A stretch of 64,000 bases of DNA from NCBI GenBank assembly GCA_963828465.1, contig CAWHEU010000022.1, positions 347,400-411,399 of the forward strand. The letters are read 5' to 3'. The notes under the pieces were generated by a model, which saw only the letters and a list, made by a program, of their open reading frames with translations, had not been told where the DNA came from and made no database searches. The position numbers and the translations under genes are program-made. Source of the stretch: an uncultured Acidobacteriota bacterium. Its GTDB lineage: Bacteria; Actinomycetota; Acidimicrobiia; Spongiisociales; ZC4RG35. Shown piece by piece: positions 1 through 64,000 of this stretch. How positions within the stretch are numbered: the stretch's first letter is position 1; every line of letters starts with the position of its first letter.

Positions 1-152
1 AAAGGGGTGAAGGTGCCCCGGCCCAGGGCATGGGGTGGCTGGAGGCTGGCGCCGGAAACGGTCGAGTTCTGGCAGGGGCAGCCCAACCGGTTTCACGACC
101 GTGTTCGTTATGTCCGGGACGGCGCCGGGTGGCGCAAAGAGAGGTTGGCACC

Positions 153-893
153 GTGAAGGTCAATGTCGTTGGGTCGTCGGGGACCTTTCCCGTGGCCGGT
201 CGCCCCGCTTCGGGGTACATGGTGGAGCAGGCGGGGACAAGGGTCTGGCTGGATGCCGGGCCGGGCACATTCGTGAATCTGCCAGTCGATTCCTACATGA
301 TCGATGCCGTCGTGATCTCGCATCAGCACCCGGATCACAGTGTGGACATCTTCACCGCATTCCATGCCTGGACCTATTGCCCGGATCCGAGAAAGGGCGT
401 CCCGTTGTACGCCCCCCAGGAGGTGTGGGATCGAGTATCGGGCTACCTGGACGGTGGCCAGGGCTCGCGGCTGACCGAGACGTTCGAATTCACGCCGGTC
501 TGGACGGGCGACCGCATCGACATCGGTGACATCTCCGTTTCGTTCGTCGAGATGGATCACTCGGTGCCCACCGTGGGATCCCGATGGGAAGCGGAGAACC
601 GCACGTTTTTCTACACGGGAGACACCGGGCCGAAGGGGAACTGGCGCGATTCGGCGCGTGACGTCGACTTCATGCTGTGCGAAGCGGCGTATCAGGAGCG
701 GGGCGACGGCGACTACCCGCATCATCTGACTGCCACCGAGGCGGGTCAGATCGCCCGCGAGGTTGGAGCACGCAACCTGGCGCTGACCCATATACCCCCG
801 TATCTCGATGTGAGCCGGTCGATCGACGAGGCCGAGACGGCCTTCGACAGACCGGTCTCGCTGGCCATGCCTGGTGTGAGTTTCGATGTCTGA
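153..893 (+). CDS. MBL-fold metallo-hydrolase (beta-lactamase superfamily)
   Basis: HQHPDHSVD (HxHxDH) motif; GTG start at 153 after an AGAGAGG RBS; stop overlaps the rph start. The MBL-rph-rdgB order is conserved in actinobacteria. Confidence 0.75.
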
Positions 894-1591
894 TCGTCCC
901 TTCGATCAGCTCAGAGATGTCAAGCTCGAGATCCCTTACACCTCATCCACTCCCGGTTCGGTCCTGATATCGATGGGAAGGACCAGAGTTCTATGCACGG
1001 CATCGGTCCAGTCTGACGTGCCGCGATGGATGAGGGAGTCGGGCAAGGGATGGATCACCGCCGAGTACGCGATGCTGCCGGGATCCTCGCCGGAGAGAGT
1101 GCGGCGTGACCATGTCTCGGGTGGTCGAGCCAAGGAGATCTCCCGGCTCATCGGCCGGTCGTTGCGGGCGGTGGTCGACCTCAAGGCCATGGGCGAGGAC
1201 GATGGCGATGGTCGACTGTGATGTGATCGAGGCGGACGGCGGGACCAGGACCGCTGCGGTCACCGGCGCCTGGATAGCGCTCCATGAGGCGCTGGCGGAC
1301 GCGGTCGACAAGGGTCAATTGCCTTCGATACCAATCCTCGACGAGGTGGCGGCCGTATCGGTTGGCATCGTTGAAGGCACGCCGATGTTGGACCTCGACT
1401 ACGAGAAGGATGTCGCGGCCGAGGTCGACATGAATGTGGTCATGAGCGGACGGGGTCTCCTGGTCGAAGTGCAGGGAACGGCCGAGCGCGCACCTTTCAC
1501 GAGAGACGAGCTCGACCAGCTTCTCGATCTGGCCGCTTCCGGGATATCCGAGCTCCACGATCTGCAGCGCCGAGCGGTGGCCGCCGAGTGA
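886..1591 (+). CDS. rph: ribonuclease PH, interrupted by a +1 frameshift near 1192-1200
   Basis: The N-terminal half (ORF 886-1221) and C-terminal half (ORF 1106-1591, [25 protein letters not shown]) each match RNase PH, in adjacent frames. The join is at a GGG run after LKAMGE. Confidence 0.85.
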
Positions 1592-2169
1592 TCCCTCGTT
1601 TGGTCGTCGCCTCGAAGAACCCCGACAAGATCGCGGAAATAGAGGATGTGCTGAGGGAGGTGGGTCTTGCCGGTGAGATCGTCCGGGGCCTCGACTGGCC
1701 GGATGTCGAGGAGACAGGAGACACGCTCGAGGACAACGCCCTTCTGAAGGCGCGTGCTGTGGCGGAAGCCGTGGGGCTTCCCGCCTTGGCTGACGACACC
1801 GGCCTGGAGGTGGATTCCCTCGGCGGTCTCCCCGGGGTGAGGACGGCGCGATTCGCCGGACCGGGAGCGTCCTACCGGGACAATGTCGAGCTCCTGTTGG
1901 AGACGTTGGATGGAGTGGATGATCGACGGGCCCAGTTCCGGACAGCTGTGGCCCTGGTCATGCCTGACGGGTCTGAGATCGTGGTCGACGGTGCGCTCGA
2001 TGGGGTGATCACCGAAACCCCCAGGGGCGACGGCGGGTTCGGCTACGACCCCGTGTTCGAGGTCGAGGATCGGACATTGTCAGAGATGGGAGTGGCCCAG
2101 AAGAACACCCTGTCTCATCGGGCCCGGGCACTGCGAGCGTTGGCGGAGGCGCTCGGGATCGAGCGGTGA
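1588..2169 (+). CDS. rdgB: non-canonical purine NTP pyrophosphatase (RdgB/HAM1)
   Basis: [27 protein letters not shown] motifs; ATGA overlap with rph. Confidence 0.9.
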
Positions 2170-3426
2170 CGGAAGGGCCTCTCCGCGTCGTCATCGTCGG
2201 TGCTGGTTTTGCGGGTCTCAATGCTGCCAAGGCGCTGCGCCAGGAACCGGTTCACATCACGATCGTCGATCGGCGGAACTTCCATCTCTTCCAGCCGCTT
2301 CTCTATCAGGTGGCGGCGGCGGCGCTGAATCCGAGCGACATCGCCTATCCGATTCGCTCGATCTTCCGCCGACAGGAGAACGTCAGGAGCGTCCTCCTCG
2401 CCGAGGTCACGGGGATCGACCTCTCGGATAAGACCGTGAGCCTGGACGATGCCTCGGTCCTGCCCTACGACTATCTGATCCTCGCTACCGGGGCGACCCA
2501 TTCCTACTTCGGTCACGACGACTGGGAACAGATGGCACCCGGGCTGAAGACCCTCGAGGACGCGCTGCTTCTGCGGCAGCAGGATCCTGGCCGCTTTCGA
2601 AGAGGCAGAGCGCAACCCGGACGATGCCGATCGCCTGCTCACATTCGTCGTGGTCGGTGGCGGGCCGACCGGGGTGGAGTTGGCGGGGGCACTGATCGAG
2701 ATCGCAGTCCACTCACTGGGGAAGGAATTCGACGTGATCGACCCGACCCGGGCACGCGTTCTTCTGGTGGAGGGAGCGCCGCATGTGCTGCCCGTCTATC
2801 CGGAGGACCTTTCGGACAGCGCCCGACGTCAGTTGGAGACCCTCGGCGTGGAGGTGCTGACGGGAACCATGGTCAGCGAGATCGACGAAGGGGGAGTCAC
2901 CCTCAGTGACGGCCGACGGATCGAGTCGGGACTGGTGCTGTGGGCCGCCGGTGTCCAGGCATCGAAGCTTGGGGACATGCTCGGGGTGGAGACGGACAGA
3001 ACCGGTCGGGTGCCGGTCGAGGGCGATATGTCGGTCCCGGGGCACCGAGAGGTGTTCGTCGTCGGTGACCTCGCCACGGTTCCAGGTGTCCCTGGTGTCG
3101 CCCCAGCGGCGATGCAGATGGGCCGGCACGCCGGTCGCATGATCGAGGCCGACCTTCGGATGCGATCGAGGTTCCCATTCCACTATCGGAACAAAGGCGC
3201 CCTCGCCACCATCGGGCGGGCGAGGGCGGTGGCGGATTTCGGTCAGGTCAGGTTCGGCGGTTTCCTGGCTTGGCTGGCGTGGCTGGCCATCCACATCTTC
3301 TATCTGATCGGCTTCCGCAACCGGGTCCTCGTGCTGATCTCGTGGGCCTGGAGCTATCTCACCTTCCGCCGCGGAGCGCGGATCATCACCGGAGTGCCAC
3401 GACTGCCGGAAAAGGGCGAGCCGTGA
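2166..3426 (+). CDS. ndh: type II NADH dehydrogenase (NDH-2), interrupted by a +1 frameshift near 2580
   Basis: VVIVGAGFAGL first Rossmann motif (ORF 2166-2909) and VVVGGGPTGVELAG second Rossmann motif (ORF 2650-3426). The expected LRQRILAAFEEAER segment is split across frames at cagcagg. Confidence 0.85.
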
Positions 3427-3514
3427 TGGTGCGGGTGAGAGGATTTGAACCTCCACGACCTTTCGGTCACAGGGACCTAAACCCTGCGCGTCTGCCAAGT
3501 TTCGCCACACCCGC
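3427..3514 (-). tRNA. tRNA-Leu (anticodon TAG), long variable arm, CCA encoded
   Basis: Hand-folded: acceptor GCGGGTG/CACCCGC, anticodon loop TTTAGGT, T-loop GGTTCAAATCC, ends CCGCACCA. Confidence 0.8.
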
Positions 3515-3540
3515 GTGTGGTGGAACATTGTCCCATGACA

Positions 3541-3567
3541 CAAGCCCTCGGTCTGACCGAGGGCTTG
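3541..3567. terminator. perfect 11-bp hairpin between two tRNA genes (processing or terminator element)
   Basis: caagccctcgg-tctga-ccgagggcttg. Confidence 0.4.
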
Positions 3568-3570
3568 TTG

Positions 3571-3644
3571 TAGGCCGCGTGGGACTCGAACCCACAACAC
3601 CCGAGTTAAGAGCCCGGTGCTCTAGCCAATTGAGCTAGCGGCCC
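3571..3644 (-). tRNA. tRNA-Lys (anticodon CTT)
   Basis: Hand-folded: D-arm GCTCAATTGGCTAGAGC, anticodon stem-loop CCGGG-CTCTTAA-CTCGG, T-arm GTGGGTTCGAGTCCCAC. One G-U pair in the acceptor stem. Confidence 0.7.
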
Positions 3645-3655
3645 GCGCTGGAAGG

Positions 3656-4372
3656 TTAATACCGGTAGTCGGGAAGGCTCAGACGGTCTGCTACGACCTC
3701 GATCCAAACGATCGTTCGCTGCCATGCATCGGAGCACCGCCGCATCTTGACGGTGCAAACACCGTGTCGGAGATGGTTTTTTCGGTGCCCGGTGCCTTTC
3801 GGCTTGATGAAGGTCTTGTGGAAGTTGGCATTGTTCAGACCAGTCTCTGCGCGCCAATAGGACCTCGCTGCGCCTTCATCATTGCCCTCGTGCAGATGGA
3901 GTTGGAGCGAGAAGTCGGCAGCGGGATCCAGATAGGTCCGGATCCAGTAAATGAACAGACGCAGGGCGCGGGGATCGGCGTTCGCCAGCGTGAGATGATT
4001 TCGGGTCTTCGCACCTTCGGCCCAATAGAGGACAGCACCTGCAACCCAGAGAGGGTCTGTCATGAGGTCAGGAGTCTGAGAAAGTGCAGCGACACGCACG
4101 AGCGAGATCTCGGTGCGTCGTTTCCTGTTCGTATCCCGCGGTATGCCCTCCCGCGACCCGGACCGCGCCCGGATCGCTTGCATCTTTTCCTCCGACAACC
4201 TCACATCGCGACACCAAGTCGCAAGGGTCGATTTTGGCACCGGGATCAGGTCCATGATCTCGCCATAGGAGAGCCCGAGACGCCGTAGGTCCTTCCCCAG
4301 CTCGGACCGCTCCCATCTCGACAGTCCGTCCCACCCCTCGATCCGGGCCCGAAATTGGATCCCCAGCTCCAT
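3656..4372 (-). CDS. hypothetical protein with an N-terminal transposase-like HTH (LSYGEIMDLIPVPKSTLATW); lower-GC islet gene between tRNA clusters
   Basis: Single 238-aa ORF flanked by tRNA genes on both sides. GC is visibly lower than the surroundings. The HTH resembles IS3/terminase-type HTH; the C-terminal H/C-rich segment is unassigned. Confidence 0.5.
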   Translation of the reverse strand: MELGIQFRARIEGWDGLSRWERSELGKDLRRLGLSYGEIMDLIPVPKSTLATWCRDVRLSEEKMQAIRARSGSREGIPRDTNRKRRTEISLVRVAALSQTPDLMTDPLWVAGAVLYWAEGAKTRNHLTLANADPRALRLFIYWIRTYLDPAADFSLQLHLHEGNDEGAARSYWRAETGLNNANFHKTFIKPKGTGHRKNHLRHGVCTVKMRRCSDAWQRTIVWIEVVADRLSLPDYRY

Positions 4373-4432
4373 AGTTCGACCATATGAGTGAGGTGGGACA
4401 GGAATCGGGACGCAAGTACGCTGACCCGATCA

Positions 4433-4506
4433 CGGGCTGTGGCGCAGCTTGGTAGCGCGCTTGCTTTGGGAGCAAGAGGCCGTCGGTTCGAATCCGACCA
4501 GCCCGA
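4433..4506 (+). tRNA. tRNA-Pro (anticodon TGG)
   Basis: Acceptor CGGGCTG/CAGCCCG, anticodon stem-loop CTTGC-TTTGGGA-GCAAG, T-arm GTCGGTTCGAATCCGAC. Confidence 0.8.
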
Positions 4507-4530
4507 CCGGGGCTTTACAATGACGTGTCC

Positions 4531-4603
<73 letters not shown>

Positions 4604-4638
4604 GAATGGGTCGCCCTCGGGGACAGACCTAAGCCCTC

Positions 4639-4712
4639 GCCCCTGTAGCTCAATTGGATAGAGCGGCGGACTTCTAATCCGCAGGTTGGGGGTTCGAGTC
4701 CTCCCGGGGGCG
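4639..4712 (+). tRNA. tRNA-Arg (anticodon TCT)
   Basis: GCCCCTG TAGCTCAATTGGATAGAGC, anticodon stem-loop GCGGA-CTTCTAA-TCCGC, T-arm GGGGGTTCGAGTCCTCC. Confidence 0.8.
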
Positions 4713-4737
4713 CGAAGGTAAGACCCATTCGATACAT

Positions 4738-4816
4738 GGTGGCCGTAGCTCAGCCCGGTTAGAGCACCTGGTTGTGGTCCAGGAAGTCGCGGGTTCGAAT
4801 CCCGTCGGTCACCCCA
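4738..4816 (+). tRNA. tRNA-His (anticodon GTG) with encoded G-1 and 3' CCA
   Basis: G-1 + GTGGCCG acceptor, anticodon stem-loop CCTGG-TTGTGGT-CCAGG, discriminator C, CCA present. Confidence 0.8.
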
Positions 4817-4820
4817 GGGG

Positions 4821-4846
4821 AAGGGCGCAGGGATGCGCCCTTCTTC
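4821..4846 (+). terminator. rho-independent terminator after the tRNA cluster
   Basis: aagggcgcagggatgcgccctt hairpin followed by TTCTTC. Confidence 0.6.
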
Positions 4847-4865
4847 ATGACAACCAGGAAGACGA

Positions 4866-6299
4866 ATGACAACAACAGTCACAGAGACAGGCCCGTTCGA
4901 GCGTCTGGTCACCTTTCAACTAACCGACGACCAGATCACCGCCGGCAAGGCTGCGACCGCTCGGAAGCTGTCCCAGGACATGAAGCTGAAGGGCTTCCGG
5001 CCGGGCAAAGCGCCGTTGCCCGTGATCGAAGCGGCAGTAGGCCCAGCCCGATTGCGAAGCGAAGTGATAGATGACCTCGTTCCGCCGGCGCTGAGCGAGA
5101 TCCTCAACGACGAGGAGTTGCGCCCGGCTGTTACTCCCCAACTCGAAGCACTGAACGACGTCGATGGCGGAGTCGAGGTCGAGGTCAAGGTGACCTTGTG
5201 GCCCGAAATCGACCTACCCAAATATCGGGACCGCGAGGTCGAAGTGACGTCACCCGTGGTCACACCCGAAGAGCTCGACACCCAGGTCGAGCGCATGCTC
5301 GAGCAGTTCGCCACCGTGGAGGAGGCAAACCGGCCTGCGGCGTCCGGTGATTTCGTCTCCGTAGACGTCAAGGCAACCAAGGATGGCGACTCGGTAGATG
5401 GGGCTAACGCCGCAGATCTCCTCTATGAGGTCGGCTCTGGTCTGTTCGTCGAGGGAATCGATGAGCTCCTCGAAGGTGCCGAGCCGGGGACGGTGCTCAA
5501 CTTCGAGGCTCCGTTGCCTGTCGGTTTCGGCGACCGTGCCGGGGAGCAGGTCGGTTTCGAGGTGATCGTCAACGAGGTGAAGGAGCGGATCCTCCCCGAG
5601 CTCGATGATGCATGGGTCGACGAGAACACCGAGTTCGAGACAGTCGAGGAGCTGAAGGCAGAGCTGGGGGAGCGGCTCGCCGAGGCAAAGTTGCAGTCTG
5701 TCTCACGTCAATACGCCGAGAGAGCGCTCAGCACTCTCGTCGATCAGGTGGATATCCAGCTGCCGGAGGGATTGGTCCGGTCGGAGATGGACGACCACCT
5801 TCATCGGTTCGTCCATCGTCTAGAGGACAGCGAGCTGACCCTCGACGACTACTTCCAGGCTTCGGGAATCGATCAGGAACAGTTCCTCGACGACCTCCGC
5901 CAACAGGCAGAGATGTCCATACGGAACCAGCTGATTCTCGAAGCTGTAGCCAAGGATGCGGGGATCGATGTCACTCCTGAGGATGTCTCGGCGGTGATCC
6001 AGAACGCGGCGGCTCGTTCCGGCGACCCGGTCGCCTATCTGCAGGCCTTCCGCCAAAGCGGCCGGGAATTGGCGGTGGCCGGTGATATTCTCAGAAACAG
6101 GGCGTTGGACGCCATCCTCTCGGCAGCGAATCCGGTCGACGAAGACGGCAACCCGATCGATTTGAAAATGAATGTGACGGAAGTCGAGGCCGAGATCGTC
6201 GAGGCTGAGATCGTCGAGGCCGAGCCGGTCGGGGACATCCCGCCGGGCGAGGTTCCAATCGGCGAAGTGGTTGCGACAGCGGCGGAGGAAGAAGAATGA
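4866..6299 (+). CDS. tig: trigger factor
   Basis: Typical trigger-factor sequence; tig-clpP-clpX order; acidic repeat tail ([15 protein letters not shown]...EEEE). Confidence 0.9.
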
Positions 6300-6919
6300 A
6301 CGACCAGTTCCAGAACTATGTGATCCCCACAGTCTTCGAACAGACGAGTCGGGGCGAGCGCTACTTCGACATCTACAGCCGGCTCCTCAAGGACCGGATC
6401 ATCTTCCTTGGGACGCCGATCGACGACACCATCGCCAATTTGATCATGGCCCAGCTCCTCCACCTCGAGTCAGAGGACCCAGACAAGGACATCTTCCTCT
6501 ACATCAACTCCCCGGGAGGTTCGATCACCTCCTTGTTCGCCATCTACGACACCATGCAGTACATCAAGCCTGAGGTGAACACGGTGTGCATGGGCATGGC
6601 CGCCTCGGCGGCTGCGGTCATCCTCGCCGGTGGGGCGGTGGGCAAGCGCTACGCCCTGCCCCACGCCCGAGTCATGCTTCACCAGCCGCACGGTGGCGCC
6701 CAGGGCCAGGCCTCAGACATCGAAATCCAGGCCCGGCTCATAGTGCAGATGCGAGAGTCGCTGAACCAGATCCTTGCCGAGCACACCGGCCAGGAGCTGG
6801 AGAAGATCGCGACGGACACAGAGCGTGACTACTGGATGCTGGCCGCCGAGGCCAAGGACTACGGGGTCATCGACGGAATTCTCACCCGTCGGGAGCTTGC
6901 GGCGGTAGCCTCCACCTGA
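6296..6919 (+). CDS. clpP: ATP-dependent Clp protease proteolytic subunit
   Basis: GMAASAA (Ser), MLHQPHGG (His), ERDYWM (Asp) motifs; single clpP copy in the window. Confidence 0.92.
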
Positions 6920-6935
6920 GGAGGTTCAAAACTCG

Positions 6936-8198
6936 ATGGCACGACTCGGTGACGGCGGTGAGCTGCTCAAGTGCAGCTTCTGCGGCAAGTCTCAGAAGCA
7001 AGTCAAGAAACTGATCGCCGGGCCCGGCGTTTACATCTGCGACGAGTGCATCGATCTCTGCAACGAGATCATCGAAGAAGAGTTCTCCGCCACCGAGGAG
7101 ATCACCTTCACCGAGCTGCCCAAGCCGGTCGAGATCAACTCGTATCTCGACGACTACGTGGTCGGCCAGGAAGACGCCAAGAAGAAGCTCTCCGTCGCCG
7201 TCTACAACCACTACAAGCGGATCCGGGGCGGCGACGTCCAGCGCGATGTCGAGCTGCAGAAATCGAACATCCTCCTCATCGGCCCCACCGGGTCGGGTAA
7301 GACCCTTCTCGCCCAAACTCTCGCCCGCCAGCTCAATGTCCCCTTCGCCATCGCCGACGCCACGAGCCTCACCGAGGCGGGGTACGTCGGGGAGGACGTG
7401 GAGAACATCCTCCTCAAGTTGCTCCAGGCCGCCGACTACGACGTCAACCGGGCCCAACAGGGGATCATCTACATCGACGAGATCGACAAGGTCTCTCGCA
7501 AGGCCGAGAACCCGTCCATCACCAGGGACGTCTCGGGAGAAGGGGTGCAGCAAGCTCTCCTCAAGATCCTGGAGGGCACGGTGGCTTCGGTCCCGCCTCA
7601 GGGTGGGCGCAAGCACCCCCATCAGGAATTCATCCAGCTCGACACGACCAACATCCTCTTCATCTGTGCGGGAGCTTTCGGCGGCCTCGAGGACATCATC
7701 GCCAACCGAGTGGGACGGCGGGGTGTCGGCTTCGGTGCCGAGGTCCGCGGCAAAGCCGACGGGCGGCCATCCGACTTGCTCAACCAGGTCATGCCTGAGG
7801 ACCTGATGAAGTACGGGCTGATCCCCGAGTTCATCGGGCGTCTACCGGTGATGGCGACCGTGGAGGATCTCGACATGGACGCCCTGATCCGAATCCTGAC
7901 CGAGCCGAAGAACGCCCTGATTCGTCAGTACGCCCGCATGTTCGAAATGGACGAAGTCGAGCTCGTCTTCACGCCCGACTCGCTCGATGCCATCGCCGCC
8001 CAGGCCATCAAGCGGGGGACCGGGGCCCGCGGCCTCCGGGCGATTCTCGAGGAAGTCCTTCTCAACACGATGTATGACCTGCCTTCCCGCACGGATGTGG
8101 AGAGAGTCGTCATCGACCGCGACGTGGTCGCAGAGAAGGTCAACCCCACTCTGGTGCCGGCGCGCGTCGAGGACGGTCCAGCCGAAAAATCGGCCTGA
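6936..8198 (+). CDS. clpX: ATP-dependent Clp protease ATP-binding subunit ClpX
   Basis: N-terminal C4 zinc finger CSFCGK...CDEC; Walker [12 protein letters not shown]+ core. Confidence 0.93.
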
Positions 8199-8412
8199 TC
8201 GCTCGACCGCGACCACGGACTAGCGCACTCGGAGAAGTTCGTGTCAATGACACGGGCAGGTAACCCGCGCCCGTTAGGGTGTCGGCGACCGACCTCGGGC
8301 GGGCGGTCATAAGGGGAAAAAGGGAGGCCTTGATCCCGCGACCTGTATGCGGTCACCTGGGTCGTGGGGTAGCCAATGGTGAGACCGGCTCGTCCCAACG
8401 CGCAATGAAGGG

Positions 8413-9886
8413 ATGGGATTCATGCGGGTTAGCGTGCGACGGGTTCGCTTCGTCGTCGCAATGATGATGGCTCTGATGCTGGTTTCGTCGTTGTCGATCG
8501 TTCTCTCTGGAACGGCCTCAGCGACCACCGGGCAGCAAATAGACGGCGATCACCAAGGCGAGGACTGTACCGAGCTCGATGTCCAGGGCGCTGGAACGGA
8601 TCAAGAGGAATGTGAGCCTCGAGGAGTGTGATGATCTTGCCGTTCAGAGCTTTGGCGGTGGCGATCACGAGGATTGTGAGCCTGCCGAGGAGTGTCCGGA
8701 TCTAGCGGTTCAGAGCTTTGGTGGGGGTGATCACGAGGATTGTGAGCCTGCCGAGGAGTGTCCGGAGCTCACCACGCAGAGTCGTGGCGGTGGCGATGAT
8801 CCCAAGGATTGTGAGCCTGCCGAGGAGTGCCCCGACCTAGCGGTTCAGAGCTTTGGTGGGGGCGGTCACGAGGATTGTGAGTCCCCTGAGGAGTGTCCGG
8901 AGCTCACCACGCAGAGTCGTGGCGGTGGCGGTCACGAGGATTGTGAGTCCCCTGAGGAGTGTCCGGAGCTCACCACGCAGAGTCGTGGCGGTGGCGATGA
9001 TCCCAAGGATTGTGAGCTCCCCGAGGAGTGCCCGGAGTTAGCCGTTCAGACTGGTGGGGATCACGGTGATGATGAGGATTGTGATTCCGAGGAGTGTCCG
9101 GAGTTAGCCGTTCAGACTGGTGGGGATCACGGTGATGATGAGGATTGTGATTCTGAGGAGTGTCCGGAGTTAGCCGTTCAGACCGGTGGGGATCACGGTG
9201 ATGATGAGGATTGTGATTCCGAGGAATGTCCGGACCTAGCCGTTCAGACTGGTGGCAGTGATCACGGTGATGACGACGATGATTGTTCAGGCACCACCAC
9301 TACGACTTCGACCACCATGCCCACGGTCGCTCCACCAACCCTCCCCGAAGAGCTCGATCTGGCGGCGGTCGGAGCGGAGTGCTTCAGCGACATCCCGTAT
9401 CTGAGCTACACGATCGACTACCCGGCAGGGGAGTCGGCGACTATCACCTTCATCAATCCCGCTGGCGCCGACGTCGTCTACGAGGACGTGCCGCTGAGCG
9501 GAGCCGTGCTGTGGCCGGGGGCGAGCGAAACCCCTCCCGACTGGCCCGGCTGGATTCTCCAGGATGGAGTGTGGGTGGCGGCCGATGACGGGTTCCTCTG
9601 GGCGCGAGGAGAAATCGACGTTCTCTTCGAGGTGAACCCGAGCACGGTGCTCACGGTTTCGTATCCACAGTCAGGGGAAGCATGCGCCGATCCGGAGAAC
9701 ATCCCGGACGAAGTCGAAGGAACGGTGGTCACGCCACCCACGACGCCGGACCAGGTCGATGGTGTGGACGTGCTTCCGTTCACCGGTGTCCACGGGGGTG
9801 CGCTGGCAGCGGTTGCTTTTGCCGCTCTGGCTCTGGGTGGCCTGATGCTGCTCAGCGTTAGGAGGGGTGAGGCCGAGGACGGCTGA
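8413..9886 (+). CDS. LPXTG (LPFTG) sortase-anchored surface protein with about 10 acidic Cys-rich 21-22 aa tandem repeats; signal peptide in a separate frame (+1 shift near 8620)
   Basis: Signal peptide MRVSVRRVRFVVAMMMALMLVSS...ASA in ORF 8413-8631. Repeats EECP[DE]LAVQSFGGGDHEDCEPA and EECPELAVQTGGDHGDDEDCDS (8590-9290). A T-rich linker follows. C-terminal LPFTG + hydrophobic segment + RRGE tail. Confidence 0.75.
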
Positions 9887-9907
9887 ACCCGACCGTAAGT
9901 CGATGAC

Positions 9908-9939
9908 AAAGCCCCGGGATTAACCTCCCGGGGCTTTTT
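9908..9939 (+). terminator. rho-independent terminator
   Basis: aagccccggga-ttaacc-tcccggggc hairpin + TTTTT, immediately before the folC ATG. Confidence 0.75.
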
Positions 9940-9940
9940 C

Positions 9941-11224
9941 ATGAACTATCCCGACGCCCTTGCCTATCTAGATGGGCACATCACACACGGCATCAAGCCA
10001 GGCTTGGAGCGCATCAATCGGCTGCTCGACGACATGGGCCGGCCCGACGAGGGATACCCGATAATTCATGTGGCGGGGACCAACGGAAAGACATCCACGT
10101 CAAGGTTTGCCACCTTGCTCTTGGTCGCCCACGGCCTGAGCACCGGCACCTATACCTCACCCCACCTCCAGAACGTGGAAGAGCGGCTTGCGATCAACGG
10201 TCGGATGGCGACCGAGGAGGAGTTTGCCGTCGCCGTCTCCGACGTGGCCGCCTTTGCCGAACTGCGGGCCAAGGCCGGCGAAGAGCCCAACACGTACTTC
10301 GAGCTCACCACGGCTGCCGCCTTCGCTTTCTTCGCCGATCAGGCAGTCAACGCCGCAGTGCTCGAAGTGGGCCTGGGCGGGCGTCTCGATGCAACCAACG
10401 TCGTGGACGCCGAGGTATGCGTCCTGACCAGCATCGGCATCGAGCACACCGAATACCTCGGCGAGGACGTGGCCACGATCGCCGGGGAGAAACTCGCAAT
10501 CGCCGGGGCGAACGCGACCCTGGTCAGCGGACCGCTGCCAGACCTGGCCCTGGAAGTCGCCGATTCCCGCGCCCGTGATCTCGGCATCCATCACCGTCAC
10601 TACGGGAAGGACTTCTCCGTGCTCGACGCCGAGCGTGGAGTCAGGGGCTGGCTGGTGACAATCGGAGGCGCGGAGGACACATACGAGGACCTGTTCCTTC
10701 CCCTTCACGGAAGGTATCAACTGGTGAACCTGGCGAACGCTGTGGCTGCCACCGAGGCACTGCTGGGACGGAAGCTCGACGAAGAGGCGGTTCGAGATGC
10801 GTTGTCGGTCGCCACGGCGCCGGGTCGGATGGAGATGCTGGGCACCCATCCTCTGGTGATGGTCGATGGAGCCCACAACGCGGACGGCGTCGACGCCCTC
10901 GCCGAATCGCTCGACGAGGAGTACCCGACGACTCGATGGCAACTGGTGCTGGGCGTCATGGGCGACAAGAACGTGGAGGCAATGGTCGAAAGCCTCGAAC
11001 CGATGCTGGCCGGGATAATCGCCACGGCGCCCAAGGCGGAGCGGGCGGTCCCACCGTCAGTGCTCGCGGAGAGGATCAGGACCCTGACCGACGTGGCCGT
11101 GATCGAGGCCGAGGACGCGGAGATCGCCCTCGACATGGCTCGCGCAGAAGCCGGGCCTGAAGGGGCGGTTCTCGTAGCCGGCTCGCTCTACTTGGTGGGC
11201 GAGGCCCGGGCGCTGTTGATCTGA
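9941..11224 (+). CDS. folC: bifunctional folylpolyglutamate synthase/dihydrofolate synthase
   Basis: Mur ligase family; HVAGTNGKTST P-loop; folC-ndk synteny. Confidence 0.88.
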   Translation: MNYPDALAYLDGHITHGIKPGLERINRLLDDMGRPDEGYPIIHVAGTNGKTSTSRFATLLLVAHGLSTGTYTSPHLQNVEERLAINGRMATEEEFAVAVSDVAAFAELRAKAGEEPNTYFELTTAAAFAFFADQAVNAAVLEVGLGGRLDATNVVDAEVCVLTSIGIEHTEYLGEDVATIAGEKLAIAGANATLVSGPLPDLALEVADSRARDLGIHHRHYGKDFSVLDAERGVRGWLVTIGGAEDTYEDLFLPLHGRYQLVNLANAVAATEALLGRKLDEEAVRDALSVATAPGRMEMLGTHPLVMVDGAHNADGVDALAESLDEEYPTTRWQLVLGVMGDKNVEAMVESLEPMLAGIIATAPKAERAVPPSVLAERIRTLTDVAVIEAEDAEIALDMARAEAGPEGAVLVAGSLYLVGEARALLI

Positions 11225-11257
11225 CTCCTGCCCGACCTGAAGTACGCTCCCGCCGAC

Positions 11258-11662
11258 ATGGCAATGGAAAGCACTTTCATCATGGTCAAGCCCGATGGCG
11301 TCGCACGGGGCCTGGTGGGGGAGGTCATCGCCCGATTCGAGCGAAAGGGCCTGACCCTGGAGAAGATCCGGAAACTCGATATCGACGAAGATCTGGCGCG
11401 TCGTCACTACGAGGAGCACGTTGAGAAGCCCTTCTTCCCCGAGTTGCTCGACTTCATCACCTCCGGACCGGTGGTCGCGATGGAGTGGTCGGGGGAGTCG
11501 GCGATATCGGTGTGCCGGGACCTGATGGGGGCGACGGACCCCAAGATGGCGGCTCCCGGAACCATCAGAGGAGACCTGGGCCTGATCGTCACACATAACC
11601 TCGTCCATGGCTCCGATGGGTCGGAGAGCGCGTCCCGGGAGTTGGAGCTCTTCTTCGGCTGA
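11258..11662 (+). CDS. ndk: nucleoside diphosphate kinase
   Basis: TFIMVKPDGV, NLVHGSD (His active-site region). Confidence 0.92.
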   Translation: MAMESTFIMVKPDGVARGLVGEVIARFERKGLTLEKIRKLDIDEDLARRHYEEHVEKPFFPELLDFITSGPVVAMEWSGESAISVCRDLMGATDPKMAAPGTIRGDLGLIVTHNLVHGSDGSESASRELELFFG

Positions 11663-11762
11663 GATGCACTCGGGAAAGTGCCCTACCTGGTGAAACGCGC
11701 TCTGGCACAAGATCTAGTCGACACCTACACTCCCCGAGTCGTCGCGGGAGTCATCGTCAGCC

Positions 11763-12794
11763 ATGGCTGAAACCCTTTTTTCATTCGCTGGCCAGGACAT
11801 GGCCATCGACCTCGGAACCGCCAACACGCTGGTCTACGTGCGGGGCGGTGGCATCGTCCTAAACGAGCCCTCGGTGGTCGCCATCAACTCCCAGAATGGC
11901 CGCGCTCTGGCCGTCGGCATGGAGGCGAAGAGGATGATCGGGCGCACTCCAGCCCACATCACAGCCATCAGACCGCTCCGGGATGGGGTCATTGCCGACT
12001 TCGACGTGACCGAGAAGATGCTCCGCTACTTCATCCAGAAGGTCCACCGCAGGAAGTGGGCCCGCCCCAGGATCGTGGTCTGCGTGCCGTCCGGGATCAC
12101 GCCGGTGGAGCGAAGGGCTGTCGAGGAGGCGGCTTATCACGCCGGCGCACGGAGGGCATACACCATCGAAGAGCCAATGGCCGCTGCCATCGGGTCAGGG
12201 CTTCCCATCGCCGAGCCGGCTGGGTCGATGGTCGTGGACATCGGCGGCGGCACGACCGAGGTGGCGGTCATCTCTCTCGGTGGCATCGTCGTCTCCCGCT
12301 CGATCAGGGTCGGCGGCGACGAACTGGACACAGCAATCATCGACTGGGTCAAAAAGGAGTACAACGTCCTCATTGGGGAGCGAACGGCGGAGCAGCTCAA
12401 GCTCGCGGTCGGATCGGCATGGCCATACGCAGATGAGCCGTCTGCCGAGGTGCGCGGGCGTGACTTGGTCACCGGTCTGCCCAAGACGATCCTTCTCTCC
12501 AGCCCCGAGATCAGGGAGGCCATCGAGGAGCCGACTCAAGCGGTCGTCGATGCCGTGAAATTCACACTCGACAAGACGCCGCCAGAGCTGGCGGCCGACA
12601 TCGTCGAGCGTGGGATCGTGCTCACCGGGGGAGGAGCGCTGCTGGTTGGGCTGGACCATCGTCTGGCCCATGAGACGGGGATGCCCATCGTCACCGCGGC
12701 CAATCCGCTGCAGTCGGTGGTGCTCGGCTCGGGGAAGTGTCTGGAGGAGTTCGACACATTGCAAGAGGTGCTCGTGTCGTCCTCCCGGCCATGA
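11763..12794 (+). CDS. mreB: rod shape-determining protein MreB
   Basis: [10 protein letters not shown]..., actin-fold ATPase motifs. Confidence 0.92.
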
Positions 12795-12816
12795 CTTCCT
12801 CGACCCGTCTTGACTC

Positions 12817-13743
12817 ATGCTGACTTCGAAGCCATCCGACCGAGCCCTACCCACCTTCATCAGCCTCCTGGTGATCGGTGTGCTCCTCATGACTTTCGAC
12901 GTCCGGTTGGAGGGTGGGGGAGTGGTGGGCGTTTTGCGGAGCGGGACACAGGCCATCGTGTCGCCGATGCAGCGCATCGCCGCTTTCGCGGTCACACCCA
13001 TCGCCAATGCCCTCGACAGCCTTTCCAATGTCGCTTCGCTCAGAGAGCAGAACGCCGCCCTTTCGGCCCAGCTGGCCGAATCGCAGGCCTCGCTCGTCGC
13101 CGTCCAGGACGACCTTGCGAAGCTCGATCTACTCGAACAGATCTACGACCTGGAAACCGATGGAGCGGAGTTGGGTCAGACCGTTGCCAACGTCATTGGG
13201 TCGGTTGACGCGGCCCTCATCATCGACAAGGGCATCAGCGACGGCGTGCTGATCGGCCAACCGGTGATAGACACCAATGGATACGTGATTGGAACCGTCA
13301 AGAGCGCGAGTTCCGGGAGCGCGACAGTCCTCCCCATCACGGCGAGCCGAGATGGTCTGACCGTGCTTGTCGGCTCGCAGACCGGGACGCTGGTCACGAG
13401 GCCTTTCTCGTCGGATCTGGGGCTGGAGATGGATCTCGACGTCTTCGATGCCCGTGAGCCAGTGCTGGCAGGTGATCGGGTCCTCACGTCGGCGGCGAGC
13501 ACCGACTACCCGGCAGGTCTCCCCGTCGGTGAGGTGATCGAAGATGCCTCGCCCGAGTCCACCTCGCTCACGACGAGTGTGCGGCCGTTCGTGGATCCCG
13601 AGGCCCTTCGATTCGTCGTCGTACTGGCATGGCCCCCTGATCCCGTGTCGGCTGCCACCGACGACACCATTCCCGAGACCACCGAAACGACCATCGCCGA
13701 AGACGCGACCACCACCACTACCACCCCCGAGGACGATGGTTGA
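12817..13743 (+). CDS. mreC: rod shape-determining protein MreC
   Basis: N-terminal TM, coiled-coil, MreC beta-domain; position after mreB. Confidence 0.8.
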   Translation: MLTSKPSDRALPTFISLLVIGVLLMTFDVRLEGGGVVGVLRSGTQAIVSPMQRIAAFAVTPIANALDSLSNVASLREQNAALSAQLAESQASLVAVQDDLAKLDLLEQIYDLETDGAELGQTVANVIGSVDAALIIDKGISDGVLIGQPVIDTNGYVIGTVKSASSGSATVLPITASRDGLTVLVGSQTGTLVTRPFSSDLGLEMDLDVFDAREPVLAGDRVLTSAASTDYPAGLPVGEVIEDASPESTSLTTSVRPFVDPEALRFVVVLAWPPDPVSAATDDTIPETTETTIAEDATTTTTTPEDDG

Positions 13744-14246
13744 TGAGAGGCCGCACCGCGCTGGTAATCGGCCTAACGGTCGTGATCGCCGTCGTGATCC
13801 AGACCACTCTGTTCGGGAGGTTGAGGGTCGTTACTCCCGACCTGGTGATGTTGATCGGGATCCTGCTCGCCTTGACGAGGGTGCGGACGGAGGCCGTTCT
13901 TGGGGTCGCATTCCTGTCCGGACTCATCATGGATCTGCTGGGAGCATCGCTCATCGGTCTTCGAGCGGTCGTGTACACCACCGTGGCCTTCATCGCTATC
14001 CGGACGAAGGAACGAGCAGAGCTGGGGCGGGTGACGATCGCCTTGTGGGCCGGGTTGCTCACCCTGATCGGAGTCGTCCTCATCCTCCTCATTGGGACAC
14101 TGTTCGGGCAGGCGGCCCTGCTCGGAGAGGGTGCGGTTAGCGTCATGATCCTCGTCCCACTCGCCAATGTGGCCGTTGCCGCCCTTCTGGCACCAACCTT
14201 CGTACGATTGGTCGACCGCGACCGGACCGTCCTTCGATACCCATGA
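13740..14246 (+). CDS. mreD: rod shape-determining protein MreD
   Basis: Small polytopic membrane protein; overlapping start/stop with mreC and pbp2. Confidence 0.7.
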   Translation: MMRGRTALVIGLTVVIAVVIQTTLFGRLRVVTPDLVMLIGILLALTRVRTEAVLGVAFLSGLIMDLLGASLIGLRAVVYTTVAFIAIRTKERAELGRVTIALWAGLLTLIGVVLILLIGTLFGQAALLGEGAVSVMILVPLANVAVAALLAPTFVRLVDRDRTVLRYP

Positions 14247-16204
14247 AGTTCGCGCTGAGACTCACGACGCTGGGGATCATCTTCACCGCGATGTTTTCGG
14301 TGGTCGGGCTCAGGCTGTGGTTCATCCAGGTGGCCGAGGGGCCTCAGATCGCTCGAGCTGCTGAAGAGTCGACCTGGGTGGGCAAGACGACGTACGCGCC
14401 ACGTGGCGACATCTATGACCGAAACGGGACGCTCCTTGCCACGAGCCGAATGGTGCCGGCAATCATGATCGACCGGACGTTCGTCCAGCCCGAGCAGAAA
14501 GAGACCCTGATCCAGGAACTGGCTTCCATCGTCGGGGTCGACCCGGTCGAACTCGACGCCATGTACGAGGAGGCCGGGATCAACGGCCGCTTCCAGGTGA
14601 GCACGGTCGCGAACGAAACCGCATATGCGATCAACGAGTCGCTCGACGAGCTCCCCGGGGTCGAGGTGGTCAAGGTCCCGGAACGGGTCTACCTCTCCGG
14701 GGACACAATGGCGCATGTCATCGGTCACCTCGGTCTACCGGAGGAAGCCGATCTCACCGAGCGCCCAGAACTCGATCGAGACGTCCGCATCGGCAAGCTC
14801 GGGGTGGAGCGGGTGTACGACGAAGTGCTGCAGGGCACCGGAGGCTCAGTCGAGTACCGGGTGAGGAGGAGCGAGATCATCGAGCAGCGCCCACCGGTCG
14901 ACCCGGTCACGGGCAGCTCGATCGTGCTCAATCTCGACTTCGCCCTGCAGGAGCAGGTCGAGCTCGCCCTCGAGAATGGGGTGGCTCTGTCCAACGAGGT
15001 CAAGGAAGAGGAGAAAGCCGACGGGGAAGAGGTGTTCAACGAAACCCAGCGAGCCGCGGCTGTGGTGCTCGATGTCGACAACTTCGATGTTCTCGCCCTC
15101 GCCTCGTACCCCGACTTCGATCCGAGCAACTTCGTTGCCGGCATCGATGAGACCACGTTCCAAGAGCTCAACGAGACCCAGGCTTTCAACAATCTCGCGG
15201 TGAGTGGGCTCTATCCGCCGGCGTCGACCTTCAAGGCGATCACCTACACCGCCAAGCTCGAGGAGAACCTGCCCTTCCCGAGTGACGTGGAAGGAGTCGA
15301 TGGCGACCTGATCCATTGTGACGGGACTTTGGTCCTCGACCAGCTCGCCGATGGCTCGGCACAGGAAAAACACGACTGGTACGACCCCCGCAACCTGGGC
15401 TGGCTCGACATCCACGGAGCACTGTCGAACTCCTGCAATATCTATTTCTGGAACGTTGCCTTGGGGACCTACACCAACTACCCCCAGGGGTCGGCCAAAG
15501 AGAACATCCTGCAGGAATGGGCCACCCGCGTGGGATATGGGCACGAGACCGGGATCGACCTGACCAGCGAGGCGCCCGGCATCATCCCGACCCGGCAGCT
15601 CTTCGAGGAGTGGAAGGAATATCAGCTCGAGAACCCCGATGAGCCGCCTCGGCTCGAGCCGGCCCGCCTCGAACTGGCATCACCATGGCTCGGTGGAGAC
15701 CTCATGGACTTCGCCATCGGCCAGGGCGCCTTCACGGCCACCCCGCTTCAGGTCGCGTCCTCGTTTGCGGTGCTGGTCAATGGCGGGAAGGTGATGGAAC
15801 CCCGCGTGGTGAGGGAGACGATCGACAGCGAGGGAAATGTCACCCAGGTCGAGCGCCCTGCTCCGGTGATGGTGGACATCGACCCGGCAACGCGGGCTTC
15901 CCTGCTGGAAGATCTCGGCAGCGTCGTAAACGGGGGAACAGCGGCGGCCGCCTTCGCCGACTTCGGTGAAGGGGTGGAGAACGTCGGAGGGAAGACCGGG
16001 ACCGCCCAGGTGTCGGCGACCCGGGACAACCACGCCTGGTTCGTTGGGGTCGCCCCTCTCGACAACCCCAAATACGTTGTGGCGATCCTCATCGACGAGG
16101 GCGGGTCCGGAGGGCAGGTGGCGGCGCCGGTGGCCCGGAACATCATGCAGTATCTGACTGGCAACGAGCAGACCCCCATCGTCGAGGGCGAGGAGGCCGA
16201 CTGA
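14243..16204 (+). CDS. mrdA: penicillin-binding protein 2 (elongasome transpeptidase)
   Basis: STFK (ASTFKAI), SNS (SNSCN), KTGT motifs; N-terminal TM anchor. Confidence 0.9.
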   Translation: MKFALRLTTLGIIFTAMFSVVGLRLWFIQVAEGPQIARAAEESTWVGKTTYAPRGDIYDRNGTLLATSRMVPAIMIDRTFVQPEQKETLIQELASIVGVDPVELDAMYEEAGINGRFQVSTVANETAYAINESLDELPGVEVVKVPERVYLSGDTMAHVIGHLGLPEEADLTERPELDRDVRIGKLGVERVYDEVLQGTGGSVEYRVRRSEIIEQRPPVDPVTGSSIVLNLDFALQEQVELALENGVALSNEVKEEEKADGEEVFNETQRAAAVVLDVDNFDVLALASYPDFDPSNFVAGIDETTFQELNETQAFNNLAVSGLYPPASTFKAITYTAKLEENLPFPSDVEGVDGDLIHCDGTLVLDQLADGSAQEKHDWYDPRNLGWLDIHGALSNSCNIYFWNVALGTYTNYPQGSAKENILQEWATRVGYGHETGIDLTSEAPGIIPTRQLFEEWKEYQLENPDEPPRLEPARLELASPWLGGDLMDFAIGQGAFTATPLQVASSFAVLVNGGKVMEPRVVRETIDSEGNVTQVERPAPVMVDIDPATRASLLEDLGSVVNGGTAAAAFADFGEGVENVGGKTGTAQVSATRDNHAWFVGVAPLDNPKYVVAILIDEGGSGGQVAAPVARNIMQYLTGNEQTPIVEGEEAD

Positions 16205-17358
16205 TGGCTGTCCTAACCCGTCTCCGCGAGGTAGCCGTAGACCGGGGCCGGAACAAGTCGGACCGCATTCTCTTCGGGACGATGCTCGCCCTCTCCGCCT
16301 TTGGATTGCTCATGGTCTATTCCGCAACCAGGAGCAGCGGATCGGTGGGAATGGAGCGGCAGATGATCTTCGTGGCTGCCGGACTGACCCTCTACGCGGT
16401 GATCTCCAATATCGACTATCGGGAACTGAAGAACCTCATCCCGATCGTGTCGATCGCGGTTCTCGTTGGATTGTTCGCGGTCTACCTTTTCGAGCCGGTC
16501 AACGGGGCCCGGCGCTGGATCGATCTCGGGTTCTTCAAGCTCCAACCGGCCGAGTTCGCCAAGGTGATCGTGATACTGCTCCTGGCCGCGATCCTCTCTC
16601 CCAGCAACCGCGAAGAGGTCGGTCAGCGCCAACTCACCTGGCCCACGGTATTTCGGGCGATCGCCATCGTCGCCCTCCCCGCGGTCCTGGTCCTCTTCGA
16701 GCCGGATCTCGGCACGACGCTCGTGTTCGGGTTCATTCTCTTCGTGATGCTGTTCGTGGCCGGAGCTACCTGGCGTCAGATGCTCGCGCTGGCAGCGACA
16801 GCAGCGCTGGGCGTGGTGGCGGTCCTCCAGTTCAAGTTGCTCGAGGAGTACCAGATGAACCGGATCCTGGTGCTTTTCCGACCCGAGATCGATCCACAGG
16901 GGATCGGCTACAACATCCTGCAGTCGAGATATGCCGTGGGCTCGGGCCAGCTGTTCGGCAAGGGTCTGTTCGCCGAAGGGACCCAGACCTCCTTCGAGTA
17001 CGTACCCGAACAAGAGACCGACTTCATCTTCACGGCGGTGGCCGAGCAACTTGGATTCGTAGGCGGCGTCCTGGTCGTCGCCGCCTTCGCCGTCATCATT
17101 TGGAGGCTCCTCGTGATCGCGGCCAACGCCAGGGATCGCTTCGGCGCCCTCATCGCGGCGGGTCTGGCCGCGATGATGGTTTTCCACGTGTTCGTGAATG
17201 TCGGGATGACGATCGGGATCATGCCGGTCACAGGCATCCCCCTGCCTTTCCTCTCTGCCGGCGGGTCCTTCTACTTGGCGATGACTCTCGCCCTCGGGAT
17301 TGCCAACTCCGTTTGGCTATTGCGCACGCCCGTGCCAGGCGAGAACCAGCTCAGCTGA
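16204..17358 (+). CDS. rodA: rod shape-determining protein RodA (SEDS family)
   Basis: FtsW/RodA/SpoVE family polytopic protein; follows pbp2. Confidence 0.88.
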   Translation: MAVLTRLREVAVDRGRNKSDRILFGTMLALSAFGLLMVYSATRSSGSVGMERQMIFVAAGLTLYAVISNIDYRELKNLIPIVSIAVLVGLFAVYLFEPVNGARRWIDLGFFKLQPAEFAKVIVILLLAAILSPSNREEVGQRQLTWPTVFRAIAIVALPAVLVLFEPDLGTTLVFGFILFVMLFVAGATWRQMLALAATAALGVVAVLQFKLLEEYQMNRILVLFRPEIDPQGIGYNILQSRYAVGSGQLFGKGLFAEGTQTSFEYVPEQETDFIFTAVAEQLGFVGGVLVVAAFAVIIWRLLVIAANARDRFGALIAAGLAAMMVFHVFVNVGMTIGIMPVTGIPLPFLSAGGSFYLAMTLALGIANSVWLLRTPVPGENQLS

Positions 17359-17386
17359 ATCCCGTTCACGTCTACCCTGCCGCCCG

Positions 17387-17977
17387 ATGGACCGACGTGG
17401 TGAACGAGGGTGGGTGGAGGTCATCTGTGGCCCCATGTTCTCCGGCAAGAGTGAAGAGCTCATCCGTCGCGTGACCCGATACCAGATCGCCCGGGTCCCG
17501 ATTCAGACATTCAAGCCACAGCTCGACGTCAGATACTCCGACTCCCAAGTCGTCTCCCATTCCAGCCTCAAGGTCGAGGCGATATCGGTGGAGACATCGT
17601 CTGAGCTCCTACACAGGGTCGACGACAGCACACAGGTCATAGGGATCGACGAGGGGCAGTTCTTCGACGATGGGCTGGTGGACGTTGTCGAACAGCTCGC
17701 CTCTGCGGAGAAGCAGGTGATCGTCGCAGGGCTGGACACCGACTATCTGAGACGCCCGTTCGAGCCCATCCCGACGCTGTGCGACCGCGCCGAGTACGTG
17801 ACCAAGATGCTGGCTGTGTGTCACAAGTGCGGTGGGCCGGGCATGTACACCCAGCGGATCGTTCAATCGGAGGAGCTCGTCGTACTCGGGGCGCAAGGTG
17901 CCTACGAAGCCCGGTGCCGCGTGTGCTACGACCCAACCGAGGTCGAACAGCCCGAGCTCGATCTCGGCGCTGGATAG
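17387..17977 (+). CDS. tdk: thymidine kinase
   Basis: ICGPMFSGKSEEL P-loop; C-terminal CHKCG...CRVC zinc ribbon. The start is uncertain (ATG 17387 or GTG 17414). Confidence 0.8.
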   Translation: MDRRGERGWVEVICGPMFSGKSEELIRRVTRYQIARVPIQTFKPQLDVRYSDSQVVSHSSLKVEAISVETSSELLHRVDDSTQVIGIDEGQFFDDGLVDVVEQLASAEKQVIVAGLDTDYLRRPFEPIPTLCDRAEYVTKMLAVCHKCGGPGMYTQRIVQSEELVVLGAQGAYEARCRVCYDPTEVEQPELDLGAG

Positions 17978-18223
17978 TTTCAGCGTTTCCTTTCTGGTAA
18001 CCTGGGTCGGTCCGCCAGACGCGACATCTTCCCCTCTTCGGAGTGTTTCGTTGATGAGCACCCTTGCATACCGGCGAGCCGGCATGTCAGTCTTTGGCGA
18101 CCGCCCTTATGCAGGGCGGGCGCCGCACCGCGATCTGGCGCATCCATTCGGGCCCGACAGCCCCTGCCAGGAAATGGGCATTCGGGTCGACCCAAGCATC
18201 GACTCTCAGAGGAGTAACAACAC

Positions 18224-19780
18224 ATGGCTCTATTTCGCAAGAAGAGCCCACAGATCGTCCGGAAGTCATCGACGGAAGGGACCGTCGAGGAACGCAAGAC
18301 CGTCCGCGTCAAGGGAAAAAAGGTAGAGGTCACCAGGGTCGAGGGCAGACCAGCCCCGGCCACGAAACCCAAGAAGGATCGACGTCACCAGCCGTCAGGG
18401 AAGGGTGGGGGCAACCACTCCAGGAACGGAGTCTCCACCTCCAGGACCCGGACGCGCAGGCCGGTCGACGACGAGGTGATTCTCCCGGTCGAGTCCGGGC
18501 GCAAGCAGATGCTGGTCCGGGTGCACCGGGGCCAGACACAGATGGTGATCCTCGAAGGCCCCGTCCTCGTCGAGCACTATGTCGCTCGTGAAGACGCCGG
18601 ATCGGTGGCAGGGAACATCTACCTGGCCAAGGTTCGCAACGTCCTCCCCGGCATGGAGGCGGCATTCCTGGACTTTGGTGCTTCCAAGAACGGCGTTCTA
18701 TATGCATCGGACGTCGCCTCCGATGGGAAGGGAAACGGCCGGCCCAACCGCAGGATCGAGAACGTCCTCAAAGAGGGCGATGACGTCCTCGTTCAGGTGA
18801 CGAAGGATGCGATGGGCGCCAAGGGGGCCCGGCTGACAGGGGTGCCTTCACTACCCGGGCGCTACCTCGTCCTCGTGCCCGACTCGGACAGCGTCGGGAT
18901 CAGTCGCCGGCTGCCAGACGATGACCGGACTCGACTCCGGGAAGTGATCAACAAGGTGCGCCCTGAGGGCTATGGCGTGATCGTGAGAACCGCCGCCCTC
19001 CATGCGAGCGCCGAGGAGCTGGCTGCCGACATCTCCCGCTTGCGCAAGGTCTGGGACCAGATCGGTGAAGAATCGAAGGACGGCGGCGCGCCCCGTCTCG
19101 TTCATCAGGAGCCTGATCTCCTCATCAAGGTGATCCGTGAGCATTTCACGGCGGACTTCCGCAAGTTGCTCATCGATGACGCCAGGGCGTATGAGACCGT
19201 GGTCGACTACCTGCGGGGGACCGCGCCCGACCTCGTGTCCAAGGTGCAGCATTACACCGATGATGTCCCGCTGTTCGAGCGATATCACGTCGATGACCAG
19301 ATCAAGAAGGCCCTCGACCGAAAGGTCTATCTCCCATCAGGCGGTCATCTCGTCATCGATCGGACCGAGGCGCTCACCGTCATCGATGTCAACACCGGGA
19401 AGTTCGTCGGGTCCTCGAATCTGGAGGAGACCGTCCTGCAGAACAACCTGGAAGCGGCCGAGGAGATCGGACGTCAACTACGGCTGCGAGACATCGGCGG
19501 GATCATCGTCATCGACTTCATCGACATGGAGACGATCGACAACCAGCAGCAGGTGCTGCGACGCCTCAAGGAAGCGCTAGCCAAGGACAAGACCCGGACC
19601 CAGGTCTTCGACGTGTCTCACCTCGGCTTGGTGGAGATGACCCGGAAGAACGTCTCGGCGGGGCTGCTCGAGCAGTTCTCATCGAAGTGCGAAGAATGCG
19701 GCGGTCGCGGTGTGATCGTCCATGACCACGCCATTCACGCAGACGATCTCGTCGTGGAGGACTTTTCGCTGGCGGAATAG
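18224..19780 (+). CDS. rne: ribonuclease E/G family endoribonuclease
   Basis: K/R-rich N-terminal tail, S1 domain, catalytic core VIDVNTGKF...DFIDM; about 245-nt structured 5' UTR. Confidence 0.88.
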   Translation: MALFRKKSPQIVRKSSTEGTVEERKTVRVKGKKVEVTRVEGRPAPATKPKKDRRHQPSGKGGGNHSRNGVSTSRTRTRRPVDDEVILPVESGRKQMLVRVHRGQTQMVILEGPVLVEHYVAREDAGSVAGNIYLAKVRNVLPGMEAAFLDFGASKNGVLYASDVASDGKGNGRPNRRIENVLKEGDDVLVQVTKDAMGAKGARLTGVPSLPGRYLVLVPDSDSVGISRRLPDDDRTRLREVINKVRPEGYGVIVRTAALHASAEELAADISRLRKVWDQIGEESKDGGAPRLVHQEPDLLIKVIREHFTADFRKLLIDDARAYETVVDYLRGTAPDLVSKVQHYTDDVPLFERYHVDDQIKKALDRKVYLPSGGHLVIDRTEALTVIDVNTGKFVGSSNLEETVLQNNLEAAEEIGRQLRLRDIGGIIVIDFIDMETIDNQQQVLRRLKEALAKDKTRTQVFDVSHLGLVEMTRKNVSAGLLEQFSSKCEECGGRGVIVHDHAIHADDLVVEDFSLAE

Positions 19781-19846
19781 GCAGCCTTTGCGGTAACCGG
19801 TCGAACCGGTACCATTCAGCATCAATCCCCTTTCAGAGGTTTACCC

Positions 19847-20344
19847 ATGTACGCCATCATTCGCGCCGGCGGCAAACAGGCCAAGGTGCAATCCGGCGAT
19901 GTAATCGAGATAGAGCGGGTGAAAGGCGACGCCGATGAGATGTCCTTTTCGCCTCTCCTGATCGTGGATGACAAGGGAAATGCGGTGTCGGATCGTGACC
20001 TCCTGTCCAAGTCATCGGTCACGGCCAAGGTGCTCGGCGAGTCCCAGGGCCCGAAGATCGACATCTTCAAGTACAAGAACAAGACCGGCTATCGGCGTCG
20101 CCAGGGTCACCGCCAGAAGTACACACAGATCGAGATCACCGGGATCACGTTGCCCGGCGCAAAGGCCAAGTCTTCTCAGGCCAAGCCTGCTGCCAAGTCG
20201 GGCTCGGCGAAGGCTTCCGAAGCGAAGCCGGCCGCGGCGAAAGCCCCAGCTGCCAAGACAACAGCTGCCAAGACTGCAACCACAAAGGCAGGGGCAGCGA
20301 AAACCAGCAAGCAAGCAAAGACCGACTCGTCAGAGGAGGAGTGA
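19847..20344 (+). CDS. rplU: 50S ribosomal protein L21 with a long Ala/Lys-rich C-terminal extension
   Basis: [14 protein letters not shown]...; about 60-aa KA-rich tail. Confidence 0.9.
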
Positions 20345-20345
20345 G

Positions 20346-20597
20346 ATGTCAAAGACAAAAGCAGGCGGTTCCTCCAAGAACGGTCGGGACTCCGCCGCGA
20401 AGCGACTCGGTTCCAAGGTGTTCGACGGCGAGTTCGTGAACGCCGGAGCGATCCTGGTGCGTCAGCGTGGGACCCGAATCCATCCAGGTGAGAACGTGGG
20501 CAAGGGGTCCGATGACACCCTGTTCGCTACCGCACCCGGCACAGTCAAGTACGGGACCCGAGCCAAACGGCGTCGGGTCAGCGTCCTTCCCGAGTAG
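20346..20597 (+). CDS. rpmA: 50S ribosomal protein L27
   Basis: [16 protein letters not shown]...RQRGT; ATG 1 nt after the rplU stop. Confidence 0.88.
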
Positions 20598-20610
20598 TTA
20601 GCTTCCGGTC

Positions 20611-21861
20611 GTGTTCGTCGACCGGGTCCGTGTCAACCTCCGCGCCGGCAACGGCGGCGCGGGGGTTGTGTCGTTTGTGAGGGCCAAGGGGAAGCCCAAG
20701 GGCAAGCCGATCGGGGGAAACGGCGGTCCGGGCGGGTCGGTGTACCTCAGGGCCGACCCTTCGGTGGCCACACTGCTCCGCTACCAGCGAAACCCGCATT
20801 ACGCAGCGGGTCACGGCACCCACGGCCAGGGTGATGTTCGACACGGCAAATCCGGTGAGGCTCTGTACCTTCCGGTGCCGCTTGGAACCGTCGTGATCGA
20901 CGGTGAAGGCACAATGGTCGCCGACCTGGTCGAAGAGGGTCAAGAGATCGAAATTGTCAAGGGAGGGCGGGGTGGCCGGGGCAACGCCGCCTTCGTCAAC
21001 CCCTCCAACCGGGCTCCGGGCGTTGCCGAGCAAGGGGAGTACGGGCGGTCGGAATGGCTCACCCTCGAGCTGAAACTCCTCGCCGACGCGGCCCTCATCG
21101 GATTCCCTAACGCCGGGAAATCCACATTCATCTCCAAGGTGTCGGCCGCCAAGCCCAAGATCGCCGACTATCCCTTCACGACCCTCGTGCCGAACTTGGG
21201 TGTAGTGAGCTTCGACGGGCGGGAGTTCGTCCTGGCCGACATCCCGGGCCTGATCGAGGGTGCAGCCTCTGGGAAGGGTCTCGGTCACGAGTTCCTCCGT
21301 CACGTCGAGCGGGCACGGGTCCTCGTCATACTTCTCGATCCGTCGCCGATGCAAGAACGTTCGCCGGAGGAGCAGTTGCAGATCTTGAGGCGTGAGATCG
21401 CCGACTATTCCTCCGAGATCGCGGCAAGGCCGAGCATTGTGCTCCTCAACAAGTCGGACCTAGCTGACGTCACCGACCTCGCGACGGCGCTCGATGCGAC
21501 GCCGGTCTCAGCAATCAGCGGGGAGGGCATTCGAGAGTCGCTGCATGCCATCGCCGACCTGGTCGACGAAGCGGAGCGGGTCGCGCCGCTTCGTAAGGGA
21601 TATGTCCTTCACCGTCCGTTGGGCCCGACATTCACCGTGCGTAGGGAAGAGGGTGGCTGGCGCATCGAGGGCCTCGCCGCCGAGCGAGCGGTTGCGTTCG
21701 CCGACCTGACCCTGCCAGAAGCGGCCGACATGGCAGCCTGGCGCCTCTCTCGACTCGGTGTGGATCAGGCGCTGTTGGATGCAGGGGCGATCGAGGGCGA
21801 CGAGGTAAGGATCGGAGAGATCTCCTTCGAATTCACCCCGGAGCGGGACGAGGAGGAATAG
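20611..21861 (+). CDS. obg: GTPase Obg
   Basis: Obg fold N-terminal Gly-rich region; G-domain GFPNAGKST, DIPGLIEGA. Confidence 0.92.
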   Translation: MFVDRVRVNLRAGNGGAGVVSFVRAKGKPKGKPIGGNGGPGGSVYLRADPSVATLLRYQRNPHYAAGHGTHGQGDVRHGKSGEALYLPVPLGTVVIDGEGTMVADLVEEGQEIEIVKGGRGGRGNAAFVNPSNRAPGVAEQGEYGRSEWLTLELKLLADAALIGFPNAGKSTFISKVSAAKPKIADYPFTTLVPNLGVVSFDGREFVLADIPGLIEGAASGKGLGHEFLRHVERARVLVILLDPSPMQERSPEEQLQILRREIADYSSEIAARPSIVLLNKSDLADVTDLATALDATPVSAISGEGIRESLHAIADLVDEAERVAPLRKGYVLHRPLGPTFTVRREEGGWRIEGLAAERAVAFADLTLPEAADMAAWRLSRLGVDQALLDAGAIEGDEVRIGEISFEFTPERDEEE

Positions 21862-21871
21862 CCATGCGGGT

Positions 21872-22198
21872 TCAACCGCGAGCGGCACACTCGACGCAAC
21901 GTGAGGCGGCGGGCAGAGCGTCCAGCCGAGCAACTCCGATGTCGTTTCCGCACACGTCACACTTCCCGTAGGTGCCGTTGTCGATCTTGACCAAAGCCCG
22001 GTCGATGTCCTCGATGGTGTGCGTGATGGATCGCGCGGTAGCTGTGGTGCTAAGTCGCTCCACCGCCTCCGTGGTGCCGTCCCCGACCCGTTTCCCGAAC
22101 GAGACGGCGGCACCGGTCGTCGGCGGCGCGGTCAGTCTGCCCAATTCGACCTCGAGCTCGGCTTTGCGATCGACGAGGGTCTGACGGAGCGCGTCCAT
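21872..22198 (-). CDS. DksA/TraR family C4-type zinc finger protein
   Basis: C-terminal CDVCGNDIG...CVEC. Confidence 0.8.
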   Translation of the reverse strand: MDALRQTLVDRKAELEVELGRLTAPPTTGAAVSFGKRVGDGTTEAVERLSTTATARSITHTIEDIDRALVKIDNGTYGKCDVCGNDIGVARLDALPAASRCVECAARG

Positions 22199-22254
22199 GC
22201 GATCGAACCTTAGGAAGCGGAGTCATCAGTGTTCACCCGTACAATGGTCGGCCG

Positions 22255-23118
22255 ATGAGTTTTGAGACCCCGCGAGCGGTCGCTGAAGCGTTGCGCTCGG
22301 TCGATTATCTGCCCGACGACCGCATAGCGCAGGTCGTCTTTCTCGCTGACCGACTCGACAAGCCAATCCTTGTCGAGGGACCAGCAGGGGTCGGGAAGAC
22401 AGAGCTCGCCAAGTCGCTGGCCAGGGTCACCGGACGCGACCTGATCAGGCTCCAGTGCTACGAGGGCCTCGACGAGGCCAAGGCGCTCTACGAGTGGAAC
22501 TACAAGAAGCAGTTGCTCAGAATCCAGGCCGACGTCGACCACGACTGGGAGGACATCGAGCAGGACATCTTCTCGGAGGATTTCCTTCTCACCCGCCCAC
22601 TTCTCGAGGCTATTCGCTCCGAGAATCCCGTCGTGCTGCTCATCGACGAGGTGGACCGGGTCGAGGTCGAGACCGAGGCATTGCTCCTCGAGATCCTCTC
22701 CGATTTCCAGGTGTCGATCCCCGAGTTGGGGACGATGGAGGCACGAACCCAGCCGATGGTGGTTCTCACGTCCAACAACACCCGGGAGTTGAGCGAGGCG
22801 CTGAAGCGCCGCTGCCTCTTCCTCCACATCGACTACCCCGATGCTCAGAGGGAGCAGGAGATTCTCGCCGCTCGGGTTCCCGGGTTGTCCGAGCATCTGG
22901 CCGTACAGGTGGCCAAAGTGGCCCGGTCGATCCGAAGCCTCGACCTGAAGAAGGCGCCCTCCGTCTCTGAGACCATCGACTGGGCGCGGACCCTCCTCGC
23001 CCTCTCCATCGAGGATGTCGACGAGGCGATCCTGGGCGACACGCTGCACGTCCTCCTCAAGTACCAGGCCGACATCGAGAAGGCGGCCAAGGAGCTGACG
23101 TCGAGCCCTCCATCGTGA
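22255..23118 (+). CDS. MoxR-like AAA+ ATPase
   Basis: GPAGVGKTELAKSLA Walker A; CbbQ/NorQ-like. Confidence 0.85.
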   Translation: MSFETPRAVAEALRSVDYLPDDRIAQVVFLADRLDKPILVEGPAGVGKTELAKSLARVTGRDLIRLQCYEGLDEAKALYEWNYKKQLLRIQADVDHDWEDIEQDIFSEDFLLTRPLLEAIRSENPVVLLIDEVDRVEVETEALLLEILSDFQVSIPELGTMEARTQPMVVLTSNNTRELSEALKRRCLFLHIDYPDAQREQEILAARVPGLSEHLAVQVAKVARSIRSLDLKKAPSVSETIDWARTLLALSIEDVDEAILGDTLHVLLKYQADIEKAAKELTSSPPS

Positions 23119-23119
23119 C

Positions 23120-24547
23120 GTGCTCGGGATAATCACCGGTTTCATCGACGAGCTGAGGGCGGCCGGCGTCCCTGTGTCGATGGTGGAGGCCATCGACGGG
23201 ATGCGGGCAGTCGAGGCCGTTGAGATCGGCGACAGGATCGCCCTTCGCGAGACCTTGCGGGCCACCTTGATCAAGAACCTGCGTCATGAGCGCGCCTTCG
23301 ATACTGCGTTCGACGTCTATTTCTCGATGGTTCCCCAGTCCCTTTCCGAGCCAGGGGATTCCGGGGAGTCCGATTCTCAGCCGCATGCCGACCGGTCCGA
23401 TGCCCTTGAGCCGCCCCCGTTCGATATCGACGGGCTCCTCGATTCGCTCCTCGAGGCGCTGGCCGGTCTCGAGGAGGAGGCGATCCGGCGTGGCGCCCGT
23501 ACCGCGGTAGACGAGTTGGCCGGCATGGAGCCGGGGCGGCCCGTCGGCGGGACCTACTACCTGTACCGAACGCTGCGCAGGCTTGATCTGGCGGACCTCG
23601 AGGAGAGATTGATCTCTGCCCTCACCGACGATCAGGACCTGTCCGATTTCGAAAGGCGTCTCCTCCGCGAGGAGGTGGAGGCCAGGATCGAGCGTCTGCG
23701 GCAGGAAATCGAGGAAGAGATTCGACGACGACTCGTGGCCGATCGCGGTCGTGATGCGGTGGCGCGCACCCTGCGGCGCCCTCTCATCGAGGATGTCGAC
23801 CTGATGCACGCCACGACCAGCGACCTCCACGAAATGGAGGACGCCATCGGGCCCCTTACACGGAAGCTGGCAGCGCGGTTGGCCCGACGCCGTCGGATGC
23901 GGGCAGGTCGGCTCGATTTCCGTCGCACCGTGCGAAAGTCGTTGGCAACCGGCGGCGTCCCGGCAGACCCACAGTTCCGCCATCCACGGCCTCACCGGCC
24001 GGAGGTCTGGCTCCTCTGCGACATCAGCGGGTCCATGGCGACATTCTCCCGTTTCACCCTCCAGTTCACCCACGCCATGTCGACCCACTTCTCCAAGCTG
24101 CGGTCTTTCGCTTTCGTCGACACCATCGATGAAGTCAGTGACTTCTTCGGCCCGGGGGTGGATTTCGGGTCGGCATTGCGGCGGGTTACTACCGAGGCCG
24201 AGGTGGTGTGGCTGGATGGGCACTCCGATTACGGCAACTCCCTGGAGACGTTTCACACCCGGTACGGCCGTCAGCTCACCCCCCGGACGACCGTGATCAT
24301 CACAGGGGACGCCCGTAACAATTACCGGCCGCCACGGGATGGGGTGCTCGGCGACATCGCAGAGGCGTCACGTGCCTTGATCTGGCTCAACCCCGAACCT
24401 GAGGCATACTGGGACACCGGCGATTCGGCGATGTCTCACTATGCCGGCCATTGCACCTCGGTCCATGAGGTGCGGACGCTGCGCCAGCTCGAGCAATTCA
24501 TCGAGGATTTGACCCTCCCCGGGCCAAGGCTCCTCCAGAATGTCTAA
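23120..24547 (+). CDS. VWA domain protein (CoxE-like), partner of MoxR
   Basis: MIDAS DISGSM in the C-terminal VWA; immediately follows moxR. Confidence 0.8.
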   Translation: MLGIITGFIDELRAAGVPVSMVEAIDGMRAVEAVEIGDRIALRETLRATLIKNLRHERAFDTAFDVYFSMVPQSLSEPGDSGESDSQPHADRSDALEPPPFDIDGLLDSLLEALAGLEEEAIRRGARTAVDELAGMEPGRPVGGTYYLYRTLRRLDLADLEERLISALTDDQDLSDFERRLLREEVEARIERLRQEIEEEIRRRLVADRGRDAVARTLRRPLIEDVDLMHATTSDLHEMEDAIGPLTRKLAARLARRRRMRAGRLDFRRTVRKSLATGGVPADPQFRHPRPHRPEVWLLCDISGSMATFSRFTLQFTHAMSTHFSKLRSFAFVDTIDEVSDFFGPGVDFGSALRRVTTEAEVVWLDGHSDYGNSLETFHTRYGRQLTPRTTVIITGDARNNYRPPRDGVLGDIAEASRALIWLNPEPEAYWDTGDSAMSHYAGHCTSVHEVRTLRQLEQFIEDLTLPGPRLLQNV

Positions 24548-24609
24548 ACCGTGAGAGGCTTTCTGCCGATGTTGTGGCACACGCCCACCTACGGGCGATC
24601 GGACTAGAG

Positions 24610-24984
24610 GTGAAGAACATGGGCTCGCGGATACTCGTTGTCGAGGACTCGGCCGTCATCAGACGGCTCATCGAAGTCTGTCTCCGCGCTGCCGACCTCG
24701 AAATCATCACCCGTGAGGATGGCAAGACAGGGCTCGCCGCCGTTGGCTCGGAGTCACCCGACCTGGTCGTCCTGGACATCGGGCTTCCCGGCATGGACGG
24801 GTGGGAAGTGTTGGACCGCATCCGTCGGGACGAGTCGACGAGAAACATCCCGGTAGTCGTCCTCACCGCCCACGCCGAAGAGGAATCTCGACGCAGGGCG
24901 AATGAGGGCGGGGCAGATGCTTTCGTCACCAAGCCGTTCCAGCCCAACGATTTCCGCTCGACGGTCCTGTCGCTGCTCGAGTAG
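24610..24984 (+). CDS. single-domain response regulator (CheY-like receiver)
   Basis: ILVVEDS...LVVLDIGLPGMDG...VVVLTA...FVTKPF. Confidence 0.85.
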   Translation: MKNMGSRILVVEDSAVIRRLIEVCLRAADLEIITREDGKTGLAAVGSESPDLVVLDIGLPGMDGWEVLDRIRRDESTRNIPVVVLTAHAEEESRRRANEGGADAFVTKPFQPNDFRSTVLSLLE

Positions 24985-25003
24985 GCCCACCCCAAATGCG
25001 GGA

Positions 25004-26032
25004 CTAAGCCGGCTCCTTCTCCAAGACCTCAGCTAGACGCTCGGCGAGGTCCACCACCCGGTTGGAGTATCCCCACTCGTTGTCGTACCACGACATAACT
25101 TTGACCAGGTTCCCGCCGAGCACCTGAGTGCCGCCGGCATCGAAGATCGACGAGTGCGGGTTCCCGATGATGTCGGTCGAGACGATCGGATCCTCCACAT
25201 ATTCCAGTATCCCGGCCATCGGGCCCTCCGCCGCGGCCCTGACCGCTGCGTTCACCTCTTCGACTGTCACATCACGGTCCAGCTCGACCACCAGGTCGAC
25301 CGTCGAACCGTCGGGCACAGGCACCCGCATCGCCATGCCGTCGAGTTTCCCGGCGAGATTGGGGATGACCTCCCCGATGGCAGCCGCGGCACCTGTGCTC
25401 GTCGGGATGATGTTCTCGGTCGCCGCCCGGCTCCGGCGTAGGTCCTGGTGCGGGACGTCGGCCAGCACCTGGTCGTTGGTGTAGGCGTGCACCGTCGTCA
25501 TCACGCCCTTGCGGATGCCGAAATTGTCGTCCAGCACCTTGGCCAGAGGCGCCAGTGAGTTCGTGGTGCACGAGGCGTTGGAGACGATGATGTCGTCGGA
25601 GTCGAGTTGGTCATCGTTGACCCCAAGGACGACTGTCTCATCCACCTTGTCCTTCGACGGGACGGTGAGAATGACTCGCTTGGCCCCGGCATCGACATGC
25701 TTCTGGAGCGTTGCGCGGTCCCTGAAGACGCCAGTCGATTCGATGACGATGTCGACATCGAGGTCCTGCCACGGCAACGAGGATGGGTCGCGCTCCATGA
25801 GCATCTTGATCTCATGCTCTCCGACCCTCATCACACCCCCGTTCACAGTGACTTCTTCCTCGAACCGTCCCATCACCGAGTCGTACTCGAGGAGGTAGGC
25901 GAGAATGTCGTCATCGGAAAGGTCGTTGATGGCGACGACTTTGAGATCCGAATTCGGCCGTGAAGCGATGATGCGAAATACCGCCCGCCCGATCCGCCCG
26001 AAGCCGTTGATTGCGACGTTGGCCATGTTCAT
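25004..26032 (-). CDS. gap: glyceraldehyde-3-phosphate dehydrogenase (type I)
   Basis: GFGRIGR; catalytic SNASCTTNSLAP and TTVHAYT present. Confidence 0.92.
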   Translation of the reverse strand: MNMANVAINGFGRIGRAVFRIIASRPNSDLKVVAINDLSDDDILAYLLEYDSVMGRFEEEVTVNGGVMRVGEHEIKMLMERDPSSLPWQDLDVDIVIESTGVFRDRATLQKHVDAGAKRVILTVPSKDKVDETVVLGVNDDQLDSDDIIVSNASCTTNSLAPLAKVLDDNFGIRKGVMTTVHAYTNDQVLADVPHQDLRRSRAATENIIPTSTGAAAAIGEVIPNLAGKLDGMAMRVPVPDGSTVDLVVELDRDVTVEEVNAAVRAAAEGPMAGILEYVEDPIVSTDIIGNPHSSIFDAGGTQVLGGNLVKVMSWYDNEWGYSNRVVDLAERLAEVLEKEPA

Positions 26033-27048
26033 TCTCCGTTGAGGTAGGTGGCGATCATCCCGGTGACCTCGACCACCCGGTTCGAGTAGCCCCAGCCGTT
26101 GTTGAACCAGGTAATGGTCTTCACCAGAGTTCCCCCTGTCACCATGGTGGCCAGACTGTCATAGACACCGGAGTGGGAGATCGATCTCACGTCTGAGGAA
26201 ACAATCGGATCTGCGACATATTCGATGATTCCCTGGTACTTGCTCTCGCACGCCGCCCTGACGAGGCCATTGACCTCTTCCTTGTCCGTAGCGCGCTCGA
26301 CGTCGACCACCATGTCCACGGTCGAGCCGTCGACTACGGGAACATTGAGGGCGACCACTGCCAGCTTGTCCTCGAGCTCGGGCAGGACCTGGGTGATGAT
26401 CTCGGCAGAATTCGTGTCGGCGGGGATGATGTTCTCCCCAGCAGCCCGGGAAGTCCGGTAGGAGTCGGTCGGTACATCTGCGAGCCGTCCTGCGTTGGAC
26501 ATCGCCTTGACCACCGTCATGTAGGCGCGCTTGACCCCGAGCTCCTCGTTGATGGTCTTCAATATCGGTGCGGCGGCGTTCGATGTGTTGGAGCCGAGCG
26601 CCACCTGGTCGACGTCCGAAGTGAGGACGTCGTCGTTTATCCCACGAAGAAGCAGAGGGATCTCACCGGGGATCTCAGGGCTCGAGGTCAAGACGACTTT
26701 CTTCGCCCCAGCCTTGAGATGCTGCTCCAGGGCTTCCTTGGTCCGATAGCGGCTGGTGGTCTCGAGCACTACATCGACGCCGAGCTCCCCCCAGTCGGCA
26801 TCGCCCGGCTCACGTGCGTTCAGCCAGGCGACATTCCTGTCGCCGTAAGACAATGTGCCGTCGGCGTAGGACACAGGTGCCGGAAAGCGGCCGTAGATGG
26901 AGTCGTACTTGAGGAGGTAGGTGAGCGCCTCGGGATCGGCGATGTCGCTGATCGCCACGATGTCGAGGTCGGCCCGATTGTGGAGGAGGCGCATCACGTT
27001 CCGCCCGATACGGCCGAAGCCCATGAGCCCTATCCGGGTTGTCATCAT
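26029..27048 (-). CDS. GAPDH-fold paralog lacking the catalytic Cys/His dyad
   Basis: GFGRIGRNV NAD motif retained. The active-site segment reads GSNTSNAAAP (no Cys), and His is replaced (TVVKAM). ATGA overlap with the gap start. The ORF-track start 27183 is probably too long; ATG 27048 has a GGAA RBS. Confidence 0.75.
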   Translation of the reverse strand: MMTTRIGLMGFGRIGRNVMRLLHNRADLDIVAISDIADPEALTYLLKYDSIYGRFPAPVSYADGTLSYGDRNVAWLNAREPGDADWGELGVDVVLETTSRYRTKEALEQHLKAGAKKVVLTSSPEIPGEIPLLLRGINDDVLTSDVDQVALGSNTSNAAAPILKTINEELGVKRAYMTVVKAMSNAGRLADVPTDSYRTSRAAGENIIPADTNSAEIITQVLPELEDKLAVVALNVPVVDGSTVDMVVDVERATDKEEVNGLVRAACESKYQGIIEYVADPIVSSDVRSISHSGVYDSLATMVTGGTLVKTITWFNNGWGYSNRVVEVTGMIATYLNGE

Positions 27049-27140
27049 CGATCGATTCCTTTCTGCGGAACTGAAACTAGTGGTCATACCCCTTGGCGAC
27101 CCAAACCGGCGCCGGTAGGTTCGGCTTCGGGAGGGTTGAG

Positions 27141-27735
27141 ATGCTGTTGGCTTTCGCCCTGAGCGCGGTGTGCCTGATGGCACCGGTCGATGGCCCGGTT
27201 GTCGCCGAATATGCGCCAGTGGGGTCTTATGGCGGCCACTGGGGCATCGACTATGCAGCCGGCTGTGGGTTCACAGGTGCGGGCACCGGCCTCGGGCCGG
27301 ATCACTTTCGCCGGCTCGGTAGCAGGGATGAGATCGGTGACCATCGAACCGGTCCCCGGGTTCAAGGTGTCGTTGAGCTATCTGTCGGAGATCGAGCAGT
27401 CGTCGGGAGCCAGCGTCGGTCGGGGTGAGGTGATCGGAAGATCCGGATCACCCCATGGCGTGAATGGGGTCCATCTGTCGACCAGAATCGACGGCGAGTA
27501 CGTCGACCCTGGGACCCAACTGGGATGTCGTGACACCGACATCACCCGAGCGCTCCGGCTGGTGACGCCTCCGGGACCGTATGCTCGCCAACGTGCGCAC
27601 CGGGATCCTGGGCGGGACGTTCGACCCGATCCATATCGCCCATCTCCACGCCGGCGAGACGGCATTGTTCGCAGCCGACCTCGACCGGGTGTTGTTCATG
27701 CCCGCTGGCGACCCATGGCAAAAAGGAGCACGTGA
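27141..27735 (+). CDS. M23 family metallopeptidase (LytM domain), +1 frameshift near 27264; the 3' end is uncertain (overlaps nadD in this frame)
   Basis: Signal peptide, GHWGIDYAAG (frame 0), then ASGRITFAGSV...HGVNGVHLSTRIDGEYVDP (frame 1). Confidence 0.65.
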
Positions 27736-28165
27736 GCTCACACCAGCCGCCGAACGTCTGGAGATGACGAGGCTGGCCGTCGAAGAAACGGACGGATTCG
27801 AGATAGACGATCGTGAGATCGATCGGAACGGTCCTACCTACACCATCGATACGTTGCTCACTTTCCCTTCGGGCGAGGAGCTGTTCCTGATCCTCGGGGC
27901 CGACGCCGCCATCGGGCTTCCCACGTGGCACCGCTGGGAGGAGGTCATCGAAAGGGCGGGCATCCTCGTGGTGCCCCGACCGGGCACGGACCTCGCGGCG
28001 GTCGCCGCGACGGTTCCTGAGGCCACCATCCTGGAGATGTCGGCGCTCGATATCAGCTCGACATCGATCCGTGATTTGGCGGCGTCAGGGCGGCCCTATC
28101 GCTTCCTGGTGCCCTCAGAAGTCCACCGGTTTATCGACAGCAAGGGTGTCTACACGCAAATGTGA
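27581..28165 (+). CDS. nadD: nicotinate-nucleotide adenylyltransferase
   Basis: GILGGTFDPIHIAH. Confidence 0.88.
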   Translation: MLANVRTGILGGTFDPIHIAHLHAGETALFAADLDRVLFMPAGDPWQKGARELTPAAERLEMTRLAVEETDGFEIDDREIDRNGPTYTIDTLLTFPSGEELFLILGADAAIGLPTWHRWEEVIERAGILVVPRPGTDLAAVAATVPEATILEMSALDISSTSIRDLAASGRPYRFLVPSEVHRFIDSKGVYTQM

Positions 28166-28235
28166 GCAGGCGATATGGTGGGGGCGCAAACGACCAGGAG
28201 GAATCCCCGTAGATAGCGGAAGAGAACAGGCTCGG

Positions 28236-28577
28236 GTGGCGGCGGACGCCATCTTCAGCAAAAAGGGCATGGACATCGTGTTGCTCGACGTAGAAGGGCT
28301 GTTCGTTCTCTCCGACGTCTTCGTCATTGCCACCGGGACCTCTCGTCCGCACGTCCAATCGCTCGCAGAGCACGTCGAGGAACGGATGTCTGAGGAGCTG
28401 GGTCTCAAGCCTCTGCGTAGCGAAGGCCGGGTGGAAGCCGAGTGGGTGCTTCTCGATTTCGGCGATGTCATCGTCCACGTCTTTCAGGCGTCGGCACGTG
28501 ATTTCTACGGTCTGGAGCGATTGTGGGCCGATGCCGAGAATGTCGACTGGGTGGAGCCGGTCGCCGCCGACGGCTGA
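28236..28577 (+). CDS. rsfS: ribosome silencing factor RsfS (Iojap)
   Basis: DIVLLDV...VIATG.S.RHV; GTG start at 28236 with a GGAAGAGAA RBS. The ORF-track start 28071 overlaps nadD and is probably too long. Confidence 0.8.
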   Translation: MAADAIFSKKGMDIVLLDVEGLFVLSDVFVIATGTSRPHVQSLAEHVEERMSEELGLKPLRSEGRVEAEWVLLDFGDVIVHVFQASARDFYGLERLWADAENVDWVEPVAADG

Positions 28578-28636
28578 TCAGTACAGGACAGGGGTCCCTG
28601 CGGCATCCCTCGTCCACATGATCATCCCTACATCAC

Positions 28637-28813
28637 GTGGTGGCACGGGCAGGCGTCTTGCGCCATTGAAGGGTCAACAAGCGCCCGAACTGGCGTCTCC
28701 ACTTGGCACCGGCACCGGGAGCAAACGCCTCAGCAGGAACAGCCCAGGTGGGGTAGCCAAGTTCAAGGCCCCTGGTACTGCTCTGTGGGGAAGGGATGAT
28801 CTCTGTACTCATG
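28637..28813 (-). CDS. small hypothetical protein (59 aa), convergent with rsfS and divergent from tRNA-Ala
   Basis: Hand-translated ORF MSTEIIPSPQSSTRGLELGYPTWAVPAEAFAPGAGAKWRRQFGRLLTLQWRKTPARATT. Just below the 60-aa ORF-track cutoff; weak RBS. Confidence 0.3.
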
Positions 28814-29042
28814 GAAAGGGTTGATTCCTCGATTCGTTGTCAGGGACGCGGACGACCACGGGTGGTGCCAGCGGGGGTGTCACGAATGCGCACTATCGCG
28901 ATTCGGTGATTAACGCATCGTTAAGACCGGGTCGCCGTATGCATCGGGCACCGGTGAAGTCGTTGTCGACTGTCTCCCGGCTGGTTTTCTCCGGGGGTTG
29001 GCTCATGCTGGCGCAGACCGATAACCTGGGGCTTCCCCGTTT

Positions 29043-29116
29043 GGGGCTGTAGCTCAGCCTGGCAGAGCACCTGACTGGCAGTCAGGGGGTCAGGGGTTCA
29101 AATCCCCTCAGCTCCA
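29043..29116 (+). tRNA. tRNA-Ala (anticodon GGC) with the G3:U70 identity pair
   Basis: GGGGCTG...CAGCTCC acceptor; anticodon stem-loop CCTGA-CTGGCAG-TCAGG. Confidence 0.8.
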
Positions 29117-29134
29117 CTTTCAACCCTCCCGGGG

Positions 29135-30518
29135 TCACTGTTCCGGTGGGATGTTCTGGTTGAGCCGGAACAGGTTGTCGGGGTCGTAATGGGCCTTGAC
29201 ACGACGGAGCCGGTCCCAGGTTCCGCCCGGGTAGGCAGCCCGCACACGGTCCTGTCCCTCATCGGCGAGGAAGCCGACGTACCCGCTGAGGTCGCCGTTG
29301 CTTAGGGACTTGGCGAAGTCGGACACCCACGTCTCGCGCCGCTGGCGGTCGTCGGGGCCTTCGTAGAACGAAGCGACATTGATCATCATTTTCCGATCGC
29401 GGTGAGCGAACGCTGTGGCGTCGTTGGGGACACGAGCCATGGCTCCGCCCAGGACCCGGAGTTGGGCTACCCGCATTGGTGCATCCGAGTCTTCGAGATA
29501 ACCGAGGATGGTCTCCGCGGTTGCCGAATCGAAGGTGTCGGCCCACAACGTCCGGGCTACTGCCAGCGGTCGGTACTCCTCGTCTTCCGGTCCGTAGATC
29601 TCCGGATAGGGCATCTCTTGGACCATGTCGGCGATCGGCTGAGCGAGCCGGCGGAACCGATCCATCACCTTCTGCCCTTCGTCGATGTCGCCGCACCACG
29701 CCACCAGGGCCATGATCACGAGGCTGCCGTGGATCTCCTCTGGGACGAATGGCAGGGGCGGGCAGCTCATGACGTTGGCGATGGTCGACAGCTCTTCGGG
29801 AGCCTGCTCCGCCTCGGCGATGAACCCGACGATGGTGTCGACCGTGGCAGGGAGAACCATCATCCCGCCGACGATCCGGTCCAGCTCCTGTAGTCGAAGC
29901 TTGGAATTTGGTGGCGACCCCGAAATTGCCTCCACCTCCCCTGATGGCCCAGAAGAGGTCGGGATGAGACTCCTCGTCGGCGCGCACCACCTCGCCGTCC
30001 GCCGTGACCACCTCGGCGGCAAGTAGCGAGTCGATGGTCATGCCGTGCTTTCGCACGAGGAACCCGATTCCGCCTCCGAGGGTGATTCCGCCCAGTCCCA
30101 CCGATCCTGTGTCGCCGAGCCCGGTGGCTAGCCCGACGGCGTTGGTCTCGTTGCTGTATTCGGCGGCGGTGAGACCGGAGTCGGCCCATGCGGTCCTGGA
30201 CTCGATGTCGATCTCGAGGGACTTGAGGCTCCTCAGATCGATCACGATCCCGCCATCGGTGGTGCTGTGTCCGGCGGCGCTGTGCCCGCCACTGCGGATG
30301 GCGAGCTCGACACCGGTCTCCCGCGCGATGGTCAGGACCGTCGCTATGTCGCTGGCGTCTGCCACTTGGGCGACCGCGGCGGGGCGGACACCGTCGTAGA
30401 CGGGTATGAAGAGTCGGTGGGCGTCGTCGTATCCCTCGTCCTCGGGCGTGAAAACCTGTCCTGTCAGCGCTTGGCGGAGACGTTCGATGTCGATATTGGG
30501 TCTGGCTGCGATGGACAT
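29135..30518 (-). CDS. FAD-linked oxidase (BBE/PCMH family), +1 frameshift near 29900-29910
   Basis: N-terminal FAD-binding domain ...RSGGHS...RGGGGNFGVATKF (ORF 29259-30518); C-terminal BBE-like ...DPDNLFRLNQNI (ORF 29135-30022). Confidence 0.8.
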
Positions 30519-30630
30519 GGGCTGACCTCCTTTTCTTGCTCATCGCTTTCATCCTTACAACGAACGGGACGCTGCCCAAAACGACAGGTATCGGCCAAAG
30601 GCGATCGATGGACGTTCGCGGTAGCGTCGC

Positions 30631-31500
30631 ATGATGCGGCCCAACCACTCTTACGGCCCCTCCACGTACTCGATCGTGGGCGCCGATCCCGAGGCAGGGG
30701 AGTGTGGCGTGGCCGTGCAGTCGAAGTTCCTCGCTGTCGGTGCCTTCGTGCCTTGGGCCCGGGGAGGGATCGGGGCTGTGGCCACTCAGGCATACGGCGA
30801 GGTCACCTACGGGAGCCGCGGGCTGGATCTGCTGGAATCGGGGCTCTCACCAGAGGACACTATCGATCGTCTGACGGGCGACGACGATCTACGCAGTCAT
30901 CGGCAGGTCGGGGTGGTCGCCGCCGATGGCCGCAGCGCCTCATACACCGGTGAGGAGTGCTTCGAACACGCAGTGAGCGTCACCGGGGACGGCTTCGCCG
31001 CCCAGGGCAACATCCTCACCAATCCCGACGTCCCCGAGGCGATGGCGGACACCTTCCGTGGCTCGTCGGGAAGGCTGGCGGATCGGCTCCTCGCTGCCCT
31101 CACCGCCGGCGAGACGGCCGGGGGAGAGAAGCGTGGCATGGAGTCGGCCGCTTTGCTCGTAGTCCGGCCAGGCGGCGGGTATGGCGGGAACCACGATCGA
31201 TGGCTCGATCTCCGCATAGACCATTCCGACACCCCGATCGAAGACCTGAGCGGCCTACTCGATCTCCACACTTTGTATTTCGGCAAGACGGAGGAAGGAG
31301 AGCTCCTGGCATTCGACGAGGGTCTTCAAAACGAGGTTCGTGGGATCCTCGACTCCATCGGCTGGTGGGATCCCGGCAACACTTTGGGAGACAACCTCCA
31401 AGGGTGGCTGGGGTGGCACAACCTGGAGGAACGATGGATGGGGACGGAACGACTCGATCCCGTCGTACTGGGCGAGTTGCGCAAGGCGTCGAACGCGTAG
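30631..31500 (+). CDS. DUF1028 family protein (Ntn-hydrolase-like)
   Basis: STYSIVGADPEAGECGVAVQSKFLAVGA...GAVATQA. Confidence 0.65.
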   Translation: MMRPNHSYGPSTYSIVGADPEAGECGVAVQSKFLAVGAFVPWARGGIGAVATQAYGEVTYGSRGLDLLESGLSPEDTIDRLTGDDDLRSHRQVGVVAADGRSASYTGEECFEHAVSVTGDGFAAQGNILTNPDVPEAMADTFRGSSGRLADRLLAALTAGETAGGEKRGMESAALLVVRPGGGYGGNHDRWLDLRIDHSDTPIEDLSGLLDLHTLYFGKTEEGELLAFDEGLQNEVRGILDSIGWWDPGNTLGDNLQGWLGWHNLEERWMGTERLDPVVLGELRKASNA

Positions 31501-31510
31501 CCTCCCGAGA

Positions 31511-32476
31511 ATGATTGTCGACGCCGCTTGCTATCAGCTTGGACAGAGGGTCCCTGGCAACTTCGACTACGAGGAGGCAGGGAGGCTCATCACCGAGCCA
31601 GACACGTTTGCCTGGGTGGGACTGCATGAGCCGAGCCCGGAGGAGTTCGAGAAGGCGGTCAAGACCTTCCATCTTCACGAGTTGGCGGTCGACGACGCAT
31701 TGCGGGCACATCAGCGACCCAAGCTGGAGACTTTCGACGAAACCTTGTTCGTGGTGACGAAGCCGGCTCGATATGCCGACCCGGTGGAGATCATCGAATT
31801 CGGTGAGATCCTCATCTTCGTCGACCCCGACTTCGCCGTGGCGGTCCGCCACGGCGAGGCAAGCCGGCTCATCGAGGCACGGCACAAGCTCGAGGCCGAT
31901 CCGCAGCGACTCGCCTGTGGGGCTGGCTCGGTGCTTCACGCCATCCTCCATCAAGTGGTGCGGGACTACGCAGTGGTCCTCGACGAACTGGGAGCCGACA
32001 TTCGTGGCATCGAGGAGGACGTCTTCTCCTCGAATGGTGATTCCGAGCGCATCTACCGGCTGAAGCAGGAGGTGCTCAGTTTCCACGAGGCGGCAGAGCC
32101 CCTCGAGGAGCCGTTGTATCGGCTGGCCACCGAGGACTTCAAGGCGATCGACGCCACATTGCGGCCCTATTTCCGTGACGTGCTCGACCACCTCCTTCGG
32201 GTATTGGACCGGATCAACATCTACCGGGACACACTCACCTCGGTCCTCGCAGCCAATCTCACCCAGGTCAGCCTCCGCCAGAACGAGGACATGCGAAAGA
32301 TCTCCGCCTATGTGGCCATCGCCGCCATCCCGACGCTGCTCGCCGGGATCTGGGGGATGAACTTCGAGCACATGCCCGAGATCAGCGCGGTCTGGGGTTA
32401 TCCGGCGGCACTGCTGATCATGGGCGGGGTCTGCCTCTTTCTCTATACCCGTTTCAAAAAGAGCGGCTGGCTCTGA
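31511..32476 (+). CDS. corA: magnesium/cobalt transporter CorA
   Basis: GMN motif (YGMNFEHMPE), two C-terminal TM helices; ATG 31511 chosen over the overlapping longer ORF. Confidence 0.85.
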   Translation: MIVDAACYQLGQRVPGNFDYEEAGRLITEPDTFAWVGLHEPSPEEFEKAVKTFHLHELAVDDALRAHQRPKLETFDETLFVVTKPARYADPVEIIEFGEILIFVDPDFAVAVRHGEASRLIEARHKLEADPQRLACGAGSVLHAILHQVVRDYAVVLDELGADIRGIEEDVFSSNGDSERIYRLKQEVLSFHEAAEPLEEPLYRLATEDFKAIDATLRPYFRDVLDHLLRVLDRINIYRDTLTSVLAANLTQVSLRQNEDMRKISAYVAIAAIPTLLAGIWGMNFEHMPEISAVWGYPAALLIMGGVCLFLYTRFKKSGWL

Positions 32477-32480
32477 GAAT

Positions 32481-32502
32481 GCATGGGGGCGATTCCCCAT
32501 GC
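32481..32502 (+). terminator. hairpin after corA
   Basis: gcatggggg-cga-ttccccatgc; no clear U-tract. Confidence 0.3.
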
Positions 32503-32755
32503 TGATCCTTTGACGCTTCGACAGTTCGCTGCTCAAATTGTCGGTGAGCTCGTCGGCAGCCGAAAGCGGAGCCATGACAGGAACGCACAACATCGAGAAT
32601 CGCCCGTCCGGGCGCATGTGCATCTGTCCTCGCTCTCGGGTAGCCGTGACGAGCGACGTCATTCGCTCGTAGGGACGTCAGGCTCCCGAGAGTCATCGAG
32701 AAGATCCTCGAGGCGTCCTGTTGTTCGAGAAGCGACCAGATCAGGAGGAAGAAAG

Positions 32756-33316
32756 ATGACGACGACCGACACACCGGTCAACAATGGAGTGAACGTACAG
32801 GCACTCCTCGATGCCAGAACCGCCCTCGTCGACGCCCCGGAGGCCGCCCAGTTCACCTGGAAGGCATCCACGGAGTGGAAGGGTGGGACCCATAGTCACT
32901 CTGTGGTGGAAGAATTCTACGGCCTCGGCGGCGACCAGACCCATCGCACGACCTTCGGCTTCGATGCCGATCACCCCGAGGTGTTCGCATCCGAGGACAA
33001 CGGGGCCACCCCGGTTGAGTTCGTCCTCGTGGGGCTGGCCAGCTGTCTGACCGCTGGTGTCGCCGCGGTGGCCCAGAATCGCGGGATCCAGCTCAACTCG
33101 GTGAAGGCGACGATCGAGGGCGACATGGACATCCTCGGCATCCTCGGCGCAGACCCCGAGGTCCGCAACGGGTTCAACCACATCAAGGTGAAGTACGACA
33201 TCGATGCCGATGCCTCGCAGGAGGACATCGAGGCCTTGGTGGCGCAGTCACAGAAGCGATCCGCAGTGTTCGACGTGATCACCAACCCCACCAATGTGAC
33301 CGTCGAAGTCAACTGA
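32756..33316 (+). CDS. OsmC/Ohr family peroxiredoxin-like protein
   Basis: OsmC-like fold with Cys in LASCLTAG; AGGAGGAAGAAAG RBS before ATG 32756. Confidence 0.75.
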   Translation: MTTTDTPVNNGVNVQALLDARTALVDAPEAAQFTWKASTEWKGGTHSHSVVEEFYGLGGDQTHRTTFGFDADHPEVFASEDNGATPVEFVLVGLASCLTAGVAAVAQNRGIQLNSVKATIEGDMDILGILGADPEVRNGFNHIKVKYDIDADASQEDIEALVAQSQKRSAVFDVITNPTNVTVEVN

Positions 33317-34572
33317 GCAAAGAACCCACACGCACGACGACGGTCGTTATCGGCGCTGGTCACGCCGGGCTCGCCGTCAGCCATTTCCTCAGCCAGCGCT
33401 CGATCGACCATGTCGTCATCGAGCGCGGCGAGGTGGCCAACACCTGGCGCACTGAGCGCTGGGATTCTCTTCGTCTGCTCACGCCCAATTGGCAGAGCCG
33501 CCTGCCGGGGCTCGGGTATGACGGCGACGATCCGGACGGCTACATGACCATGCCCGAGGTGATCGGGTTCATCGACACCTATGCCAAGACCGTCGATGCC
33601 CCGATCAGGACCCACACCACCGTCAAGTCCTTGCGGCCCAATCACGATGGGTACGAAGTGGTGACCGACGACGGGTCTTGGTCGAGCCCGACCGTGGTGA
33701 TGGCGACCGGCGGGTTCAATCTGGCCAACATGCCGGCCATTGCCGACGCCGTGCCCGGGTCTCTCGCGACGGTCACGCCACTTCAATACCGGGCGCCTGA
33801 TCAGCTGCCTGACGGCGGCGTATTGGTGGTCGGTGCCTCGGCGACCGGCATCCAGATCGCCGAGGAGGTGCACGCCTCGGGCCGGCCGGTGACCCTGTCG
33901 GTGGGTGAGCATGTCCGATTGCCCCGGGTGTACCGGGGCAAGGACATCATGTGGTGGCTGGATAGGACCGGAGTGCTCGACGAGCGGTGGGATGAGGTCG
34001 ACGATCTGGTCCGTGCCCGCAACATCCCATCGCCGCAGCTGGTGGGCACGCCCGAGCGCAGGACCCTGGACCTCAACGCCTTGACCGACCAGGGTGTCCG
34101 GTTGGTCGGTCGTGTGGCCGGGATCGTCGATGGAAAGGCCCAGTTGTCGGGCTCGCTGCGCAACCTGTGCAATCTCGCCGATCTCAAGATGGACCGCCTG
34201 CTCGGCACCATCGACGAATGGGTTCATGAGAACGGGTTGGAGGGCGAGGTCGAGGCGTCACATCGATTTGCCCCGACCCGCGTCGAGGAATCACCGCCCC
34301 TGAGCCTCGACCTCGCCGATGGCGGGATCTCGACGATCATCTGGGCGACCGGTTTCCGACCCGACTATTCGTGGCTCCACGCCCGGGTCCTGGACCGTAA
34401 GGGTCGTTTGAGACATGAGGCAGGAGTTGTCACTGAGGCGCCGGGTCTCTATCGAATCGGGTTGAACATGTTGCGGAGGCGCAAGTCGAGCTTCATACAT
34501 GGAGCGGGAGACGATGCCCGTGACCTCACCGACCATCTTGCTGCCTACGTCGGGGTGGGCGCCGCGGTCTGA
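33304..34572 (+). CDS. flavin-containing monooxygenase-like NAD(P)/FAD oxidoreductase; start codon unresolved
   Basis: FAD Rossmann VVIGAGHAGL at 33334-33363 lies upstream of the first in-frame ATG (33433). No ATG/GTG/TTG between the frame's upstream stop (33016) and 33433. A second GxGxxG is present (VVGASATG). Confidence 0.6.
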   Translation, partial: RSQLSKEPTRTTTVVIGAGHAGLAVSHFLSQRSIDHVVIERGEVANTWRTERWDSLRLLTPNWQSRLPGLGYDGDDPDGYMTMPEVIGFIDTYAKTVDAPIRTHTTVKSLRPNHDGYEVVTDDGSWSSPTVVMATGGFNLANMPAIADAVPGSLATVTPLQYRAPDQLPDGGVLVVGASATGIQIAEEVHASGRPVTLSVGEHVRLPRVYRGKDIMWWLDRTGVLDERWDEVDDLVRARNIPSPQLVGTPERRTLDLNALTDQGVRLVGRVAGIVDGKAQLSGSLRNLCNLADLKMDRLLGTIDEWVHENGLEGEVEASHRFAPTRVEESPPLSLDLADGGISTIIWATGFRPDYSWLHARVLDRKGRLRHEAGVVTEAPGLYRIGLNMLRRRKSSFIHGAGDDARDLTDHLAAYVGVGAAV

Positions 34573-34621
34573 ACTTCGATCGGCTACCCGGCAGCCGGCA
34601 GGCTGATACCTTGCCATCGAT

Positions 34622-35881
34622 TTGATGAACCAGGCCTTCGCATCGAGCAAACTTGCAGACTCCCGTCTCGCAAAGCCGCGTGCGAGGATCGCAGCCGTCG
34701 CTGGGCTCTTGGTACTGGCCGCCCTGGGAGCGCTGATACTCGTCAATGGGTTTCCCGACGATCCCCGATACTGGCGGACGTTCCTGCTGGGTTTGCTTCT
34801 GGCTGTTCTGGCATCTGTGCCGGCCGTCGTTCTCCTGAGGTATCTGGACCGGCGAGACCCCGAACCTTGGTCTACGGCAAGTATCGCTTATCTGTGGGGA
34901 GCGGTGGTGGCGACGGGGTTCGGGATCGTGCTTCGTGCTCGTTTGGTGGAATCCCTGTTCCTCGCCTTCGATGAAGCCGCGGGCCTCTTCCGACCCACGG
35001 AATCGGGCGTGCGGATCCACGTAGATCTCTTCGAATGGCTGGATACGGCCGTCGCCGCGCCGATGATCGAGGAGACGCTCAAGGCACTTGCTCTTGTCTT
35101 GCTCGTCGTAGTCTTTCCTGGCTTGGTCAACGGAGTGCGCGATGGTCTCGTCTACGGCGCCCTGGTCGGGCTGGGATTCGCCGTCGTGGAGGCCGCCGTG
35201 TACATCGGCTACTGGTACGCCAATGCCGGGTCATTTGCCTTCATCGGCGAACTGGTGCCACGTTTCGTCTTCTTCGGTGTCAACGGGCATCTCATCTACA
35301 CAGCCTTGTTCGGAGCGGGGTTGGGCATCGCCGTCTTGTCCGAGCGGGGATGGGTGGCGAAGACACTCACGATCATTGGAGGGCTCTTGTTAGCCATCTC
35401 AGCGCACGCCATGTTTAATGCTTTCGGCCCCGTGTCGTTGTTGATCACGGTCTCCATCTTTGGGCTTGACCCCGGGGTTGTGGACATCGGCGAGCTGTGG
35501 TGGCTGAGCGCTCTGGCGGTCCTGATGACGTATGCCTGGGCGTACGTGGTCCTCATCTATCTGACGGTGCGCAGTGGTTACTCGGAGCTTGACGTCATCA
35601 AGGCTCAACTCCCGAGGGAGGCACCTCCCGTGGTAACCATCGAGGAGCTCGAGTTGATCCAGACTGAGGGCTTGTGGCGGCTAAGGCGCGTGCCCGATCT
35701 ACCACGGCGAACGTCGATCTACTTGGTCAGAGCCCAGAACCGGTTGGCGTTCCGACGCAGCCTCATGGACCGAAACAGCCAGCCGATTGATTCCGACGAA
35801 GCGCTCGGTCGTCTGCGTGAGCTCATCCCCACGATCAGAGAGCGCTTTACCGGGGATCCTCGCACCGTTACTCCGGATTGA
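34622..35881 (+). CDS. PrsW family intramembrane glutamic protease
   Basis: Multi-TM protein; conserved EExxK (IEETLKAL) and FxxxH (HAMFNAF) motifs. Confidence 0.7.
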   Translation: MMNQAFASSKLADSRLAKPRARIAAVAGLLVLAALGALILVNGFPDDPRYWRTFLLGLLLAVLASVPAVVLLRYLDRRDPEPWSTASIAYLWGAVVATGFGIVLRARLVESLFLAFDEAAGLFRPTESGVRIHVDLFEWLDTAVAAPMIEETLKALALVLLVVVFPGLVNGVRDGLVYGALVGLGFAVVEAAVYIGYWYANAGSFAFIGELVPRFVFFGVNGHLIYTALFGAGLGIAVLSERGWVAKTLTIIGGLLLAISAHAMFNAFGPVSLLITVSIFGLDPGVVDIGELWWLSALAVLMTYAWAYVVLIYLTVRSGYSELDVIKAQLPREAPPVVTIEELELIQTEGLWRLRRVPDLPRRTSIYLVRAQNRLAFRRSLMDRNSQPIDSDEALGRLRELIPTIRERFTGDPRTVTPD

Positions 35882-35968
35882 TCACGCCTGGCCGCCGCCG
35901 GAGTAGGGTCTTGCAGGGTGGTCAGGTATCCATGTTGGACCTGGATCATCTCAGAAGGATGGAGTGGG

Positions 35969-36869
35969 ATGAAACGGAGCGCTTCGGCATTGGTGCTGGT
36001 CATGCTCGCGGCTCCTAAGCGCATGTGACGCCACGACCTCTCTGGAGGCCACACCGGGGGCGGTGAGGGCCGGTGTGTGTCCTCGACCCCATGATCAGGT
36101 GACAGGACCATCGGCCGATCAGGCTTGGGGCAGCGTGACTCCGGTGGCCAAGGGCGTCGAGTACACCGTCAACGCCGGATTCACTGCCACCATCTGCGCC
36201 AAGGGCGGAGACGACTACACCATCGTGACCGGTGTCGTCGGCCCGGCATCTGGATATGTCGAGACACCGGAGAACGATGGCGGGAACATCCCCGATCTGT
36301 CGCATTGGTCGGTGACGGACGTCACCGGCAGTTCGTCGTCGTCTAGTTCGTCGTCGTCTAGTTCGTCGTCGTCTAGTTCTTCGTCGTCTAGTTCTTCGTC
36401 TAGTTCTTCGTCTAGTTCTTCGTCTAGTTCTTCGTCTAGTTCTTCGTCTAGTTCGTCCTCGTCGTCCACCTCAACACTTGGCGGTGGGCCCCCGATCACC
36501 GAGGGCGGAGGGGGAGATCCCACGACCACTGCTGGCGAAGGTGGGGCCACCACCACGGTGGAGGTCGGCGCAGGTGGTCTGACCACGACGCCAGATGGCG
36601 AGGGTGAGGGTGGGGCTACGACAACCGTTGATGTCGGGGCCGGTGGTCTGACCACGACGCCAGATGGCGAGGGTGGGGCCGAGGGCGGGGGCACCCTGGA
36701 TCCAAGCCAAGAGACCAGCACCACGGGGGACGAAGTCGCAGGTGGCTCCGACGAAACCCTTCCCCGTACCGGCACCGGGCAGGTGTCGCTCAGTGGTCTG
36801 GCCGGGCTGTCGTTGGCGGCCGGAGCCATTCTCTTGCTGCTGCTCCGACGACGATCTCGAGAGGACTGA
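35969..36869 (+). CDS. LPXTG (LPRTG) anchored surface protein with poly-Ser and Gly/Thr-rich repeats; signal peptide in a separate frame (+1 shift between 35973 and 36026)
   Basis: ATG 35969 with an AGAAGGATGGAG RBS encodes MKRSASALVLVMLAAP. Body ORF 36063-36869 has about 60 consecutive Ser, GGLTTTPDGEG repeats, and LPRTG + TM + RRRSRED. Confidence 0.7.
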
Positions 36870-36878
36870 TCCGGCTAG

Positions 36879-37434
36879 TCAGCCCGCTAGGAGCTCCAGA
36901 TAGAGCTTCAGGTCCTTTCGCCCGAAGCACACGAAGAGGACCTTGTCGACCGCGCCGGGCTGTGGCGTGACCCAATCACTGACGGCGGCAACGGCCGTGT
37001 GGGCCGCCAGCGGCTTGGGAAACAGGTAGACACCGGTGGAGATGCTCGGGAAGGCGACGCTTTTTGCGTCCACGTCTCTGGCCAGGTCGAGGCTGCTTCG
37101 ATAGCACGAGGCCAACAACTCGACCGCCTCGTCCTCGGTGACGGTGCCCCAGATCGGGCCCACGGTGTGCACCACATGGCGGGCCGGCAGGTCGCCTGCG
37201 GTGGTGATCACTGCCTGTCCGGTGGGCAGCTGACCCATGCTGGGCCACGATCTGCTTGCACTCGGCGAGGATGGTGGGCCCCCCGGCACGATGAATGGCG
37301 CCGTCGACCCCGCCGCCACCCATCAACGACGAGTTGGCCGCATTGACGATTACGTCGGCGTCGACAGTGGTGATATCGCCCTGGATGGCCTCGAGTCGGG
37401 TCACGAACCGACTGTGGAGAGGGATCCTCCTCAT
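36879..37434 (-). CDS. macro domain protein (MacroD/YmdB-like), +1 frameshift at a GGG run near 37235
   Basis: [22 protein letters not shown] (ORF 36976-37434) plus [26 protein letters not shown] (ORF 36879-37319). Confidence 0.8.
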
Positions 37435-37448
37435 TCAGGACGAGAAGC

Positions 37449-37985
37449 TCAGGCGACTGCGCTGGGTGTGTGGAGCCGGATCACTGAGCCGAGCAGGGCG
37501 GATTCCTCGGTGCGGGAGAATGCCCGACGGCGCACGGCCTCGGCTACGGCGTCCCGGCGCGGGTTGGGACCGCGTCCGAAAGCGTGCAAGGCGGCCTCGG
37601 TGCTCATGACTGCGGCCCGGAATGGATCGGGGAGCACCGCATTCAAGGCGACCAGCCATACCGACCTGGTGACTCTCGAGGCGGCCTCGAGACCGGTCAT
37701 GAGGGCTCGCTCGATCGAGGCCAGCTCGTTCTCTCGACCCGCCGCGACCAGAGTCAACGCCTGATGCAGGAGGCGCTGAATCAGTTCCCGGGCCGGCTCG
37801 GTGAGGTCGGGGAGGTGATAACGAAACACGATCGAAGCACAGTCGATGGCGTAGAGCCGGGCGTACGGCTCGTCCCAGTCTCCGAGGCGGTAGCGCTCGA
37901 CCTCGAGAAGTGCGGAAATGCTGTCGAGGCCGTCATACCGGCTCGACATCATCCCGCCCGCTTCCACGTGGTTTGGTGCCACCAT
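37449..37985 (-). CDS. hypothetical alpha-helical protein, upstream partner of the macro gene
   Basis: No recognisable motif. Start chosen at ATG 37985 (AAGGA RBS); the ORF-track start is 38090. Confidence 0.45.
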   Translation of the reverse strand: MVAPNHVEAGGMMSSRYDGLDSISALLEVERYRLGDWDEPYARLYAIDCASIVFRYHLPDLTEPARELIQRLLHQALTLVAAGRENELASIERALMTGLEAASRVTRSVWLVALNAVLPDPFRAAVMSTEAALHAFGRGPNPRRDAVAEAVRRRAFSRTEESALLGSVIRLHTPSAVA

Positions 37986-38308
37986 CACCGTTGTCCTTGC
38001 CCTTTCCTGGAAACCCATTTGCCTGTCCTGTGGATAATCCACAATTTCCGACGATTTGGGCATGGGCCGCATGGCCCATTCTTTCCACAACCATCTGAAC
38101 TAGTCCCCTGGACCCAGAGACATGCCGGGATTGCGGCGACCCTCGGCTAGATTGCCCCGCTTACCGCCGAACCTGGCATGTGCCGGGTGGGGGGAACCAA
38201 CCCCATCGGGGGCGAATCCCGGCATCGAGGGCCGGGTAGGGCGAACTTCCAGCCCGAGCCCGTCAGCTAACTCCCAAGGCGACAGAGGAAGAAAAAGAGG
38301 CACCGACT

Positions 38309-40423
38309 TTGGAGACGTTCAGCGCCGCCTCCCACGGTGAGGTCTTGCAACTCGTGATACAGATCGCGGTGTTGCTCGCCGCCGCCCGCTTCCTCGGTGG
38401 GTTGGCACAGAGGATGGGTCAGCCGGCGGTGGTCGGCGAGATCCTGGCCGGAGTGATCTTGGGCCCATCGATCCTGTCCGGACTGGTGCCGTGGATCGGG
38501 GAGTGGATCCTGCCCCAGACGGAGGCCCAGGGTTACATGCTCGAGGTCGTGGCCTTGATCGGGGTCATGCTGTTACTGGTCATAACTGGTTTCGAGACCG
38601 ACTTGGCGCTCATCCGGCGTCGCTTTGGAGTAGCTCTCGGAGTCGCGGTGGGCGGTCTCGTAGTCCCCTTCGTCACGGGTTTGGCCCTGGGATTTGCACT
38701 GCCAGAGAGCCTTCTCGTCGACCCATCGGATCGAACGGTTTTCGCCCTCTTCGTGGCCACCGCCCTTTCCATCTCGGCGATCCCGGTGCTGGCCAAGATC
38801 CTGATGGACCTCGACCTCATGCGGCGGGAGTTCGGTCAAACGGTCCTCGCCGCCGGAATGATCGATGACATCACAGGCTGGACGATGCTGGGGGTGGTCA
38901 CCGCCCTGGCCAGCGCCGAGGCCATCACCGCCGGTTCGGTAGTGCTGACCTTCGCCATGGTGGCCATATTCATCCTGATGACGATGACAGTCGGGCGATT
39001 TGTCGTCGAGAGAGGACTGGGCCTGATTCAGGACCGATTCCGGGGTCGGGACGCCATCCTGACTTTGGTGGTCGTGCTCGCATTTGCCTGGGGTGCCTTC
39101 AGCCAGGCGCTCCGGCTCGAGCCGGTGATTGGAGCGTTTGCCATCGGCATCCTTTTCGGTCGTCTGCCGCGACTTCCCACGGACGTCGTCCACAAGCTGG
39201 AGAGCATGGCCTTAGCCGTCTTTGCTCCGATCTTCTTCGCGGTGGCGGGCCTCAAGGTGGACATCCGCGCCATCCTCCAGCCCGACCTCATCTTTGTTGC
39301 CGCGCTGGTGATCCTGATCGCCACCTTCGGCAAGGTCGCCGGCGCTTACGTGGGGGCCAGATATCTCTCGGGCCAGGACCACTGGTCTGCACTGGCCTAT
39401 GGCGCCGGTCTCAACGCACGTGGGGCCGTCGAGATCATCATCGCCACCATCGGGCTCTCGCTGGGGATCCTGACGACCGAGATGTTCTCCATCATCGTGC
39501 TCATGGCTGTGGTGACGTCCATCGCGGCGCCCGCCGGACTTCGGTATTGCCTGGCGCGGGTCCAGCCTGGCGATGAGGAGGAGTTGAGATTGGCCCGTGA
39601 GGAGGTGCTGAAAGGCAGTTTCCTCGCCGGGTTGAAACGGGTCCTGGTGCCGGTCAGGCCTCGGATAGGTCAAGTGGGCACGCAGACGATCCAGGCGGTG
39701 CTGGTGGCCCGCCTCGGTGAGGCCAGCGACATCTCGACCACGCTTCTGGCCGTTGCCGGGGATCAGGACCGCGTTCTCGCCGGCGCCTATGTCAACTCGC
39801 TCCGCGCCGTCTTCAGGGATCGGGGGACCACGACACGGATCGTTTCCAGCCAGGATCCGGTGGAGGCGATCCTGCACGAGGCTGAAGCCGACTATGACCT
39901 GCTGGTCATCGGCACGCCCACGATGAGTGGCTCAGGCCAAGGAGTGTTCGGGCCGGTCATCGACGATCTCATCAAGCTCTCCCGCACCCCGACCCTGGTG
40001 GTGAGAGGAGAGAACGTCCCCGAAGACTGGGCTCCCAGCCGGATTCTGGTCCCGGCTAGTTCCAGCACGAGCTCCCGAAACGCTGCGGACCTCGCCTTCG
40101 CCATCGCCGGGGCGGACGCAGTGGTGACCGGGGTGCATGTGGTGACGCCGTCTCGGCTCTCGGGAATGCGGCCCAACGTCGCGCTCGACGTGACAGCCGA
40201 ATTCGAGATCCTCGCCACACGGATGGGCCAGCATGTCGAGACCGAGGTTCGCGAGGCGGATGACATCGAAACAGGGATCCTCGAAGCCTTGACTGAATTC
40301 GATGCCGACCTGCTGGTCCTGGGCACCAATGTCCGTGCCGGCACCACGCACCTGCACCTCGGCCCGCGTGTCGAGTATCTGACCCGGCTGGCGCCCTGCC
40401 CTGTCGTGATCTTGAACAGCTAG
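38309..40423 (+). CDS. cation:proton antiporter (CPA2-type) fused to tandem universal stress protein domains
   Basis: About 400-aa polytopic Na+/H+-exchanger-like N-terminus; two C-terminal USP-like alpha/beta domains (LLVIGTP..., LLVLGTN...). Confidence 0.75.
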   Translation: METFSAASHGEVLQLVIQIAVLLAAARFLGGLAQRMGQPAVVGEILAGVILGPSILSGLVPWIGEWILPQTEAQGYMLEVVALIGVMLLLVITGFETDLALIRRRFGVALGVAVGGLVVPFVTGLALGFALPESLLVDPSDRTVFALFVATALSISAIPVLAKILMDLDLMRREFGQTVLAAGMIDDITGWTMLGVVTALASAEAITAGSVVLTFAMVAIFILMTMTVGRFVVERGLGLIQDRFRGRDAILTLVVVLAFAWGAFSQALRLEPVIGAFAIGILFGRLPRLPTDVVHKLESMALAVFAPIFFAVAGLKVDIRAILQPDLIFVAALVILIATFGKVAGAYVGARYLSGQDHWSALAYGAGLNARGAVEIIIATIGLSLGILTTEMFSIIVLMAVVTSIAAPAGLRYCLARVQPGDEEELRLAREEVLKGSFLAGLKRVLVPVRPRIGQVGTQTIQAVLVARLGEASDISTTLLAVAGDQDRVLAGAYVNSLRAVFRDRGTTTRIVSSQDPVEAILHEAEADYDLLVIGTPTMSGSGQGVFGPVIDDLIKLSRTPTLVVRGENVPEDWAPSRILVPASSSTSSRNAADLAFAIAGADAVVTGVHVVTPSRLSGMRPNVALDVTAEFEILATRMGQHVETEVREADDIETGILEALTEFDADLLVLGTNVRAGTTHLHLGPRVEYLTRLAPCPVVILNS

Positions 40424-40498
40424 GCGCAGCCCGTCATCGACGGTGGTCCCCAGCCAATTGGGACGCGCACGACCGCATGTGACATCTCTCTGTCCCGA

Positions 40499-41500
40499 TT
40501 ACGCAGGGCTGATCGCGAGGTCCCCGGCGCGAAGCCAGCAGGCAGCCTGGTGATGGGGGCCCTGGGGGGAATCCATCAACATGGGATCCTCGACATCGCA
40601 GAGGGATTGTCGGGCGATGGGACAACGAGGGTGGAAATGACATCCGCGGGGTGGGTTGAGTGGCGAAGGGATCTCGCCTTGCAGGATCCTGCGGTTCCGA
40701 GGCCGGTCGGGGTCAGCGATCGGGATCGCGGAGAGAAGAGCCTCGGTATAGGGGTGGAGCGGGTTTCGATACAGGGTGTCCCGATCGGTCAACTCCACGA
40801 CACGGCCGAGGTACATGACCGCGACCCGATCCGAGATGTGCTCGACGACAGCGAGATTGTGGGCGACGAAGAGAAGGGTGAGGGCGAGCTCTTCCTGGAG
40901 CTCGGTGAGCAGATTGAGGACCTGGGCCTGCACCGAGACGTCCAGGGCAGAAACCGGCTCGTCCGCCACGACCAGGTCCGGTTTCAGGATGAGGGCGCGA
41001 GCGATGCCGATTCGCTGCCGTTGGCCACCGGAGAACTCGTGGGGGTAGCGGCTGGCATGGGACGCTCGGAGGCCGACGAGTTCCAGCATCTCTTTGACCC
41101 GCTCCTGCTGCTCATCCTTGGTTCCGATGCCATGGAGACGCAGGCCCTCGGCGATGGCCGGCCCGACCTGTGACCTGGGATCGAGCGAGCCATAAGGGTC
41201 CTGGAAGATGATCTGGACGCGTCGTCGGAAAGGCTTGAGGTCGTTGCCCGAGAGATGGGTGATGTCCTCACCGTCGAATTGGATCGTCCCGGACGTCGGC
41301 TCCATCAGCCGGGTCAGCATCCGGCCAAGGGTGGTCTTGCCACAGCCTGACTCGCCGACGAGGCCCAGAGTCTCCCCTTTGAAGATGTCGATAGAGACGC
41401 CGGCCACGGCCCGGACCGAGGCCACCTGACGTTGCAGGATGCCCCCACGGACGGGGAACTCCTTGACCAGGTCGCGGATCTCGACCAGCGTCTCAGTCAT
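40499..41500 (-). CDS. peptide ABC transporter ATP-binding protein (DppF/OppF-like)
   Basis: Walker A GESGCGKT, signature LSGGQRQR, C-terminal oligopeptide-ABC extension. Confidence 0.88.
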
Positions 41501-42563
41501 CGGGGTCCTCGACCTTCTCCGGCCCGTAGTACAGCCAACAACGAACCTTGTGCCCCTCCTCTACTTCCCGCAGGTCGGGCTCGATCTCGGTACAGATCTG
41601 CAACGCATTCTCGACTCGCGGGATGCACCTCGGAGCGAAGCGGCAGCCCTTGGGGAGGTCGATCATCGAGGGCACTACCCCGGGGATCACATCGAGCTGG
41701 TCCCGGAGCGATCCCAGCACCGGGATGGATCCGATCAGCCCCTTGGTATATGGGTGCAGCGGGTTCCTGAAGATCGAGCGGACATCGGTCTCCTCGACGA
41801 TCTCGCCGGCGTACATGACCGATACCCGGTCGGCCATCTCGGCGACGATTCCGAGATCGTGGGTGATGAGGATGACTGAAGTGTTGGAAGTCTTCTGGAG
41901 GTCCCGGATGAGGTCGAGGATCTGGGCCTGGATGGTTACGTCCAGTGCAGTCGTCGGCTCGTCAGCGATCAACAACTCTGGCTCGCAGGCCAGGGCCATG
42001 GCGATCATGATCCGTTGCGCCATCCCTCCGGACAGCTCGTGCGGGTATGCCTCCGCCCGGCGCTTCGGATCGGGGATCCCGACCTTGGTCAGCATCTCGA
42101 TGACCTTCTCCTCCTCGACTTCGGCGCTCCAGTCACGGTGGAGCTCGAAGACCTCCTTGATCTGCGCACCCGCCCGGTAGACCGGGTTGAGAGCAGAGGT
42201 CGGTTGCTGGAAGATCATCGACATGTGCTCGCCGCGCAGGGCTCGGACCTCGTCGGCCTTCATCCTGGCGATGTCCTTGCCGCCGAAGAGGATCTCTCCG
42301 GCAACCACCTTCCCGGGGTGCGGGATCAGGCCCATGATCGAGAGCGAGGTCACCGACTTCCCGCATCCCGACTCTCCGACCAGGCCCAGGACCTCTCCGC
42401 GCTTGACATGGAAGTCGGCGCCGTCGACGGCTTTGACCACACCCTGCCTCGTGTCGAAATGGGTCTTGAGCCCTCGTACCTCGAGGAGAACTTCGCCTGC
42501 AGGCACCGGCAAGGGTGCGTCTGTATCTATGGCGCTCTCCGGGAGGGGTCGGGCCGCACTCAC
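41493..42563 (-). CDS. peptide ABC transporter ATP-binding protein (DppD/OppD-like)
   Basis: Walker [17 protein letters not shown]. Confidence 0.88.
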
Positions 42564-43491
42564 TTGTTGAGAGTGGGATCGAGAGCATCGCGAAGGCCGT
42601 CACCCATCAGGTTGAAGCCAAGGACAGTGATCATGATTGCGAGCCCGGGGAAGATCATGAGATGGGGGGCGGTGAAGATCCTGTCGCGTTCCTCGGCGAG
42701 CATCGAGCCCCATTCGGGAGTCGGGGGGACGGCACCGAGCCCGAGGAACCCCAGGGCAGCTGCCTCCAGGATCACGGTGGCGATGCCCAGCGTGCCGAGG
42801 ACGACTAGCGGAGTCAGGGCATTGGGGACGACCCGGGTGACGAGAACCTTCCATCGGGATGCGCCCAGGGCCCGGGAGGCCGACACGTAGTCGACCTCCT
42901 TGATCGAGAGCACCGATGCCCTCATCACCCGTGCGTACTGGGGAATGGTGACGATGGCGATGGCGAGCAGCGTGTTGCGGAGGCCAGGACCGAGAACGAA
43001 GACGATGGCGATGGCCAGGATCAGGGACGGGAAACCGAGCACCACGTCCATGATCCGCATCATCACGTTGTCGCTCCACCCTCCTGCATATCCGGCGATC
43101 GCACCGATCACGGTCCCGATGACGATCGTGATGAGGACGGTCGTGAAACCGAGGGGAAGGCTCACCCTGGCCGCATAGATGACCCTGCTGAAGAAGTCCC
43201 TGACATTTCCGTCCAGCCCGAATATGTGCTGGGTCCCCTCGCACCCGAAGGCGTTGATGCAAGGGGGCAACCACCTCTCCGCTCCGGGCTGCCCGATGAA
43301 GTTCTCGTAGGGGTCGTAGGGGGCGATGAGCGGGGCGAATAAGCGACCAGGATCATGAAGCAGACCAGGATCAACCCCACGATCCCGACCTTCCGCTGAA
43401 AGAAGCGCCGTAGGACAATCCGCCACATCGAGCCCGGCTGCTCGAGCAGAGCCTCAGGGTCGGGCACGGTGATATCGGGCCGTAGCGTCAT
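42560..43491 (-). CDS. peptide ABC transporter permease (DppC-like), -1 frameshift near 43340
   Basis: N-terminal helix in ORF 43162-43491 (RRFFQRKVGIVGLILVCFMILVA) continues as LFAPLIAPYDPY in ORF 42560-43426. TT vs TTT at the join. Confidence 0.8.
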
Positions 43492-44567
43492 TCCAGCCTC
43501 ACTCTCGGGTCCAGATAGCCATAGGAGACGTCAACCAACAAGTTCACGACCACATAGGTGGTGGCGATGATCAGGGTGAAACCCTGGATGATGGGGAAGT
43601 CCCTGGCGGTGATCGCCTCGAAAAGGGCTGTGCCCACTCCGGCCAGCCCAAATACCGTCTCGGTGAGCACGGCGCCGCCGAGCAGCAGCCCCAGCTGGAG
43701 CCCGATGATGGTCACGACCGGGAGCATCGCATTGCGGAGGGCGTGCCTTCTCACAACCTTTCGCTCGATCGCTCCCTTGGCCCGGGCGGTGCGGATGTAA
43801 TCGCGGCCCAGTACGTCGAGGAGCGATGACCGGGTCATCCGGGCGATGATGGCCATGGGAATCGTTGCCAGTGTGATGGCGGGGAGGATGAGGTGCTTGA
43901 ACCCGTCCCAGAACACCGCCCATTGGGCGCTGATCAGGGCGTTGGTCACCGTCATGTAGGAGACGAACTCGGCGGCGGTCGCCACGAATCCCTCCTCGGC
44001 GATCTCCCAGCCCCACACCTCGTAGAACGGGAGTCCGCGGTTTCCCGGGCTGAGCGACCCGCTGGGCGGCAAGGCGAAGATCGTGCCCGACAGGACGACG
44101 GCGAACAGATAGGCGAGCAACAAACCAAGCCAGAAGATGGGCATGGAGACGCCGACATTGGCGAAGGCCATCGCCGCCACGTCGACGCCCGAGTTGTGTC
44201 GCCGTGCTGCGGCGATTCCGAGCGGGATTCCGACGATGATCGCCACACTCAGTGCGGCGATGGTGAGCTCGAGCGTCACCGGAAGCCGCTCGATGATTAT
44301 CTGGGTGACCGGCCGGGAGAAGCGGATCGACTCTCCGAGGTCACCGCTGATCACGTTCCCGAAGTAGATGCCGAGTTGGACGATGATCGGCTCGTTGAGG
44401 CCGTTTGCCTCATTGAATCGCTCACAGGCCTCGGCCGTCGCCCTCTCGCCAAGGATGGCGGTGCACGGTTCTCCAGGGAGCAGCCGGACCAGCAGGAACA
44501 CGAGGAGCAGGACCCCGATCAGGACGGGTATCGCGACCAGGATGCGGCGCAGGATGTATCCGATCAT
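43488..44567 (-). CDS. peptide ABC transporter permease (DppB-like)
   Basis: BPD transport-system inner membrane component; N-terminal MIGYILRRIL. Confidence 0.88.
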   Translation of the reverse strand: MIGYILRRILVAIPVLIGVLLLVFLLVRLLPGEPCTAILGERATAEACERFNEANGLNEPIIVQLGIYFGNVISGDLGESIRFSRPVTQIIIERLPVTLELTIAALSVAIIVGIPLGIAAARRHNSGVDVAAMAFANVGVSMPIFWLGLLLAYLFAVVLSGTIFALPPSGSLSPGNRGLPFYEVWGWEIAEEGFVATAAEFVSYMTVTNALISAQWAVFWDGFKHLILPAITLATIPMAIIARMTRSSLLDVLGRDYIRTARAKGAIERKVVRRHALRNAMLPVVTIIGLQLGLLLGGAVLTETVFGLAGVGTALFEAITARDFPIIQGFTLIIATTYVVVNLLVDVSYGYLDPRVRLE

Positions 44568-44643
44568 TTCCTCTGTCCGGAGCGTAGAACGGGGGGAGGC
44601 GCTGGTGCGCCTCCCCCCGTCATCAGTCAGAGTGATCAGAGCG

Positions 44644-46369
44644 TCATCCAGCCGCTGTCGTCGTGGGCGGCGGGTTGATCAGGCCACCCCAGAGGGCAGC
44701 CGGGTATTCGAACACTCCGGTGTTGCCGGTGTGCAGCGGGTTTGCTCCATCGAGCAAGGCGGACCATGAGGCGACCACGTCGTTGGCATCGAACGGAGAG
44801 CCGTCATGGAAGGTGACACCTTCGCGCAATGCGCAGGTCCACACCACGCCCTCGGCGTCCGGCACACACTCGGTGGCCAGCTTCGGCACGGCCTGTCCTT
44901 CGAGGTCGTATCCGTACAAGCGCTTCCTGGGTCTGCTGACACGCCGACAGTGATTCACCGTCGGTCTCATCGGGGCAGTAGAGCGAGATCGGCTCGGCGT
45001 TCTGGACGAACACCAGATCGGTGTCGCCCGGATTCATCAGAGCGAACTGTGGCGCACCGAATGGCGGTGTCACCGCTCCCTCCAGAGTGGCGAGCCCGGC
45101 ATTGGCCGCGGCTCCCCAAGCGATCGGAACCATCGGCACATCCTCGACGAGCAGATCGTTGATCTGCGCGTAGATGGGCTGCGCCGCCGCCGGGTCGACC
45201 GTCCCCGATCCCTCGATCACTGCGGCCGTGATGTCCGGGTTCATCACACCGAACTGGACGTTGATGCCACCGAAGTGATAGTCGAGGAAGTTCGTCACGT
45301 GCGGGTAGTCGGCGCCCCAGCCCAGCAGGTGGATGCCCTCCACCTGGCCGGCGGCCGTCGCCTCGATGAACGCGCCTGACTCCATGACCTCGACCGTGGC
45401 CTCGATCCCCAGATTCTCGGACAACTGGGCCCGGATGTCCTCGGCCACCGCCGTCGGCTCCGGGAGATAGACCCGGAACACGTCGCGGAGCGTGATCGTG
45501 GTCTCGAACCCATCGGGGAATCCGGCCTCTGCGAGCAGCGCCCGTGCCGCTTCGGGATCGAAGTCGGGGAACGGTGCGCCTTCACAGCCGTTCTCCAGGA
45601 TGCAAGGCGTGAAGTGGGTGGCCACTGCCGACCCTTCCGGGTAGAAGGTGTCGATGATCCTCTGCCGGTCGATGCCCAGCGCGATCGCCTGCCGCACCAG
45701 CGGGTTGTCGAACGGAGGGAACTGATTGTTGAACCCCGCGTAGAACACGTTCGGGTTGTTGTCGACGAGCAACTGCAGATTGGCATCACCCTCGATGCCG
45801 GCGTAGTCGCTGGCCGCAAGGTTGGTGATGAAGTCTGCATTGCCCGAGGTCAACTCGGTGATCCGCCCGGTGCTGTCCTCACGCCAGCGGAAGACCAGGG
45901 TGTCGAACGCCGGAGCCTCGCCCCAATAGTCGGGGTTCGCCTCGAAGACGATCTCGGAGCCACGTGCCCAGCCCCCTTCGGGGAGCATGAACGGACCCGT
46001 GCCTACCGGATTCTCCAGCGGGGAGCCGCCGGTCGCCTCGAGGTGCTCGGATGGCTGGATGGAGAACGGGACGAACGCAATCTTCACCAGGAATGCCGGG
46101 TCGGCCGCGCACAGGGTGAAGACGACCTCGCTCGGCGAGGTGGCTTCGATCTTGTTGATCTTGCCCCCGTAATCACAACCCCCCGAGTCGAGGGTGAGCA
46201 ATTCCGACGGCGCCTCGGTAGTGGCGACCGATGTGGTCGTCTCCCCGGCTGCCGTCGTCGTTGCCGCTTCCCCCCCGGTGGTTGTCGTCTCGTCGCCACC
46301 CTCGCTGGCACAAGCGCCGGCGATGAGGGCGAGTACTGCGACGAGCGCCAACCAGCGCATTCGTTTCAT
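44644..46369 (-). CDS. family-5 substrate-binding lipoprotein with an apparently circularly permuted domain order; +1 frameshift near 44915
   Basis: Lipobox LIAGAC. After a T/A/G-rich linker the sequence starts at the equivalent of DppA residue about 140 and runs to the family C-terminus (FALMNPG). It then continues directly into the family N-terminal region (DLVFVQNAEPISLY...YGYDLEGQAVPKLA...REGVTFHDGSPFDANDVVAS) before stopping. Confidence 0.7.
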
Positions 46370-46495
46370 ACTTTCTTCCTCCCTTGTTGGGTTAGGTCGC
46401 GGCGAAGGCAGGCCAACCCCGCGACTTCGCCCACGCTACCGGTTTCGATCGGACCGCGCGGCAAGTCTCGGCTACCTGCCAGGCGCTAATTACCC

Positions 46496-48929
46496 TTGAC
46501 CATGATGTCGTATGACCACCAGGCGATCGAAGCGAAATGGCAGGACCGATGGGAGTCGGAGGGCGTGTTTCACACCACCGAAGACTCGACCAGGCCCAAG
46601 TTCTACAACGTGGCCATGTATCCCTATCCGTCGGGGGAGCTGCACATCGGCCACGTCCGCAACTACACCTACATCGACCTGATCACCCGCTACAAGATGA
46701 TGCAGGGCTTCAACGTCTTGAGCCCTATGGGGTGGGACAGTTTCGGGCTCCCGGCCGAGAATCTGGCGATCGAAACCGGCATTCATCCGAGGGTCAGCGT
46801 CGAGGCTCAAATCACCCGAATGAAGGAGCATTTCCGGAAGCTGGGGGCCGCATTCGACTGGAGCCGGGAAGTGGCGAGCCACGACCCTGCCTACTACCGA
46901 TGGGACCAGTGGCTGTTCCTCGAGCTCTACGACCGTGGTCTCGCCTACAAAGCGACCGCGCCCGTCAACTGGTGCCCCAAGGATCAGACCGTGCTCGCCA
47001 ACGAGCAGGTAGTGGATGGCGCCTGTGAGAGATGCGGGACGCTGGTCGAGAAGCGAAACCTCGCCCAATGGTTCTTCAAGATCACCGATTACGCCGATCG
47101 ACTCCTCGATGACCTGGATCATCTCGACGACTGGCCGGACCGGGTCCGCACGATGCAGCGGAACTGGATCGGCCGGTCCGAGGGCGCCCGGTTCAAGATT
47201 CCGATCGACGGCATCGATGCCTCGTTCGATGTGTTCACCACCCGGCCCGACACGATCTTCGGGATGACATTCTGCGTCCTCGCTCCCGAGCACCCACTTG
47301 TCGAGGAGTTGATCTCGGGCACCGACGTCGAGGCCGAGGCCAGGGAGTACATAGCTCGGGCGGCCCGTGAGTCGGAGATCGAGCGTCTCGCCGAGGGCGA
47401 GAAGACAGGGGTATTCACCGGTCGGTTCGCCATCAACCCGGTGGACGGGAAGCCGGTTCCGGTCTACATCGCCGACTATGTGCTGATGGGCTACGGCACC
47501 GGGGCGATCATGGCCGTCCCGGGTCAGGATCAGCGTGACTGGGATTTTGCCGTCAGGTATGGCCTCGACATCGTTCGCACGGTCGACCCGGGCCCTGAAT
47601 GGGAGGGCGAGGCCTTCCTCGGGGACGGGCGGACGATCAATTCCGAGTTCCTGGACGGTCTCGACCGGGCCGGGGCAAAGGAGCGGATCATCACCTGGCT
47701 CGAGGAGCAGGGCATCGGCGAGGGGACGATCCAATACCGGCTCCGTGACTGGCTGATCTCAAGACAGCGTTACTGGGGATGTCCGATTCCGATGGTCGAA
47801 TGCCCCGAATGTGGGCTGGTCCCAGTTCCACGAGATCAGCTTCCGGTGACCCTGCCCGAGGTCGAGGACTATGCCCCGAAGGGACGCTCACCTCTGGCGG
47901 CCGTCGAGGATTGGGTGGCCACGACGTGTGCCCAGTGTGGGGGACCGGCCAGCCGGGAGACCGACACCATGGACACCTTCGTCGACTCGTCCTGGTACTA
48001 CTTCAGGTACACCGACCCCCACAACGTGGAGGCCATCTTCGACCGGGCCAAGGCCGAGTACTGGATGCCACTCGATCAGTACATCGGTGGGGTCGAGCAC
48101 GCGATCCTCCACCTTCTCTACGCCAGGTTCATCACCAAGTTCCTCAATGACATCGGGCTGAGCCCGGTCACCGAGCCCTTCAGGCGGATGTTCACCCAGG
48201 GGATGCTCGTGAAGGACGGGGCAAAGATGTCCAAATCCAAGGGCAATGTCGTTCCACCAGACCGCTATTACCAGGAGTACGGCGCCGATGCCCTGCGCTT
48301 GTTCGAGCTGTTCGTGGGGCCGCCGACCGACGACGCCGTATGGAATGACAGCGGTGTTCCCGGCACGAAGCGGTTCCTCGACCGGGTTTGGAAGATGGGC
48401 ACCGCCGATCATCCCTTCGTGGACCGCGGCAGCGAACGATGACGATGCCGTGCTGATGGCGGAGACGCATCGCGCATTGAAGCGGGTCACCGAGGACATC
48501 AACCGATTCCACTTCAACACCACGGTCTCCTCGCTGATGTCCCTGGCCAACGTGTTCCAGGAGTACCTGGGCCGCTCGCCGGTCGAGAAGACCTTCGACG
48601 AGGCTTACCGGATCATGGTCCTGATGCTGGCGCCCGCCGCACCCCATGTCGCCCACGAGTTGTGGGAGATGAGGGGGATGGGATCGATGCTGGCGGAGGA
48701 ACCCTGGCCCGGGTGGGACGAGTCGCTCGTGGCGGAGTCGACCGTGACCATGGTGGTCCAGGTCAACGGGAAGGTGCGCGACAGGGTCGATGTGCCGGCT
48801 GACATCACCGCCGAGGAGGCGGAGCGGGTGGCGCTCGACCTCGACAAGGTCCAGGGTTGGATCGACGGCGCCGTGGTGCGCAAAGTCATCGCCCGTCCAC
48901 CGAGCGTCATCAACTTCGTCGTGGGGTGA
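46496..48929 (+). CDS. leuS: leucyl-tRNA synthetase, +1 frameshift near 48435
   Basis: HIGH-type class I motifs (PYPSGELHIGH), KMSKS; the C-terminal anticodon-binding part continues in ORF 48246-48929. Confidence 0.88.
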
Positions 48930-48940
48930 ACGCCGGCCAG

Positions 48941-49318
48941 ATGCTGCGTGCTGGTGGGATCGACTTCCTTCGAGTGCGTGTGCTCATTGATCCCGTCGAC
49001 CCGGAATCGGTCCGGGTCCGATCCGCCCCCGGGTTTATGCGCCGTCTCTGGGGCCGTGACATCCGCGCAATGACTTTGGGGAAGACCATCTTCCTCGACC
49101 CGGCTTTGATCACCGCCGTCCAGCAGAGGCCGGGCTTACTCCTCGTCCACGAGTTGGTCCACGTGCGTCAGTGGGGTGAGCTGGGGGTGATCCGGTTCCT
49201 CTGGCGGTATGTGACCGGGTATCTCGGCGGGCGTTGGAAGGGTCTCAGCCACCGCGCCGCTTACCTGGCGATCCCTCTCGAGGTGGAGGCGCGGGTGACC
49301 GCGCGTCTCCTCGAATGA
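48941..49318 (+). CDS. DUF4157-like small zinc-metallopeptidase-motif protein
   Basis: HELVH motif (LVHELVHVRQW); about 125 aa. Confidence 0.55.
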   Translation: MLRAGGIDFLRVRVLIDPVDPESVRVRSAPGFMRRLWGRDIRAMTLGKTIFLDPALITAVQQRPGLLLVHELVHVRQWGELGVIRFLWRYVTGYLGGRWKGLSHRAAYLAIPLEVEARVTARLLE

Positions 49319-49327
49319 CGCCACTGC

Positions 49328-50239
49328 CTATTCGACTACCACTCCATCCAGATCCGGCTCGGGCGGATAAGTCGGATTCATCTGCTCCAGCGCTTTGATC
49401 AAAATGCTCGCCACGGCCAGGTCGCGGTACCACTTACGATCTGCAGGCACCACGTACCACGGCGCATGCTCGCTCGAAGTGCGGCTGAGAGCCTCCTCGT
49501 AGGCGAGGGAGAAGTCTTCCCACAATTTGCGGTCCTCGAGGTCGCCGACGTTGAACTTCCAACGCTTGTCCGGTTCCTTTAGACGGGCCTCGAGACGCTC
49601 CTTCTGCTCCTCTTTCGAGATGTGGAGGAACAGCTTGACCACGGTCGTCCCTTCATCGACCAGCAGCCGTTCGAATTCGACGATGTGGGCGTAGCGCTGA
49701 CGCCAGCGTTGCTCCGGGACCAGGCCCTTCACCCGCACTATCAGGACGTCCTCGTAGTGGGAGCGGTTGAAAATGGCTATCCCGCCGTTCTCCGGGGTTC
49801 GTTGATGGATGCGCCAGAGATAGTCGTGGGCTAACTCCCACTCATTAGGAACGCCGAATCCCCAGACCCGGACCCCCTGTGGGTTGACCCCCTTGAACAC
49901 GCTGCGGATGGTCCCGTCCTTTCCGCCAGTGTCCATTGCCTGAAGGACGATCAGCAGTTTTTGCTTCGACTCGGCCCAGAGACGCGTCTGCAGCTCAGCC
50001 AGTGTCGAGTTCAACGGCTTCAGCGCCTCCTTGCCCTCGGACTTCCCTCCGTCGAAGCCTTCCGTGGAACGGGGGTCCCGGGCGGCGAGGTTGGCCTCGT
50101 TGCCGGGGGGGACCAAATAGGGGGCGATGTCGAGCACGAGGCCGACCCTACCGAACGACCTTCTTCCCTCATCGGCAGCCGATTGGTATCTACGAAGTGA
50201 GTGGAGCGCGGTCGGTGGGGGTCGCAATGGGTCGAACAC
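49328..50239 (-). CDS. polyphosphate kinase 2 family protein
   Basis: PPK2 Walker A LLIVLQAMDTGGKDG; lid region. The start may be internal (the annotated start overlaps the comEA start). Confidence 0.8.
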   Translation of the reverse strand: MFDPLRPPPTALHSLRRYQSAADEGRRSFGRVGLVLDIAPYLVPPGNEANLAARDPRSTEGFDGGKSEGKEALKPLNSTLAELQTRLWAESKQKLLIVLQAMDTGGKDGTIRSVFKGVNPQGVRVWGFGVPNEWELAHDYLWRIHQRTPENGGIAIFNRSHYEDVLIVRVKGLVPEQRWRQRYAHIVEFERLLVDEGTTVVKLFLHISKEEQKERLEARLKEPDKRWKFNVGDLEDRKLWEDFSLAYEEALSRTSSEHAPWYVVPADRKWYRDLAVASILIKALEQMNPTYPPEPDLDGVVVE

Positions 50240-50781
50240 AGACGCTGGCGCTGGGCTTGATCCTCGCCGCCATCCTCGTCGGAGCGGGGCTTGGAGTCAC
50301 AGGAGACACGGCTCCGGTCGAAACGGCGCCAGTGACGGTGGAAACTGCGTCGACGCGTGATCCTGTCTTTCCGGTGTACGTGTCCGGTTGGGTGACGGCT
50401 CCGGGTGTAGTCGAGATGTCCGATGGAGCGATCGTGGCCGACGCAGTCGCCGCGGCCGGCGGCGCCCTGGAGGGGGCATTGCTCGACGCGATCAATCTGG
50501 CCAGGCCCCTGGTCGAAGGAGACCACGTGCAGATCCCGGGGCCCGGCGACTCATTGGCCGCCAGCGGTGGCGGGGAGAGGGATGACGGTCTGATCTCTCT
50601 CAACCAGGCGGATGCGTCGGCATTGGAAGAACTCCCCGGCGTCGGCCCCGTCCTGGCCGATCGGATCGTGGCCCATCGCGAGGCCAATGGGCCATTCGAG
50701 ACGGTTGAGGACCTCCTGGAAGTGCCGGGTATCGGCGAGGCCAAGTTGGCTGCGATGAGAGACTCGATCGCCGTGCCTTGA
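50227..50781 (+). CDS. comEA: competence protein ComEA (helix-hairpin-helix DNA-binding)
   Basis: Signal/TM + SLBB domain + C-terminal HhH LEELPGVGPVLADRIVAHR...LLEVPGIG. Confidence 0.85.
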   Translation: MGRTQTLALGLILAAILVGAGLGVTGDTAPVETAPVTVETASTRDPVFPVYVSGWVTAPGVVEMSDGAIVADAVAAAGGALEGALLDAINLARPLVEGDHVQIPGPGDSLAASGGGERDDGLISLNQADASALEELPGVGPVLADRIVAHREANGPFETVEDLLEVPGIGEAKLAAMRDSIAVP

Positions 50782-52853
50782 CCATCGACCATCCAGCGCT
50801 CCCCCCGGTTGTCTCCCGACCCTGGATCGGTGCCGCGGTGGCAGCGATGCTCGCGGCATGGGCCGGGCGCTCTCCTGGCTGGGGTCTCGTTCTGGCCTCG
50901 GTCCCTGTCCTTTGGATGTCGGCGAAGGGCCGGATCGGGGCTGCCCTGATCGTGGCTGTTGTCGCACTCCACTCTTCGATCGCCAATGCATCTCTCGAGC
51001 CGTTGCCCAGGGGCCGCCTCGAAACCGAGGGGGTGATGGCCGGCGATGTCATCGACGGCCGATATGGGCCATACGCCCTGGTCGATGTCGTTTCTGGCCC
51101 GATCCTGGCCGACCTTCCGCCGAGCGCAGAAGCGTCACTCGGTGACGTCGTCCGGATCGAGGGAAGCGTCGTCGGTGAGGCAGGGGAGCTCGGGGGCCGG
51201 CTCTATCTCGGAACGGTCGACGTCGACGAGTTCGAGGTTGTTTCCGGTGCCAGGTCGCCGTTGATCGCACTGGGGAACGCGATGCGTAACCGGGTCATCG
51301 AGCGTCTCAGGCCGCTCGAGGGTGGCCGTGGCCTTCTCGCCGGATTCATGGTGGGCGACACCAGCGGGGTGGATGAGGTCGACCAGGCGGCGATGAGGAG
51401 GGCGGGTCTCTCGCATTTCACGGCTGTGAGCGGTTCGAACGTCGCGATCTTCCTGGGTCTCCTCTACGTGGCGGTAGGCCCGATCGGAATCGGGCCGAAG
51501 CGGAGGGCGGTTCTAGGCCTCCTCGGTCTGCCGGTGTTCGCAGCAGCCACACGATTCGAGCCCTCCGTCCTGCGTGCCTCCGCGATGGCCGGCTTGATTC
51601 TCGCCGGTCGTCTGATCGGGGTCGCGATGGAGACCTGGCAGGTTCTGTCCGCCGCCGTGATCGCGCTGGTGATCATCGACCCGGGTCTGGTGGCCAGCGC
51701 CGGGTTTCAGCTCTCGGTTGCAGCCACGGTTGGGGTGATCGTCGGCGCCAGATGGCCGTCCTCCGGCGGCAAGGTGATGCGGGCCCTGGCTGTGAGCATC
51801 GGTGCGCAGGTGGCAGTCGCCCCGCTGCTCATCCTTCACTTCGGCGTCGTACCCCTCCTCTCTCCCCTCGCCAACCTCCTGGCGGCGCCGCTGGTCGCTG
51901 GTTCCACCGTTCTGGGTGTGCTTGGAGTCGTCGGGCCGACCCTCCTGTCCGATCTGGGTGCGGGCCTGGCGGACGTCGTCCTTTGGATAGCTCGAACGGC
52001 AGCAGCATGGCCTCAGGTCGGCTGGTTGGGGATGGGGATCATGCTCGTGGCGGGGTTGATTCATCTGTTTCGACCGGGGCTCAGGGGTGTCGTGGCCCTA
52101 TTGGGAGCGGGCGTAGTCGCCTTTCTGATGCTGGCCCCAGCCCGCTCACTACCCGAGCATGGTGCGGTGGTCCTCGATGTGGGCCAGGGTGACGCGGTGC
52201 TGCTGTCGGGCGGTCCTGGGAATCTCGCTCTTGTCGACGGCGGTCCCGATCCGGTCACTCTGATCGAGAACATGGACGAGTACCGGGTGAAGGCGCTGGA
52301 TCTCGTGGTCCTGACCCACGCCCACGCCGATCACGCTCTCGGTCTCACAGCTCTGGCGGGGAGGATCTCGATCGGGGAGGTTTGGGCCCGGGTCCACCCC
52401 CATGAGACGGCAGCCTCGACTGACCTCTTCAGACTCCTCTCGGGAGCCGGTATCCAGGTCGTGGAGCCGTCGATGGGTGAGGAGTACCGCCTCGGGGCGC
52501 TGACCCTCGCTGTGGACGGCCCATCCCGTCAATACGCCTCATCGAACGACCAGTCGATCGTCCTCACCGTGAGAGGTCCCAGGAGAACCATGCTGCTGGC
52601 GGGCGACATCGAGACCTACGCCCAGGCCGAGTTGGCGCATCTGAGGGCGGATGTGCTGAAGGTGCCCCATCATGGTGCCGGTACTTCAGACGCTCGCTGG
52701 CTGGAACACGTGGGTGCCGACCTGGCTGTGATCTCAGTTGGCGCTAACGATTTCGGGCATCCCGTCGACTGGGTCATCTCAACACTCGAGAAGAGCGGCG
52801 CCACTGTCTTGCGCACGGATCTGGTCGGAGACGTCCTCGTTCCTCTCGGCTGA
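50778..52853 (+). CDS. comEC: DNA internalization competence protein ComEC/Rec2
   Basis: Polytopic competence domain + C-terminal MBL domain (VLDVGQGDAVLL, LTHAHADHALGL). Confidence 0.88.
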   Translation: MTIDHPALPPVVSRPWIGAAVAAMLAAWAGRSPGWGLVLASVPVLWMSAKGRIGAALIVAVVALHSSIANASLEPLPRGRLETEGVMAGDVIDGRYGPYALVDVVSGPILADLPPSAEASLGDVVRIEGSVVGEAGELGGRLYLGTVDVDEFEVVSGARSPLIALGNAMRNRVIERLRPLEGGRGLLAGFMVGDTSGVDEVDQAAMRRAGLSHFTAVSGSNVAIFLGLLYVAVGPIGIGPKRRAVLGLLGLPVFAAATRFEPSVLRASAMAGLILAGRLIGVAMETWQVLSAAVIALVIIDPGLVASAGFQLSVAATVGVIVGARWPSSGGKVMRALAVSIGAQVAVAPLLILHFGVVPLLSPLANLLAAPLVAGSTVLGVLGVVGPTLLSDLGAGLADVVLWIARTAAAWPQVGWLGMGIMLVAGLIHLFRPGLRGVVALLGAGVVAFLMLAPARSLPEHGAVVLDVGQGDAVLLSGGPGNLALVDGGPDPVTLIENMDEYRVKALDLVVLTHAHADHALGLTALAGRISIGEVWARVHPHETAASTDLFRLLSGAGIQVVEPSMGEEYRLGALTLAVDGPSRQYASSNDQSIVLTVRGPRRTMLLAGDIETYAQAELAHLRADVLKVPHHGAGTSDARWLEHVGADLAVISVGANDFGHPVDWVISTLEKSGATVLRTDLVGDVLVPLG

Positions 52854-52871
52854 AGCTGGGAGACTGGGTCG

Positions 52872-53666
52872 GTGCTGGATCTAGGTGTGACGCAACTTCC
52901 CCTGGGAGAAATCACATATGTGATGGGAGTCATCAACGTCTCCCCGGATTCCAAGAACGTCCACACCGTCGTCGGTTCCGTTGACGAGGCGTTGCTCTTG
53001 GCCGACCGTTATCGGTCCTGGGGGGCCACGATGATCGACCTCGGTGGGCAATCGTCACACTTCGACAACCTGACAATCGAGGCGACGGACGAGATCGCAA
53101 GAGTGGTCCCGGTCATCGAGGCCCTGGTCGCCGAGGGGCATCTGGTCGGAATCGATACCTGGAAGCCGGATGTGGCCTCCGCAGCCGTCGACGCCGGGGC
53201 GGTCATCATCAACGACACCGGTGGTCTGGCCGACCCGGAGATGCGCCAGGCCGTCGCCCAGGCCGGGGTCGCGGCCATCGCCGTATATGTGGAAGGGGAC
53301 AACCCGCACAATGTCGGAGAGATCGAGATCACGGAGGACAAGGCCGACCAGACGGCGAATGCCTTTGGCGTTCTGCTCTCTGAGCTGGCAGAGGTCGGCA
53401 TCGAGAACGTGATCCTCGATCCGGGAATCGCCCTCAACTATCGAGGCGACTACGAGGCGTATACCCGGATGCAACTCCGGGTCATCGCCGATTCCGGGCG
53501 GTTGCGGGATCTCGGCAAGCCGGTCCTGATCCCGATCCCGCGGAAGCGAGATTTCCATCGCGTGGTGGCCTACATCTCACTCGCATTGGAGCACAAGGCG
53601 GACATCATCCGGGTCCACGACGTGGCCGTCGCTTGCGACCTGGCCAAGCTCTTCGGGCGTGCCTGA
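52872..53666 (+). CDS. dihydropteroate synthase-like pterin-binding protein (FolP paralog; canonical SFSDGG loop absent)
   Basis: VMGVINVSPDS... pterin-binding TIM-barrel signature, but the SFSDGG catalytic loop is replaced by SKNVHTVVG. Confidence 0.65.
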   Translation: MLDLGVTQLPLGEITYVMGVINVSPDSKNVHTVVGSVDEALLLADRYRSWGATMIDLGGQSSHFDNLTIEATDEIARVVPVIEALVAEGHLVGIDTWKPDVASAAVDAGAVIINDTGGLADPEMRQAVAQAGVAAIAVYVEGDNPHNVGEIEITEDKADQTANAFGVLLSELAEVGIENVILDPGIALNYRGDYEAYTRMQLRVIADSGRLRDLGKPVLIPIPRKRDFHRVVAYISLALEHKADIIRVHDVAVACDLAKLFGRA

Positions 53667-53704
53667 CCAACGAATCGGTCGGTGGTTCTGATTACCGTCA
53701 AGCC

Positions 53705-54688
53705 ATGGCGTTGCTGCTGATCTCGGCGCAGTCGAATGCAGGGCCCGGAGAGCGTGAGCAGATGCTCGATGGAGCGGCACAGCATTTCGCACGAGCCGGG
53801 CTGGAGCGGGGCCAGGTGGTCAGGGTCGACGTGCCGGGTCGCGGGGCAGGGGAGGAGGGTGACGGTGCCCTCCGCACCGAGTTGGAGCCGGTCATCCCGT
53901 TGCTGCAATCCGGTTCGCTCTTCGGAGAGGGTCAAGGCTTGCAGCTCGTAGACGCCCAGAATCTTCAAGCCTCGGAGGGCGCCGTATTGGAGGAGTTGAT
54001 CGAGACGGCCGACCTCGCCACGATCGAAGTGGTGATCCTGGCTACCGGAGCCCTGCCCAGGTCATTGTCCGCCCTCGTCAAGAGGCTGGGCAGCTCCCAG
54101 TCGGTGCGAAAAATGTGGGAGAGGCAGGCCATGCAATGGCTCGAAGCCGAAGTCCGCGATCGTGGCCTCACCCTCGAGAAGGGCGCCGAGAAGGCCCTTC
54201 TCCAGAAATTTGGTTCCGATACGGCAGCCATGGGACAGGCGCTCGATCAGCTCGAGCAGACCAGCGGGAAGATCACCAAGGATGTCGTGCTCGACCGGTT
54301 CAAGAACCGTCCCGACGAGCCGACCTTCCTGATCACAGATGCGATGTCGAGAGGCGACGTTGGGGAGGCGCTGCGACGTCTCTCGGATTTCCTCGTCCAC
54401 GGGCATCCGCTGGTGTTTCTGGCGGCTGTCGAGTCGGATCTGAAGAAGCGAGCGCTTGCGGCGGCGGCGCCGGATGAGCCGACGTTCCGCCAATGGCTCG
54501 GCGCCACAGCCGCCGATCGGGGGCCGGCACGGTTCTGGTCACAGCGGGGACGGGTCAGGGAGTCGTCGTTGCGACGAGCTCAAGAGGCCTTGGTGCGGGC
54601 GGACCGGGTGATCAAGTCACAACCGGAAGAGGTGCATCGGGTGACTCTGGAGCGGCTGACGGTTGCCTTCTGCCGCTGGTATGGGTGA
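53705..54688 (+). CDS. holA: DNA polymerase III subunit delta
   Basis: Conserved position after comEC; delta-subunit fold; the start at 53705 avoids overlap with the upstream gene. Confidence 0.75.
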   Translation: MALLLISAQSNAGPGEREQMLDGAAQHFARAGLERGQVVRVDVPGRGAGEEGDGALRTELEPVIPLLQSGSLFGEGQGLQLVDAQNLQASEGAVLEELIETADLATIEVVILATGALPRSLSALVKRLGSSQSVRKMWERQAMQWLEAEVRDRGLTLEKGAEKALLQKFGSDTAAMGQALDQLEQTSGKITKDVVLDRFKNRPDEPTFLITDAMSRGDVGEALRRLSDFLVHGHPLVFLAAVESDLKKRALAAAAPDEPTFRQWLGATAADRGPARFWSQRGRVRESSLRRAQEALVRADRVIKSQPEEVHRVTLERLTVAFCRWYG

Positions 54689-54720
54689 ACGCTCCTGCCG
54701 GGGCGTTCACGTACTAGAAA

Positions 54721-54978
54721 CTAGGCGCTAGTAGTGACTCGCTTGGCGAGTCGTGACTTCTTGCGGGCGGCGGCCTTCTTGTGGAGGACGCCCTTCGAGA
54801 CCGCCGTGTCGATCTTCGCCTGCGCCTCGCGGAGCAACTCGTCGGTTGGCTCGCCTGCGGCGGCAGCTGTCTCCACTTTCTTGACACTCGTCTTCAGGTT
54901 GGAGTTGATCGATTTGTTGCGCATACGCCGGATCTCGTTCTGGCGGTTCCGCTTGATCTGTGACTTGATGTTGGCCAT
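54721..54978 (-). CDS. rpsT: 30S ribosomal protein S20
   Basis: [15 protein letters not shown]... Confidence 0.9.
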
Positions 54979-55096
54979 GTTGAAAAAGGTCTCGATTGGT
55001 CGGGAATCGGCACTCATGGGTCGGGTCTGTGCGCCGGAAACTGCAGAGTAGCAGCCCCATATTCCAAGGTACAATGCCGCCTCCTCCCGGTTTCCC

Positions 55097-56905
55097 GTGA
55101 CCAATCAATCGCGCATACGCAACTTCTCGATAATCGCCCACATCGACCATGGGAAGTCGACCCTGGCCGATCGCCTCCTGGAGTTGACCGGCGCGGTCAG
55201 CGAGCGTGACATGCGTGAGCAGATCCTCGACACGATGGACCTGGAGCGGGAGCGCGGGATCACTATCAAGGCACAGACCGTCCGGCTCTCCTATCGGGCC
55301 GCCGACGGTCATGAATACGAGCTGAACCTCATCGACACGCCGGGGCATGTCGACTTCTCCTACGAGGTGTCCCGCTCGCTTGCTGCATGCGAAGGCGCCT
55401 TGCTGCTGGTGGATGCCGCCCAGGGCGTCCAGGCGCAGACTCTGGCCAATGCCTACCTCGCTGTCGACGCCGGGCTCGAGGTGATACCGGCCATCAACAA
55501 GATCGATCTGATCGCCGCAGACCCCGACCGCGTCGCCGGCGAGATCACCAACGTGATCGGCGGATCCTCCGACGACATCGTGCGAATCTCGGCCAAGACC
55601 GGAGAAGGCGTGACCGGGCTACTCGAGCGTCTCGTCGAGCAGGTGCCACCACCGGCGGGCGATCCCGATGCCCCTCTGCGCGCCCTCGTCTTCGACTCTT
55701 ACTACGACGCGTACAGGGGAGTGGTCTGTTACGTCCGTGTCGTCGACGGCCGGCTCCGTTCCGGATTCCGGCTGAAGTTCATCGCCACTGGAGAGACACA
55801 CGACGCAGCGGAAGTAGGCGTCCTCACGCCCTCGGCGAAACCGGTCAGCGCCCTCGAAGCGGGAGAGGTTGGCTATCTGATAACCGGGGTCAAGGAGATC
55901 GACCGGATCAAGGTCGGTGACACTCTGACCGACGCCGCAAGCCCGGCTCGTGACCCGCTGCCCGGTTACGCCGAGCCCAAACCGATGGTTTTCTCGGGTC
56001 TGTTTCCCACCGATGGCGACGACTTCGAACGGTTGCGGGAGGCGCTCGAGAAGCTCCGCCTCAACGACGGGTCATTGATGTGGGAGGCGGAGACGAGTCG
56101 CGCCCTGGGATTCGGGTTCCGGGTCGGCTTCCTCGGCCTGCTCCACATGGAGATCGTGAGGGAGCGCTTGGAGCGCGAGTACGACCTGGACCTGGTCGCC
56201 ACGGCGCCTTCGGTCGCCTATCGAGTGACCCTCCCTGACGGCAGCATTCGAGAGATCAAGTCGCCCCAAGATCTGCCTGACCCCGGGGGCCGGGTCGGCG
56301 TCTCCGAGCCGTACGTTCGGGCGATGATCCTCACCCCGACCGAGTACGTCGGCCCGATCATGGAGCTGGTCACGACGAAACGGGGCGAGATGGGCAACAT
56401 GAGCTATCTGAGCCCGGAGCGGGTCGAGCTCGACTACCAGATTCCCCTGGCCGAGATCGTGTTCGACTTCTTCGACCTCCTCAAGTCGAGGACGAAGGGC
56501 TATGCCTCGCTCGACTATGAGCCGGCCGACTACCGGACGGCTGACCTGGTCAAGGTCGACATCCTGCTCAATGGCCAGCCGGTGGATGCGTTCTCCGCCG
56601 TTCTCCATCGTGACAAAGCCTCCGACTACGGGAAGACGATGACCGGGCGTCTTCGCAGTCTGATCCCGCGCCAGATGTTCGATGTGCCGATACAGGCGGC
56701 GATCGGGGGCAAGATCATCAGTCGGGAGACGGTGAAGGCGAAACGCAAGGACGTGATCGCCAAGTGCTACGGCGGTGATGTCACACGCAAGAAGAAGCTT
56801 CTCAGCAAGCAGAAGGAAGGCAAGAAGCGAATGAAGATGGTGGGCTCGGTGGAGGTCCCCCAGGAGGCGTTTGTGGCCGCACTCCGGGTCGACGACGACT
56901 CATGA
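55097..56905 (+). CDS. lepA: elongation factor 4 (LepA)
   Basis: [28 protein letters not shown]. Confidence 0.93.
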
Positions 56906-58077
56906 ACAGCACAGACGTCGACATCCACGCCTCGAAAGCCGCTGCTTACGTCCACATCCCGTTCTGCTCCGCCGTCTGCCCATACTGCGACTTCGCCGTG
57001 GTGGCTGGGGCGGATGACCGAATCGAGCGTTACATCGATGCCGTCGTCGCCGAGATCCGCATGGCGGGGCCCTGGCAGGAGCTCGAGGCGGTGTACTTCG
57101 GTGGGGGCACCCCAAGCCATGTCAGTCCGCATTTCCTGGGACTGGTTCTCGACGCCCTTCAGGCCTGTCATGGCATCGCAGAAGATGCCGAAGTATCACT
57201 GGAGGCCAACCCCGAGGACTTCAGTGAGCAAAGGGCTGACGCCCTGCTCACCGCCGGATTCAACCGGGTGTCATTCGGGGCTCAGAGTTTCGATGACGGA
57301 GTGCTGGCCAGGTTGGGCCGGCGTCATCGAGCCGAGGACATCGAGGGCTCAGTCGACAACGCACGTCGGGCGGGCTTTGGCAACATCTCGCTCGACCTGA
57401 TCTTCGGCACACCGGAGGAGACTGAACGGTCGTGGGAGGATTCACTGCAACGAGCGGTCGACCTCCGGCCGGACCATGTCTCCTGCTACGCGCTGACCGT
57501 CGAGCCGGGCACTCCGCTTCATCGTGAGGTGAAGGCCGGGGCCGATGCGCCGGATCCCGACGTCCAAGCTGATCGCTACGAGCTTGCCGAGCGACTCCTT
57601 CCCATCGCAGGGCTCGAAAGGTACGAGGTGTCCAACTGGTCCCGAGCCGGCCAGGAATGCAAGTACAACCTCGTCGTTTGGGCCCAGGGCGAGTACGAGG
57701 CCTACGGCAACGGGGCCCACCGCTTCCTGAACGGGGTGCGAAGTCACAACGTGCGCCGGCTCGACGCATACGTGGATCGTGTCGAGGGCGGAATGAGGCC
57801 CATTGCCGGCGCCGACCCGATCGAGGGTTGGGATGTCGAGATCGACCGCCTCTTCGTTGGTTTGCGCCGATCGGCAGGCGTGGGTACCGGCCCCGGCGTG
57901 GAGTCGCTGCTTCAGACCAGCGGTGGGCAGATGCTGCTCAGAGAAGGGATCATCGAGGTCGCCAAGGGCAGACTCATGGTCCGGCGACCGTTGCTCACCG
58001 ACGAGGTGCACCGCCAAGTGCTCGATCTGGACCCACCGCAGGGGTGGGTGGAGTCGACCAACACGGATAACCTCTGA
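56902..58077 (+). CDS. hemW: radical SAM heme chaperone HemW (coproporphyrinogen III oxidase-like)
   Basis: CxxxCxxC as [10 protein letters not shown]; lepA-hemW-hrcA-dnaJ synteny. Confidence 0.85.
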
Positions 58078-58083
58078 TGCAAC

Positions 58084-59085
58084 ATGCTTGAAGATCGTCG
58101 GTCCGAGATCCTTCGCGCCCTGGTTGAGGAGCACATTCGTTCGGGGGAGCCGGTGAGTTCCCGTGCCATCGTGGACCGCGCCCATCTGCCGGTCTCCAGT
58201 GCGACCGTGAGGAACGACTTGGCCGCCCTCGAGGCGGAGGGCTTCGTCATCCAGCCCCACACGTCGGCCGGCAGGGTCCCTACCGCCGCCGCTTATCGGT
58301 ATTACGTCGACCATCTCGGCCCGGGGAGGCTTCGCTCGACGGCGCAGGCCAAGATCAACTCCTTCTTCGGCGAGGTTCATCTCGAGCTCTCCAAGCTGCT
58401 CAAGGAGACTTCCGATCTCCTTGCCGAGGTGACAGATTTGCCTGCTGTCGTCGTGGCCCCGGCCCTCCGTGGGGACCGGGTGCGTGATCTGCACAGCGTT
58501 CAGGTCACGGCCGATCAGATGCTGCTGATCGTCGTCACAGACGGGGGCCGTGTGCTCCAGCAGAGGGCCAGGGTCCGGGTCCCGATCACCGCGACCGAGT
58601 TGGAAGAGGCCCACCGAGTGGTCAGTGCTGCCGTCGTCGGGTCGGACCTCGGGGCCACCCCGATGATCAGCGAAGAGGTGCTCGGAGGACTCGACGAGCG
58701 AACACGTGAGGCGGTCCTGACCATGAACGACGGATTGCATCTGGCCGCGGCCGCAGGCACGGAGATCTTCATCGGAGGGACTCAGCGGCTCACCTCGGTG
58801 TGGGAGGACCTCAGCGCCGTGCAGCGAATCCTGGAAGTGCTTGCCCGTGAGGCCGAGGTCATGAAGATCCTTGCGGTGGCCTCGGGGACATCGATTCAGA
58901 TTGGTGCCGAGTTGCATTTGCAAGATGTCGACCTTGCCGTCGTCTCCAAGACCTACGAGGCGGGGGCCAGCGGCGGGTCGGTTGGCGTCATCGGGCCGAT
59001 GCGGATGAACTACAAGCGGGCCATCTCGGCGGTCGAGGAGGTCTCCCGCGAGTTGGAGGACCGGATCAGCTCCGAAAAAGACTGA
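58084..59085 (+). CDS. hrcA: heat-inducible transcription repressor HrcA
   Basis: N-terminal winged helix ILRALVEEHIRSGEPVSS. Confidence 0.85.
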   Translation: MLEDRRSEILRALVEEHIRSGEPVSSRAIVDRAHLPVSSATVRNDLAALEAEGFVIQPHTSAGRVPTAAAYRYYVDHLGPGRLRSTAQAKINSFFGEVHLELSKLLKETSDLLAEVTDLPAVVVAPALRGDRVRDLHSVQVTADQMLLIVVTDGGRVLQQRARVRVPITATELEEAHRVVSAAVVGSDLGATPMISEEVLGGLDERTREAVLTMNDGLHLAAAAGTEIFIGGTQRLTSVWEDLSAVQRILEVLAREAEVMKILAVASGTSIQIGAELHLQDVDLAVVSKTYEAGASGGSVGVIGPMRMNYKRAISAVEEVSRELEDRISSEKD

Positions 59086-59088
59086 CCG

Positions 59089-60165
59089 ATGGCCAAGAAC
59101 TATTACGACATCCTGGGGGTCGGTAGGGACGCCACCAGTGAAGAGATCAAGAAGGCCTTTCGGCTGATCGCGCGCGCCACCCATCCCGATGCCAATCCGG
59201 GCGATCCGGTGGCGGAGGCTCGGTTTCGTGATGCAGCCGAGGCCTATGAGGTCCTGTCCGATCCGGATCGGCGACGCCGATACGACAGGGGAGACACGAT
59301 CGATCTCTCAGATCTGTTCGCCGGCTTTGGCGGATTCGACGATCTTCTGCGTTCGGTGTTCGGCGACAGCTCGATGTTTGGTGGTGGGGCCCGGAGTCGT
59401 CCGACCCGGGGTGGCGACGTCCTGGTTCGGACGGAAGTCGATCTGATCGATGCCGCCTTCGGCACCGATGTCGAGGTCACCTTCGCGACCATGGACACGT
59501 GCCAGGTCTGTTCCGGCACCGGAGCCGAGGAGGGTCATGGTCAGACCACCTGTCCTGAGTGCGGCGGCGCAGGCTCGGTGCGGATGGCGCGACGATCCCT
59601 CTTCGGCACGATGATGACCGTTGTCACGTGCCCGAGCTGTCGTGGCGAGGGCGTGCTGGTGACCAGCCCGTGTTCGGCTTGCTCAGGGATCGGCGCCGTG
59701 GATGGCGAGCGAACGATGACCGTCGAAGTTCCCGCGGGCGTGTCCTCCGGGACGCGCTTACGCATCTCGGGTCGTGGTCAGTCGGGAGGACGTTACGGGC
59801 CGCCCGGCGACCTCTACGTCGAGATCCTGGTTGCCCCCGACACCCGGTTCGAGCGTCACGACTCCGATCTCGTCCATCGTGTGTCGGTCGGCATCGCCGA
59901 GGCGTCGCTCGGGACCAGGATCGCCATCCCTTTGATCGAGGGCGGCGAGAGCGATCTCGACATCCCGGCCGGCACCCAACCCGAGACCGTGTTCCGGATG
60001 CCAGGCATGGGCGTCACGCATCTCGGCCGGCGGACGAGGGGCGACCTCCATGTAGTCGTCTCCGTCGCAGTTCCGCGCGACCTCACCAGTGACGAGGAGG
60101 AAGCCCTCCGGCGATGGGCCGAGTTGCGGGGTGAGAGGACGGACCGGCCCGCCTCGGCCGGCTGA
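59089..60165 (+). CDS. dnaJ: molecular chaperone DnaJ
   Basis: J-domain HPD (ATHPDANPGD); four CxxCxGxG repeats. Confidence 0.92.
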   Translation: MAKNYYDILGVGRDATSEEIKKAFRLIARATHPDANPGDPVAEARFRDAAEAYEVLSDPDRRRRYDRGDTIDLSDLFAGFGGFDDLLRSVFGDSSMFGGGARSRPTRGGDVLVRTEVDLIDAAFGTDVEVTFATMDTCQVCSGTGAEEGHGQTTCPECGGAGSVRMARRSLFGTMMTVVTCPSCRGEGVLVTSPCSACSGIGAVDGERTMTVEVPAGVSSGTRLRISGRGQSGGRYGPPGDLYVEILVAPDTRFERHDSDLVHRVSVGIAEASLGTRIAIPLIEGGESDLDIPAGTQPETVFRMPGMGVTHLGRRTRGDLHVVVSVAVPRDLTSDEEEALRRWAELRGERTDRPASAG

Positions 60166-60177
60166 TCCAGTAAGCCG

Positions 60178-60809
60178 ATGGGCCACGTGCCGCATCTTCT
60201 GGTTCCGGGTCCCTGGACCGGGGACCTTCTGAAGCTGTCGGTGGAGCAAAGACGCCATCTCGAGAAGGTCCTCCGCGTTGGAGACGGAGAGCCGGTGTCT
60301 TACACCGACGGCGAAGGGCGGGCCGGCGACGGGCAGCTTCTGAGCGGTGGGGTGGTGAGGGGGCAGGAGATCTTGGTCCCTGCCCCATCTGACCTGATTG
60401 TGATTGCCGCCCCGCCAGACAATCGGGATCGAGCCCGATTCCTGGTCGAGAAGCTCGCCGAGATGGGTGTAGCCGAATTGCTCTTCGTCGACACCAGGCA
60501 CGGGCACGGCCGACCGCCAAATGCAACGAAGCTTCGATCGTGGTCGGTGTCAGGCCTGGAGCAGTCTCGAGGTGCATGGTTGATGAGGACTTCGGACACT
60601 CTGGTCGCCCTCGCCGCGATCGATCGACCCTTCGTGGTGTGCGATCGGGGCGGAGGACGGGAGACTCCCCCCGCGGGACAGTGGTCATCGGGCCCGAGGG
60701 CGGATGGGCATCGGGTGAGATCCCGGAGGATGTGATCCGCTGGGATCTAGGCGATACGGTGCTCCGGGTGGAGACTGCCGCTCTCGTGGCCGCAGCGCGC
60801 CTCCTATGA
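60178..60809 (+). CDS. rsmE: 16S rRNA (uracil1498-N3)-methyltransferase RsmE, -1 frameshift in a C6 run near 60667-60672
   Basis: The N-terminal PUA-like part and the C-terminal VVIGPEGGW...LRVETAALVAAARL (ORF 60540-60809) are in different frames. Confidence 0.8.
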
Positions 60810-60861
60810 ATCCTGGCGCGGAACATGTAGCATCTCGCCACGGGCTTACGGGAGGAGACCC

Positions 60862-61275
60862 TTGGTGGACAGGTTCAGTGCTTCGCTTGGCTTGCGCCTG
60901 CGCGCAGCACGTCGTCAGCGGGGTTGGTCGCTGGGGGAGCTCGAGTCATATACAGGCGGTGAGTTCAAGGCGTCCGTCGTCGGCGCATATGAGCGTGGAG
61001 AGCGCGCGCTGAGTGTTCAACGACTGGTCCGCCTGGCGGAGATCTATGCGGTCCCACCCTCCGATCTCTTACCCCTCGGTTCTCAGGAGCGAGGTGTTTT
61101 GATCGATCTGGATGTGGCCGCCGAGGGCAAGGATGGCGATCTCATCGACCGATATCTCGCTGCAATCCATTTTCTGCGCCGTGAGGGCAGGCCCGATGAG
61201 GTCCGCGACTCCGACAAGGCGGTGATCGCCTCATTGCTCGATTCGACGGTGGAAGTCGCCTCCGGGCCTGACTGA
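60862..61275 (+). CDS. XRE-family HTH transcriptional regulator
   Basis: LRLRAARRQRGWSLGELESYTG...SVQRLVRLAEIY Cro/C1-type HTH. Confidence 0.65.
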   Translation: MVDRFSASLGLRLRAARRQRGWSLGELESYTGGEFKASVVGAYERGERALSVQRLVRLAEIYAVPPSDLLPLGSQERGVLIDLDVAAEGKDGDLIDRYLAAIHFLRREGRPDEVRDSDKAVIASLLDSTVEVASGPD

Positions 61276-61342
61276 ATTCTCCGAATCAGCATGGGGCGGC
61301 CTCTACAATGGTCGCGACGCCACAGAGAGGGCGTCGTCTTCT

Positions 61343-62323
61343 GTGCCCACTGAGCAACCCACCGAATCTATCGACTCGCGTTTACGCGTCCCCAGCCATC
61401 ATTTGATGCTGGATCTCTTGGGCGAGGCCGACAGACACCTGCGTCAGGTCGAAGCCCATTTCCCGGACGTGCGATTCATCGCGCGCGGAGACGAGGTGGC
61501 TTTCAAGGGGCCCGATACCGAAGTCGAGCGAGCCCGAACTGTGCTCGAAGAGTTGCTCATCCTCGTCCAGGAGGGCCATGCCCTCGACTCGGCCCGGGTC
61601 GACGAAGTCGTGAAGATGGTCATCGAGGACGTGCCCAGCCCATCGGGCGTGCTCTCCGATGGGATCCCGGTGGGGCGCGGGCGGATGATCCGCCCCAAGA
61701 CCCATGGCCAGCAGAAGTACATGGAAGCCATCAGGGAGAACACTCTGACCTTTGGCATCGGGCCTGCCGGCACCGGGAAGACTTATCTGGCCATGGCCGC
61801 AGCGGTGGACAGCTTGGTCAGCGGGTCGGTGCGTCGAATCATCCTCACCCGCCCCGCCGTCGAGGCGGGGGAGAGGCTCGGATTCCTGCCGGGGGATCTC
61901 GCCGCCAAGGTCGATCCTTACCTGCGACCCCTTTACGACGCCTTGTGGGACATGCTCGGCCCCGAGGAGACCGGAGCGCTGGTCGAGAAGGGAACTATCG
62001 AGATAGCCCCGCTCGCTTATATGAGAGGAAGGACTCTCAACGACGCCTGTGTCATCCTCGACGAAGCTCAGAACACGACGCCGGAGCAGATGAAGATGTT
62101 CCTGACCCGGCTCGGGTTCAACTCCAAGATGATCATCACAGGTGACATGACCCAGACCGATCTCCCGGACAACCGGCGGTCGGGTCTCATGGTCGTCCGC
62201 GAGATTTTGAGCGATATTCCCGGTGTCTCCTTCGTGGAGCTCACTGCCCGCGACGTTGTGCGGCATCGCATCGTCGCCTCGATCGTCGAGGCGTATGCCA
62301 GGTTCGAGAGCAAGGTCAAGTGA
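61343..62323 (+). CDS. phoH: PhoH-like ATPase
   Basis: GPAGTGKTYLAMAAAV Walker A; KH-like N-terminus. Confidence 0.9.
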   Translation: MPTEQPTESIDSRLRVPSHHLMLDLLGEADRHLRQVEAHFPDVRFIARGDEVAFKGPDTEVERARTVLEELLILVQEGHALDSARVDEVVKMVIEDVPSPSGVLSDGIPVGRGRMIRPKTHGQQKYMEAIRENTLTFGIGPAGTGKTYLAMAAAVDSLVSGSVRRIILTRPAVEAGERLGFLPGDLAAKVDPYLRPLYDALWDMLGPEETGALVEKGTIEIAPLAYMRGRTLNDACVILDEAQNTTPEQMKMFLTRLGFNSKMIITGDMTQTDLPDNRRSGLMVVREILSDIPGVSFVELTARDVVRHRIVASIVEAYARFESKVK

Positions 62324-62326
62324 TGC

Positions 62327-64000
62327 CGCGGCCGACACTGGTCCGCCTCGCAACCTTCGTCGCCACAGTTGTGGCGGCGTGGGGCGTGTTGTCCCTAGGA
62401 GGGGGGTCGGCTGACCCCGAGTTGACGGTGGGCGAATTGGCCCCTCGTGAGTATCGGGCCCAGATTCCGGGGACGGTGACCGACGAGGCCGAGACCGAAG
62501 CGCTGAGACAGGAAGCCAGGGAATCCGTCCCGCCGATCGAGCAGATCAACGAGCAAATCGAGAGCACGGTGAATACGAATGTGACGGGCGTGTTCGACGA
62601 CGTGCAGGCACTGGCGATCGGTGAGCCCTTGGATCCCCCGGCACCACAGGCCACGGAGGCCCCTCCCACGACGGTGGCCGAGGAGACGACCGAGACCACC
62701 GACGTACCCGAGCCCGCCGTCCTGACCGGCACCGTGTTCCTCGACGTGGAATCCGATGGCGAGTTCGACCCGGAGGCGGAAGGGGCACGAGTCGACGCCG
62801 GGGTCGAGCGGATCGCAGTGACTATCCAGGCGGGCGAGCAGACGTTCGAGGTGATGACCGATGCAAACGGTGTCTGGTCGGCCGAGGTGCCCGCAGGTGC
62901 CGCCCTGGTGCGCATGGACCCCGCGGATGCCCAGATACCGGAGGGCTACGTCGTGGGCAGTCCCAACTACCAGCAGTTGGTGGAGTGCGATTCCGCCGAC
63001 ACGTGCACGGCCGAGGTGATCCCGTTGCAAGTGAACCTCCGCCCGATCGATGAGGTGATCGCTCGAGTGACGGCGTCCCACACCGTCGCCAGCGATGCGG
63101 TCTCGACACTTGCACTCGCCGCCAGCGATGACGTCATCAGGGCGGCGCTGGGTGAGGACCCCCACTTCCCATTGATCCGACAGGCGGCGGTGGATCGGCT
63201 CTTCCAGGAGTTCGGCCTCAGGATCACGCCCGACCAACTTCAGACTGCACAGCAACGCCTCCGCTCCAACCCACCCCAGGTGGTCTATCTGGACACCAGT
63301 CCTCCGGGCCCAGACGCCGCAGCAAGTGAAGCTGCAGGTGAGATCGTGGCGACGTTCCTCCAGGCCAACTATCTGGTCGACGAGGCGGCAACCGAAGAGG
63401 CGAGGGACGAGGCTGCGGAAGCAGTAGAAGACGTGCAGGCCGACTACGCCTTTGACCAGTTGATAGTCGCCCCGGGAGTTCCGGTCACCCAGCTCCAGAT
63501 CGACGCGATAGCTGCCACGACGTCCTCCGCATCACAGGCGGAGGCGGACGGTGGCCTGCTCGCCGTTCTCGGTGTGCTGGTTGGGCTTCTTGGCCTCTAT
63601 CTCTCGCGATTCCGGGCCGAGTTCTGGGCCCGACCCCGGATGATTGCTCTCCTCGGCATTCTCATCGTCCTTGCCGCTGGTGCAGTCAAGGCGACGGTCA
63701 TCTTCCAGCCTCAATCGAGCTGGTACGTCCTCCCGGCAGTGGCATTCGGATTCATGACAGCCGTTCTCTTCGACTCGCGCATCGCCGTGCTCATGGCATT
63801 GGCGGTTGGCGTCATCGCCGCGGTTGGGACCCAGGACACCGGGGTCGCGGTTTATGCCACCCTCGCCACCCTTGCCCCGATCCCGTTCGTGAGCTCGGTG
63901 ACGAGCCGCGGCGGCTTCCGGACCGCGGTCGTCTTCTCTGCCTTGACCGCCGCTGTCGTCGCCGGAGCCACGGCGTCTTTCTTCCACGTCGGCCCCAATG
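62327..64000 (+). CDS. 7TM receptor with intracellular HD hydrolase (YqfF-like), 3'-partial at the window end
   Basis: Frame open from ATG 62327 to the window end with no stop. N-terminal signal, large extracellular region, TM helices beginning near 63560. Conserved phoH-yqfF-ybeY neighbourhood. Confidence 0.65.

Follow-up and report, generated by a model that had tools for sequence, protein, structure and literature searches.

A GAG-variant c-di-GMP-II riboswitch precedes a gene for a putative wall-anchored acidic-repeat protein in an uncultured member of the Acidimicrobiia

Overview of the Locus

In the 64-kb stretch of DNA analyzed here (the window), the gene between clpX and folC is preceded by a riboswitch aptamer of the c-di-GMP-II clan, the 'GAG' variant, and its product may well be a riboswitch-controlled, wall-anchored, polyanionic adhesin or aggregation factor that is induced by a signal, an explanation that we hold, taken as a whole, to be reasonably probable. 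The aptamer controlling the gene is the most informative feature of the locus and was overlooked in a preliminary description of this DNA. Positions 8314-8396 match an established RNA family. That description recognized a secreted protein with a sorting signal and acidic, Cys-containing repeats of no described family, which agrees with the empty searches reported below, whereas its reading of a single ORF does not hold because of a frameshift.

The locus would form a one-gene unit consisting of an upstream element, a riboswitch, an ORF, and a terminator (Table 1). The terminator hairpin is very stable (-31.7 kcal/mol, z = -6.75, with equal stability in 0 of 200 shuffles), and a simple promoter/terminator scan of the locus, which made no calls, missed it despite its strong fold. 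The position between clpX and folC had been given correctly, with the remark that Streptomyces-type synteny would place valS there; the gene is no odd insertion, however, as the order clpX-[surface protein]-folC is a conserved synteny in the Acidimicrobiia lineage of the window. The same slot contains three successive riboswitch-LPFTG genes in locus L137 and two in L007. The best relatives are approximately 93% identical. In the related L002 assembly, an ORF joining folC and the surface protein is obviously chimeric.

Table 1. Features of the clpX-folC slot and their positions in the window.
Feature	Position	Strand	Basis or remark
Upstream element: TTAGGGTG (TANNNT-like), then GC-rich hairpin GACCGACC...GGGCGGGCGGTC	8274..8308	+	directly 5' of aptamer
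c-di-GMP-II clan aptamer, 'GAG' variant (RF03169, clan CL00127)	8314..8396	+	cmscan
Aptamer P1	8314-8317/8393-8396 and 8322-8324/8389-8391	+	
Aptamer P2	8326-8328/8372-8374	+	
Aptamer P3	8335-8342/8361-8368	+	
Aptamer pseudoknot	8350-8357 with 8378-8381 and 8384-8387	+	
Putative expression platform: P1 3' strand CUCGUCCC (8389-8396), alternative pairing with SD region GGGAUGGG (8410-8417)	8389..8418	+	
ORF part 1: start, signal peptide, short TTGQQIDGDHQG segment, degenerate repeat 0 (8560-8619)	8413..8631	+	premature stop from frameshift
Single additional C, +1 frame shift	8620 (about)	+	aligned against L001/L002 plus ten orthologues
Ten tandem 21-24-aa acidic repeats	8621..9292	+	TRF, translation, unit alignment
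Thr/Pro-rich linker TTTTTSTTMPTVAPPTLPEE	9293..9352	+	translation; T-rich linker in all homologues
Predicted Ig-like all-beta domain, motifs LWPGA and DWPGW	9353..9694	+	AlphaFold
Pro/Thr/acidic low-complexity segment ENIPDEVEGTVVTPPTTPDQVDGVDV	9695..9772	+	pLDDT < 50; position kept, sequence variable
Sorting signal: LPFTG (9773-9787), hydrophobic GVHGGALAAVAFAALALGGLMLLSV, RR + acidic tail, stop	9773..9886	+	regex, translation
Intrinsic terminator: 12-bp GC-rich hairpin + U tract	9908..9940	+	immediately 5' of folC start (9941)

Identity and Conservation of the Riboswitch

The aptamer matches the complete RF03169 model (positions 1-86 of 86) with 58.9 bits and E = 1.2e-10 in cmscan, above the gathering score of 40, and outscores the two other members of the clan, whose matches at the same place were suppressed. 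It has the helices, the pseudoknot, and the GAG signature (GGUGAGACCG) of the Rfam family, from which it shows no structural difference. In the pseudoknot, CGGUCACC in the P3 loop pairs with GGUG-AG-ACCG in the 3' GAG segment at eight of eight positions. An RF03169-type aptamer lies 5' of the orthologue, in the same position, in 13 of the 14 Acidimicrobiia loci, and the distance from its 3' end to the start codon is 16-25 nt in all orthologues, with no terminator in the gap.

Covariation was analyzed in 85 aptamers, in which 94.9% of the cells are paired and compensatory double changes are found in 17 of 26 pairs, including all eight pairs of P3; among close orthologues alone, two pairs are compensatory. 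The covariation score is 0.419, as compared with 0.130 for shuffled alignments (reached in 0 of 500) and a maximum of 0.08 for slid controls. One pseudoknot pair, at columns 57/147, alternates between AU (36 sequences) and GC (35 sequences); both of its positions had been left free in the search pattern, and the model contained no pseudoknot. The gene is thus preceded by a conserved GAG-variant c-di-GMP-II riboswitch. By contrast, a narrow covariance model, which divergent aptamers could escape, found none at 67 loci of non-Acidimicrobiia genes that share the C-terminal domain of the protein. What is added here to RF03169 is its association with genes for LPFTG and secreted proteins, its location between clpX and folC, and the proposed anti-Shine-Dalgarno (anti-SD) design described below.

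The ligand of the parent c-di-GMP-II class is c-di-GMP. Weinberg et al. reportedly suggested in 2017 (in PNAS) that the GAG variants possibly sense a different signaling molecule. The searchable papers contain no mention of the ligand of the GAG variant, and a motif search of the 64-kb window revealed no GGDEF or EAL genes.

Upstream Element and Expression Platform

The element directly 5' of the aptamer is found before every orthologous aptamer, with compensating changes in its stem, and is doubled in L007, where each of the two aptamers has its own copy. The element has a folding energy of -27.5 kcal/mol (z = -1.65) and is possibly a promoter -10 box followed by a 5'-terminal hairpin.

The 3' strand of P1 is complementary to the SD region, and the resulting anti-SD/SD helix forms in the MFE fold of 8300-8440; taken alone, this helix has a stability similar to that of shuffled sequences (z = -0.23). 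In other representatives the complementarity is maintained by different sequences (CCUGUCCC/GGGAUAGG, GCCCGCCCCUUG/CAAGGAGGCGG, and CCCUCCCC/GGGAGG). Since the SD is invariant among close orthologues, the covariation of the two strands comes only from the comparison of distant representatives. This complementarity, which covaries across loci, suggests an ON switch that acts on translation and is induced by ligand. When ligand is absent, the P1 3' strand would pair with the SD and block translation; with ligand, which may be c-di-GMP or a related signaling nucleotide, P1 and the pseudoknot would form, the SD would be free, and translation would start.

Reading Frame of the Surface Protein Gene

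Positions 8413-9886, previously described as one ORF, comprise 1474 nt, which is not divisible by 3, and are in fact read in two frames: a signal-peptide ORF (8413-8631, 72 aa) and a repeat/anchor ORF that lacks a signal peptide (8579-9886, 435 aa). The window sequence around 8620 is GCCT-C-GAGGAG, whereas the gap between CCN and TGT is 6 nt in all orthologues; without the additional C, the sequence at this site would be GCCTGAGGAG, and a single ORF of approximately 490 aa would result. The orthologues are unbroken (349-440 aa, in assemblies with short-read-style contig names), and homologues begin with MGFMRVS or MRVSV in a frame that runs uninterrupted into the repeats. The 64-kb window contains five frameshifts, approximately one single-base frameshift per 13 kb: besides the one at 8620, rph (at 1199) and ndh (at 2580) each have a 1-nt insertion, and the frame is also shifted in the second LPXTG gene (about 36020) and in the essential gene leuS (about 48430). 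Considering that the orthologues are intact and that other single-base frameshifts occur, even in leuS, the additional base at 8620 is most likely an assembly error. Programmed frameshifting was also considered and rejected, since the site has no slippery motif, none of the orthologues shows the shift, and similar 1-nt insertions are present in unrelated genes. Such a density of frameshifts means that the gene calls of the window need to be corrected prior to interpretation.

Acidic Cys Repeats

Translation may start at ATG 8413 or, more likely, at ATG 8422, 8 nt past GGGA. The signal peptide noted in the preliminary description is of the Sec type (MGFMRVSVRRVRFVVAMMMALMLVSSLSIVLSGTASA/TTGQQ, from 8413 or 8422 to about 8523); it lies here in a different frame from the rest of the protein and is continuous with it in orthologues. 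It is followed by the tandem array, for which TRF reported a 66-bp period (8599-9248, 9.8 copies, 81% matches) and a more uniform part (9021-9280, 3.9 copies, 93% matches). The earlier count of about 10 repeats agrees with ten full units and one degenerate first unit (8560-9292). The consensus of the ten is [DE][DE]-C-P-[DE]-L-[AT]-[VT]-Q-[ST]-x-G-G-G-[DG]-[HD]-x-D-C-[ED]-x(1,2). Each unit has two Cys and 7-9 acidic residues, as had been described, and in the unit alignment Cys are the only invariant residues. The C-x5-C spacing that had been assigned to the repeats applies to CEPAEEC junctions only, CDSEEC junctions having C-x4-C; likewise, the statement that each repeat carries one His is wrong for GGGDDPKDC units, and His varies among homologues. 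The repeat region contains 87 D+E versus 5 K+R, and the mature protein 114 versus 6. More than 30 homologues have the same unit in 2-11 copies, which argues against a chance array.

The repeat family had not been recognized in the preliminary description, and the profile check bears this out: with single sequence and profile, the repeat region matched no family in Pfam or NCBIfam and no PDB chain, with nothing in Pfam even at E <= 10. The repaired protein and its C-terminal part likewise had no significant match in Pfam or NCBIfam, and AlphaFold gave no fold for four repeats with a 20-row alignment (pLDDT 36). Thrombospondin type-3 (TSP-3) repeats, which are disulfide-linked and wrap Ca2+, resemble the window units in being extracellular and acidic, with approximately 22-23 aa, two Cys, and a C-P...Q...D-x-D...C pattern. 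However, the window repeats lack the DxDxDG calcium motifs, and kinship was rejected, as hhalign detected no homology (probability 0.1% in comparison with a human TSP-1 array, itself confirmed as TSP_3 (PF02412) with 207.7 bits).

In exported actinobacterial proteins, Cys usually form disulfides. As the protein belongs to this category and Cys are the only invariant residues, those of the repeats most likely form disulfides rather than serve as thiolate ligands. Given that AlphaFold provides no repeat structure, both disulfide formation and the binding functions discussed below are what we infer from the repeat units themselves. The 22-aa acidic two-Cys repeat is an undescribed module that is confined to this Acidimicrobiia clade.

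Linker, Wall-Proximal Domain, and Sorting Signal

The Thr-rich stalk, the folded C-terminal domain, and the LPFTG-TM-RRGE end that had been described are all seen in the translation or the structural model. The C-terminal domain is predicted to be an Ig-like beta-sandwich: with a 21-sequence alignment, AlphaFold modeled ten strands and a core with pLDDT 84-94. Cys 16 and Cys 117, as numbered in the translation of 9335-9787, are invariant in this domain. Its best Foldseek matches in the PDB are generic Ig/FN3-like folds (E >= 0.015, TM <= 0.41), no Pfam model matches it, and a PDB sequence search with the domain profile found nothing meaningful. A profile search for the domain collected 958 cluster representatives. 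The family occurs in Isoptericola, Microbacterium, Oerskovia, Demequina, and others, and across Actinomycetota it adjoins sortase signals; in cultured Actinomycetota, the homologues have LPxTG or LAxTG in the corresponding place. The LPXTG/LAXTG proteins of the four genera named share the domain of approximately 110 aa (LWPGA, WPGW, and two Cys), immediately followed by the sorting signal, with 40-50% identity, whereas their N-terminal parts are different, acidic Cys repeats are absent, and the narrow model found no aptamer. This wall-proximal family, which lacks a Pfam model and comprises approximately 1000 sequence clusters distributed over the Actinomycetota, is an undescribed module in its own right.

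The low-complexity segment that follows the domain probably spans the cell wall. The sorting signal is composed of LPFTG, a 25-residue hydrophobic stretch, RR, and GEAEDG. Of the 32 Acidimicrobiia-type homologues (P0001-P0032), 31 retain LPFTG; the remaining one, P0018, is a frameshifted product. The protein falls below the threshold of the Gram_pos_anchor model (PF00746; 12.3 bits versus a cut-off of 20, E = 0.17) and matches no NCBIfam LPXTG model. A second LPXTG gene, reported earlier at 35969-36869, does exist (its motif is LPRTG) and its product passes Gram_pos_anchor with 22.9 bits, but the frame is split between 35969-36028 and 36063-36869. No sortase gene with the TLxTC motif is present within the 64-kb window, so that the sortase-dependent surface display deduced for this organism in the preliminary description is a prediction.

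Regulon and Known Riboswitch-Controlled Adhesins

At least 120 GAG-type aptamers were collected from metagenomes. Of the 93 ORFs that follow such aptamers and have 90 aa or more, 69 encode signal-peptide-like N-termini and 17 encode LPFTG ends, and one aptamer-linked product contains the adhesin domains SdrD_B and SpaA. RF03169 thus has a regulon of secreted and LPFTG proteins.

By analogy, the closest precedent is provided by Clostridioides difficile, in which class-II c-di-GMP riboswitches (Cdi-2-3 as well as Cdi-2-1) are ON switches 5' of the genes for the sortase-dependent adhesins CD2831 and CD3246, and the adhesin goes up when the messenger is high (PMC6366702). There as here, a c-di-GMP-II-type aptamer lies in the 5' leader, and the gene behind it encodes a surface protein that depends on sortase, putatively so in the window. 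On the other hand, C. difficile belongs to Firmicutes and the window locus to Actinomycetota, the window aptamer fits the 'GAG' variant model, transcription termination is used there while the window platform is apparently translational (SD sequestration), the passenger domains are unrelated, and the window gene has no adjacent gene for a PPEP-1-like protease. In Paraclostridium, where the c-di-GMP-II class also controls wall-anchored surface proteins, tandem c-di-GMP-II aptamers are found 5' of surface-anchor genes (COG4932; PMC9481103); several aptamers share a leader there, as opposed to one per gene here, with the units arranged consecutively in L137 and L007. Like the window protein, staphylococcal Sdr/MSCRAMM proteins combine a signal peptide and an LPXTG motif with acidic repeats and Ig-like modules. 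However, their Ser-Asp repeats are a wall-proximal stalk and their binding domain is distal, whereas this order is reversed in the window protein, whose repeats contain Cys.

Proposed Function and Alternative Explanations

In the explanation that we favor, the Sec signal peptide would export the product and the LPFTG-TM-RR signal would lead to its covalent attachment to the cell wall; since this signal is of the sortase type, the protein should end up wall-attached. From the wall outwards, the Pro/Thr segment would be followed by the Ig-like beta-sandwich, the Thr-rich linker, and, at the tip, approximately 11 extremely acidic repeats. Such a polyanionic tip would most likely bind cations or surfaces that carry positive charge (those of minerals or matrix), or alter the surface charge, and cation binding by the repeats is plausible from their strong negative charge.

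Two alternatives concern what the repeats do. Following the metal-binding (Ca/Zn/Fe) or redox-active surface array suggested in the preliminary description, the repeats might serve mainly as such a module, with Cys, His, and carboxylates as ligands. The two invariant Cys and 7-9 acidic residues per unit, the very strong negative charge, a composition resembling that of Ca-binding TSP-3 repeats, and the failure to predict a cofactor-free fold, as expected for metal-dependent folding, are in line with this proposal. Nevertheless, we consider it unlikely, considering that His is unconserved, that neither CxxCH nor CxxC motifs are present, that hhalign against the verified TSP-3 array and the searches for metal-binding families in Pfam, NCBIfam, and PDB gave nothing, and that Cys of exported actinobacterial proteins are generally found in disulfides. 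Only the thiolate or redox part is disfavored by these observations, as cation binding by carboxylates fits the favored explanation. Alternatively, the repeats might be nothing but an extended spacer, charged, inert, and variable in length, with the Ig-like domain as the binding part or with the protein just altering surface charge and hydration. The copy number of 2-11 among orthologues, the predicted disorder of the repeats, and the fact that the Ig-like domain is both the best-conserved part and common to many other surface proteins speak for such a spacer. However, wall-anchored adhesins normally have their spacer on the wall side of the functional domain, whereas here the repeats are distal and the Ig-like domain is adjacent to the wall, a position that it also takes in proteins whose N-terminal parts differ widely, and the invariant Cys imply a structural constraint on the repeats; an inert role is therefore improbable as well.

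Two further alternatives question the sequence itself. The gene may be a true pseudogene or phase-variable in this strain, with a genuine +1 frameshift past the signal peptide, so that its only products could be a secreted fragment of 72 aa and/or a 435-aa protein that lacks a signal peptide and is cytoplasmic. The frameshift is indeed present in the sequence as given and is not located in a homopolymer, the second LPXTG gene is likewise broken right past its signal peptide, and several related assemblies are interrupted inside the repeats. Yet the frameshifts of rph, ndh, and essential leuS in the same window suggest assembly error, every part from the riboswitch and signal peptide through the repeats and the domain to the anchor is otherwise intact and conserved, the orthologues are unbroken in the assemblies with short-read-style contig names, and phase variation would lack a slippery or simple-sequence tract, so that we regard true inactivation or switching as quite unlikely. 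That the array or its copy number is an artefact of assembly collapse or expansion appears extremely improbable: the last four units are 93% identical in DNA, indel errors occur in this assembly, and the L002 assembly contains a chimeric ORF, but the same unit occurs in more than 30 independent assemblies, the units of the window have diverged enough (81% matches) to be placed uniquely, and the array is short (700 bp).

A bolder extension of the favored explanation is that the GAG variant senses a signal other than c-di-GMP and turns on an entire regulon of LPFTG-anchored and small secreted proteins in soil Acidimicrobiia and other Actinomycetota, often as consecutive cassettes in the clpX-folC slot, with the disulfide-stapled Cys repeat as a new extracellular module for binding cations or minerals. 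This must be viewed as speculative and not likely; if true, the gene set would be a direct handle on the ligand of an orphan GAG riboswitch.

Significance

Riboswitch-controlled, sortase-anchored adhesins have been documented in Clostridia, and the same logic now appears, with the GAG aptamer variant, in uncultured soil Acidimicrobiia. Because nearly all of the downstream genes encode secreted or LPFTG proteins, the GAG variant would be tied to remodeling of the cell surface, and these genes are concrete candidates for ligand and reporter assays.

Riboswitch and Organization of the Locus

The 215-nt spacer 3′ of clpX contains an RF03169 aptamer (c-di-GMP-II-GAG riboswitch, the GAG variant of the c-di-GMP-II clan), which scores best within its clan at this position and was overlooked in the preliminary description. 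The aptamer occupies the equivalent position in 13 of the 14 related loci; the remaining locus is truncated on its upstream side. In the alignment with L001 (Acidimicrobiia MAG GCA_029240695.1) and L002, the leader and the signal-peptide region hardly vary at the DNA level. Pairing reaches 97% within the close relatives, where two pairs, both in helix P3, show compensatory change. A wider sample of at least 120 loci came from a metagenome scan for the aptamer core with two covarying pseudoknot positions left free, and all 20 metagenomic loci re-checked against Rfam were RF03169. For 85 aptamers aligned to a purpose-built covariance model, which does not contain the pseudoknot, paired cells amounted to 94.9%, changes on both sides were seen in 17 of 26 pairs, and the covariation score was 0.419 compared with 0.130 for shuffled controls (0/500) and no more than 0.08 for slid controls; at one pseudoknot pair, 36 sequences have A-U and 35 have G-C. 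Such pairing and covariation show that the aptamer is real and under selection. An upstream element precedes every aptamer of this group, with compensating stem changes, and since it is duplicated along with the aptamer in L007 (a related locus), it appears to belong to the riboswitch unit rather than to clpX, as a candidate promoter and/or 5′ hairpin.

Features of the target locus and frameshift sites in the window
Feature	Position	Strand	Description
rph frameshift	1199		+A relative to L002
ndh frameshift	2580		+C relative to L002; Pyr_redox_2 halves split over two ORFs
tig	4866-6299		Upstream of target
clpP	6296-6919		Upstream of target
clpX	6936-8198		Directly 5′ of target
Conserved upstream element	8274-8308		TTAKGGTG motif and GC-rich hairpin; also in L007 at ~1650-1688 and ~2815-2853
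RF03169 aptamer	8314-8396	+	Full-length match, 58.9 bits, gathering score 40, E = 1.2e-10
ORF part 1	8413-8631		72 aa; encodes MGFMRVSVRRVRFVVAMMMALMLVSSLSIVLSGTASATTGQQIDGDHQGEDCTELDVQGAGTDQEECEPRGV*
ORF part 2	8579-9886		435 aa, +1 frame; repeats, linker, domain and anchor, without signal peptide
Hairpin and U tract	9908-9940		-31.7 kcal/mol, z = -6.75; closes the unit immediately 5′ of the folC start
folC	9941-11224		Directly 3′ of target
Second LPXTG gene frameshift	~36020		Signal peptide in 35969-36028, remainder in 36063-36869
leuS frameshift	~48430		Catalytic and editing domains in 46496-48442, anticodon-binding domain in 48246-48929

The order clpX, surface protein, folC is conserved synteny in this lineage and not an odd or accessory insertion in this genome; in Streptomyces the slot holds valS. 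Downstream of folC lie ndk, mreB, mreC, mreD, PBP2 and rodA. The G+C content of the window is 63.4%. Third-position G+C is 0.64 in the surface-protein ORF (part 2) compared with 0.80-0.86 in neighbouring housekeeping genes, a sign of atypical codon usage that perhaps reflects the repeats together with low expression, or a cassette exchanged between genomes.

Reading Frame and Assembly Quality

The signal peptide, repeats, linker, domain and anchor of the preliminary description are all present, but its single ORF (8413-9886) is not: the 1474 nt hold two reading frames, and alignment with the syntenic relatives L001 and L002 places one extra C at 8620 (GCCT-C-GAGGAG). From the Pro codon to TGT there are six nucleotides (CCN GAY GAN) in 10 of 10 orthologues and seven in the window, and homologous proteins from other assemblies (P0001-P0005, P0008, P0011, P0012 and others) run in one uninterrupted frame from a matching signal peptide through to the repeats. 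The 64 kb contain at least five single-base frameshifts (rph, ndh, target, second LPXTG gene and leuS), and the three comparable with L002 (rph, ndh and target) are all 1-nt insertions in the window. Because a broken leuS is impossible in a living cell, the assembly carries roughly one indel per 13 kb, and the interruption at 8620 is most likely another of these; that the extra C is a genuine mutation seems unlikely. In related assemblies, orthologues are intact (349-440 aa) where the contig name is of a short-read style (NODE_, k133_, scaffold), and several orthologues on 'contig_N'-style assemblies are broken within the repeats.

The ndh and leuS frameshift sites both fall within ...CGGCAGC..., a context that may reflect systematic base-calling error. 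The public MAG L002 shows signs of local misassembly and indels of its own, namely a chimeric ORF (P0033, 9285-10121) that joins a folC fragment to the surface-protein C-terminus and is followed by a second, complete folC, and a fused tig-clpP ORF (3874-5928). Several MAGs (L003, L007-L012 and L015) are titled 'uncultured Acidobacteriota bacterium', near-identical loci being titled Acidimicrobiia or Actinomycetota, and the Acidobacteriota labels on these Acidimicrobiia-type loci are probably wrong.

Probable Switching Mechanism and Regulon

Between the end of the aptamer and the start codon lie 16-25 nt, in which no terminator was found. In the minimum-free-energy fold of 8300-8440, the P1 3′ strand CUCGUCCC (8389-8396) pairs with GGGAUGGG (8410-8417), the Shine-Dalgarno (SD) region for the ATG at 8422; the SD nearly copies the P1 5′ strand, so that the two compete for the P1 3′ strand. 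Anti-SD/SD pairs elsewhere are CCUGUCCC/GGGAUAGG (L094, L135, L137, L142 and L191), GCCCGCCCCUUG/CAAGGAGGCGG (L098) and CCCUCCCC/GGGAGG (L133). Complementarity kept by differing sequences points to covariation for the alternative helix, whose stability in isolation is not above that of shuffled sequence. Without ligand, the P1 3′ strand would pair with the SD; ligand binding would stabilise P1 and the pseudoknot and should thereby free the SD, which suggests an ON switch acting on translation. Weinberg et al. (2017, PNAS) reportedly defined these variants and suggested that a different signalling molecule may be recognised; that work aside, no statement on the ligand of the GAG variant was found in the searchable literature.

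Taking the first ORF downstream of each metagenomic aptamer as a crude target call yielded 93 ORFs that reach 90 aa or more, 69 with a signal-peptide-like N-terminus and 17 with LPFTG plus a membrane segment at the C-terminal end. The largest target family comprises 16 proteins about 240-290 aa long (C-terminal LPFTG signal in 14), the other families are small secreted proteins, and one target carries SdrD_B and SpaA-type adhesin domains. L137, whose synteny with the window includes a shared tRNA cluster 3.5 kb upstream, contains three aptamer-LPFTG genes in succession. In L007 two such genes separate clpX from folC, and the second is the acidic-repeat gene. Genes behind serial aptamers are secreted or LPFTG-anchored, and such cassettes fill the clpX-folC slot in L137 and L007, which in this lineage appears to be a site of one or more riboswitch-controlled surface-protein cassettes.

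Several contigs (L137 4907-9386; L007 1689-4543; L100, L103, L094 and L140) hold two to four RF03169 aptamers in a row with one gene each. Recurrent targets, listed from L092, L113, L126, L127, L141, L156, L175, L182, L193, L196, L198 and L201, include a small secreted family (94-119 aa; signal peptide ...LAGE[IV]TGNGK, two Cys) and a second family (107-269 aa; MHSKRRLL...HITKEC). An RF03169-controlled LPFTG protein of 543 aa (L094 4687-6318) contains another type of acidic repeat with Cys (PPGDCEENQQEGFSTLSSIPDNDPCEP x3), and acidic two-Cys repeats may be a recurring theme in the regulon.

Repeats, C-Terminal Domain and Sorting Signal

Tandem Repeats Finder and translation bear out the repeat array (66 bp, 8599-9248, 9.8 copies, 81% matches), whose last four copies (9021-9280) are 93% alike. 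At the protein level the array gives ten complete units, each 21-24 aa long; a degenerate unit 0 precedes them inside the first ORF. Every unit has two Cys. The C-x5-C spacing described earlier holds at CEPAEEC junctions but becomes C-x4-C at CDSEEC junctions, and the supposed one His per repeat is absent from GGGDDPKDC units. The mature protein contains 114 Asp+Glu, 6 Lys+Arg and 24 Cys. In four-unit blocks from 12 proteins, eight Cys and only one Glu and one Gly are invariant, and His varies. Orthologues have 2 to 11 units, and every database protein with the repeat also carries the C-terminal domain and derives from an Acidimicrobiia-type assembly. As the first reading had it, the repeat belongs to no recognised family: no Pfam or NCBIfam match (even at E <= 10) and no PDB sequence match by phmmer or profile was found. 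Thrombospondin type-3 repeats, which bind Ca, were suggested by composition and rejected (hhalign probability 0.1% against a TSP-1 array verified as TSP_3 at 207.7 bits). AlphaFold gave the repeats a pLDDT of 36. That an exported actinobacterial protein keeps an even number of Cys invariant suggests disulfide-stapled loops on a polyanionic chain.

The Thr-rich stalk, globular domain and anchor described before are evident in translation: the repeats are followed by TTTTTSTTMPTVAPP, a domain of ~115 aa, a Pro/Thr segment, LPFTG, a hydrophobic stretch and RRGEAEDG. The domain was modelled by AlphaFold (21-row alignment) as all-beta with ten strands (core pLDDT 84-94), and Foldseek against PDB returned only weak Ig/FN3-like matches; no Pfam model exists for it. 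Among 1.84 billion representatives, a profile search found it in 958 proteins (732 at E <= 1e-10); among the 150 matches listed, proteins are 125-6288 aa long and most full-length ones have it near the C-terminus. It occurs in Isoptericola, Microbacterium, Oerskovia, Demequina, Mumia, Cellulosimicrobium and Agromyces, directly followed by LPxTG or LAxTG, and some representatives combine it with SpaA-like, DUF11 or adhesive domains. The LPFTG, hydrophobic and RR elements of the sorting signal are all conserved; the match to the Pfam anchor model stays under its cut-off (12.3 bits, threshold 20), and no sortase gene was found within the 64-kb window.

The second LPXTG protein (35969-36869, +) retains its LPRTG anchor (Gram_pos_anchor, 22.9 bits) but not the intact ORF first assigned to it. 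It has an unbroken run of ~54 serines and Gly/Thr-rich repeats and, with the frame repaired, a lipobox-like LSAC, the signal peptide otherwise lying in the other frame. No riboswitch was found upstream of this gene, and immediately 5′ of it is a gene for a PrsW-family intramembrane protease (34622-35881). Elsewhere, a c-di-AMP riboswitch (RF00379, 38155-38296, +, 83.4 bits) directly precedes the gene for a 704-aa protein of the Na+/H+-exchanger family with two fused universal-stress-protein domains (38309-40423, +), a typical c-di-AMP/cation-transport pairing.

Proposed Function

The best-supported reading of the target is a second-messenger-induced, wall-anchored surface protein. Its closest precedent is in C. 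difficile, where class-II c-di-GMP riboswitches turn on two sortase-dependent adhesins, CD2831 and CD3246 (PMC6366702); in Paraclostridium, surface-anchor genes lie behind tandem class-II aptamers (PMC9481103). The target is best seen as a variant of this documented logic; it differs in phylum, in its GAG variant aptamer, in an apparently translational platform and in unrelated passenger modules.

The metal-binding array first proposed for the repeats keeps some plausibility, but its thiolate, His or redox form is weakened, since His varies among repeats, and a simple spacer fits poorly with their distal position. As parts of a surface protein, the distal, highly acidic, Cys-stapled repeats would most likely bind cations or positively charged surfaces, or alter surface charge, which would make the protein an adhesin or aggregation factor. 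The main interest lies in an orphan riboswitch variant tied to an LPFTG surface-protein regulon in uncultured Acidimicrobiia, together with two undescribed protein modules.

Follow-up and report, generated by a model that had tools for sequence, protein, structure and literature searches.

A GAPDH-fold paralog lacking the catalytic cysteine and histidine, encoded directly upstream of a canonical gap gene in Acidimicrobiia, and its subfamily in other bacteria

The stretch of DNA analysed here (the window) comprises 64,000 nucleotides of contig CAWHEU010000022.1 (assembly GCA_963828465.1). It carries, on its minus strand, two adjoining genes for proteins of the glyceraldehyde-3-phosphate dehydrogenase (GAPDH) fold, which we call X and G, as we do their products. 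The neighbours of X in the window are an M23 peptidase gene, nadD, rsfS and gap; neither arsJ nor pdx genes lie near X, and a scan of the locus for promoters, terminators and Rfam families gave nothing over background. The features are as follows:

26029..27048, minus strand: gene X, open reading frame for a 339-aa GAPDH-fold paralog without the catalytic dyad
27057..27062, minus strand: Shine-Dalgarno-like AAAGGA of gene X, 8 nt upstream of the ATG at 27048-27046
25004..26032, minus strand: gene G, canonical type I GAPDH of 342 aa (340 aa if the second ATG, at 26026, is the start)
26024..26037, minus strand: coupling junction, with GGAGA (26037-26033) within the last codons of X and the X stop codon, TGA, at 26031-26029

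A longer open reading frame for X begins with a GTG at 27183. The position of AAAGGA upstream of the internal ATG, and the N-terminus M..RIGLMGFGRIGR, which is common to all orthologues and relatives, support the 339-aa version as the probable product. Two ATG codons are available at the junction, one overlapping the X stop (26032-26030) and a second, in-frame, at 26026-26024, which lies 6 nt after the GGAGA and is the better-placed start. The first-pass annotation had described tandem minus-strand GAPDH-fold genes joined by a 4-nt ATGA overlap; the genes and the ATGA are there, and the overlap is one of two options for the true junction, the other being a 2-nt spacer if the second ATG is used. 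Judged from the sequence, the genes are tightly coupled in both cases.

Gene G encodes a canonical type I enzyme. As had been read at the outset, the downstream gene keeps the catalytic cysteine and histidine, in the motifs NASCTTNSLAP and TTVHAYT; Cys149, His176, R195, G209, R231 and E314 are all present, and these canonical residues are invariant in its orthologues (n=71). The protein scores 452.5 bits against TIGR01534 (type I GAPDH, EC 1.2.1.12), above the cut-off of 367.2, and falls in one GAPDH subclade with the partners that X proteins have in other phyla.

X is 44% identical to G, and both proteins contain the Pfam domains Gp_dh_N and Gp_dh_C (E-values for X of 1.7e-29 and 2.6e-42), whilst the Pfam search found no DNA- or RNA-binding or other extra domain in X. 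The AF2 model of X is confident (pLDDT 90.3), and no X-type protein was found among solved PDB structures. Type I phosphorylating GAPDHs, such as those of G. stearothermophilus (1gd1) and T. maritima (1hdg), share with X the two-domain fold (TM 0.87-0.89), 35-40% identity, the same length, the GFGRIGR/D32 motif for NAD, S148, T150, T208, N313 and the S-loop. Unlike these enzymes, X lacks Cys149, His176, R195 and R231, carries G209N and E314G, and falls below the family cut-off. The residue alignment to 1gd1 and 1hdg places Asn at Cys149 and Lys at His176, in the motifs GSNTSNAAAP and TVVKAMS. It bears out the initial reading of the upstream gene, namely that GFGRIGR and overall length are kept, the Cys is lost and the His has become Lys, as does the family alignment, which adds the substitutions R195->T, G209->N, R231->N, D181->A, Y311F, D312N and E314G. 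At the anion (phosphate) site, R231N, R195T and G209N thus stand beside a retained T208; Y317 is kept as well.

The same protein is present in 77 Acidimicrobiia species genomes, where C149N, H176K and G209N occur in 77/77 and R231N in 74/77. At 65-98% sequence identity among the orthologues, none departs from N149, K176, N209 or N312, and T195 and N231 are almost constant; more than 100 protein clusters share the substitutions of X. Conservation is much stronger at the former active-site and NAD positions, of which 18 of 26 are invariant, than over the whole protein, where 29% of columns are. The dN/dS ratio is 0.20 for X and 0.12 for its partner G. X is functional and under purifying selection, and is not decaying.

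We also considered whether another Cys or His might fill the active site, as the first-pass annotation had allowed, and rejected this from a survey of cysteines in the orthologues: the sole Cys in the X of the window, C267, is Val or Ile in most of them, and 50 of the 77 contain no Cys anywhere. On its residues, canonical thiol-based GAPDH chemistry is excluded for X, because Cys149, His176 and R231 are missing and most orthologues are without any cysteine. The earlier description of X as a likely pseudo-enzyme, or a GAPDH-fold protein with different chemistry, fits both this exclusion and the selection seen across the 77 species. The dinucleotide site presents a different picture. GxGxxG, D32 and N313 are invariant in 77/77 orthologues and N180 is found in 74/77; T96 and S119 are kept, as read from the alignment to 1gd1/1hdg. 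All of the positions that we take to be NAD contacts in GAPDH structures (G7, G9, R10, I11, D32, N313, Y317, N180, T96 and S119) are retained, and X probably binds NAD(H).

Among the NCBIfam models, X scores best against TIGR01534, at 290.5 bits, which is below the cut-off of 367.2. It also fails the cut-offs for erythrose-4-phosphate dehydrogenase (Epd; 248.6 vs 530.55 for TIGR01532 and 249 vs 539 for NF010058) and for the ArsJ-associated GAPDH (264.2 vs 450 for NF033735), and we rejected assignment to Epd, ArsJ-GAPDH or type II GAPDH on these curated cut-offs. Epd and ArsJ-associated GAPDH are, like X, diverged bacterial type I paralogs with specialised roles, but neither is known to lack the Cys/His dyad. 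We found no curated family model describing X, and full-text literature searches returned no bacterial Cys-less GAPDH paralog or tandem gap partner. The suspicion that X lies outside the known paralog classes therefore held up. X is not an isolated oddity, being the extreme branch of a cross-phylum subfamily that mostly keeps Cys149.

A large GAPDH subfamily, present in Acidobacteriota, Desulfobacterales, Acidimicrobiia and further groups, has X as its most degenerate branch, judged by sequence comparison. Members of the subfamily differ from partner-type GAPDH by a signature of three changes, N6->M (LMGFGRIGR), R231->N and E314->G (W[YF][DN]NGWGY), all of which are present in the X of the window and, at frequencies of at least 86-100%, in both X groups. 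R231 and E314 are lost in all members, Cys149 is kept by most of those sampled (~60-90%, depending on the sample), and His176 is kept by all but one member outside the Acidimicrobiia branch. In neighbour-joining (NJ) trees, which carry no bootstrap values, the X clade is monophyletic, apart from canonical GAPDHs and sister to the clade of partner-type G proteins; from this deep separation we rejected the idea that X is a recent duplicate of the adjoining gap. The best explanation appears to be that the subfamily arose by tandem duplication of a partner-type gap gene and has remained beside it. Because most members keep Cys149 and His176, the X of the ancestor may have been an enzyme, or X may be one still. 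Cys149 has been lost ~10 or more times within the subfamily; its replacements are N, S, V, I, G, A and P. Parsimony gives at least ~14 state changes at this position, and the gene pair was kept throughout. This repeated loss implies that the conserved role of X needs no nucleophile. The multi-GAPDH giant proteins encountered in the searches (P0129 and others) all keep the Cys and are unrelated to X.

X lies directly upstream of a canonical gap in ~160 of 166 loci, and the remaining loci end too soon to tell. This order was seen in 77/80 Acidimicrobiia loci, in 6/6 loci of other lineages, whose neighbouring genes are entirely different, and in 77/77 metagenome loci with room downstream; the metagenome scan was made with alignment A3, the very diverse alignment A1 having no conserved stretch. 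Three apparent natural X-G fusions (P0124, P0271 and P0272) proved to be frameshift read-throughs of tandem genes and confirm the gene order only. Throughout the family a Shine-Dalgarno-like (GGAGG-like) motif within the 3' end of X precedes a tight junction; in the Acidimicrobiia loci and the six from other lineages the stop codon overlaps the next start or lies <=5 nt from it. The sole exception was a metagenome locus, L159, in which 146 nt separate the two genes. As a genomic partner of X, gap alone is invariant, with no other pathway gene or transporter conserved beside the pair; pgk, fba and pfk are absent beside it in Acidimicrobiia and present in some other lineages.

The two proteins have also diversified together, with pairwise identities correlated at r = 0.88. 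Of 10 pairs compared in a 47-locus set, X and G showed the strongest evolutionary-rate covariation (partial r 0.59), which is suggestive; in a second set, of 22 loci and with more controls, the X-G value was level with those of X-nadD and X-rsfS and not distinctive. The S-loop forms the inter-subunit core of GAPDH tetramers, and of the 64 positions near-invariant in X and G alike, 15 lie in it. In the AF2 monomer of X no other segment was left unplaced (pLDDT <50 for residues 185-206 of the S-loop).

The conserved pairing of X with gap in several phyla suggests a GAPDH that works with a non-catalytic partner subunit. We consider it somewhat better than an even bet (a probability of roughly 0.55) that X is a non-catalytic subunit, probably NAD(H)-binding, that co-assembles with Gap. 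A single bicistronic mRNA would give both X and the canonical Gap through coupled translation, and the two would assemble into a GAPDH-like hetero-oligomer, for example X2G2, in which the G subunits alone turn over substrate. The X subunits would contribute their dinucleotide pocket and the S-loop of the tetramer core, in a structural or an allosteric, NAD(H)-responsive role. We infer the physical association of X with G, and any regulatory effect that follows from it, from the evidence above; the stoichiometric expression of the two proteins and the pseudo-enzyme status of X, both proposed in the first-pass annotation, are likewise presumed.

The invariant Asn149 and Lys176 of the Acidimicrobiia branch might just as well mark a new site for catalysis or ligand binding. 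X might then be a stand-alone NAD-dependent oxidoreductase in which Lys176, together with Asn149, Asn209 and Asn231, supports direct hydride transfer on a substrate without phosphate, for example a sugar or an alcohol, and its link to gap would be a matter of pathway or co-regulation only. An abandoned pocket would be expected to drift, and the replacement residues are invariant or nearly so; moreover, the NAD-binding residues are retained, and a ligand that is not phosphorylated would agree with the loss of both phosphate-site arginines. Related two-domain NAD enzymes, for example those of the Gfo/Idh/MocA family, commonly use Lys for acid/base catalysis. However, elsewhere in the subfamily Val, Ile, Gly, Ala or Pro takes position 149 and His176 is kept, which speaks against a shared catalytic role for this site, and gap is the one invariant neighbour of X, no other pathway genes or transporters being conserved next to the pair. 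Stop/start coupling to a paralog is, in addition, a feature of subunits more than of enzymes that follow one another in a pathway, and we regard a new enzymatic activity as unlikely.

We think it similarly improbable that X acts on its own as a non-enzymatic partner or regulator, whether it senses NAD(H) or a metabolite as a homotetramer, serves Gap as a chaperone or in assembly, or moonlights by binding nucleic acid, for instance, with transient contact with Gap or none. Lost catalysis, a retained dinucleotide pocket and a conserved gene pair agree with such a role as well as they do with a stable subunit, and GAPDH proteins are well known for moonlighting. Trypanosomes, for instance, keep a dead, flagellum-bound GAPDH-like protein (PMC4106842). 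Against this role, the near-universal stop/start coupling suggests that a fixed stoichiometry is needed, the S-loop of X is almost identical to that of its partner, and X has no added domain for binding DNA, RNA or anything else. Finally, although two nearby genes of the window are split by single-base indels (at ~27257 and ~29900, relative to three genomes 91-94% identical), we give practically no credence to the odd residues of X being sequencing or assembly errors of the kind about which the first-pass annotation had cautioned, or to X being a pseudogene, given that the same comparison found no indels in 25004-27048, which spans both gap genes, that the substitutions are shared by 77 independent species-level genomes and the >100 protein clusters, and that the open reading frame is full-length, its dN/dS is 0.2 and its predicted fold is confident.

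A non-catalytic subunit in a GAPDH assembly would have partial precedents. Plant chloroplast GapA and GapB form an A2B2 heterotetramer, in which both subunits are catalytic and regulation operates via a C-terminal extension of GapB. The inferred parallel is that two paralogous GAPDH subunits share one tetramer, the second adding regulation; X, by contrast, is dead and has no extension, and an X-G assembly is our proposal. The trypanosomatid flagellar protein TbGAPDHL is, like X, a GAPDH paralog predicted to be inactive, with a dinucleotide site that is possibly retained (PMC4106842). It differs from X in being eukaryotic, cytoskeleton-bound, unpaired with an active GAPDH gene and poorly conserved among species, and the two likely have independent origins, because X is sister to a bacterial GAPDH clade. 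The closest analogy to our working model may be the 'prozyme' type of dead paralog, which is under selection and assembles with and modulates an active paralog, as in the AdoMetDC prozyme of T. brucei (PMC6221367) and plant PDX1.2 (PMC6829848). These belong to other enzyme families and are all eukaryotic, whereas for X both the complex and its effect are proposed. The combination that marks such proteins, loss of catalytic residues under purifying selection, is found in X.

GAPDH is among the most studied enzymes and is regarded as a homotetramer in bacteria. An X-type subunit would have gone unnoticed because annotation pipelines call both genes GAPDH; public annotations name many X-type proteins 'type I GAPDH', which inflates the number of gap genes when the metabolism of uncultured Acidimicrobiia and Acidobacteriota is reconstructed. 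A bolder extension, which we advance tentatively and at less than even odds, is that the housekeeping GAPDH of several phyla (Acidimicrobiia, Acidobacteriota, Desulfobacterota and others) is an obligate hetero-tetramer of Gap and an ancient, NAD(H)-binding, non-catalytic paralog that sets its allosteric or redox response, in effect a bacterial 'prozyme'. The repeated loss of Cys149 offers a natural series from 'half-dead' to 'fully dead' proteins in which to follow pseudoenzyme evolution. If our reading is true, X would be a clean bacterial case of a pseudoenzyme partner, and a new type of subunit would operate at a core step of glycolysis in many soil and sediment lineages.

The GAPDH-fold paralog, which we call X (a name we also use for its wider subfamily), and the canonical type I GAPDH gene, G, both encode proteins with Gp_dh_N and Gp_dh_C domains (Pfam), and the two are 44% identical. 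The pair and its neighbours are arranged as follows.

22255-24984, plus strand: genes for a MoxR-type AAA+ ATPase, a VWA-domain protein and a single-domain response regulator, which as a block converge on the gap pair
25004-26032, minus strand: G, an ORF of 342 aa, downstream of X
26029-27048, minus strand: X, 339 aa; its start is the ATG at 27048, preceded by AAAGGA
27093-27735, plus strand: M23-family peptidase gene, in two overlapping ORFs owing to a 1-nt insertion near 27257-27260
29135-30518, minus strand: FAD-linked oxidase gene, in two ORFs, with a 1-nt insertion near 29900-29904 relative to the close relatives L001, L003 and L005

The X stop codon (26031-26029) shares bases with an ATG at 26032-26030. 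A second ATG at 26026-26024, 6 nt after GGAGA, is probably the real start of G. The tandem minus-strand arrangement described in the first-pass annotation stands, and its 4-nt ATGA overlap is one of two options, the other being a 2-nt gap if the second ATG is used. G exceeds the curated type I GAPDH cut-off (TIGR01534; 452.5 bits vs. 367.2), and X falls under it at 290.5 bits. X lacks four defining features of a functional type I GAPDH, and scores below the cut-offs of both the Epd and the ArsJ-associated GAPDH models, so that it belongs to none of these three classes, in keeping with the earlier impression that it fits no known paralog class.

In alignments with solved GAPDHs and in family alignments, X has Asn in the place of Cys149 and Lys in that of His176, which bears out the claimed loss of Cys and change of His to Lys. 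The same alignments add two losses, R231 to N and R195 to T. R231 and R195 are the two arginines of the substrate-phosphate site that was reportedly defined by the Branlant laboratory in the G. stearothermophilus enzyme, and both are missing in X; at the inorganic-phosphate site, X has Asn instead of G209. Other changes are D181 to A, Y311F, D312N and E314G. Among 77 full-length X orthologues, N149, K176 and N209 are invariant, T195 is found in 76 and N231 in 74, and the G partners (n = 71) have the canonical residue at each of these positions. An alternative nucleophile can be rejected, since 50 of the 77 proteins have no cysteine at all and C267, the sole Cys of X in the window, is Val or Ile in most other orthologues. 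As judged from its sequence, X is unable to form a thiohemiacetal or thioester intermediate. The GFGRIGR motif is retained, as first noted; G7, G9, R10, I11, D32, N313 and Y317 are invariant, N180 is present in 74/77, and T96 and S119 are also kept on our reading of the alignment with solved GAPDHs. Because these residues, which we take from GAPDH structures to be the dinucleotide contacts, are retained, we infer that X would still bind NAD(H).

Compared with three genomes of 91-94% identity, the window has single-base insertions at about 27257 and about 29900, which split the peptidase and oxidase genes, and no indel within 25004-27048; sequencing errors thus do not hide the residues of X. 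The peptidase insertion is absent from L001, L003 and L005, and the gene is intact in another locus, L039; the split probably reflects either a homopolymer error of long reads or a genuine frameshift. The peptidase ORF also enters the nadD ORF in another frame, for about 155 nt in the window (27581-27735) and about 250 nt in L039 (5206-5459), and encodes there a similar Arg/Pro-rich C-terminal tail; this resembles a conserved long overlap of two genes.

When one genome of each species was scanned, 80 loci encoding X emerged, at 65-98% identity, all from Acidimicrobiia-type MAGs. Part of the records are labelled Acidobacteriota, and several MFD-series Acidimicrobiia MAGs carry the label "uncultured Acidobacteriota". 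Nei-Gojobori estimates over 1757 pairs put dN/dS at ~0.20 in X and at ~0.12 in G (approximate values, as dS is near saturation). An artefact or pseudogene is excluded by the indel-free pair, the substitutions kept across orthologues and this ratio. The AF2 model of X, from a 110-sequence alignment, is confident (pLDDT 90.3, pTM 0.88) and GAPDH-like: the structures nearest to it are those of ordinary GAPDHs (TM 0.87-0.89, identity ≤40%), and no solved structure is of the X type.

X is followed by G on the same strand in 77 of the 80 loci; the other three have no gap-like match, and we assume that the contig ends before it. The Acidimicrobiia pair stands as a unit of two genes, with M23 peptidase-nadD-rsfS upstream and divergent, convergent genes downstream, and no pgk, fba or pfk nearby. 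The MoxR/VWA/response-regulator block is kept in 37-55 of the 80 loci, some of which (e.g., L039) have a molybdopterin oxidoreductase gene between it and gap. In six chosen loci of other lineages (three with Cys149, three without), X precedes gap in all six amid wholly different neighbours: one reads iPGM-X-gap-pgk-fba-pfk, another X-gap-pfk, and in the rest the pair lies among tRNA synthetase, ribosomal-protein or unrelated genes. Metagenome loci with sequence 3′ of X have gap next in 77/77, with the partner complete and canonical in 57 and mostly cut by the contig end otherwise. Apart from one metagenome locus with a 146-nt spacer, at every junction examined the X stop and G start overlap or lie ≤ ~5 nt apart, with a GGAGG-like motif within the last X codons. 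X is always encoded beside, and probably made together with, canonical Gap. The partners form a single canonical GAPDH subclade with an "LTVPxKDEID" motif, and proteins P0128 and P0133 are their nearest representatives. Across lineages, the pairwise identities among X proteins correlate with those among G proteins (r = 0.88), and the X that has diverged least shares 57% identity with its own partner. A single ancient tandem duplication of this gap type, after which the pair was co-inherited and the upstream copy progressively lost catalytic features, would be the simplest history. Three apparent X-G fusions (P0124, P0271, P0272) are read-throughs from frameshifts in long-read assemblies, and could be mistaken for domain fusions in public collections.

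A HMMER search covering 1.84 billion cluster representatives in full found that the closest relatives of X are mostly Cys-less GAPDH-like proteins (N, V, A, S, P or G at position 149), which join X in a separate deep clade of an NJ tree. A profile built on 13 relatives retrieved thousands of proteins (7,977 of 8,000 scored candidates at E ≤ 1e-40) from Acidobacteriota (Terriglobia, Thermoanaerobaculia), Desulfobacterales and others. Relative to partner-type GAPDHs, the subfamily signature is N6 to M (LMGFGRIGR), T151 to S/A, R231 to N and E314 to G, and C149N, H176K, T179S, R195T and D312N are specific to the Acidimicrobiia branch. Many members retain both Cys149 and His176; among 80 metagenome loci, position 149 holds Cys in 49, Ser in 18, Asn in 8, Val in 3 and Ile in 1, and His176 is kept throughout. 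With partner GAPDHs as the root, X is monophyletic in an NJ tree, on which parsimony gives ~14 changes between Cys and non-Cys, an approximate count as this distance tree has no support values. The subfamily of gap-coupled paralogs spans phyla, and X of the window is its most degenerate form. The L083/L084 lineage has a Cys-retaining X in a long glycolytic/fermentation cluster (1-12260: acetate kinase, lactate/malate dehydrogenase, iPGM, X, gap, pgk, fba, pfk) and would be a good system for probing what a Cys-retaining X does. In public records the subfamily members are called either "type I GAPDH" or "GAPDH NAD-binding domain-containing protein"; in NCBI, Cys-less members (P0099, P0368, P0283 and others) are "type I glyceraldehyde-3-phosphate dehydrogenase" in some records and "NAD-binding domain-containing protein" in others. 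The 2089-aa library protein P0129, with four GAPDH-like domains around a PGK-like segment and a signal-peptide-like N-terminus, has the catalytic Cys in all four and is unrelated to X.

With Cys149, His176, R231 and R195 absent and X conserved, the earlier suggestion of a pseudo-enzyme or a GAPDH-fold protein with different chemistry is supported. We favour, at a probability of roughly 0.55, a hetero-oligomer in which X would assemble with Gap and keep NAD(H) binding without catalysis. A stop/start-coupled paralogous pair conserved across phyla amid changing neighbours is a classic sign of the subunits of one complex, and this pair stays together while its surroundings change. The GAPDH S-loop forms the tetramer core and contacts the NAD of the adjacent subunit; of the 64 positions that hardly vary in either X or G, 15 lie in it, and it is the sole part of X that AF2 fails to place in the isolated chain, which also argues, indirectly, for assembly. 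So does the repeated loss of the nucleophile from a pair that was nonetheless retained, which shows that the selected role of X is non-catalytic. In one data set, covariation of evolutionary rate was strongest between X and G among ten pairs (partial r 0.59), but a smaller set with additional controls did not single this pair out. It is improbable that X is instead a new enzyme, with a new NAD-dependent activity or specific ligand site: in the Acidimicrobiia branch Asn149, Lys176, Asn209 and Asn312 are strictly invariant and Asn231 nearly so, which exceeds the needs of an abandoned pocket and leaves room for such a role, but sister branches have hydrophobic residues at position 149, contrary to a family-wide catalytic role. 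We similarly regard as doubtful a separate homo-oligomeric sensor or assembly factor.

Assembly of X with Gap would loosely resemble plant GapA/GapB tetramers, in which, however, both subunits are active. X may work most like the dead-paralog subunits of eukaryotes, among which are, within glycolysis, the non-catalytic alpha subunits of PFP. Further such subunits are the trypanosome AdoMetDC prozyme (PMC6221367) and plant PDX1.2 (PMC6829848). Our literature search turned up a single GAPDH-like protein for which inactivity is predicted, the trypanosome flagellar TbGAPDHL (PMC4106842), whose gene, unlike X, is unpaired with an active gene; TbGAPDHL and X are most likely of independent origin. 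The full-text search returned no description of the bacterial subfamily, although subscription journals lie mostly outside its coverage and prior work is possible. The finding is larger than that of the first-pass annotation in that it concerns a cross-phylum family, not a single gene.

Follow-up and report, generated by a model that had tools for sequence, protein, structure and literature searches.

A family 5 substrate-binding lipoprotein with a naturally circularly permuted domain order, encoded beside a DppBCDF-type ABC importer

The stretch of DNA analysed here (the window; 64,000 nucleotides) carries a complete gene for a substrate-binding protein (SBP) on its minus strand. It is followed directly by dppB, dppC, dppD, and dppF, which together span 40499..44567 on the same strand, and it is, as the original prediction had it, the first gene of a dpp-type operon. 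The features of the locus are as follows:

46310..46369, minus strand: signal peptide and lipobox (MKRMRWLALVAVLALIAGA-C20); residues 3-18 predicted helical, Cys20 present in 93 of 99 homologues
46196..46309, minus strand: flexible tether rich in Thr, Ala, Glu, and Gly (residues 21-58); pLDDT <50 at residues 20-50, variable in length and sequence among homologues
46109..46177, minus strand: Cys65 and Cys87, which covary and lie at the new N-terminus; both Cys in 94 of 99 homologues
45032..46195, minus strand: segment A (residues 59-446), equivalent to mature DppA from ~124 to the native C-terminus
45308..45475, minus strand: Arg299 (45473-45475) and Asp354 (45308-45310), aligned with R383 and D436 of E. 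coli DppA
45011..45040, minus strand: junction (residues 444-453, LMNPGDTDLV), a direct fusion of the native C-terminus to the native mature N-terminus
44647..45031, minus strand: segment B (residues 447-574), the relocated native N-terminal segment
44917..44917, minus strand: extra base, CTTGTAC against CTC-TAC in relatives; the frame shifts after residue 484
44644..46369, minus strand: the whole SBP gene, complete; 574 aa after correction of the 1-bp insertion at 44917, stop codon 44644-44646
44588..44621, minus strand: GC-rich 15-bp hairpin between the SBP stop codon and the dppB start
43488-44567, minus strand: dppB (ORF)
42560-43491, minus strand: dppC (ORF), frameshift near 43341
41493-42563, minus strand: dppD (ORF)
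40499-41500, minus strand: dppF (ORF)

In the ORF list, the SBP gene appears as a minus-strand ORF of 521 aa (46369..44804) and a second frame that runs to the stop codon at 44646..44644. The two frames meet at QQTQEAL/YGYDLEG, and removing one base joins them. The indel that had been reported to break the gene near 44915 is indeed a single-base frameshift, although its exact site is 44917: five close relatives without the base (L001, L002, L003, L005, and L035) read CTC-TAC or CTA-TAC where the window reads CTTGTAC, which identifies a 1-bp insertion. Uncompensated indels of a similar type occur in leuS (48430) and dppC (43341) of the same window. Because dppC and the essential leuS are both frameshifted here, the likeliest explanation for the additional base at 44917 is an error in sequencing or assembly. 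It is unlikely that the window copy of an otherwise genuine permuted family is a pseudogene, inactivated by a true 1-bp insertion. Such a reading could draw on the physical presence of the insertion in the window sequence and on the frameshift in dppC, which would fit decay of the whole operon. However, the same kind of frameshift in neighbouring leuS, which is essential and single-copy, argues for sequencing error as the common cause, and apart from this one base the SBP coding sequence has no lesions, its protein being 97% identical to intact relatives. A comparable split is also found in another gene (PPK2) of the related assembly L001.

The repaired product is a member of family 5 / cluster C by homology and fold, with a variant topology. 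The Pfam model PF00496 (SBP_bac_5) matched it in two stretches at 253.7 bits (cut-off 32.4), in keeping with its earlier assignment to the family-5 SBPs, and all significant structural and sequence matches were to cluster C. It did not pass as a DppA equivalog (127 bits for NCBIfam DppA_dipep vs. a cut-off of 1005), nor was any other equivalog model passed. The lipobox by which the original prediction recognized a lipoprotein (LIAGAC) is read in the translation as LIAGA-C20, with an AAGGGAGG ribosome-binding site upstream of the gene. For comparison, we used E. coli DppA (1DPP, 8Z1Y), Glaesserella parasuis HbpA/GbpA (3M8U), and Pseudoalteromonas DppA (4QFK), which are canonical cluster C / family 5 proteins.

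Relative to these references, the chain of the window protein is rotated. Its signal peptide, lipobox, and linker are followed by the equivalent of DppA from mature residue 124 to the C-terminus, and then by the equivalent of the DppA N-terminus up to ~117. The canonical path, which opens with the N-terminal strand of domain I, passes through domain II, returns to domain I, and goes on to lobe 2 before ending with the C-terminal strand of domain I, is absent. When the protein was compared with the PDB by phmmer, query residues 71-443 aligned with 4qfk 152-530 and residues 449-551 with 4qfk 28-138, the single-sequence matches for the trailing segment being weak (i-E 0.017-0.17). A family profile built from 99 homologues was compared with E. 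coli DppA (8z1y_F, precursor numbering; E 1e-116 for the whole profile), and it yielded two swapped blocks, the split and reordered match that had been expected of the repaired protein. Profile positions 62-437 matched DppA 152-533 of 535 (i-E 1.1e-89) and positions 437-550 matched DppA 25-145 (i-E 1.2e-23), so that the two blocks jointly span DppA 25-145 and 152-533 with each segment present once; positions 442-551 likewise matched HbpA 4-120 (i-E 1.8e-24). The swapped two-block pattern was found in all 60 PDB matches listed, which, with the more than 100 intact colinear homologues described below, rules out a chance match. Profile position 437 is both the end of the C-terminal DppA match (533 of 535) and the start of the N-terminal one (25), in agreement with the proposal that the native C-terminus meets the native N-terminus within a few residues. 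The protein had also been proposed to start at the equivalent of DppA residue ~140; it does begin in mid-DppA, but because the first of the swapped profile blocks begins at precursor residue ~152 (mature 124), we place the start of the mature protein there instead.

Domain II is split between the two segments, its first two thirds lying in segment B and its last third in segment A. Segment A also comprises the whole of lobe 2 and the bulk of domain I, including the closing strand, whereas the first strand of domain I belongs to segment B. The new termini are located within domain II, the extra domain of lobe 1, at mature DppA ~117/124. Segment B carries the most conserved motif of the family (LA..C.P...G.VWTC.LR.GV.FHDGS.FDA.DVV), and two of its residues, L484 and A498, are invariant in 99 sequences. 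Upstream of the SBP gene, leuS starts at 46496 on the opposite strand, and therefore no other N-terminal segment is available there, as had been noted before. In OppA-like proteins, the two chain ends are near each other within domain I (PMC10924461), which makes it plausible that a junction as short as the one observed is workable for a permutant, another point on which the earlier reasoning holds. Close to the new N-terminus, Cys65 and Cys87 are a hallmark of the main permuted clade, and they probably form a disulfide staple; DppA has Thr opposite Cys87, and the DppA match begins only after Cys65. Further candidate disulfides are 256-262, 465-477, and 501-512.

We also built an AlphaFold2 model for P0001, a protein 97% identical to the window protein, using the 99-sequence alignment (pLDDT 91.5, pTM 0.87; the five models span 90.5-91.5). 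An alignment of 18 sequences gave a poor model (pLDDT 66.7). The model shows a Venus-flytrap fold of two lobes, of which lobe 1 carries an extra domain. Mean pLDDT in blocks of 10 residues was 94-98 across the junction (residues 431-460) and along segment B to residue 560, and 83 at residues 561-570. Judging from homology and model confidence, the relocated segment probably takes the place in three dimensions of the native N-terminal segment. No solved structure with the permuted topology was found.

It could be argued that the last 128 residues represent an added domain of unrelated origin, and that the protein is a truncated SBP that has lost its true N-terminus. The weak single-sequence phmmer matches would be consistent with this, yet we find it barely credible, given that the profile aligns the segment block for block with both DppA and HbpA (i-E 1e-23 to 1e-24), as anticipated for the missing N-terminal segment. 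In addition, the segment contains the most conserved positions of the family and is modelled with high confidence within one rigid body. The sequence comparisons therefore support the interpretation of the SBP as a naturally circularly permuted family 5 protein.

Rather than being peculiar to this genome, the permuted type is a large, old family shared by hundreds of species of bacteria. A search for homologues with the same order recovered intact homologues of 573-574 aa at 91-97% identity, and more than 100 clusters contained intact proteins of colinear order that are 60-97% identical. Among the top 150 representatives of 50%-identity clusters, 106 were colinear with the window protein, down to ~30% identity. 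We confirmed 589 relatives among GTDB species representatives, and the best 80 of these 589 are all colinear. The permuted order is present in Acidimicrobiia, Nitriliruptorales, and Chloroflexota, and colinear members include two complete chromosomes (OZ244195.1 and CP075367.1) and two cultured isolates (Salsipaludibacter albus and Allorhizobium taibaishanense). Homologues of 700-1400 aa also exist; we considered whether these were over-called ORFs, which was ruled out by their genuine extra domains.

This distribution bears on whether the permuted order could be an assembly artefact, created by collapsing or misjoining tandem copies of a canonical gene and absent from the organism. The assembly of the window does have quality problems in the form of single-base indels (44917, 48430, and 43341). 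However, more than 100 sequences from independent assemblies, down to ~30% identity, share the order, the breakpoints, and the junction, the complete chromosomes and the two isolates among them. The gene also possesses a signal peptide, a ribosome-binding site, and a stop codon of its own, and each segment is present in one copy. Since the order recurs in independent genomes, we assign a misassembled tandem duplicate, the possibility raised at the outset, a practically negligible probability.

With regard to the ligand, DppA R383 binds the carboxyl terminus and D436 the amino terminus of dipeptides (PMC12136057). The aligned R299 and D354 of the window protein are invariant in 18 close homologues, and they are found in 66/99 and 74/99 sequences of the wider family, respectively. 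Retention of this Arg/Asp pair points to a short peptide, or a similar amino-acid-like molecule, as the ligand.

The genomic setting is consistent with a role in transport. In L001, the SBP-dppBCDF operon is kept beside leuS with an intact SBP of 573 aa, and the colinear orthologous locus encodes, by Pfam, BPD_transp_1, OppC_N+BPD_transp_1, and two copies of ABC_tran+oligo_HPY; the window and L001 share 85.5% nucleotide identity over 13.9 kb. It is possible that the protein is instead a sensor or receptor and not part of a transporter, its permutation being adapted to fusion or tethering through domain II. In line with this, the permuted domain also forms the C-terminal end of multidomain proteins whose other modules are Ser/Thr kinase, caspase+FHA, SBP_bac_3, or Peripla_BP_6, and a tethering rationale has been put forward for the permuted cluster B protein TpMglB-2 (PMC4990184). 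We nevertheless regard a sensor as very unlikely, considering that the gene is the sole binding-protein gene of a complete dppBCDF operon in both the window and L001. Moreover, the protein from Allorhizobium carries a conventional cleavable signal and lacks a tether, and therefore the permuted topology is not tied to anchoring.

Taken as a whole, we put at roughly 85% the probability that the product of the gene is a functional cluster C lipoprotein SBP, a natural circular permutant that works with the DppBCDF-type ABC importer encoded next to it. Once exported by the Sec pathway, the protein would be lipidated at Cys20 and would hang on a disordered tether of ~38 residues. The chain would begin in the middle of domain II, traverse domain I, enter lobe 2 via hinge 1, and return via hinge 2 to build the native C-terminal strand of domain I. 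It would then pass unbroken into what is usually the first strand of domain I and end by completing domain II. Because the two hinge crossings and the binding cleft are unchanged, we would expect ligand capture by the usual Venus-flytrap closure and docking on DppBC like that of canonical proteins.

Few bacterial transport components are as abundant or as well studied as the cluster C binding proteins, and classification schemes and domain models assume one chain order for them. A rotated clade means that standard domain models give split or partial matches; the Pfam and NCBIfam models and source names that we saw carry no topology flag, and the label is the generic "ABC transporter substrate-binding protein". 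Our full-text literature search found no description of natural circular permutation in family 5 / cluster C, and while such absence is not proof, permutation in family 5 has apparently never been described before, the only natural precedent found being the cluster B protein TpMglB-2. This protein (Tp0684 of Treponema pallidum) is the founding "Cluster Bc / Type Ic" permuted binding protein (PMC4990184). Like the window protein, it is a natural permutant with the canonical first ~100 residues at the C-terminus; its family occurs mostly in organisms with tethered lipoprotein SBPs, and it is still a Venus-flytrap binder (PMC4990184).

The two differ in several respects. TpMglB-2 is a type I, sugar-binding protein of cluster B and of another sequence family, whereas the window protein belongs to cluster C; the latter does not have the cluster B MglB-like fold and is an analogue of TpMglB-2, not a family member. 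The permutation of TpMglB-2 adds a fourth hinge crossing, while the hinge count of the window protein is unchanged. The moved segment of TpMglB-2 shows hardly any sequence similarity to its canonical counterpart (13%), in contrast to the clear homology of segment B (i-E 1e-23), and no recurrent or multiple cut sites have been reported for TpMglB-2, unlike in the subfamily of the window protein. As a second independent case beside TpMglB-2, the window protein raises the question of whether a shift of the tether point matters for lipoprotein SBPs of single-membrane bacteria.

Permuted periplasmic binding proteins have also been engineered for use as biosensors (e.g., PMC6335823, PMC5087393). They show that binding proteins of the superfamily can accept the fusion of their native termini and the opening of new ones in surface loops. 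The engineered proteins are man-made, mostly from clusters B, D, and F, and stand outside natural transport operons, whereas the window gene lies in one. The natural permutants show that the cluster C fold accepts joined native termini with new ends in domain II and lobe 2, which is useful for biosensor design, where engineered permutants are relied on.

Permutation by duplication, in which tandem duplication and fusion are followed by loss of the outer parts, has classically been proposed for DNA methyltransferases and other natural permutants. We infer that the permutation described here most likely arose in this way, by an end-to-start fusion. In keeping with this, the junction consists exactly of the native C-terminus and the native mature N-terminus with the signal peptide deleted. 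Fused double family 5 proteins (P0161 and P0200) exist among the relatives, and the same end-to-start fusion signature is seen in related proteins permuted in lobe 2. No tandem-fusion intermediate was found within the main permuted clade.

Two further permutations were detected among related sequences, both with the cut in lobe 2, and the subfamily has therefore been permuted repeatedly. One derives from the permuted type of the window (84% identity) and the other from canonical proteins (85-90%). Both events are recent enough for the swapped blocks of permutant and parent to retain ~73-90% identity; the members of each pair share a signal peptide and head the same operon type, and the two permutations have converged on one lobe-2 loop. 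Examples of such pairs are canonical P0435 with the lobe-2 permutant P0256, and the domain-II permutant P0332 with the lobe-2 permutant P0132. For the type-2 permutants, a cut at the hinge was considered and rejected, as DppA numbering puts the cut inside lobe 2, between helix PEAARALLAEAG and strand TTITL. On balance, we lean toward viewing this peptide-type SBP subfamily as a natural hotspot of circular permutation, with canonical, domain II-terminal, and lobe 2-terminal topologies that would reflect at least three to four independent events. If so, the window gene would represent an undescribed class ("cluster C-c"), and the permutant/parent pairs would be an unusually clean natural system in which to test how permutation by duplication proceeds and how moved chain ends and lipid tether affect folding, hinge dynamics, and docking.

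Between the SBP gene and dppB, the hairpin has a folding energy of -42.7 kcal/mol (z = -5.3), and none of 200 shuffled sequences folds as well. No clear U-tract follows it, and it may have a putative role in differential expression or mRNA stabilisation.

We estimate at roughly 85% the probability that the window encodes a circularly permuted binding lipoprotein of the peptide type, which is functional and conserved and belongs to a Dpp-type importer, and that the frameshift in its gene is a sequence error. The original prediction of a circular permutant in a Dpp-type operon was supported by two-block homology, by wide conservation and by a confident AlphaFold2 model of P0001, an intact homologue sharing 97% identity with the repaired window protein.

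Homology searches showed that the chain order of the window protein is permuted. Pfam SBP_bac_5 matched it in two stretches, and phmmer against PDB sequences aligned query residues 71-443 with residues 152-530 of Pseudoalteromonas DppA (4qfk) and query residues 449-551 with residues 28-138 of the same chain. When a profile of 99 homologues of the permuted type was compared with the 535-aa E. coli DppA (8z1y_F, in precursor numbering), positions 62-437 of the profile matched DppA 152-533 (i-E 1.1e-89) and positions 437-550 matched DppA 25-145 (i-E 1.2e-23), which identifies the trailing segment as the missing N-terminal part. The two swapped blocks were likewise found in 60 of the 60 PDB matches listed for this profile, and together they make up almost the entire canonical chain, each part once. 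No more than a few residues separate the native C-terminus from the native mature N-terminus that follows it (LMNPG-DTD-LVFVQNAEP in the window), as had been proposed, and so short a junction is feasible. In mature DppA numbering, the new chain ends map between residues ~117 and ~124, within domain II, the extra domain of lobe 1.

AlphaFold2 with a shallow alignment was unconvincing (pLDDT 66.7), whereas with 99 diverse permuted sequences it reached a pLDDT of 91.5 and a pTM of 0.87 (all five models 90.5-91.5). Mean pLDDT over 10-residue blocks was 94-98 for the junction and the relocated segment up to residue 560, and disorder was confined to the signal/tether and the final five residues. Homology and this confident single-body model suggest that the moved segment is equivalent in three dimensions to the canonical one. 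The permutation leaves the cleft and both hinge crossings unchanged and moves the exit point of the chain ends (in lipoproteins, the tether) from the central sheet of domain I to the peripheral domain II. Four cysteine pairs covary cleanly: 65-87 (94/99 homologues), 256-262, 465-477 and 501-512. Cys65-Cys87 is located at the new N-terminus and may act as a disulfide staple holding the new end; DppA has Thr where Cys87 aligns, and its match begins only past Cys65.

In the profile alignment, window R299 (RDVFRVYLP) and D354 (GWGAD) are the counterparts of DppA R383 and D436, which bind the carboxyl and amino termini of the dipeptide. Both are invariant in close homologues and present in 66/99 and 74/99 members of the wider family, respectively. 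Together with the dppBCDF partners, these residues suggest that the ligand is a short peptide or resembles one in having free amino and carboxyl groups, although the window protein reached no NCBIfam equivalog threshold.

The gene and its surroundings in the window comprise the following features.
44644-46369, minus strand: binding-protein gene, in two frames
46496-48929, plus strand: leuS, with an uncompensated single-base indel at 48430 relative to the colinear orthologous locus L001; split into 648-aa and 227-aa ORFs
44588-44621, minus strand: GC-rich hairpin of 15 bp separating the stop of the binding-protein gene from the dppB start (-42.7 kcal/mol, z -5.3)
42560-43491, minus strand: dppC, with an uncompensated single-base indel at 43341 relative to L001; split into 109-aa and 288-aa ORFs

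The binding-protein gene has a ribosome-binding site (AAGGGAGG), and its product carries a signal peptide with the lipobox LIAGA-C20 at its end, followed by a Thr/Ala/Glu/Gly-rich stretch (residues 21-58) that is disordered in the model. Upstream there is just a 126-bp spacer and then leuS on the opposite strand, which leaves no second N-terminal segment, as originally stated. Downstream follow the hairpin, dppB, dppC, dppD and dppF; the region is colinear with L001, where Pfam domains are on record. The hairpin, after which we saw no clear U-tract, may be an mRNA stabiliser or a partial terminator, raising expression of the binding protein over that of the permease.

A minus-strand ORF of 521 aa runs from the ATG at 46369 to 44804, and a second minus-strand frame carries the gene on to the stop at 44646-44644. 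The frames join at ...SACQQTQEAL followed by YGYDLEGQAVPKLATE..., giving a repaired product of 574 aa (codon coordinates checked). At the position where the window has CTTGTAC, the sequence is CTC-TAC or CTA-TAC in five close relatives, so the break, previously placed near 44915, corresponds to one inserted base at 44917. Such a break could mark the window copy as a true pseudogene, the main remaining rival, which we regard as unlikely. The indels in leuS and dppC indicate scattered sequencing or assembly errors across the window, and because leuS is an essential gene and is also frameshifted, error is the simplest reading of these indels. On the same reading, the binding-protein gene would be intact in the organism and the 44917 insertion a sequencing or assembly error. 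We note that PPK2 is a single intact 303-aa ORF in the window (49328-50239, minus strand) and is split into 149-aa and 104-aa calls in L001 (4208-5018), so the related assembly has frameshift errors of its own.

A search of 5.8 billion proteins returned intact proteins of 563-586 aa from many sources (60-97% identity, 98-100% coverage). By exhaustive phmmer, 106 of the best 150 representatives of 50%-identity clusters were colinear with the window protein, down to ~30% identity, and canonical-order proteins showed up only from E ~1e-55. In the GTDB species representatives, relatives were encoded in 589 stretches; the 80 best were colinear without exception and came from Acidimicrobiia, Nitriliruptorales, Anaerolineae, Ardenticatenales and Caldilineales. 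Complete chromosomes were represented among them, as were two isolates, Salsipaludibacter albus and Allorhizobium taibaishanense. The closest relatives of the window are Actinomycetota/Acidimicrobiia metagenome-assembled genomes (96-98% protein identity). Homologues sharing the permuted order are thus widespread, and these comparisons show that the order is real biology and not an artefact.

Three related loci show further variation.
L080 3875-5536 (NZ_MKIN01000021.1): permuted homologue of the cultured alphaproteobacterium Allorhizobium taibaishanense, 55% identical
L082 8001-9737: type 2a (P0132 family), at least 60 clusters, Chloroflexota; sole binding protein of a dpp operon
L083 8001-9746: type 2b (P0256 family), Anaerolineales; first gene and sole binding-protein gene of a dppABCDF operon

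The Allorhizobium homologue has an ordinary Sec signal, cleaved between AFA and FEG, and lacks both lipobox and tether, so the permuted topology is not limited to lipoproteins. Given that all other top matches were from Actinomycetota or Chloroflexota, horizontal transfer is possible.

At the junction the canonical C-terminus meets the canonical N-terminus in its mature form, lacking the signal peptide, the signature expected if a tandem duplication had been followed by end-to-start fusion and loss of the outer parts, which is the origin that we propose. The predicted proteins P0161 (1202 aa) and P0200 (1137 aa) hold two complete canonical family-5 units in tandem with few residues between, and would represent the intermediate predicted by permutation by duplication.

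In types 2a and 2b a normal lipoprotein signal is followed by a chain that begins in lobe 2, at the loop corresponding to window residues ~284-288. Aligned in two swapped blocks, type 2a shares 84% and 73% identity with proteins of the window topology (P0329 and P0332), and its internal linker retains both the tail and the N-terminal motif before the cysteine (NGLLS..APDCEYGG) belonging to that topology, from which it appears to derive. Type 2b, which made up 51 of 119 other top matches, shares 85% and 90% identity with canonical P0435 and P0436 over swapped blocks, with a signal peptide 59% identical to the canonical one and a junction of ADYFEGVTVE followed by GSDTFVFGRGG, which suggests derivation from canonical proteins. 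In a neighbour-joining tree (colinear 371-column block, 200 bootstraps), the window's clade with type 2a nested inside had 98% support, and type 2a with P0332 and P0338, as well as type 2b with canonical P0270, had 100%; a single clade of all window-order proteins received 0%. P0262 and P0193 share the window chain order and yet fall outside its clade, nearer canonical sequences. P0262, which has no Cys87 equivalent, is 42% identical to P0270 compared with 28% to P0001, and in both proteins the same permutation may have arisen independently. The further topologies and tree placements require several permutation events: within limited sampling and a distance tree, we infer at least three and probably four or more, two of which would converge on the same lobe-2 loop.

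By sequence, fold and operon the window protein fits family 5 / cluster C, but it lacks the canonical chain order, an implicit defining feature. Full-text literature searches turned up no account of a naturally circularly permuted protein in family 5 / cluster C, and we found no experimental structure with this topology. The sequences are already in databases under the generic name 'ABC transporter substrate-binding protein', and their permuted topology appears unrecognised. Biosensor work makes frequent use of engineered binding-protein permutants. The only natural precedent to emerge was a glucose-binding lipoprotein of cluster B from Treponema pallidum, TpMglB-2 (Tp0684), which is also circularly permuted; the authors of that study placed it in a proposed class, 'Cluster Bc', and raised tethering as a possible connection (PMC4990184). 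It differs from the window protein in its cluster, in having gained a fourth hinge crossing and in a moved segment barely recognisable by sequence (PMC4990184). A large permuted clade in so well-studied a family would be moderately surprising to a specialist; repeated, recent permutations among close relatives would be more so, and would allow direct tests of how natural circular permutation proceeds and what follows from it.

Some multidomain proteins (P0122, P0128, P0131, P0134, P0150, P0152 and P0157) also carry the permuted domain at their C-terminal end, with SBP_bac_3, Peripla_BP_6, Ser/Thr protein kinase, caspase plus FHA, or zinc-ribbon modules as partners, a setting that suggests sensor use. 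P0122 and canonical P0270 have SBP_bac_3 modules that are 70% identical and differ in family-5 topology.
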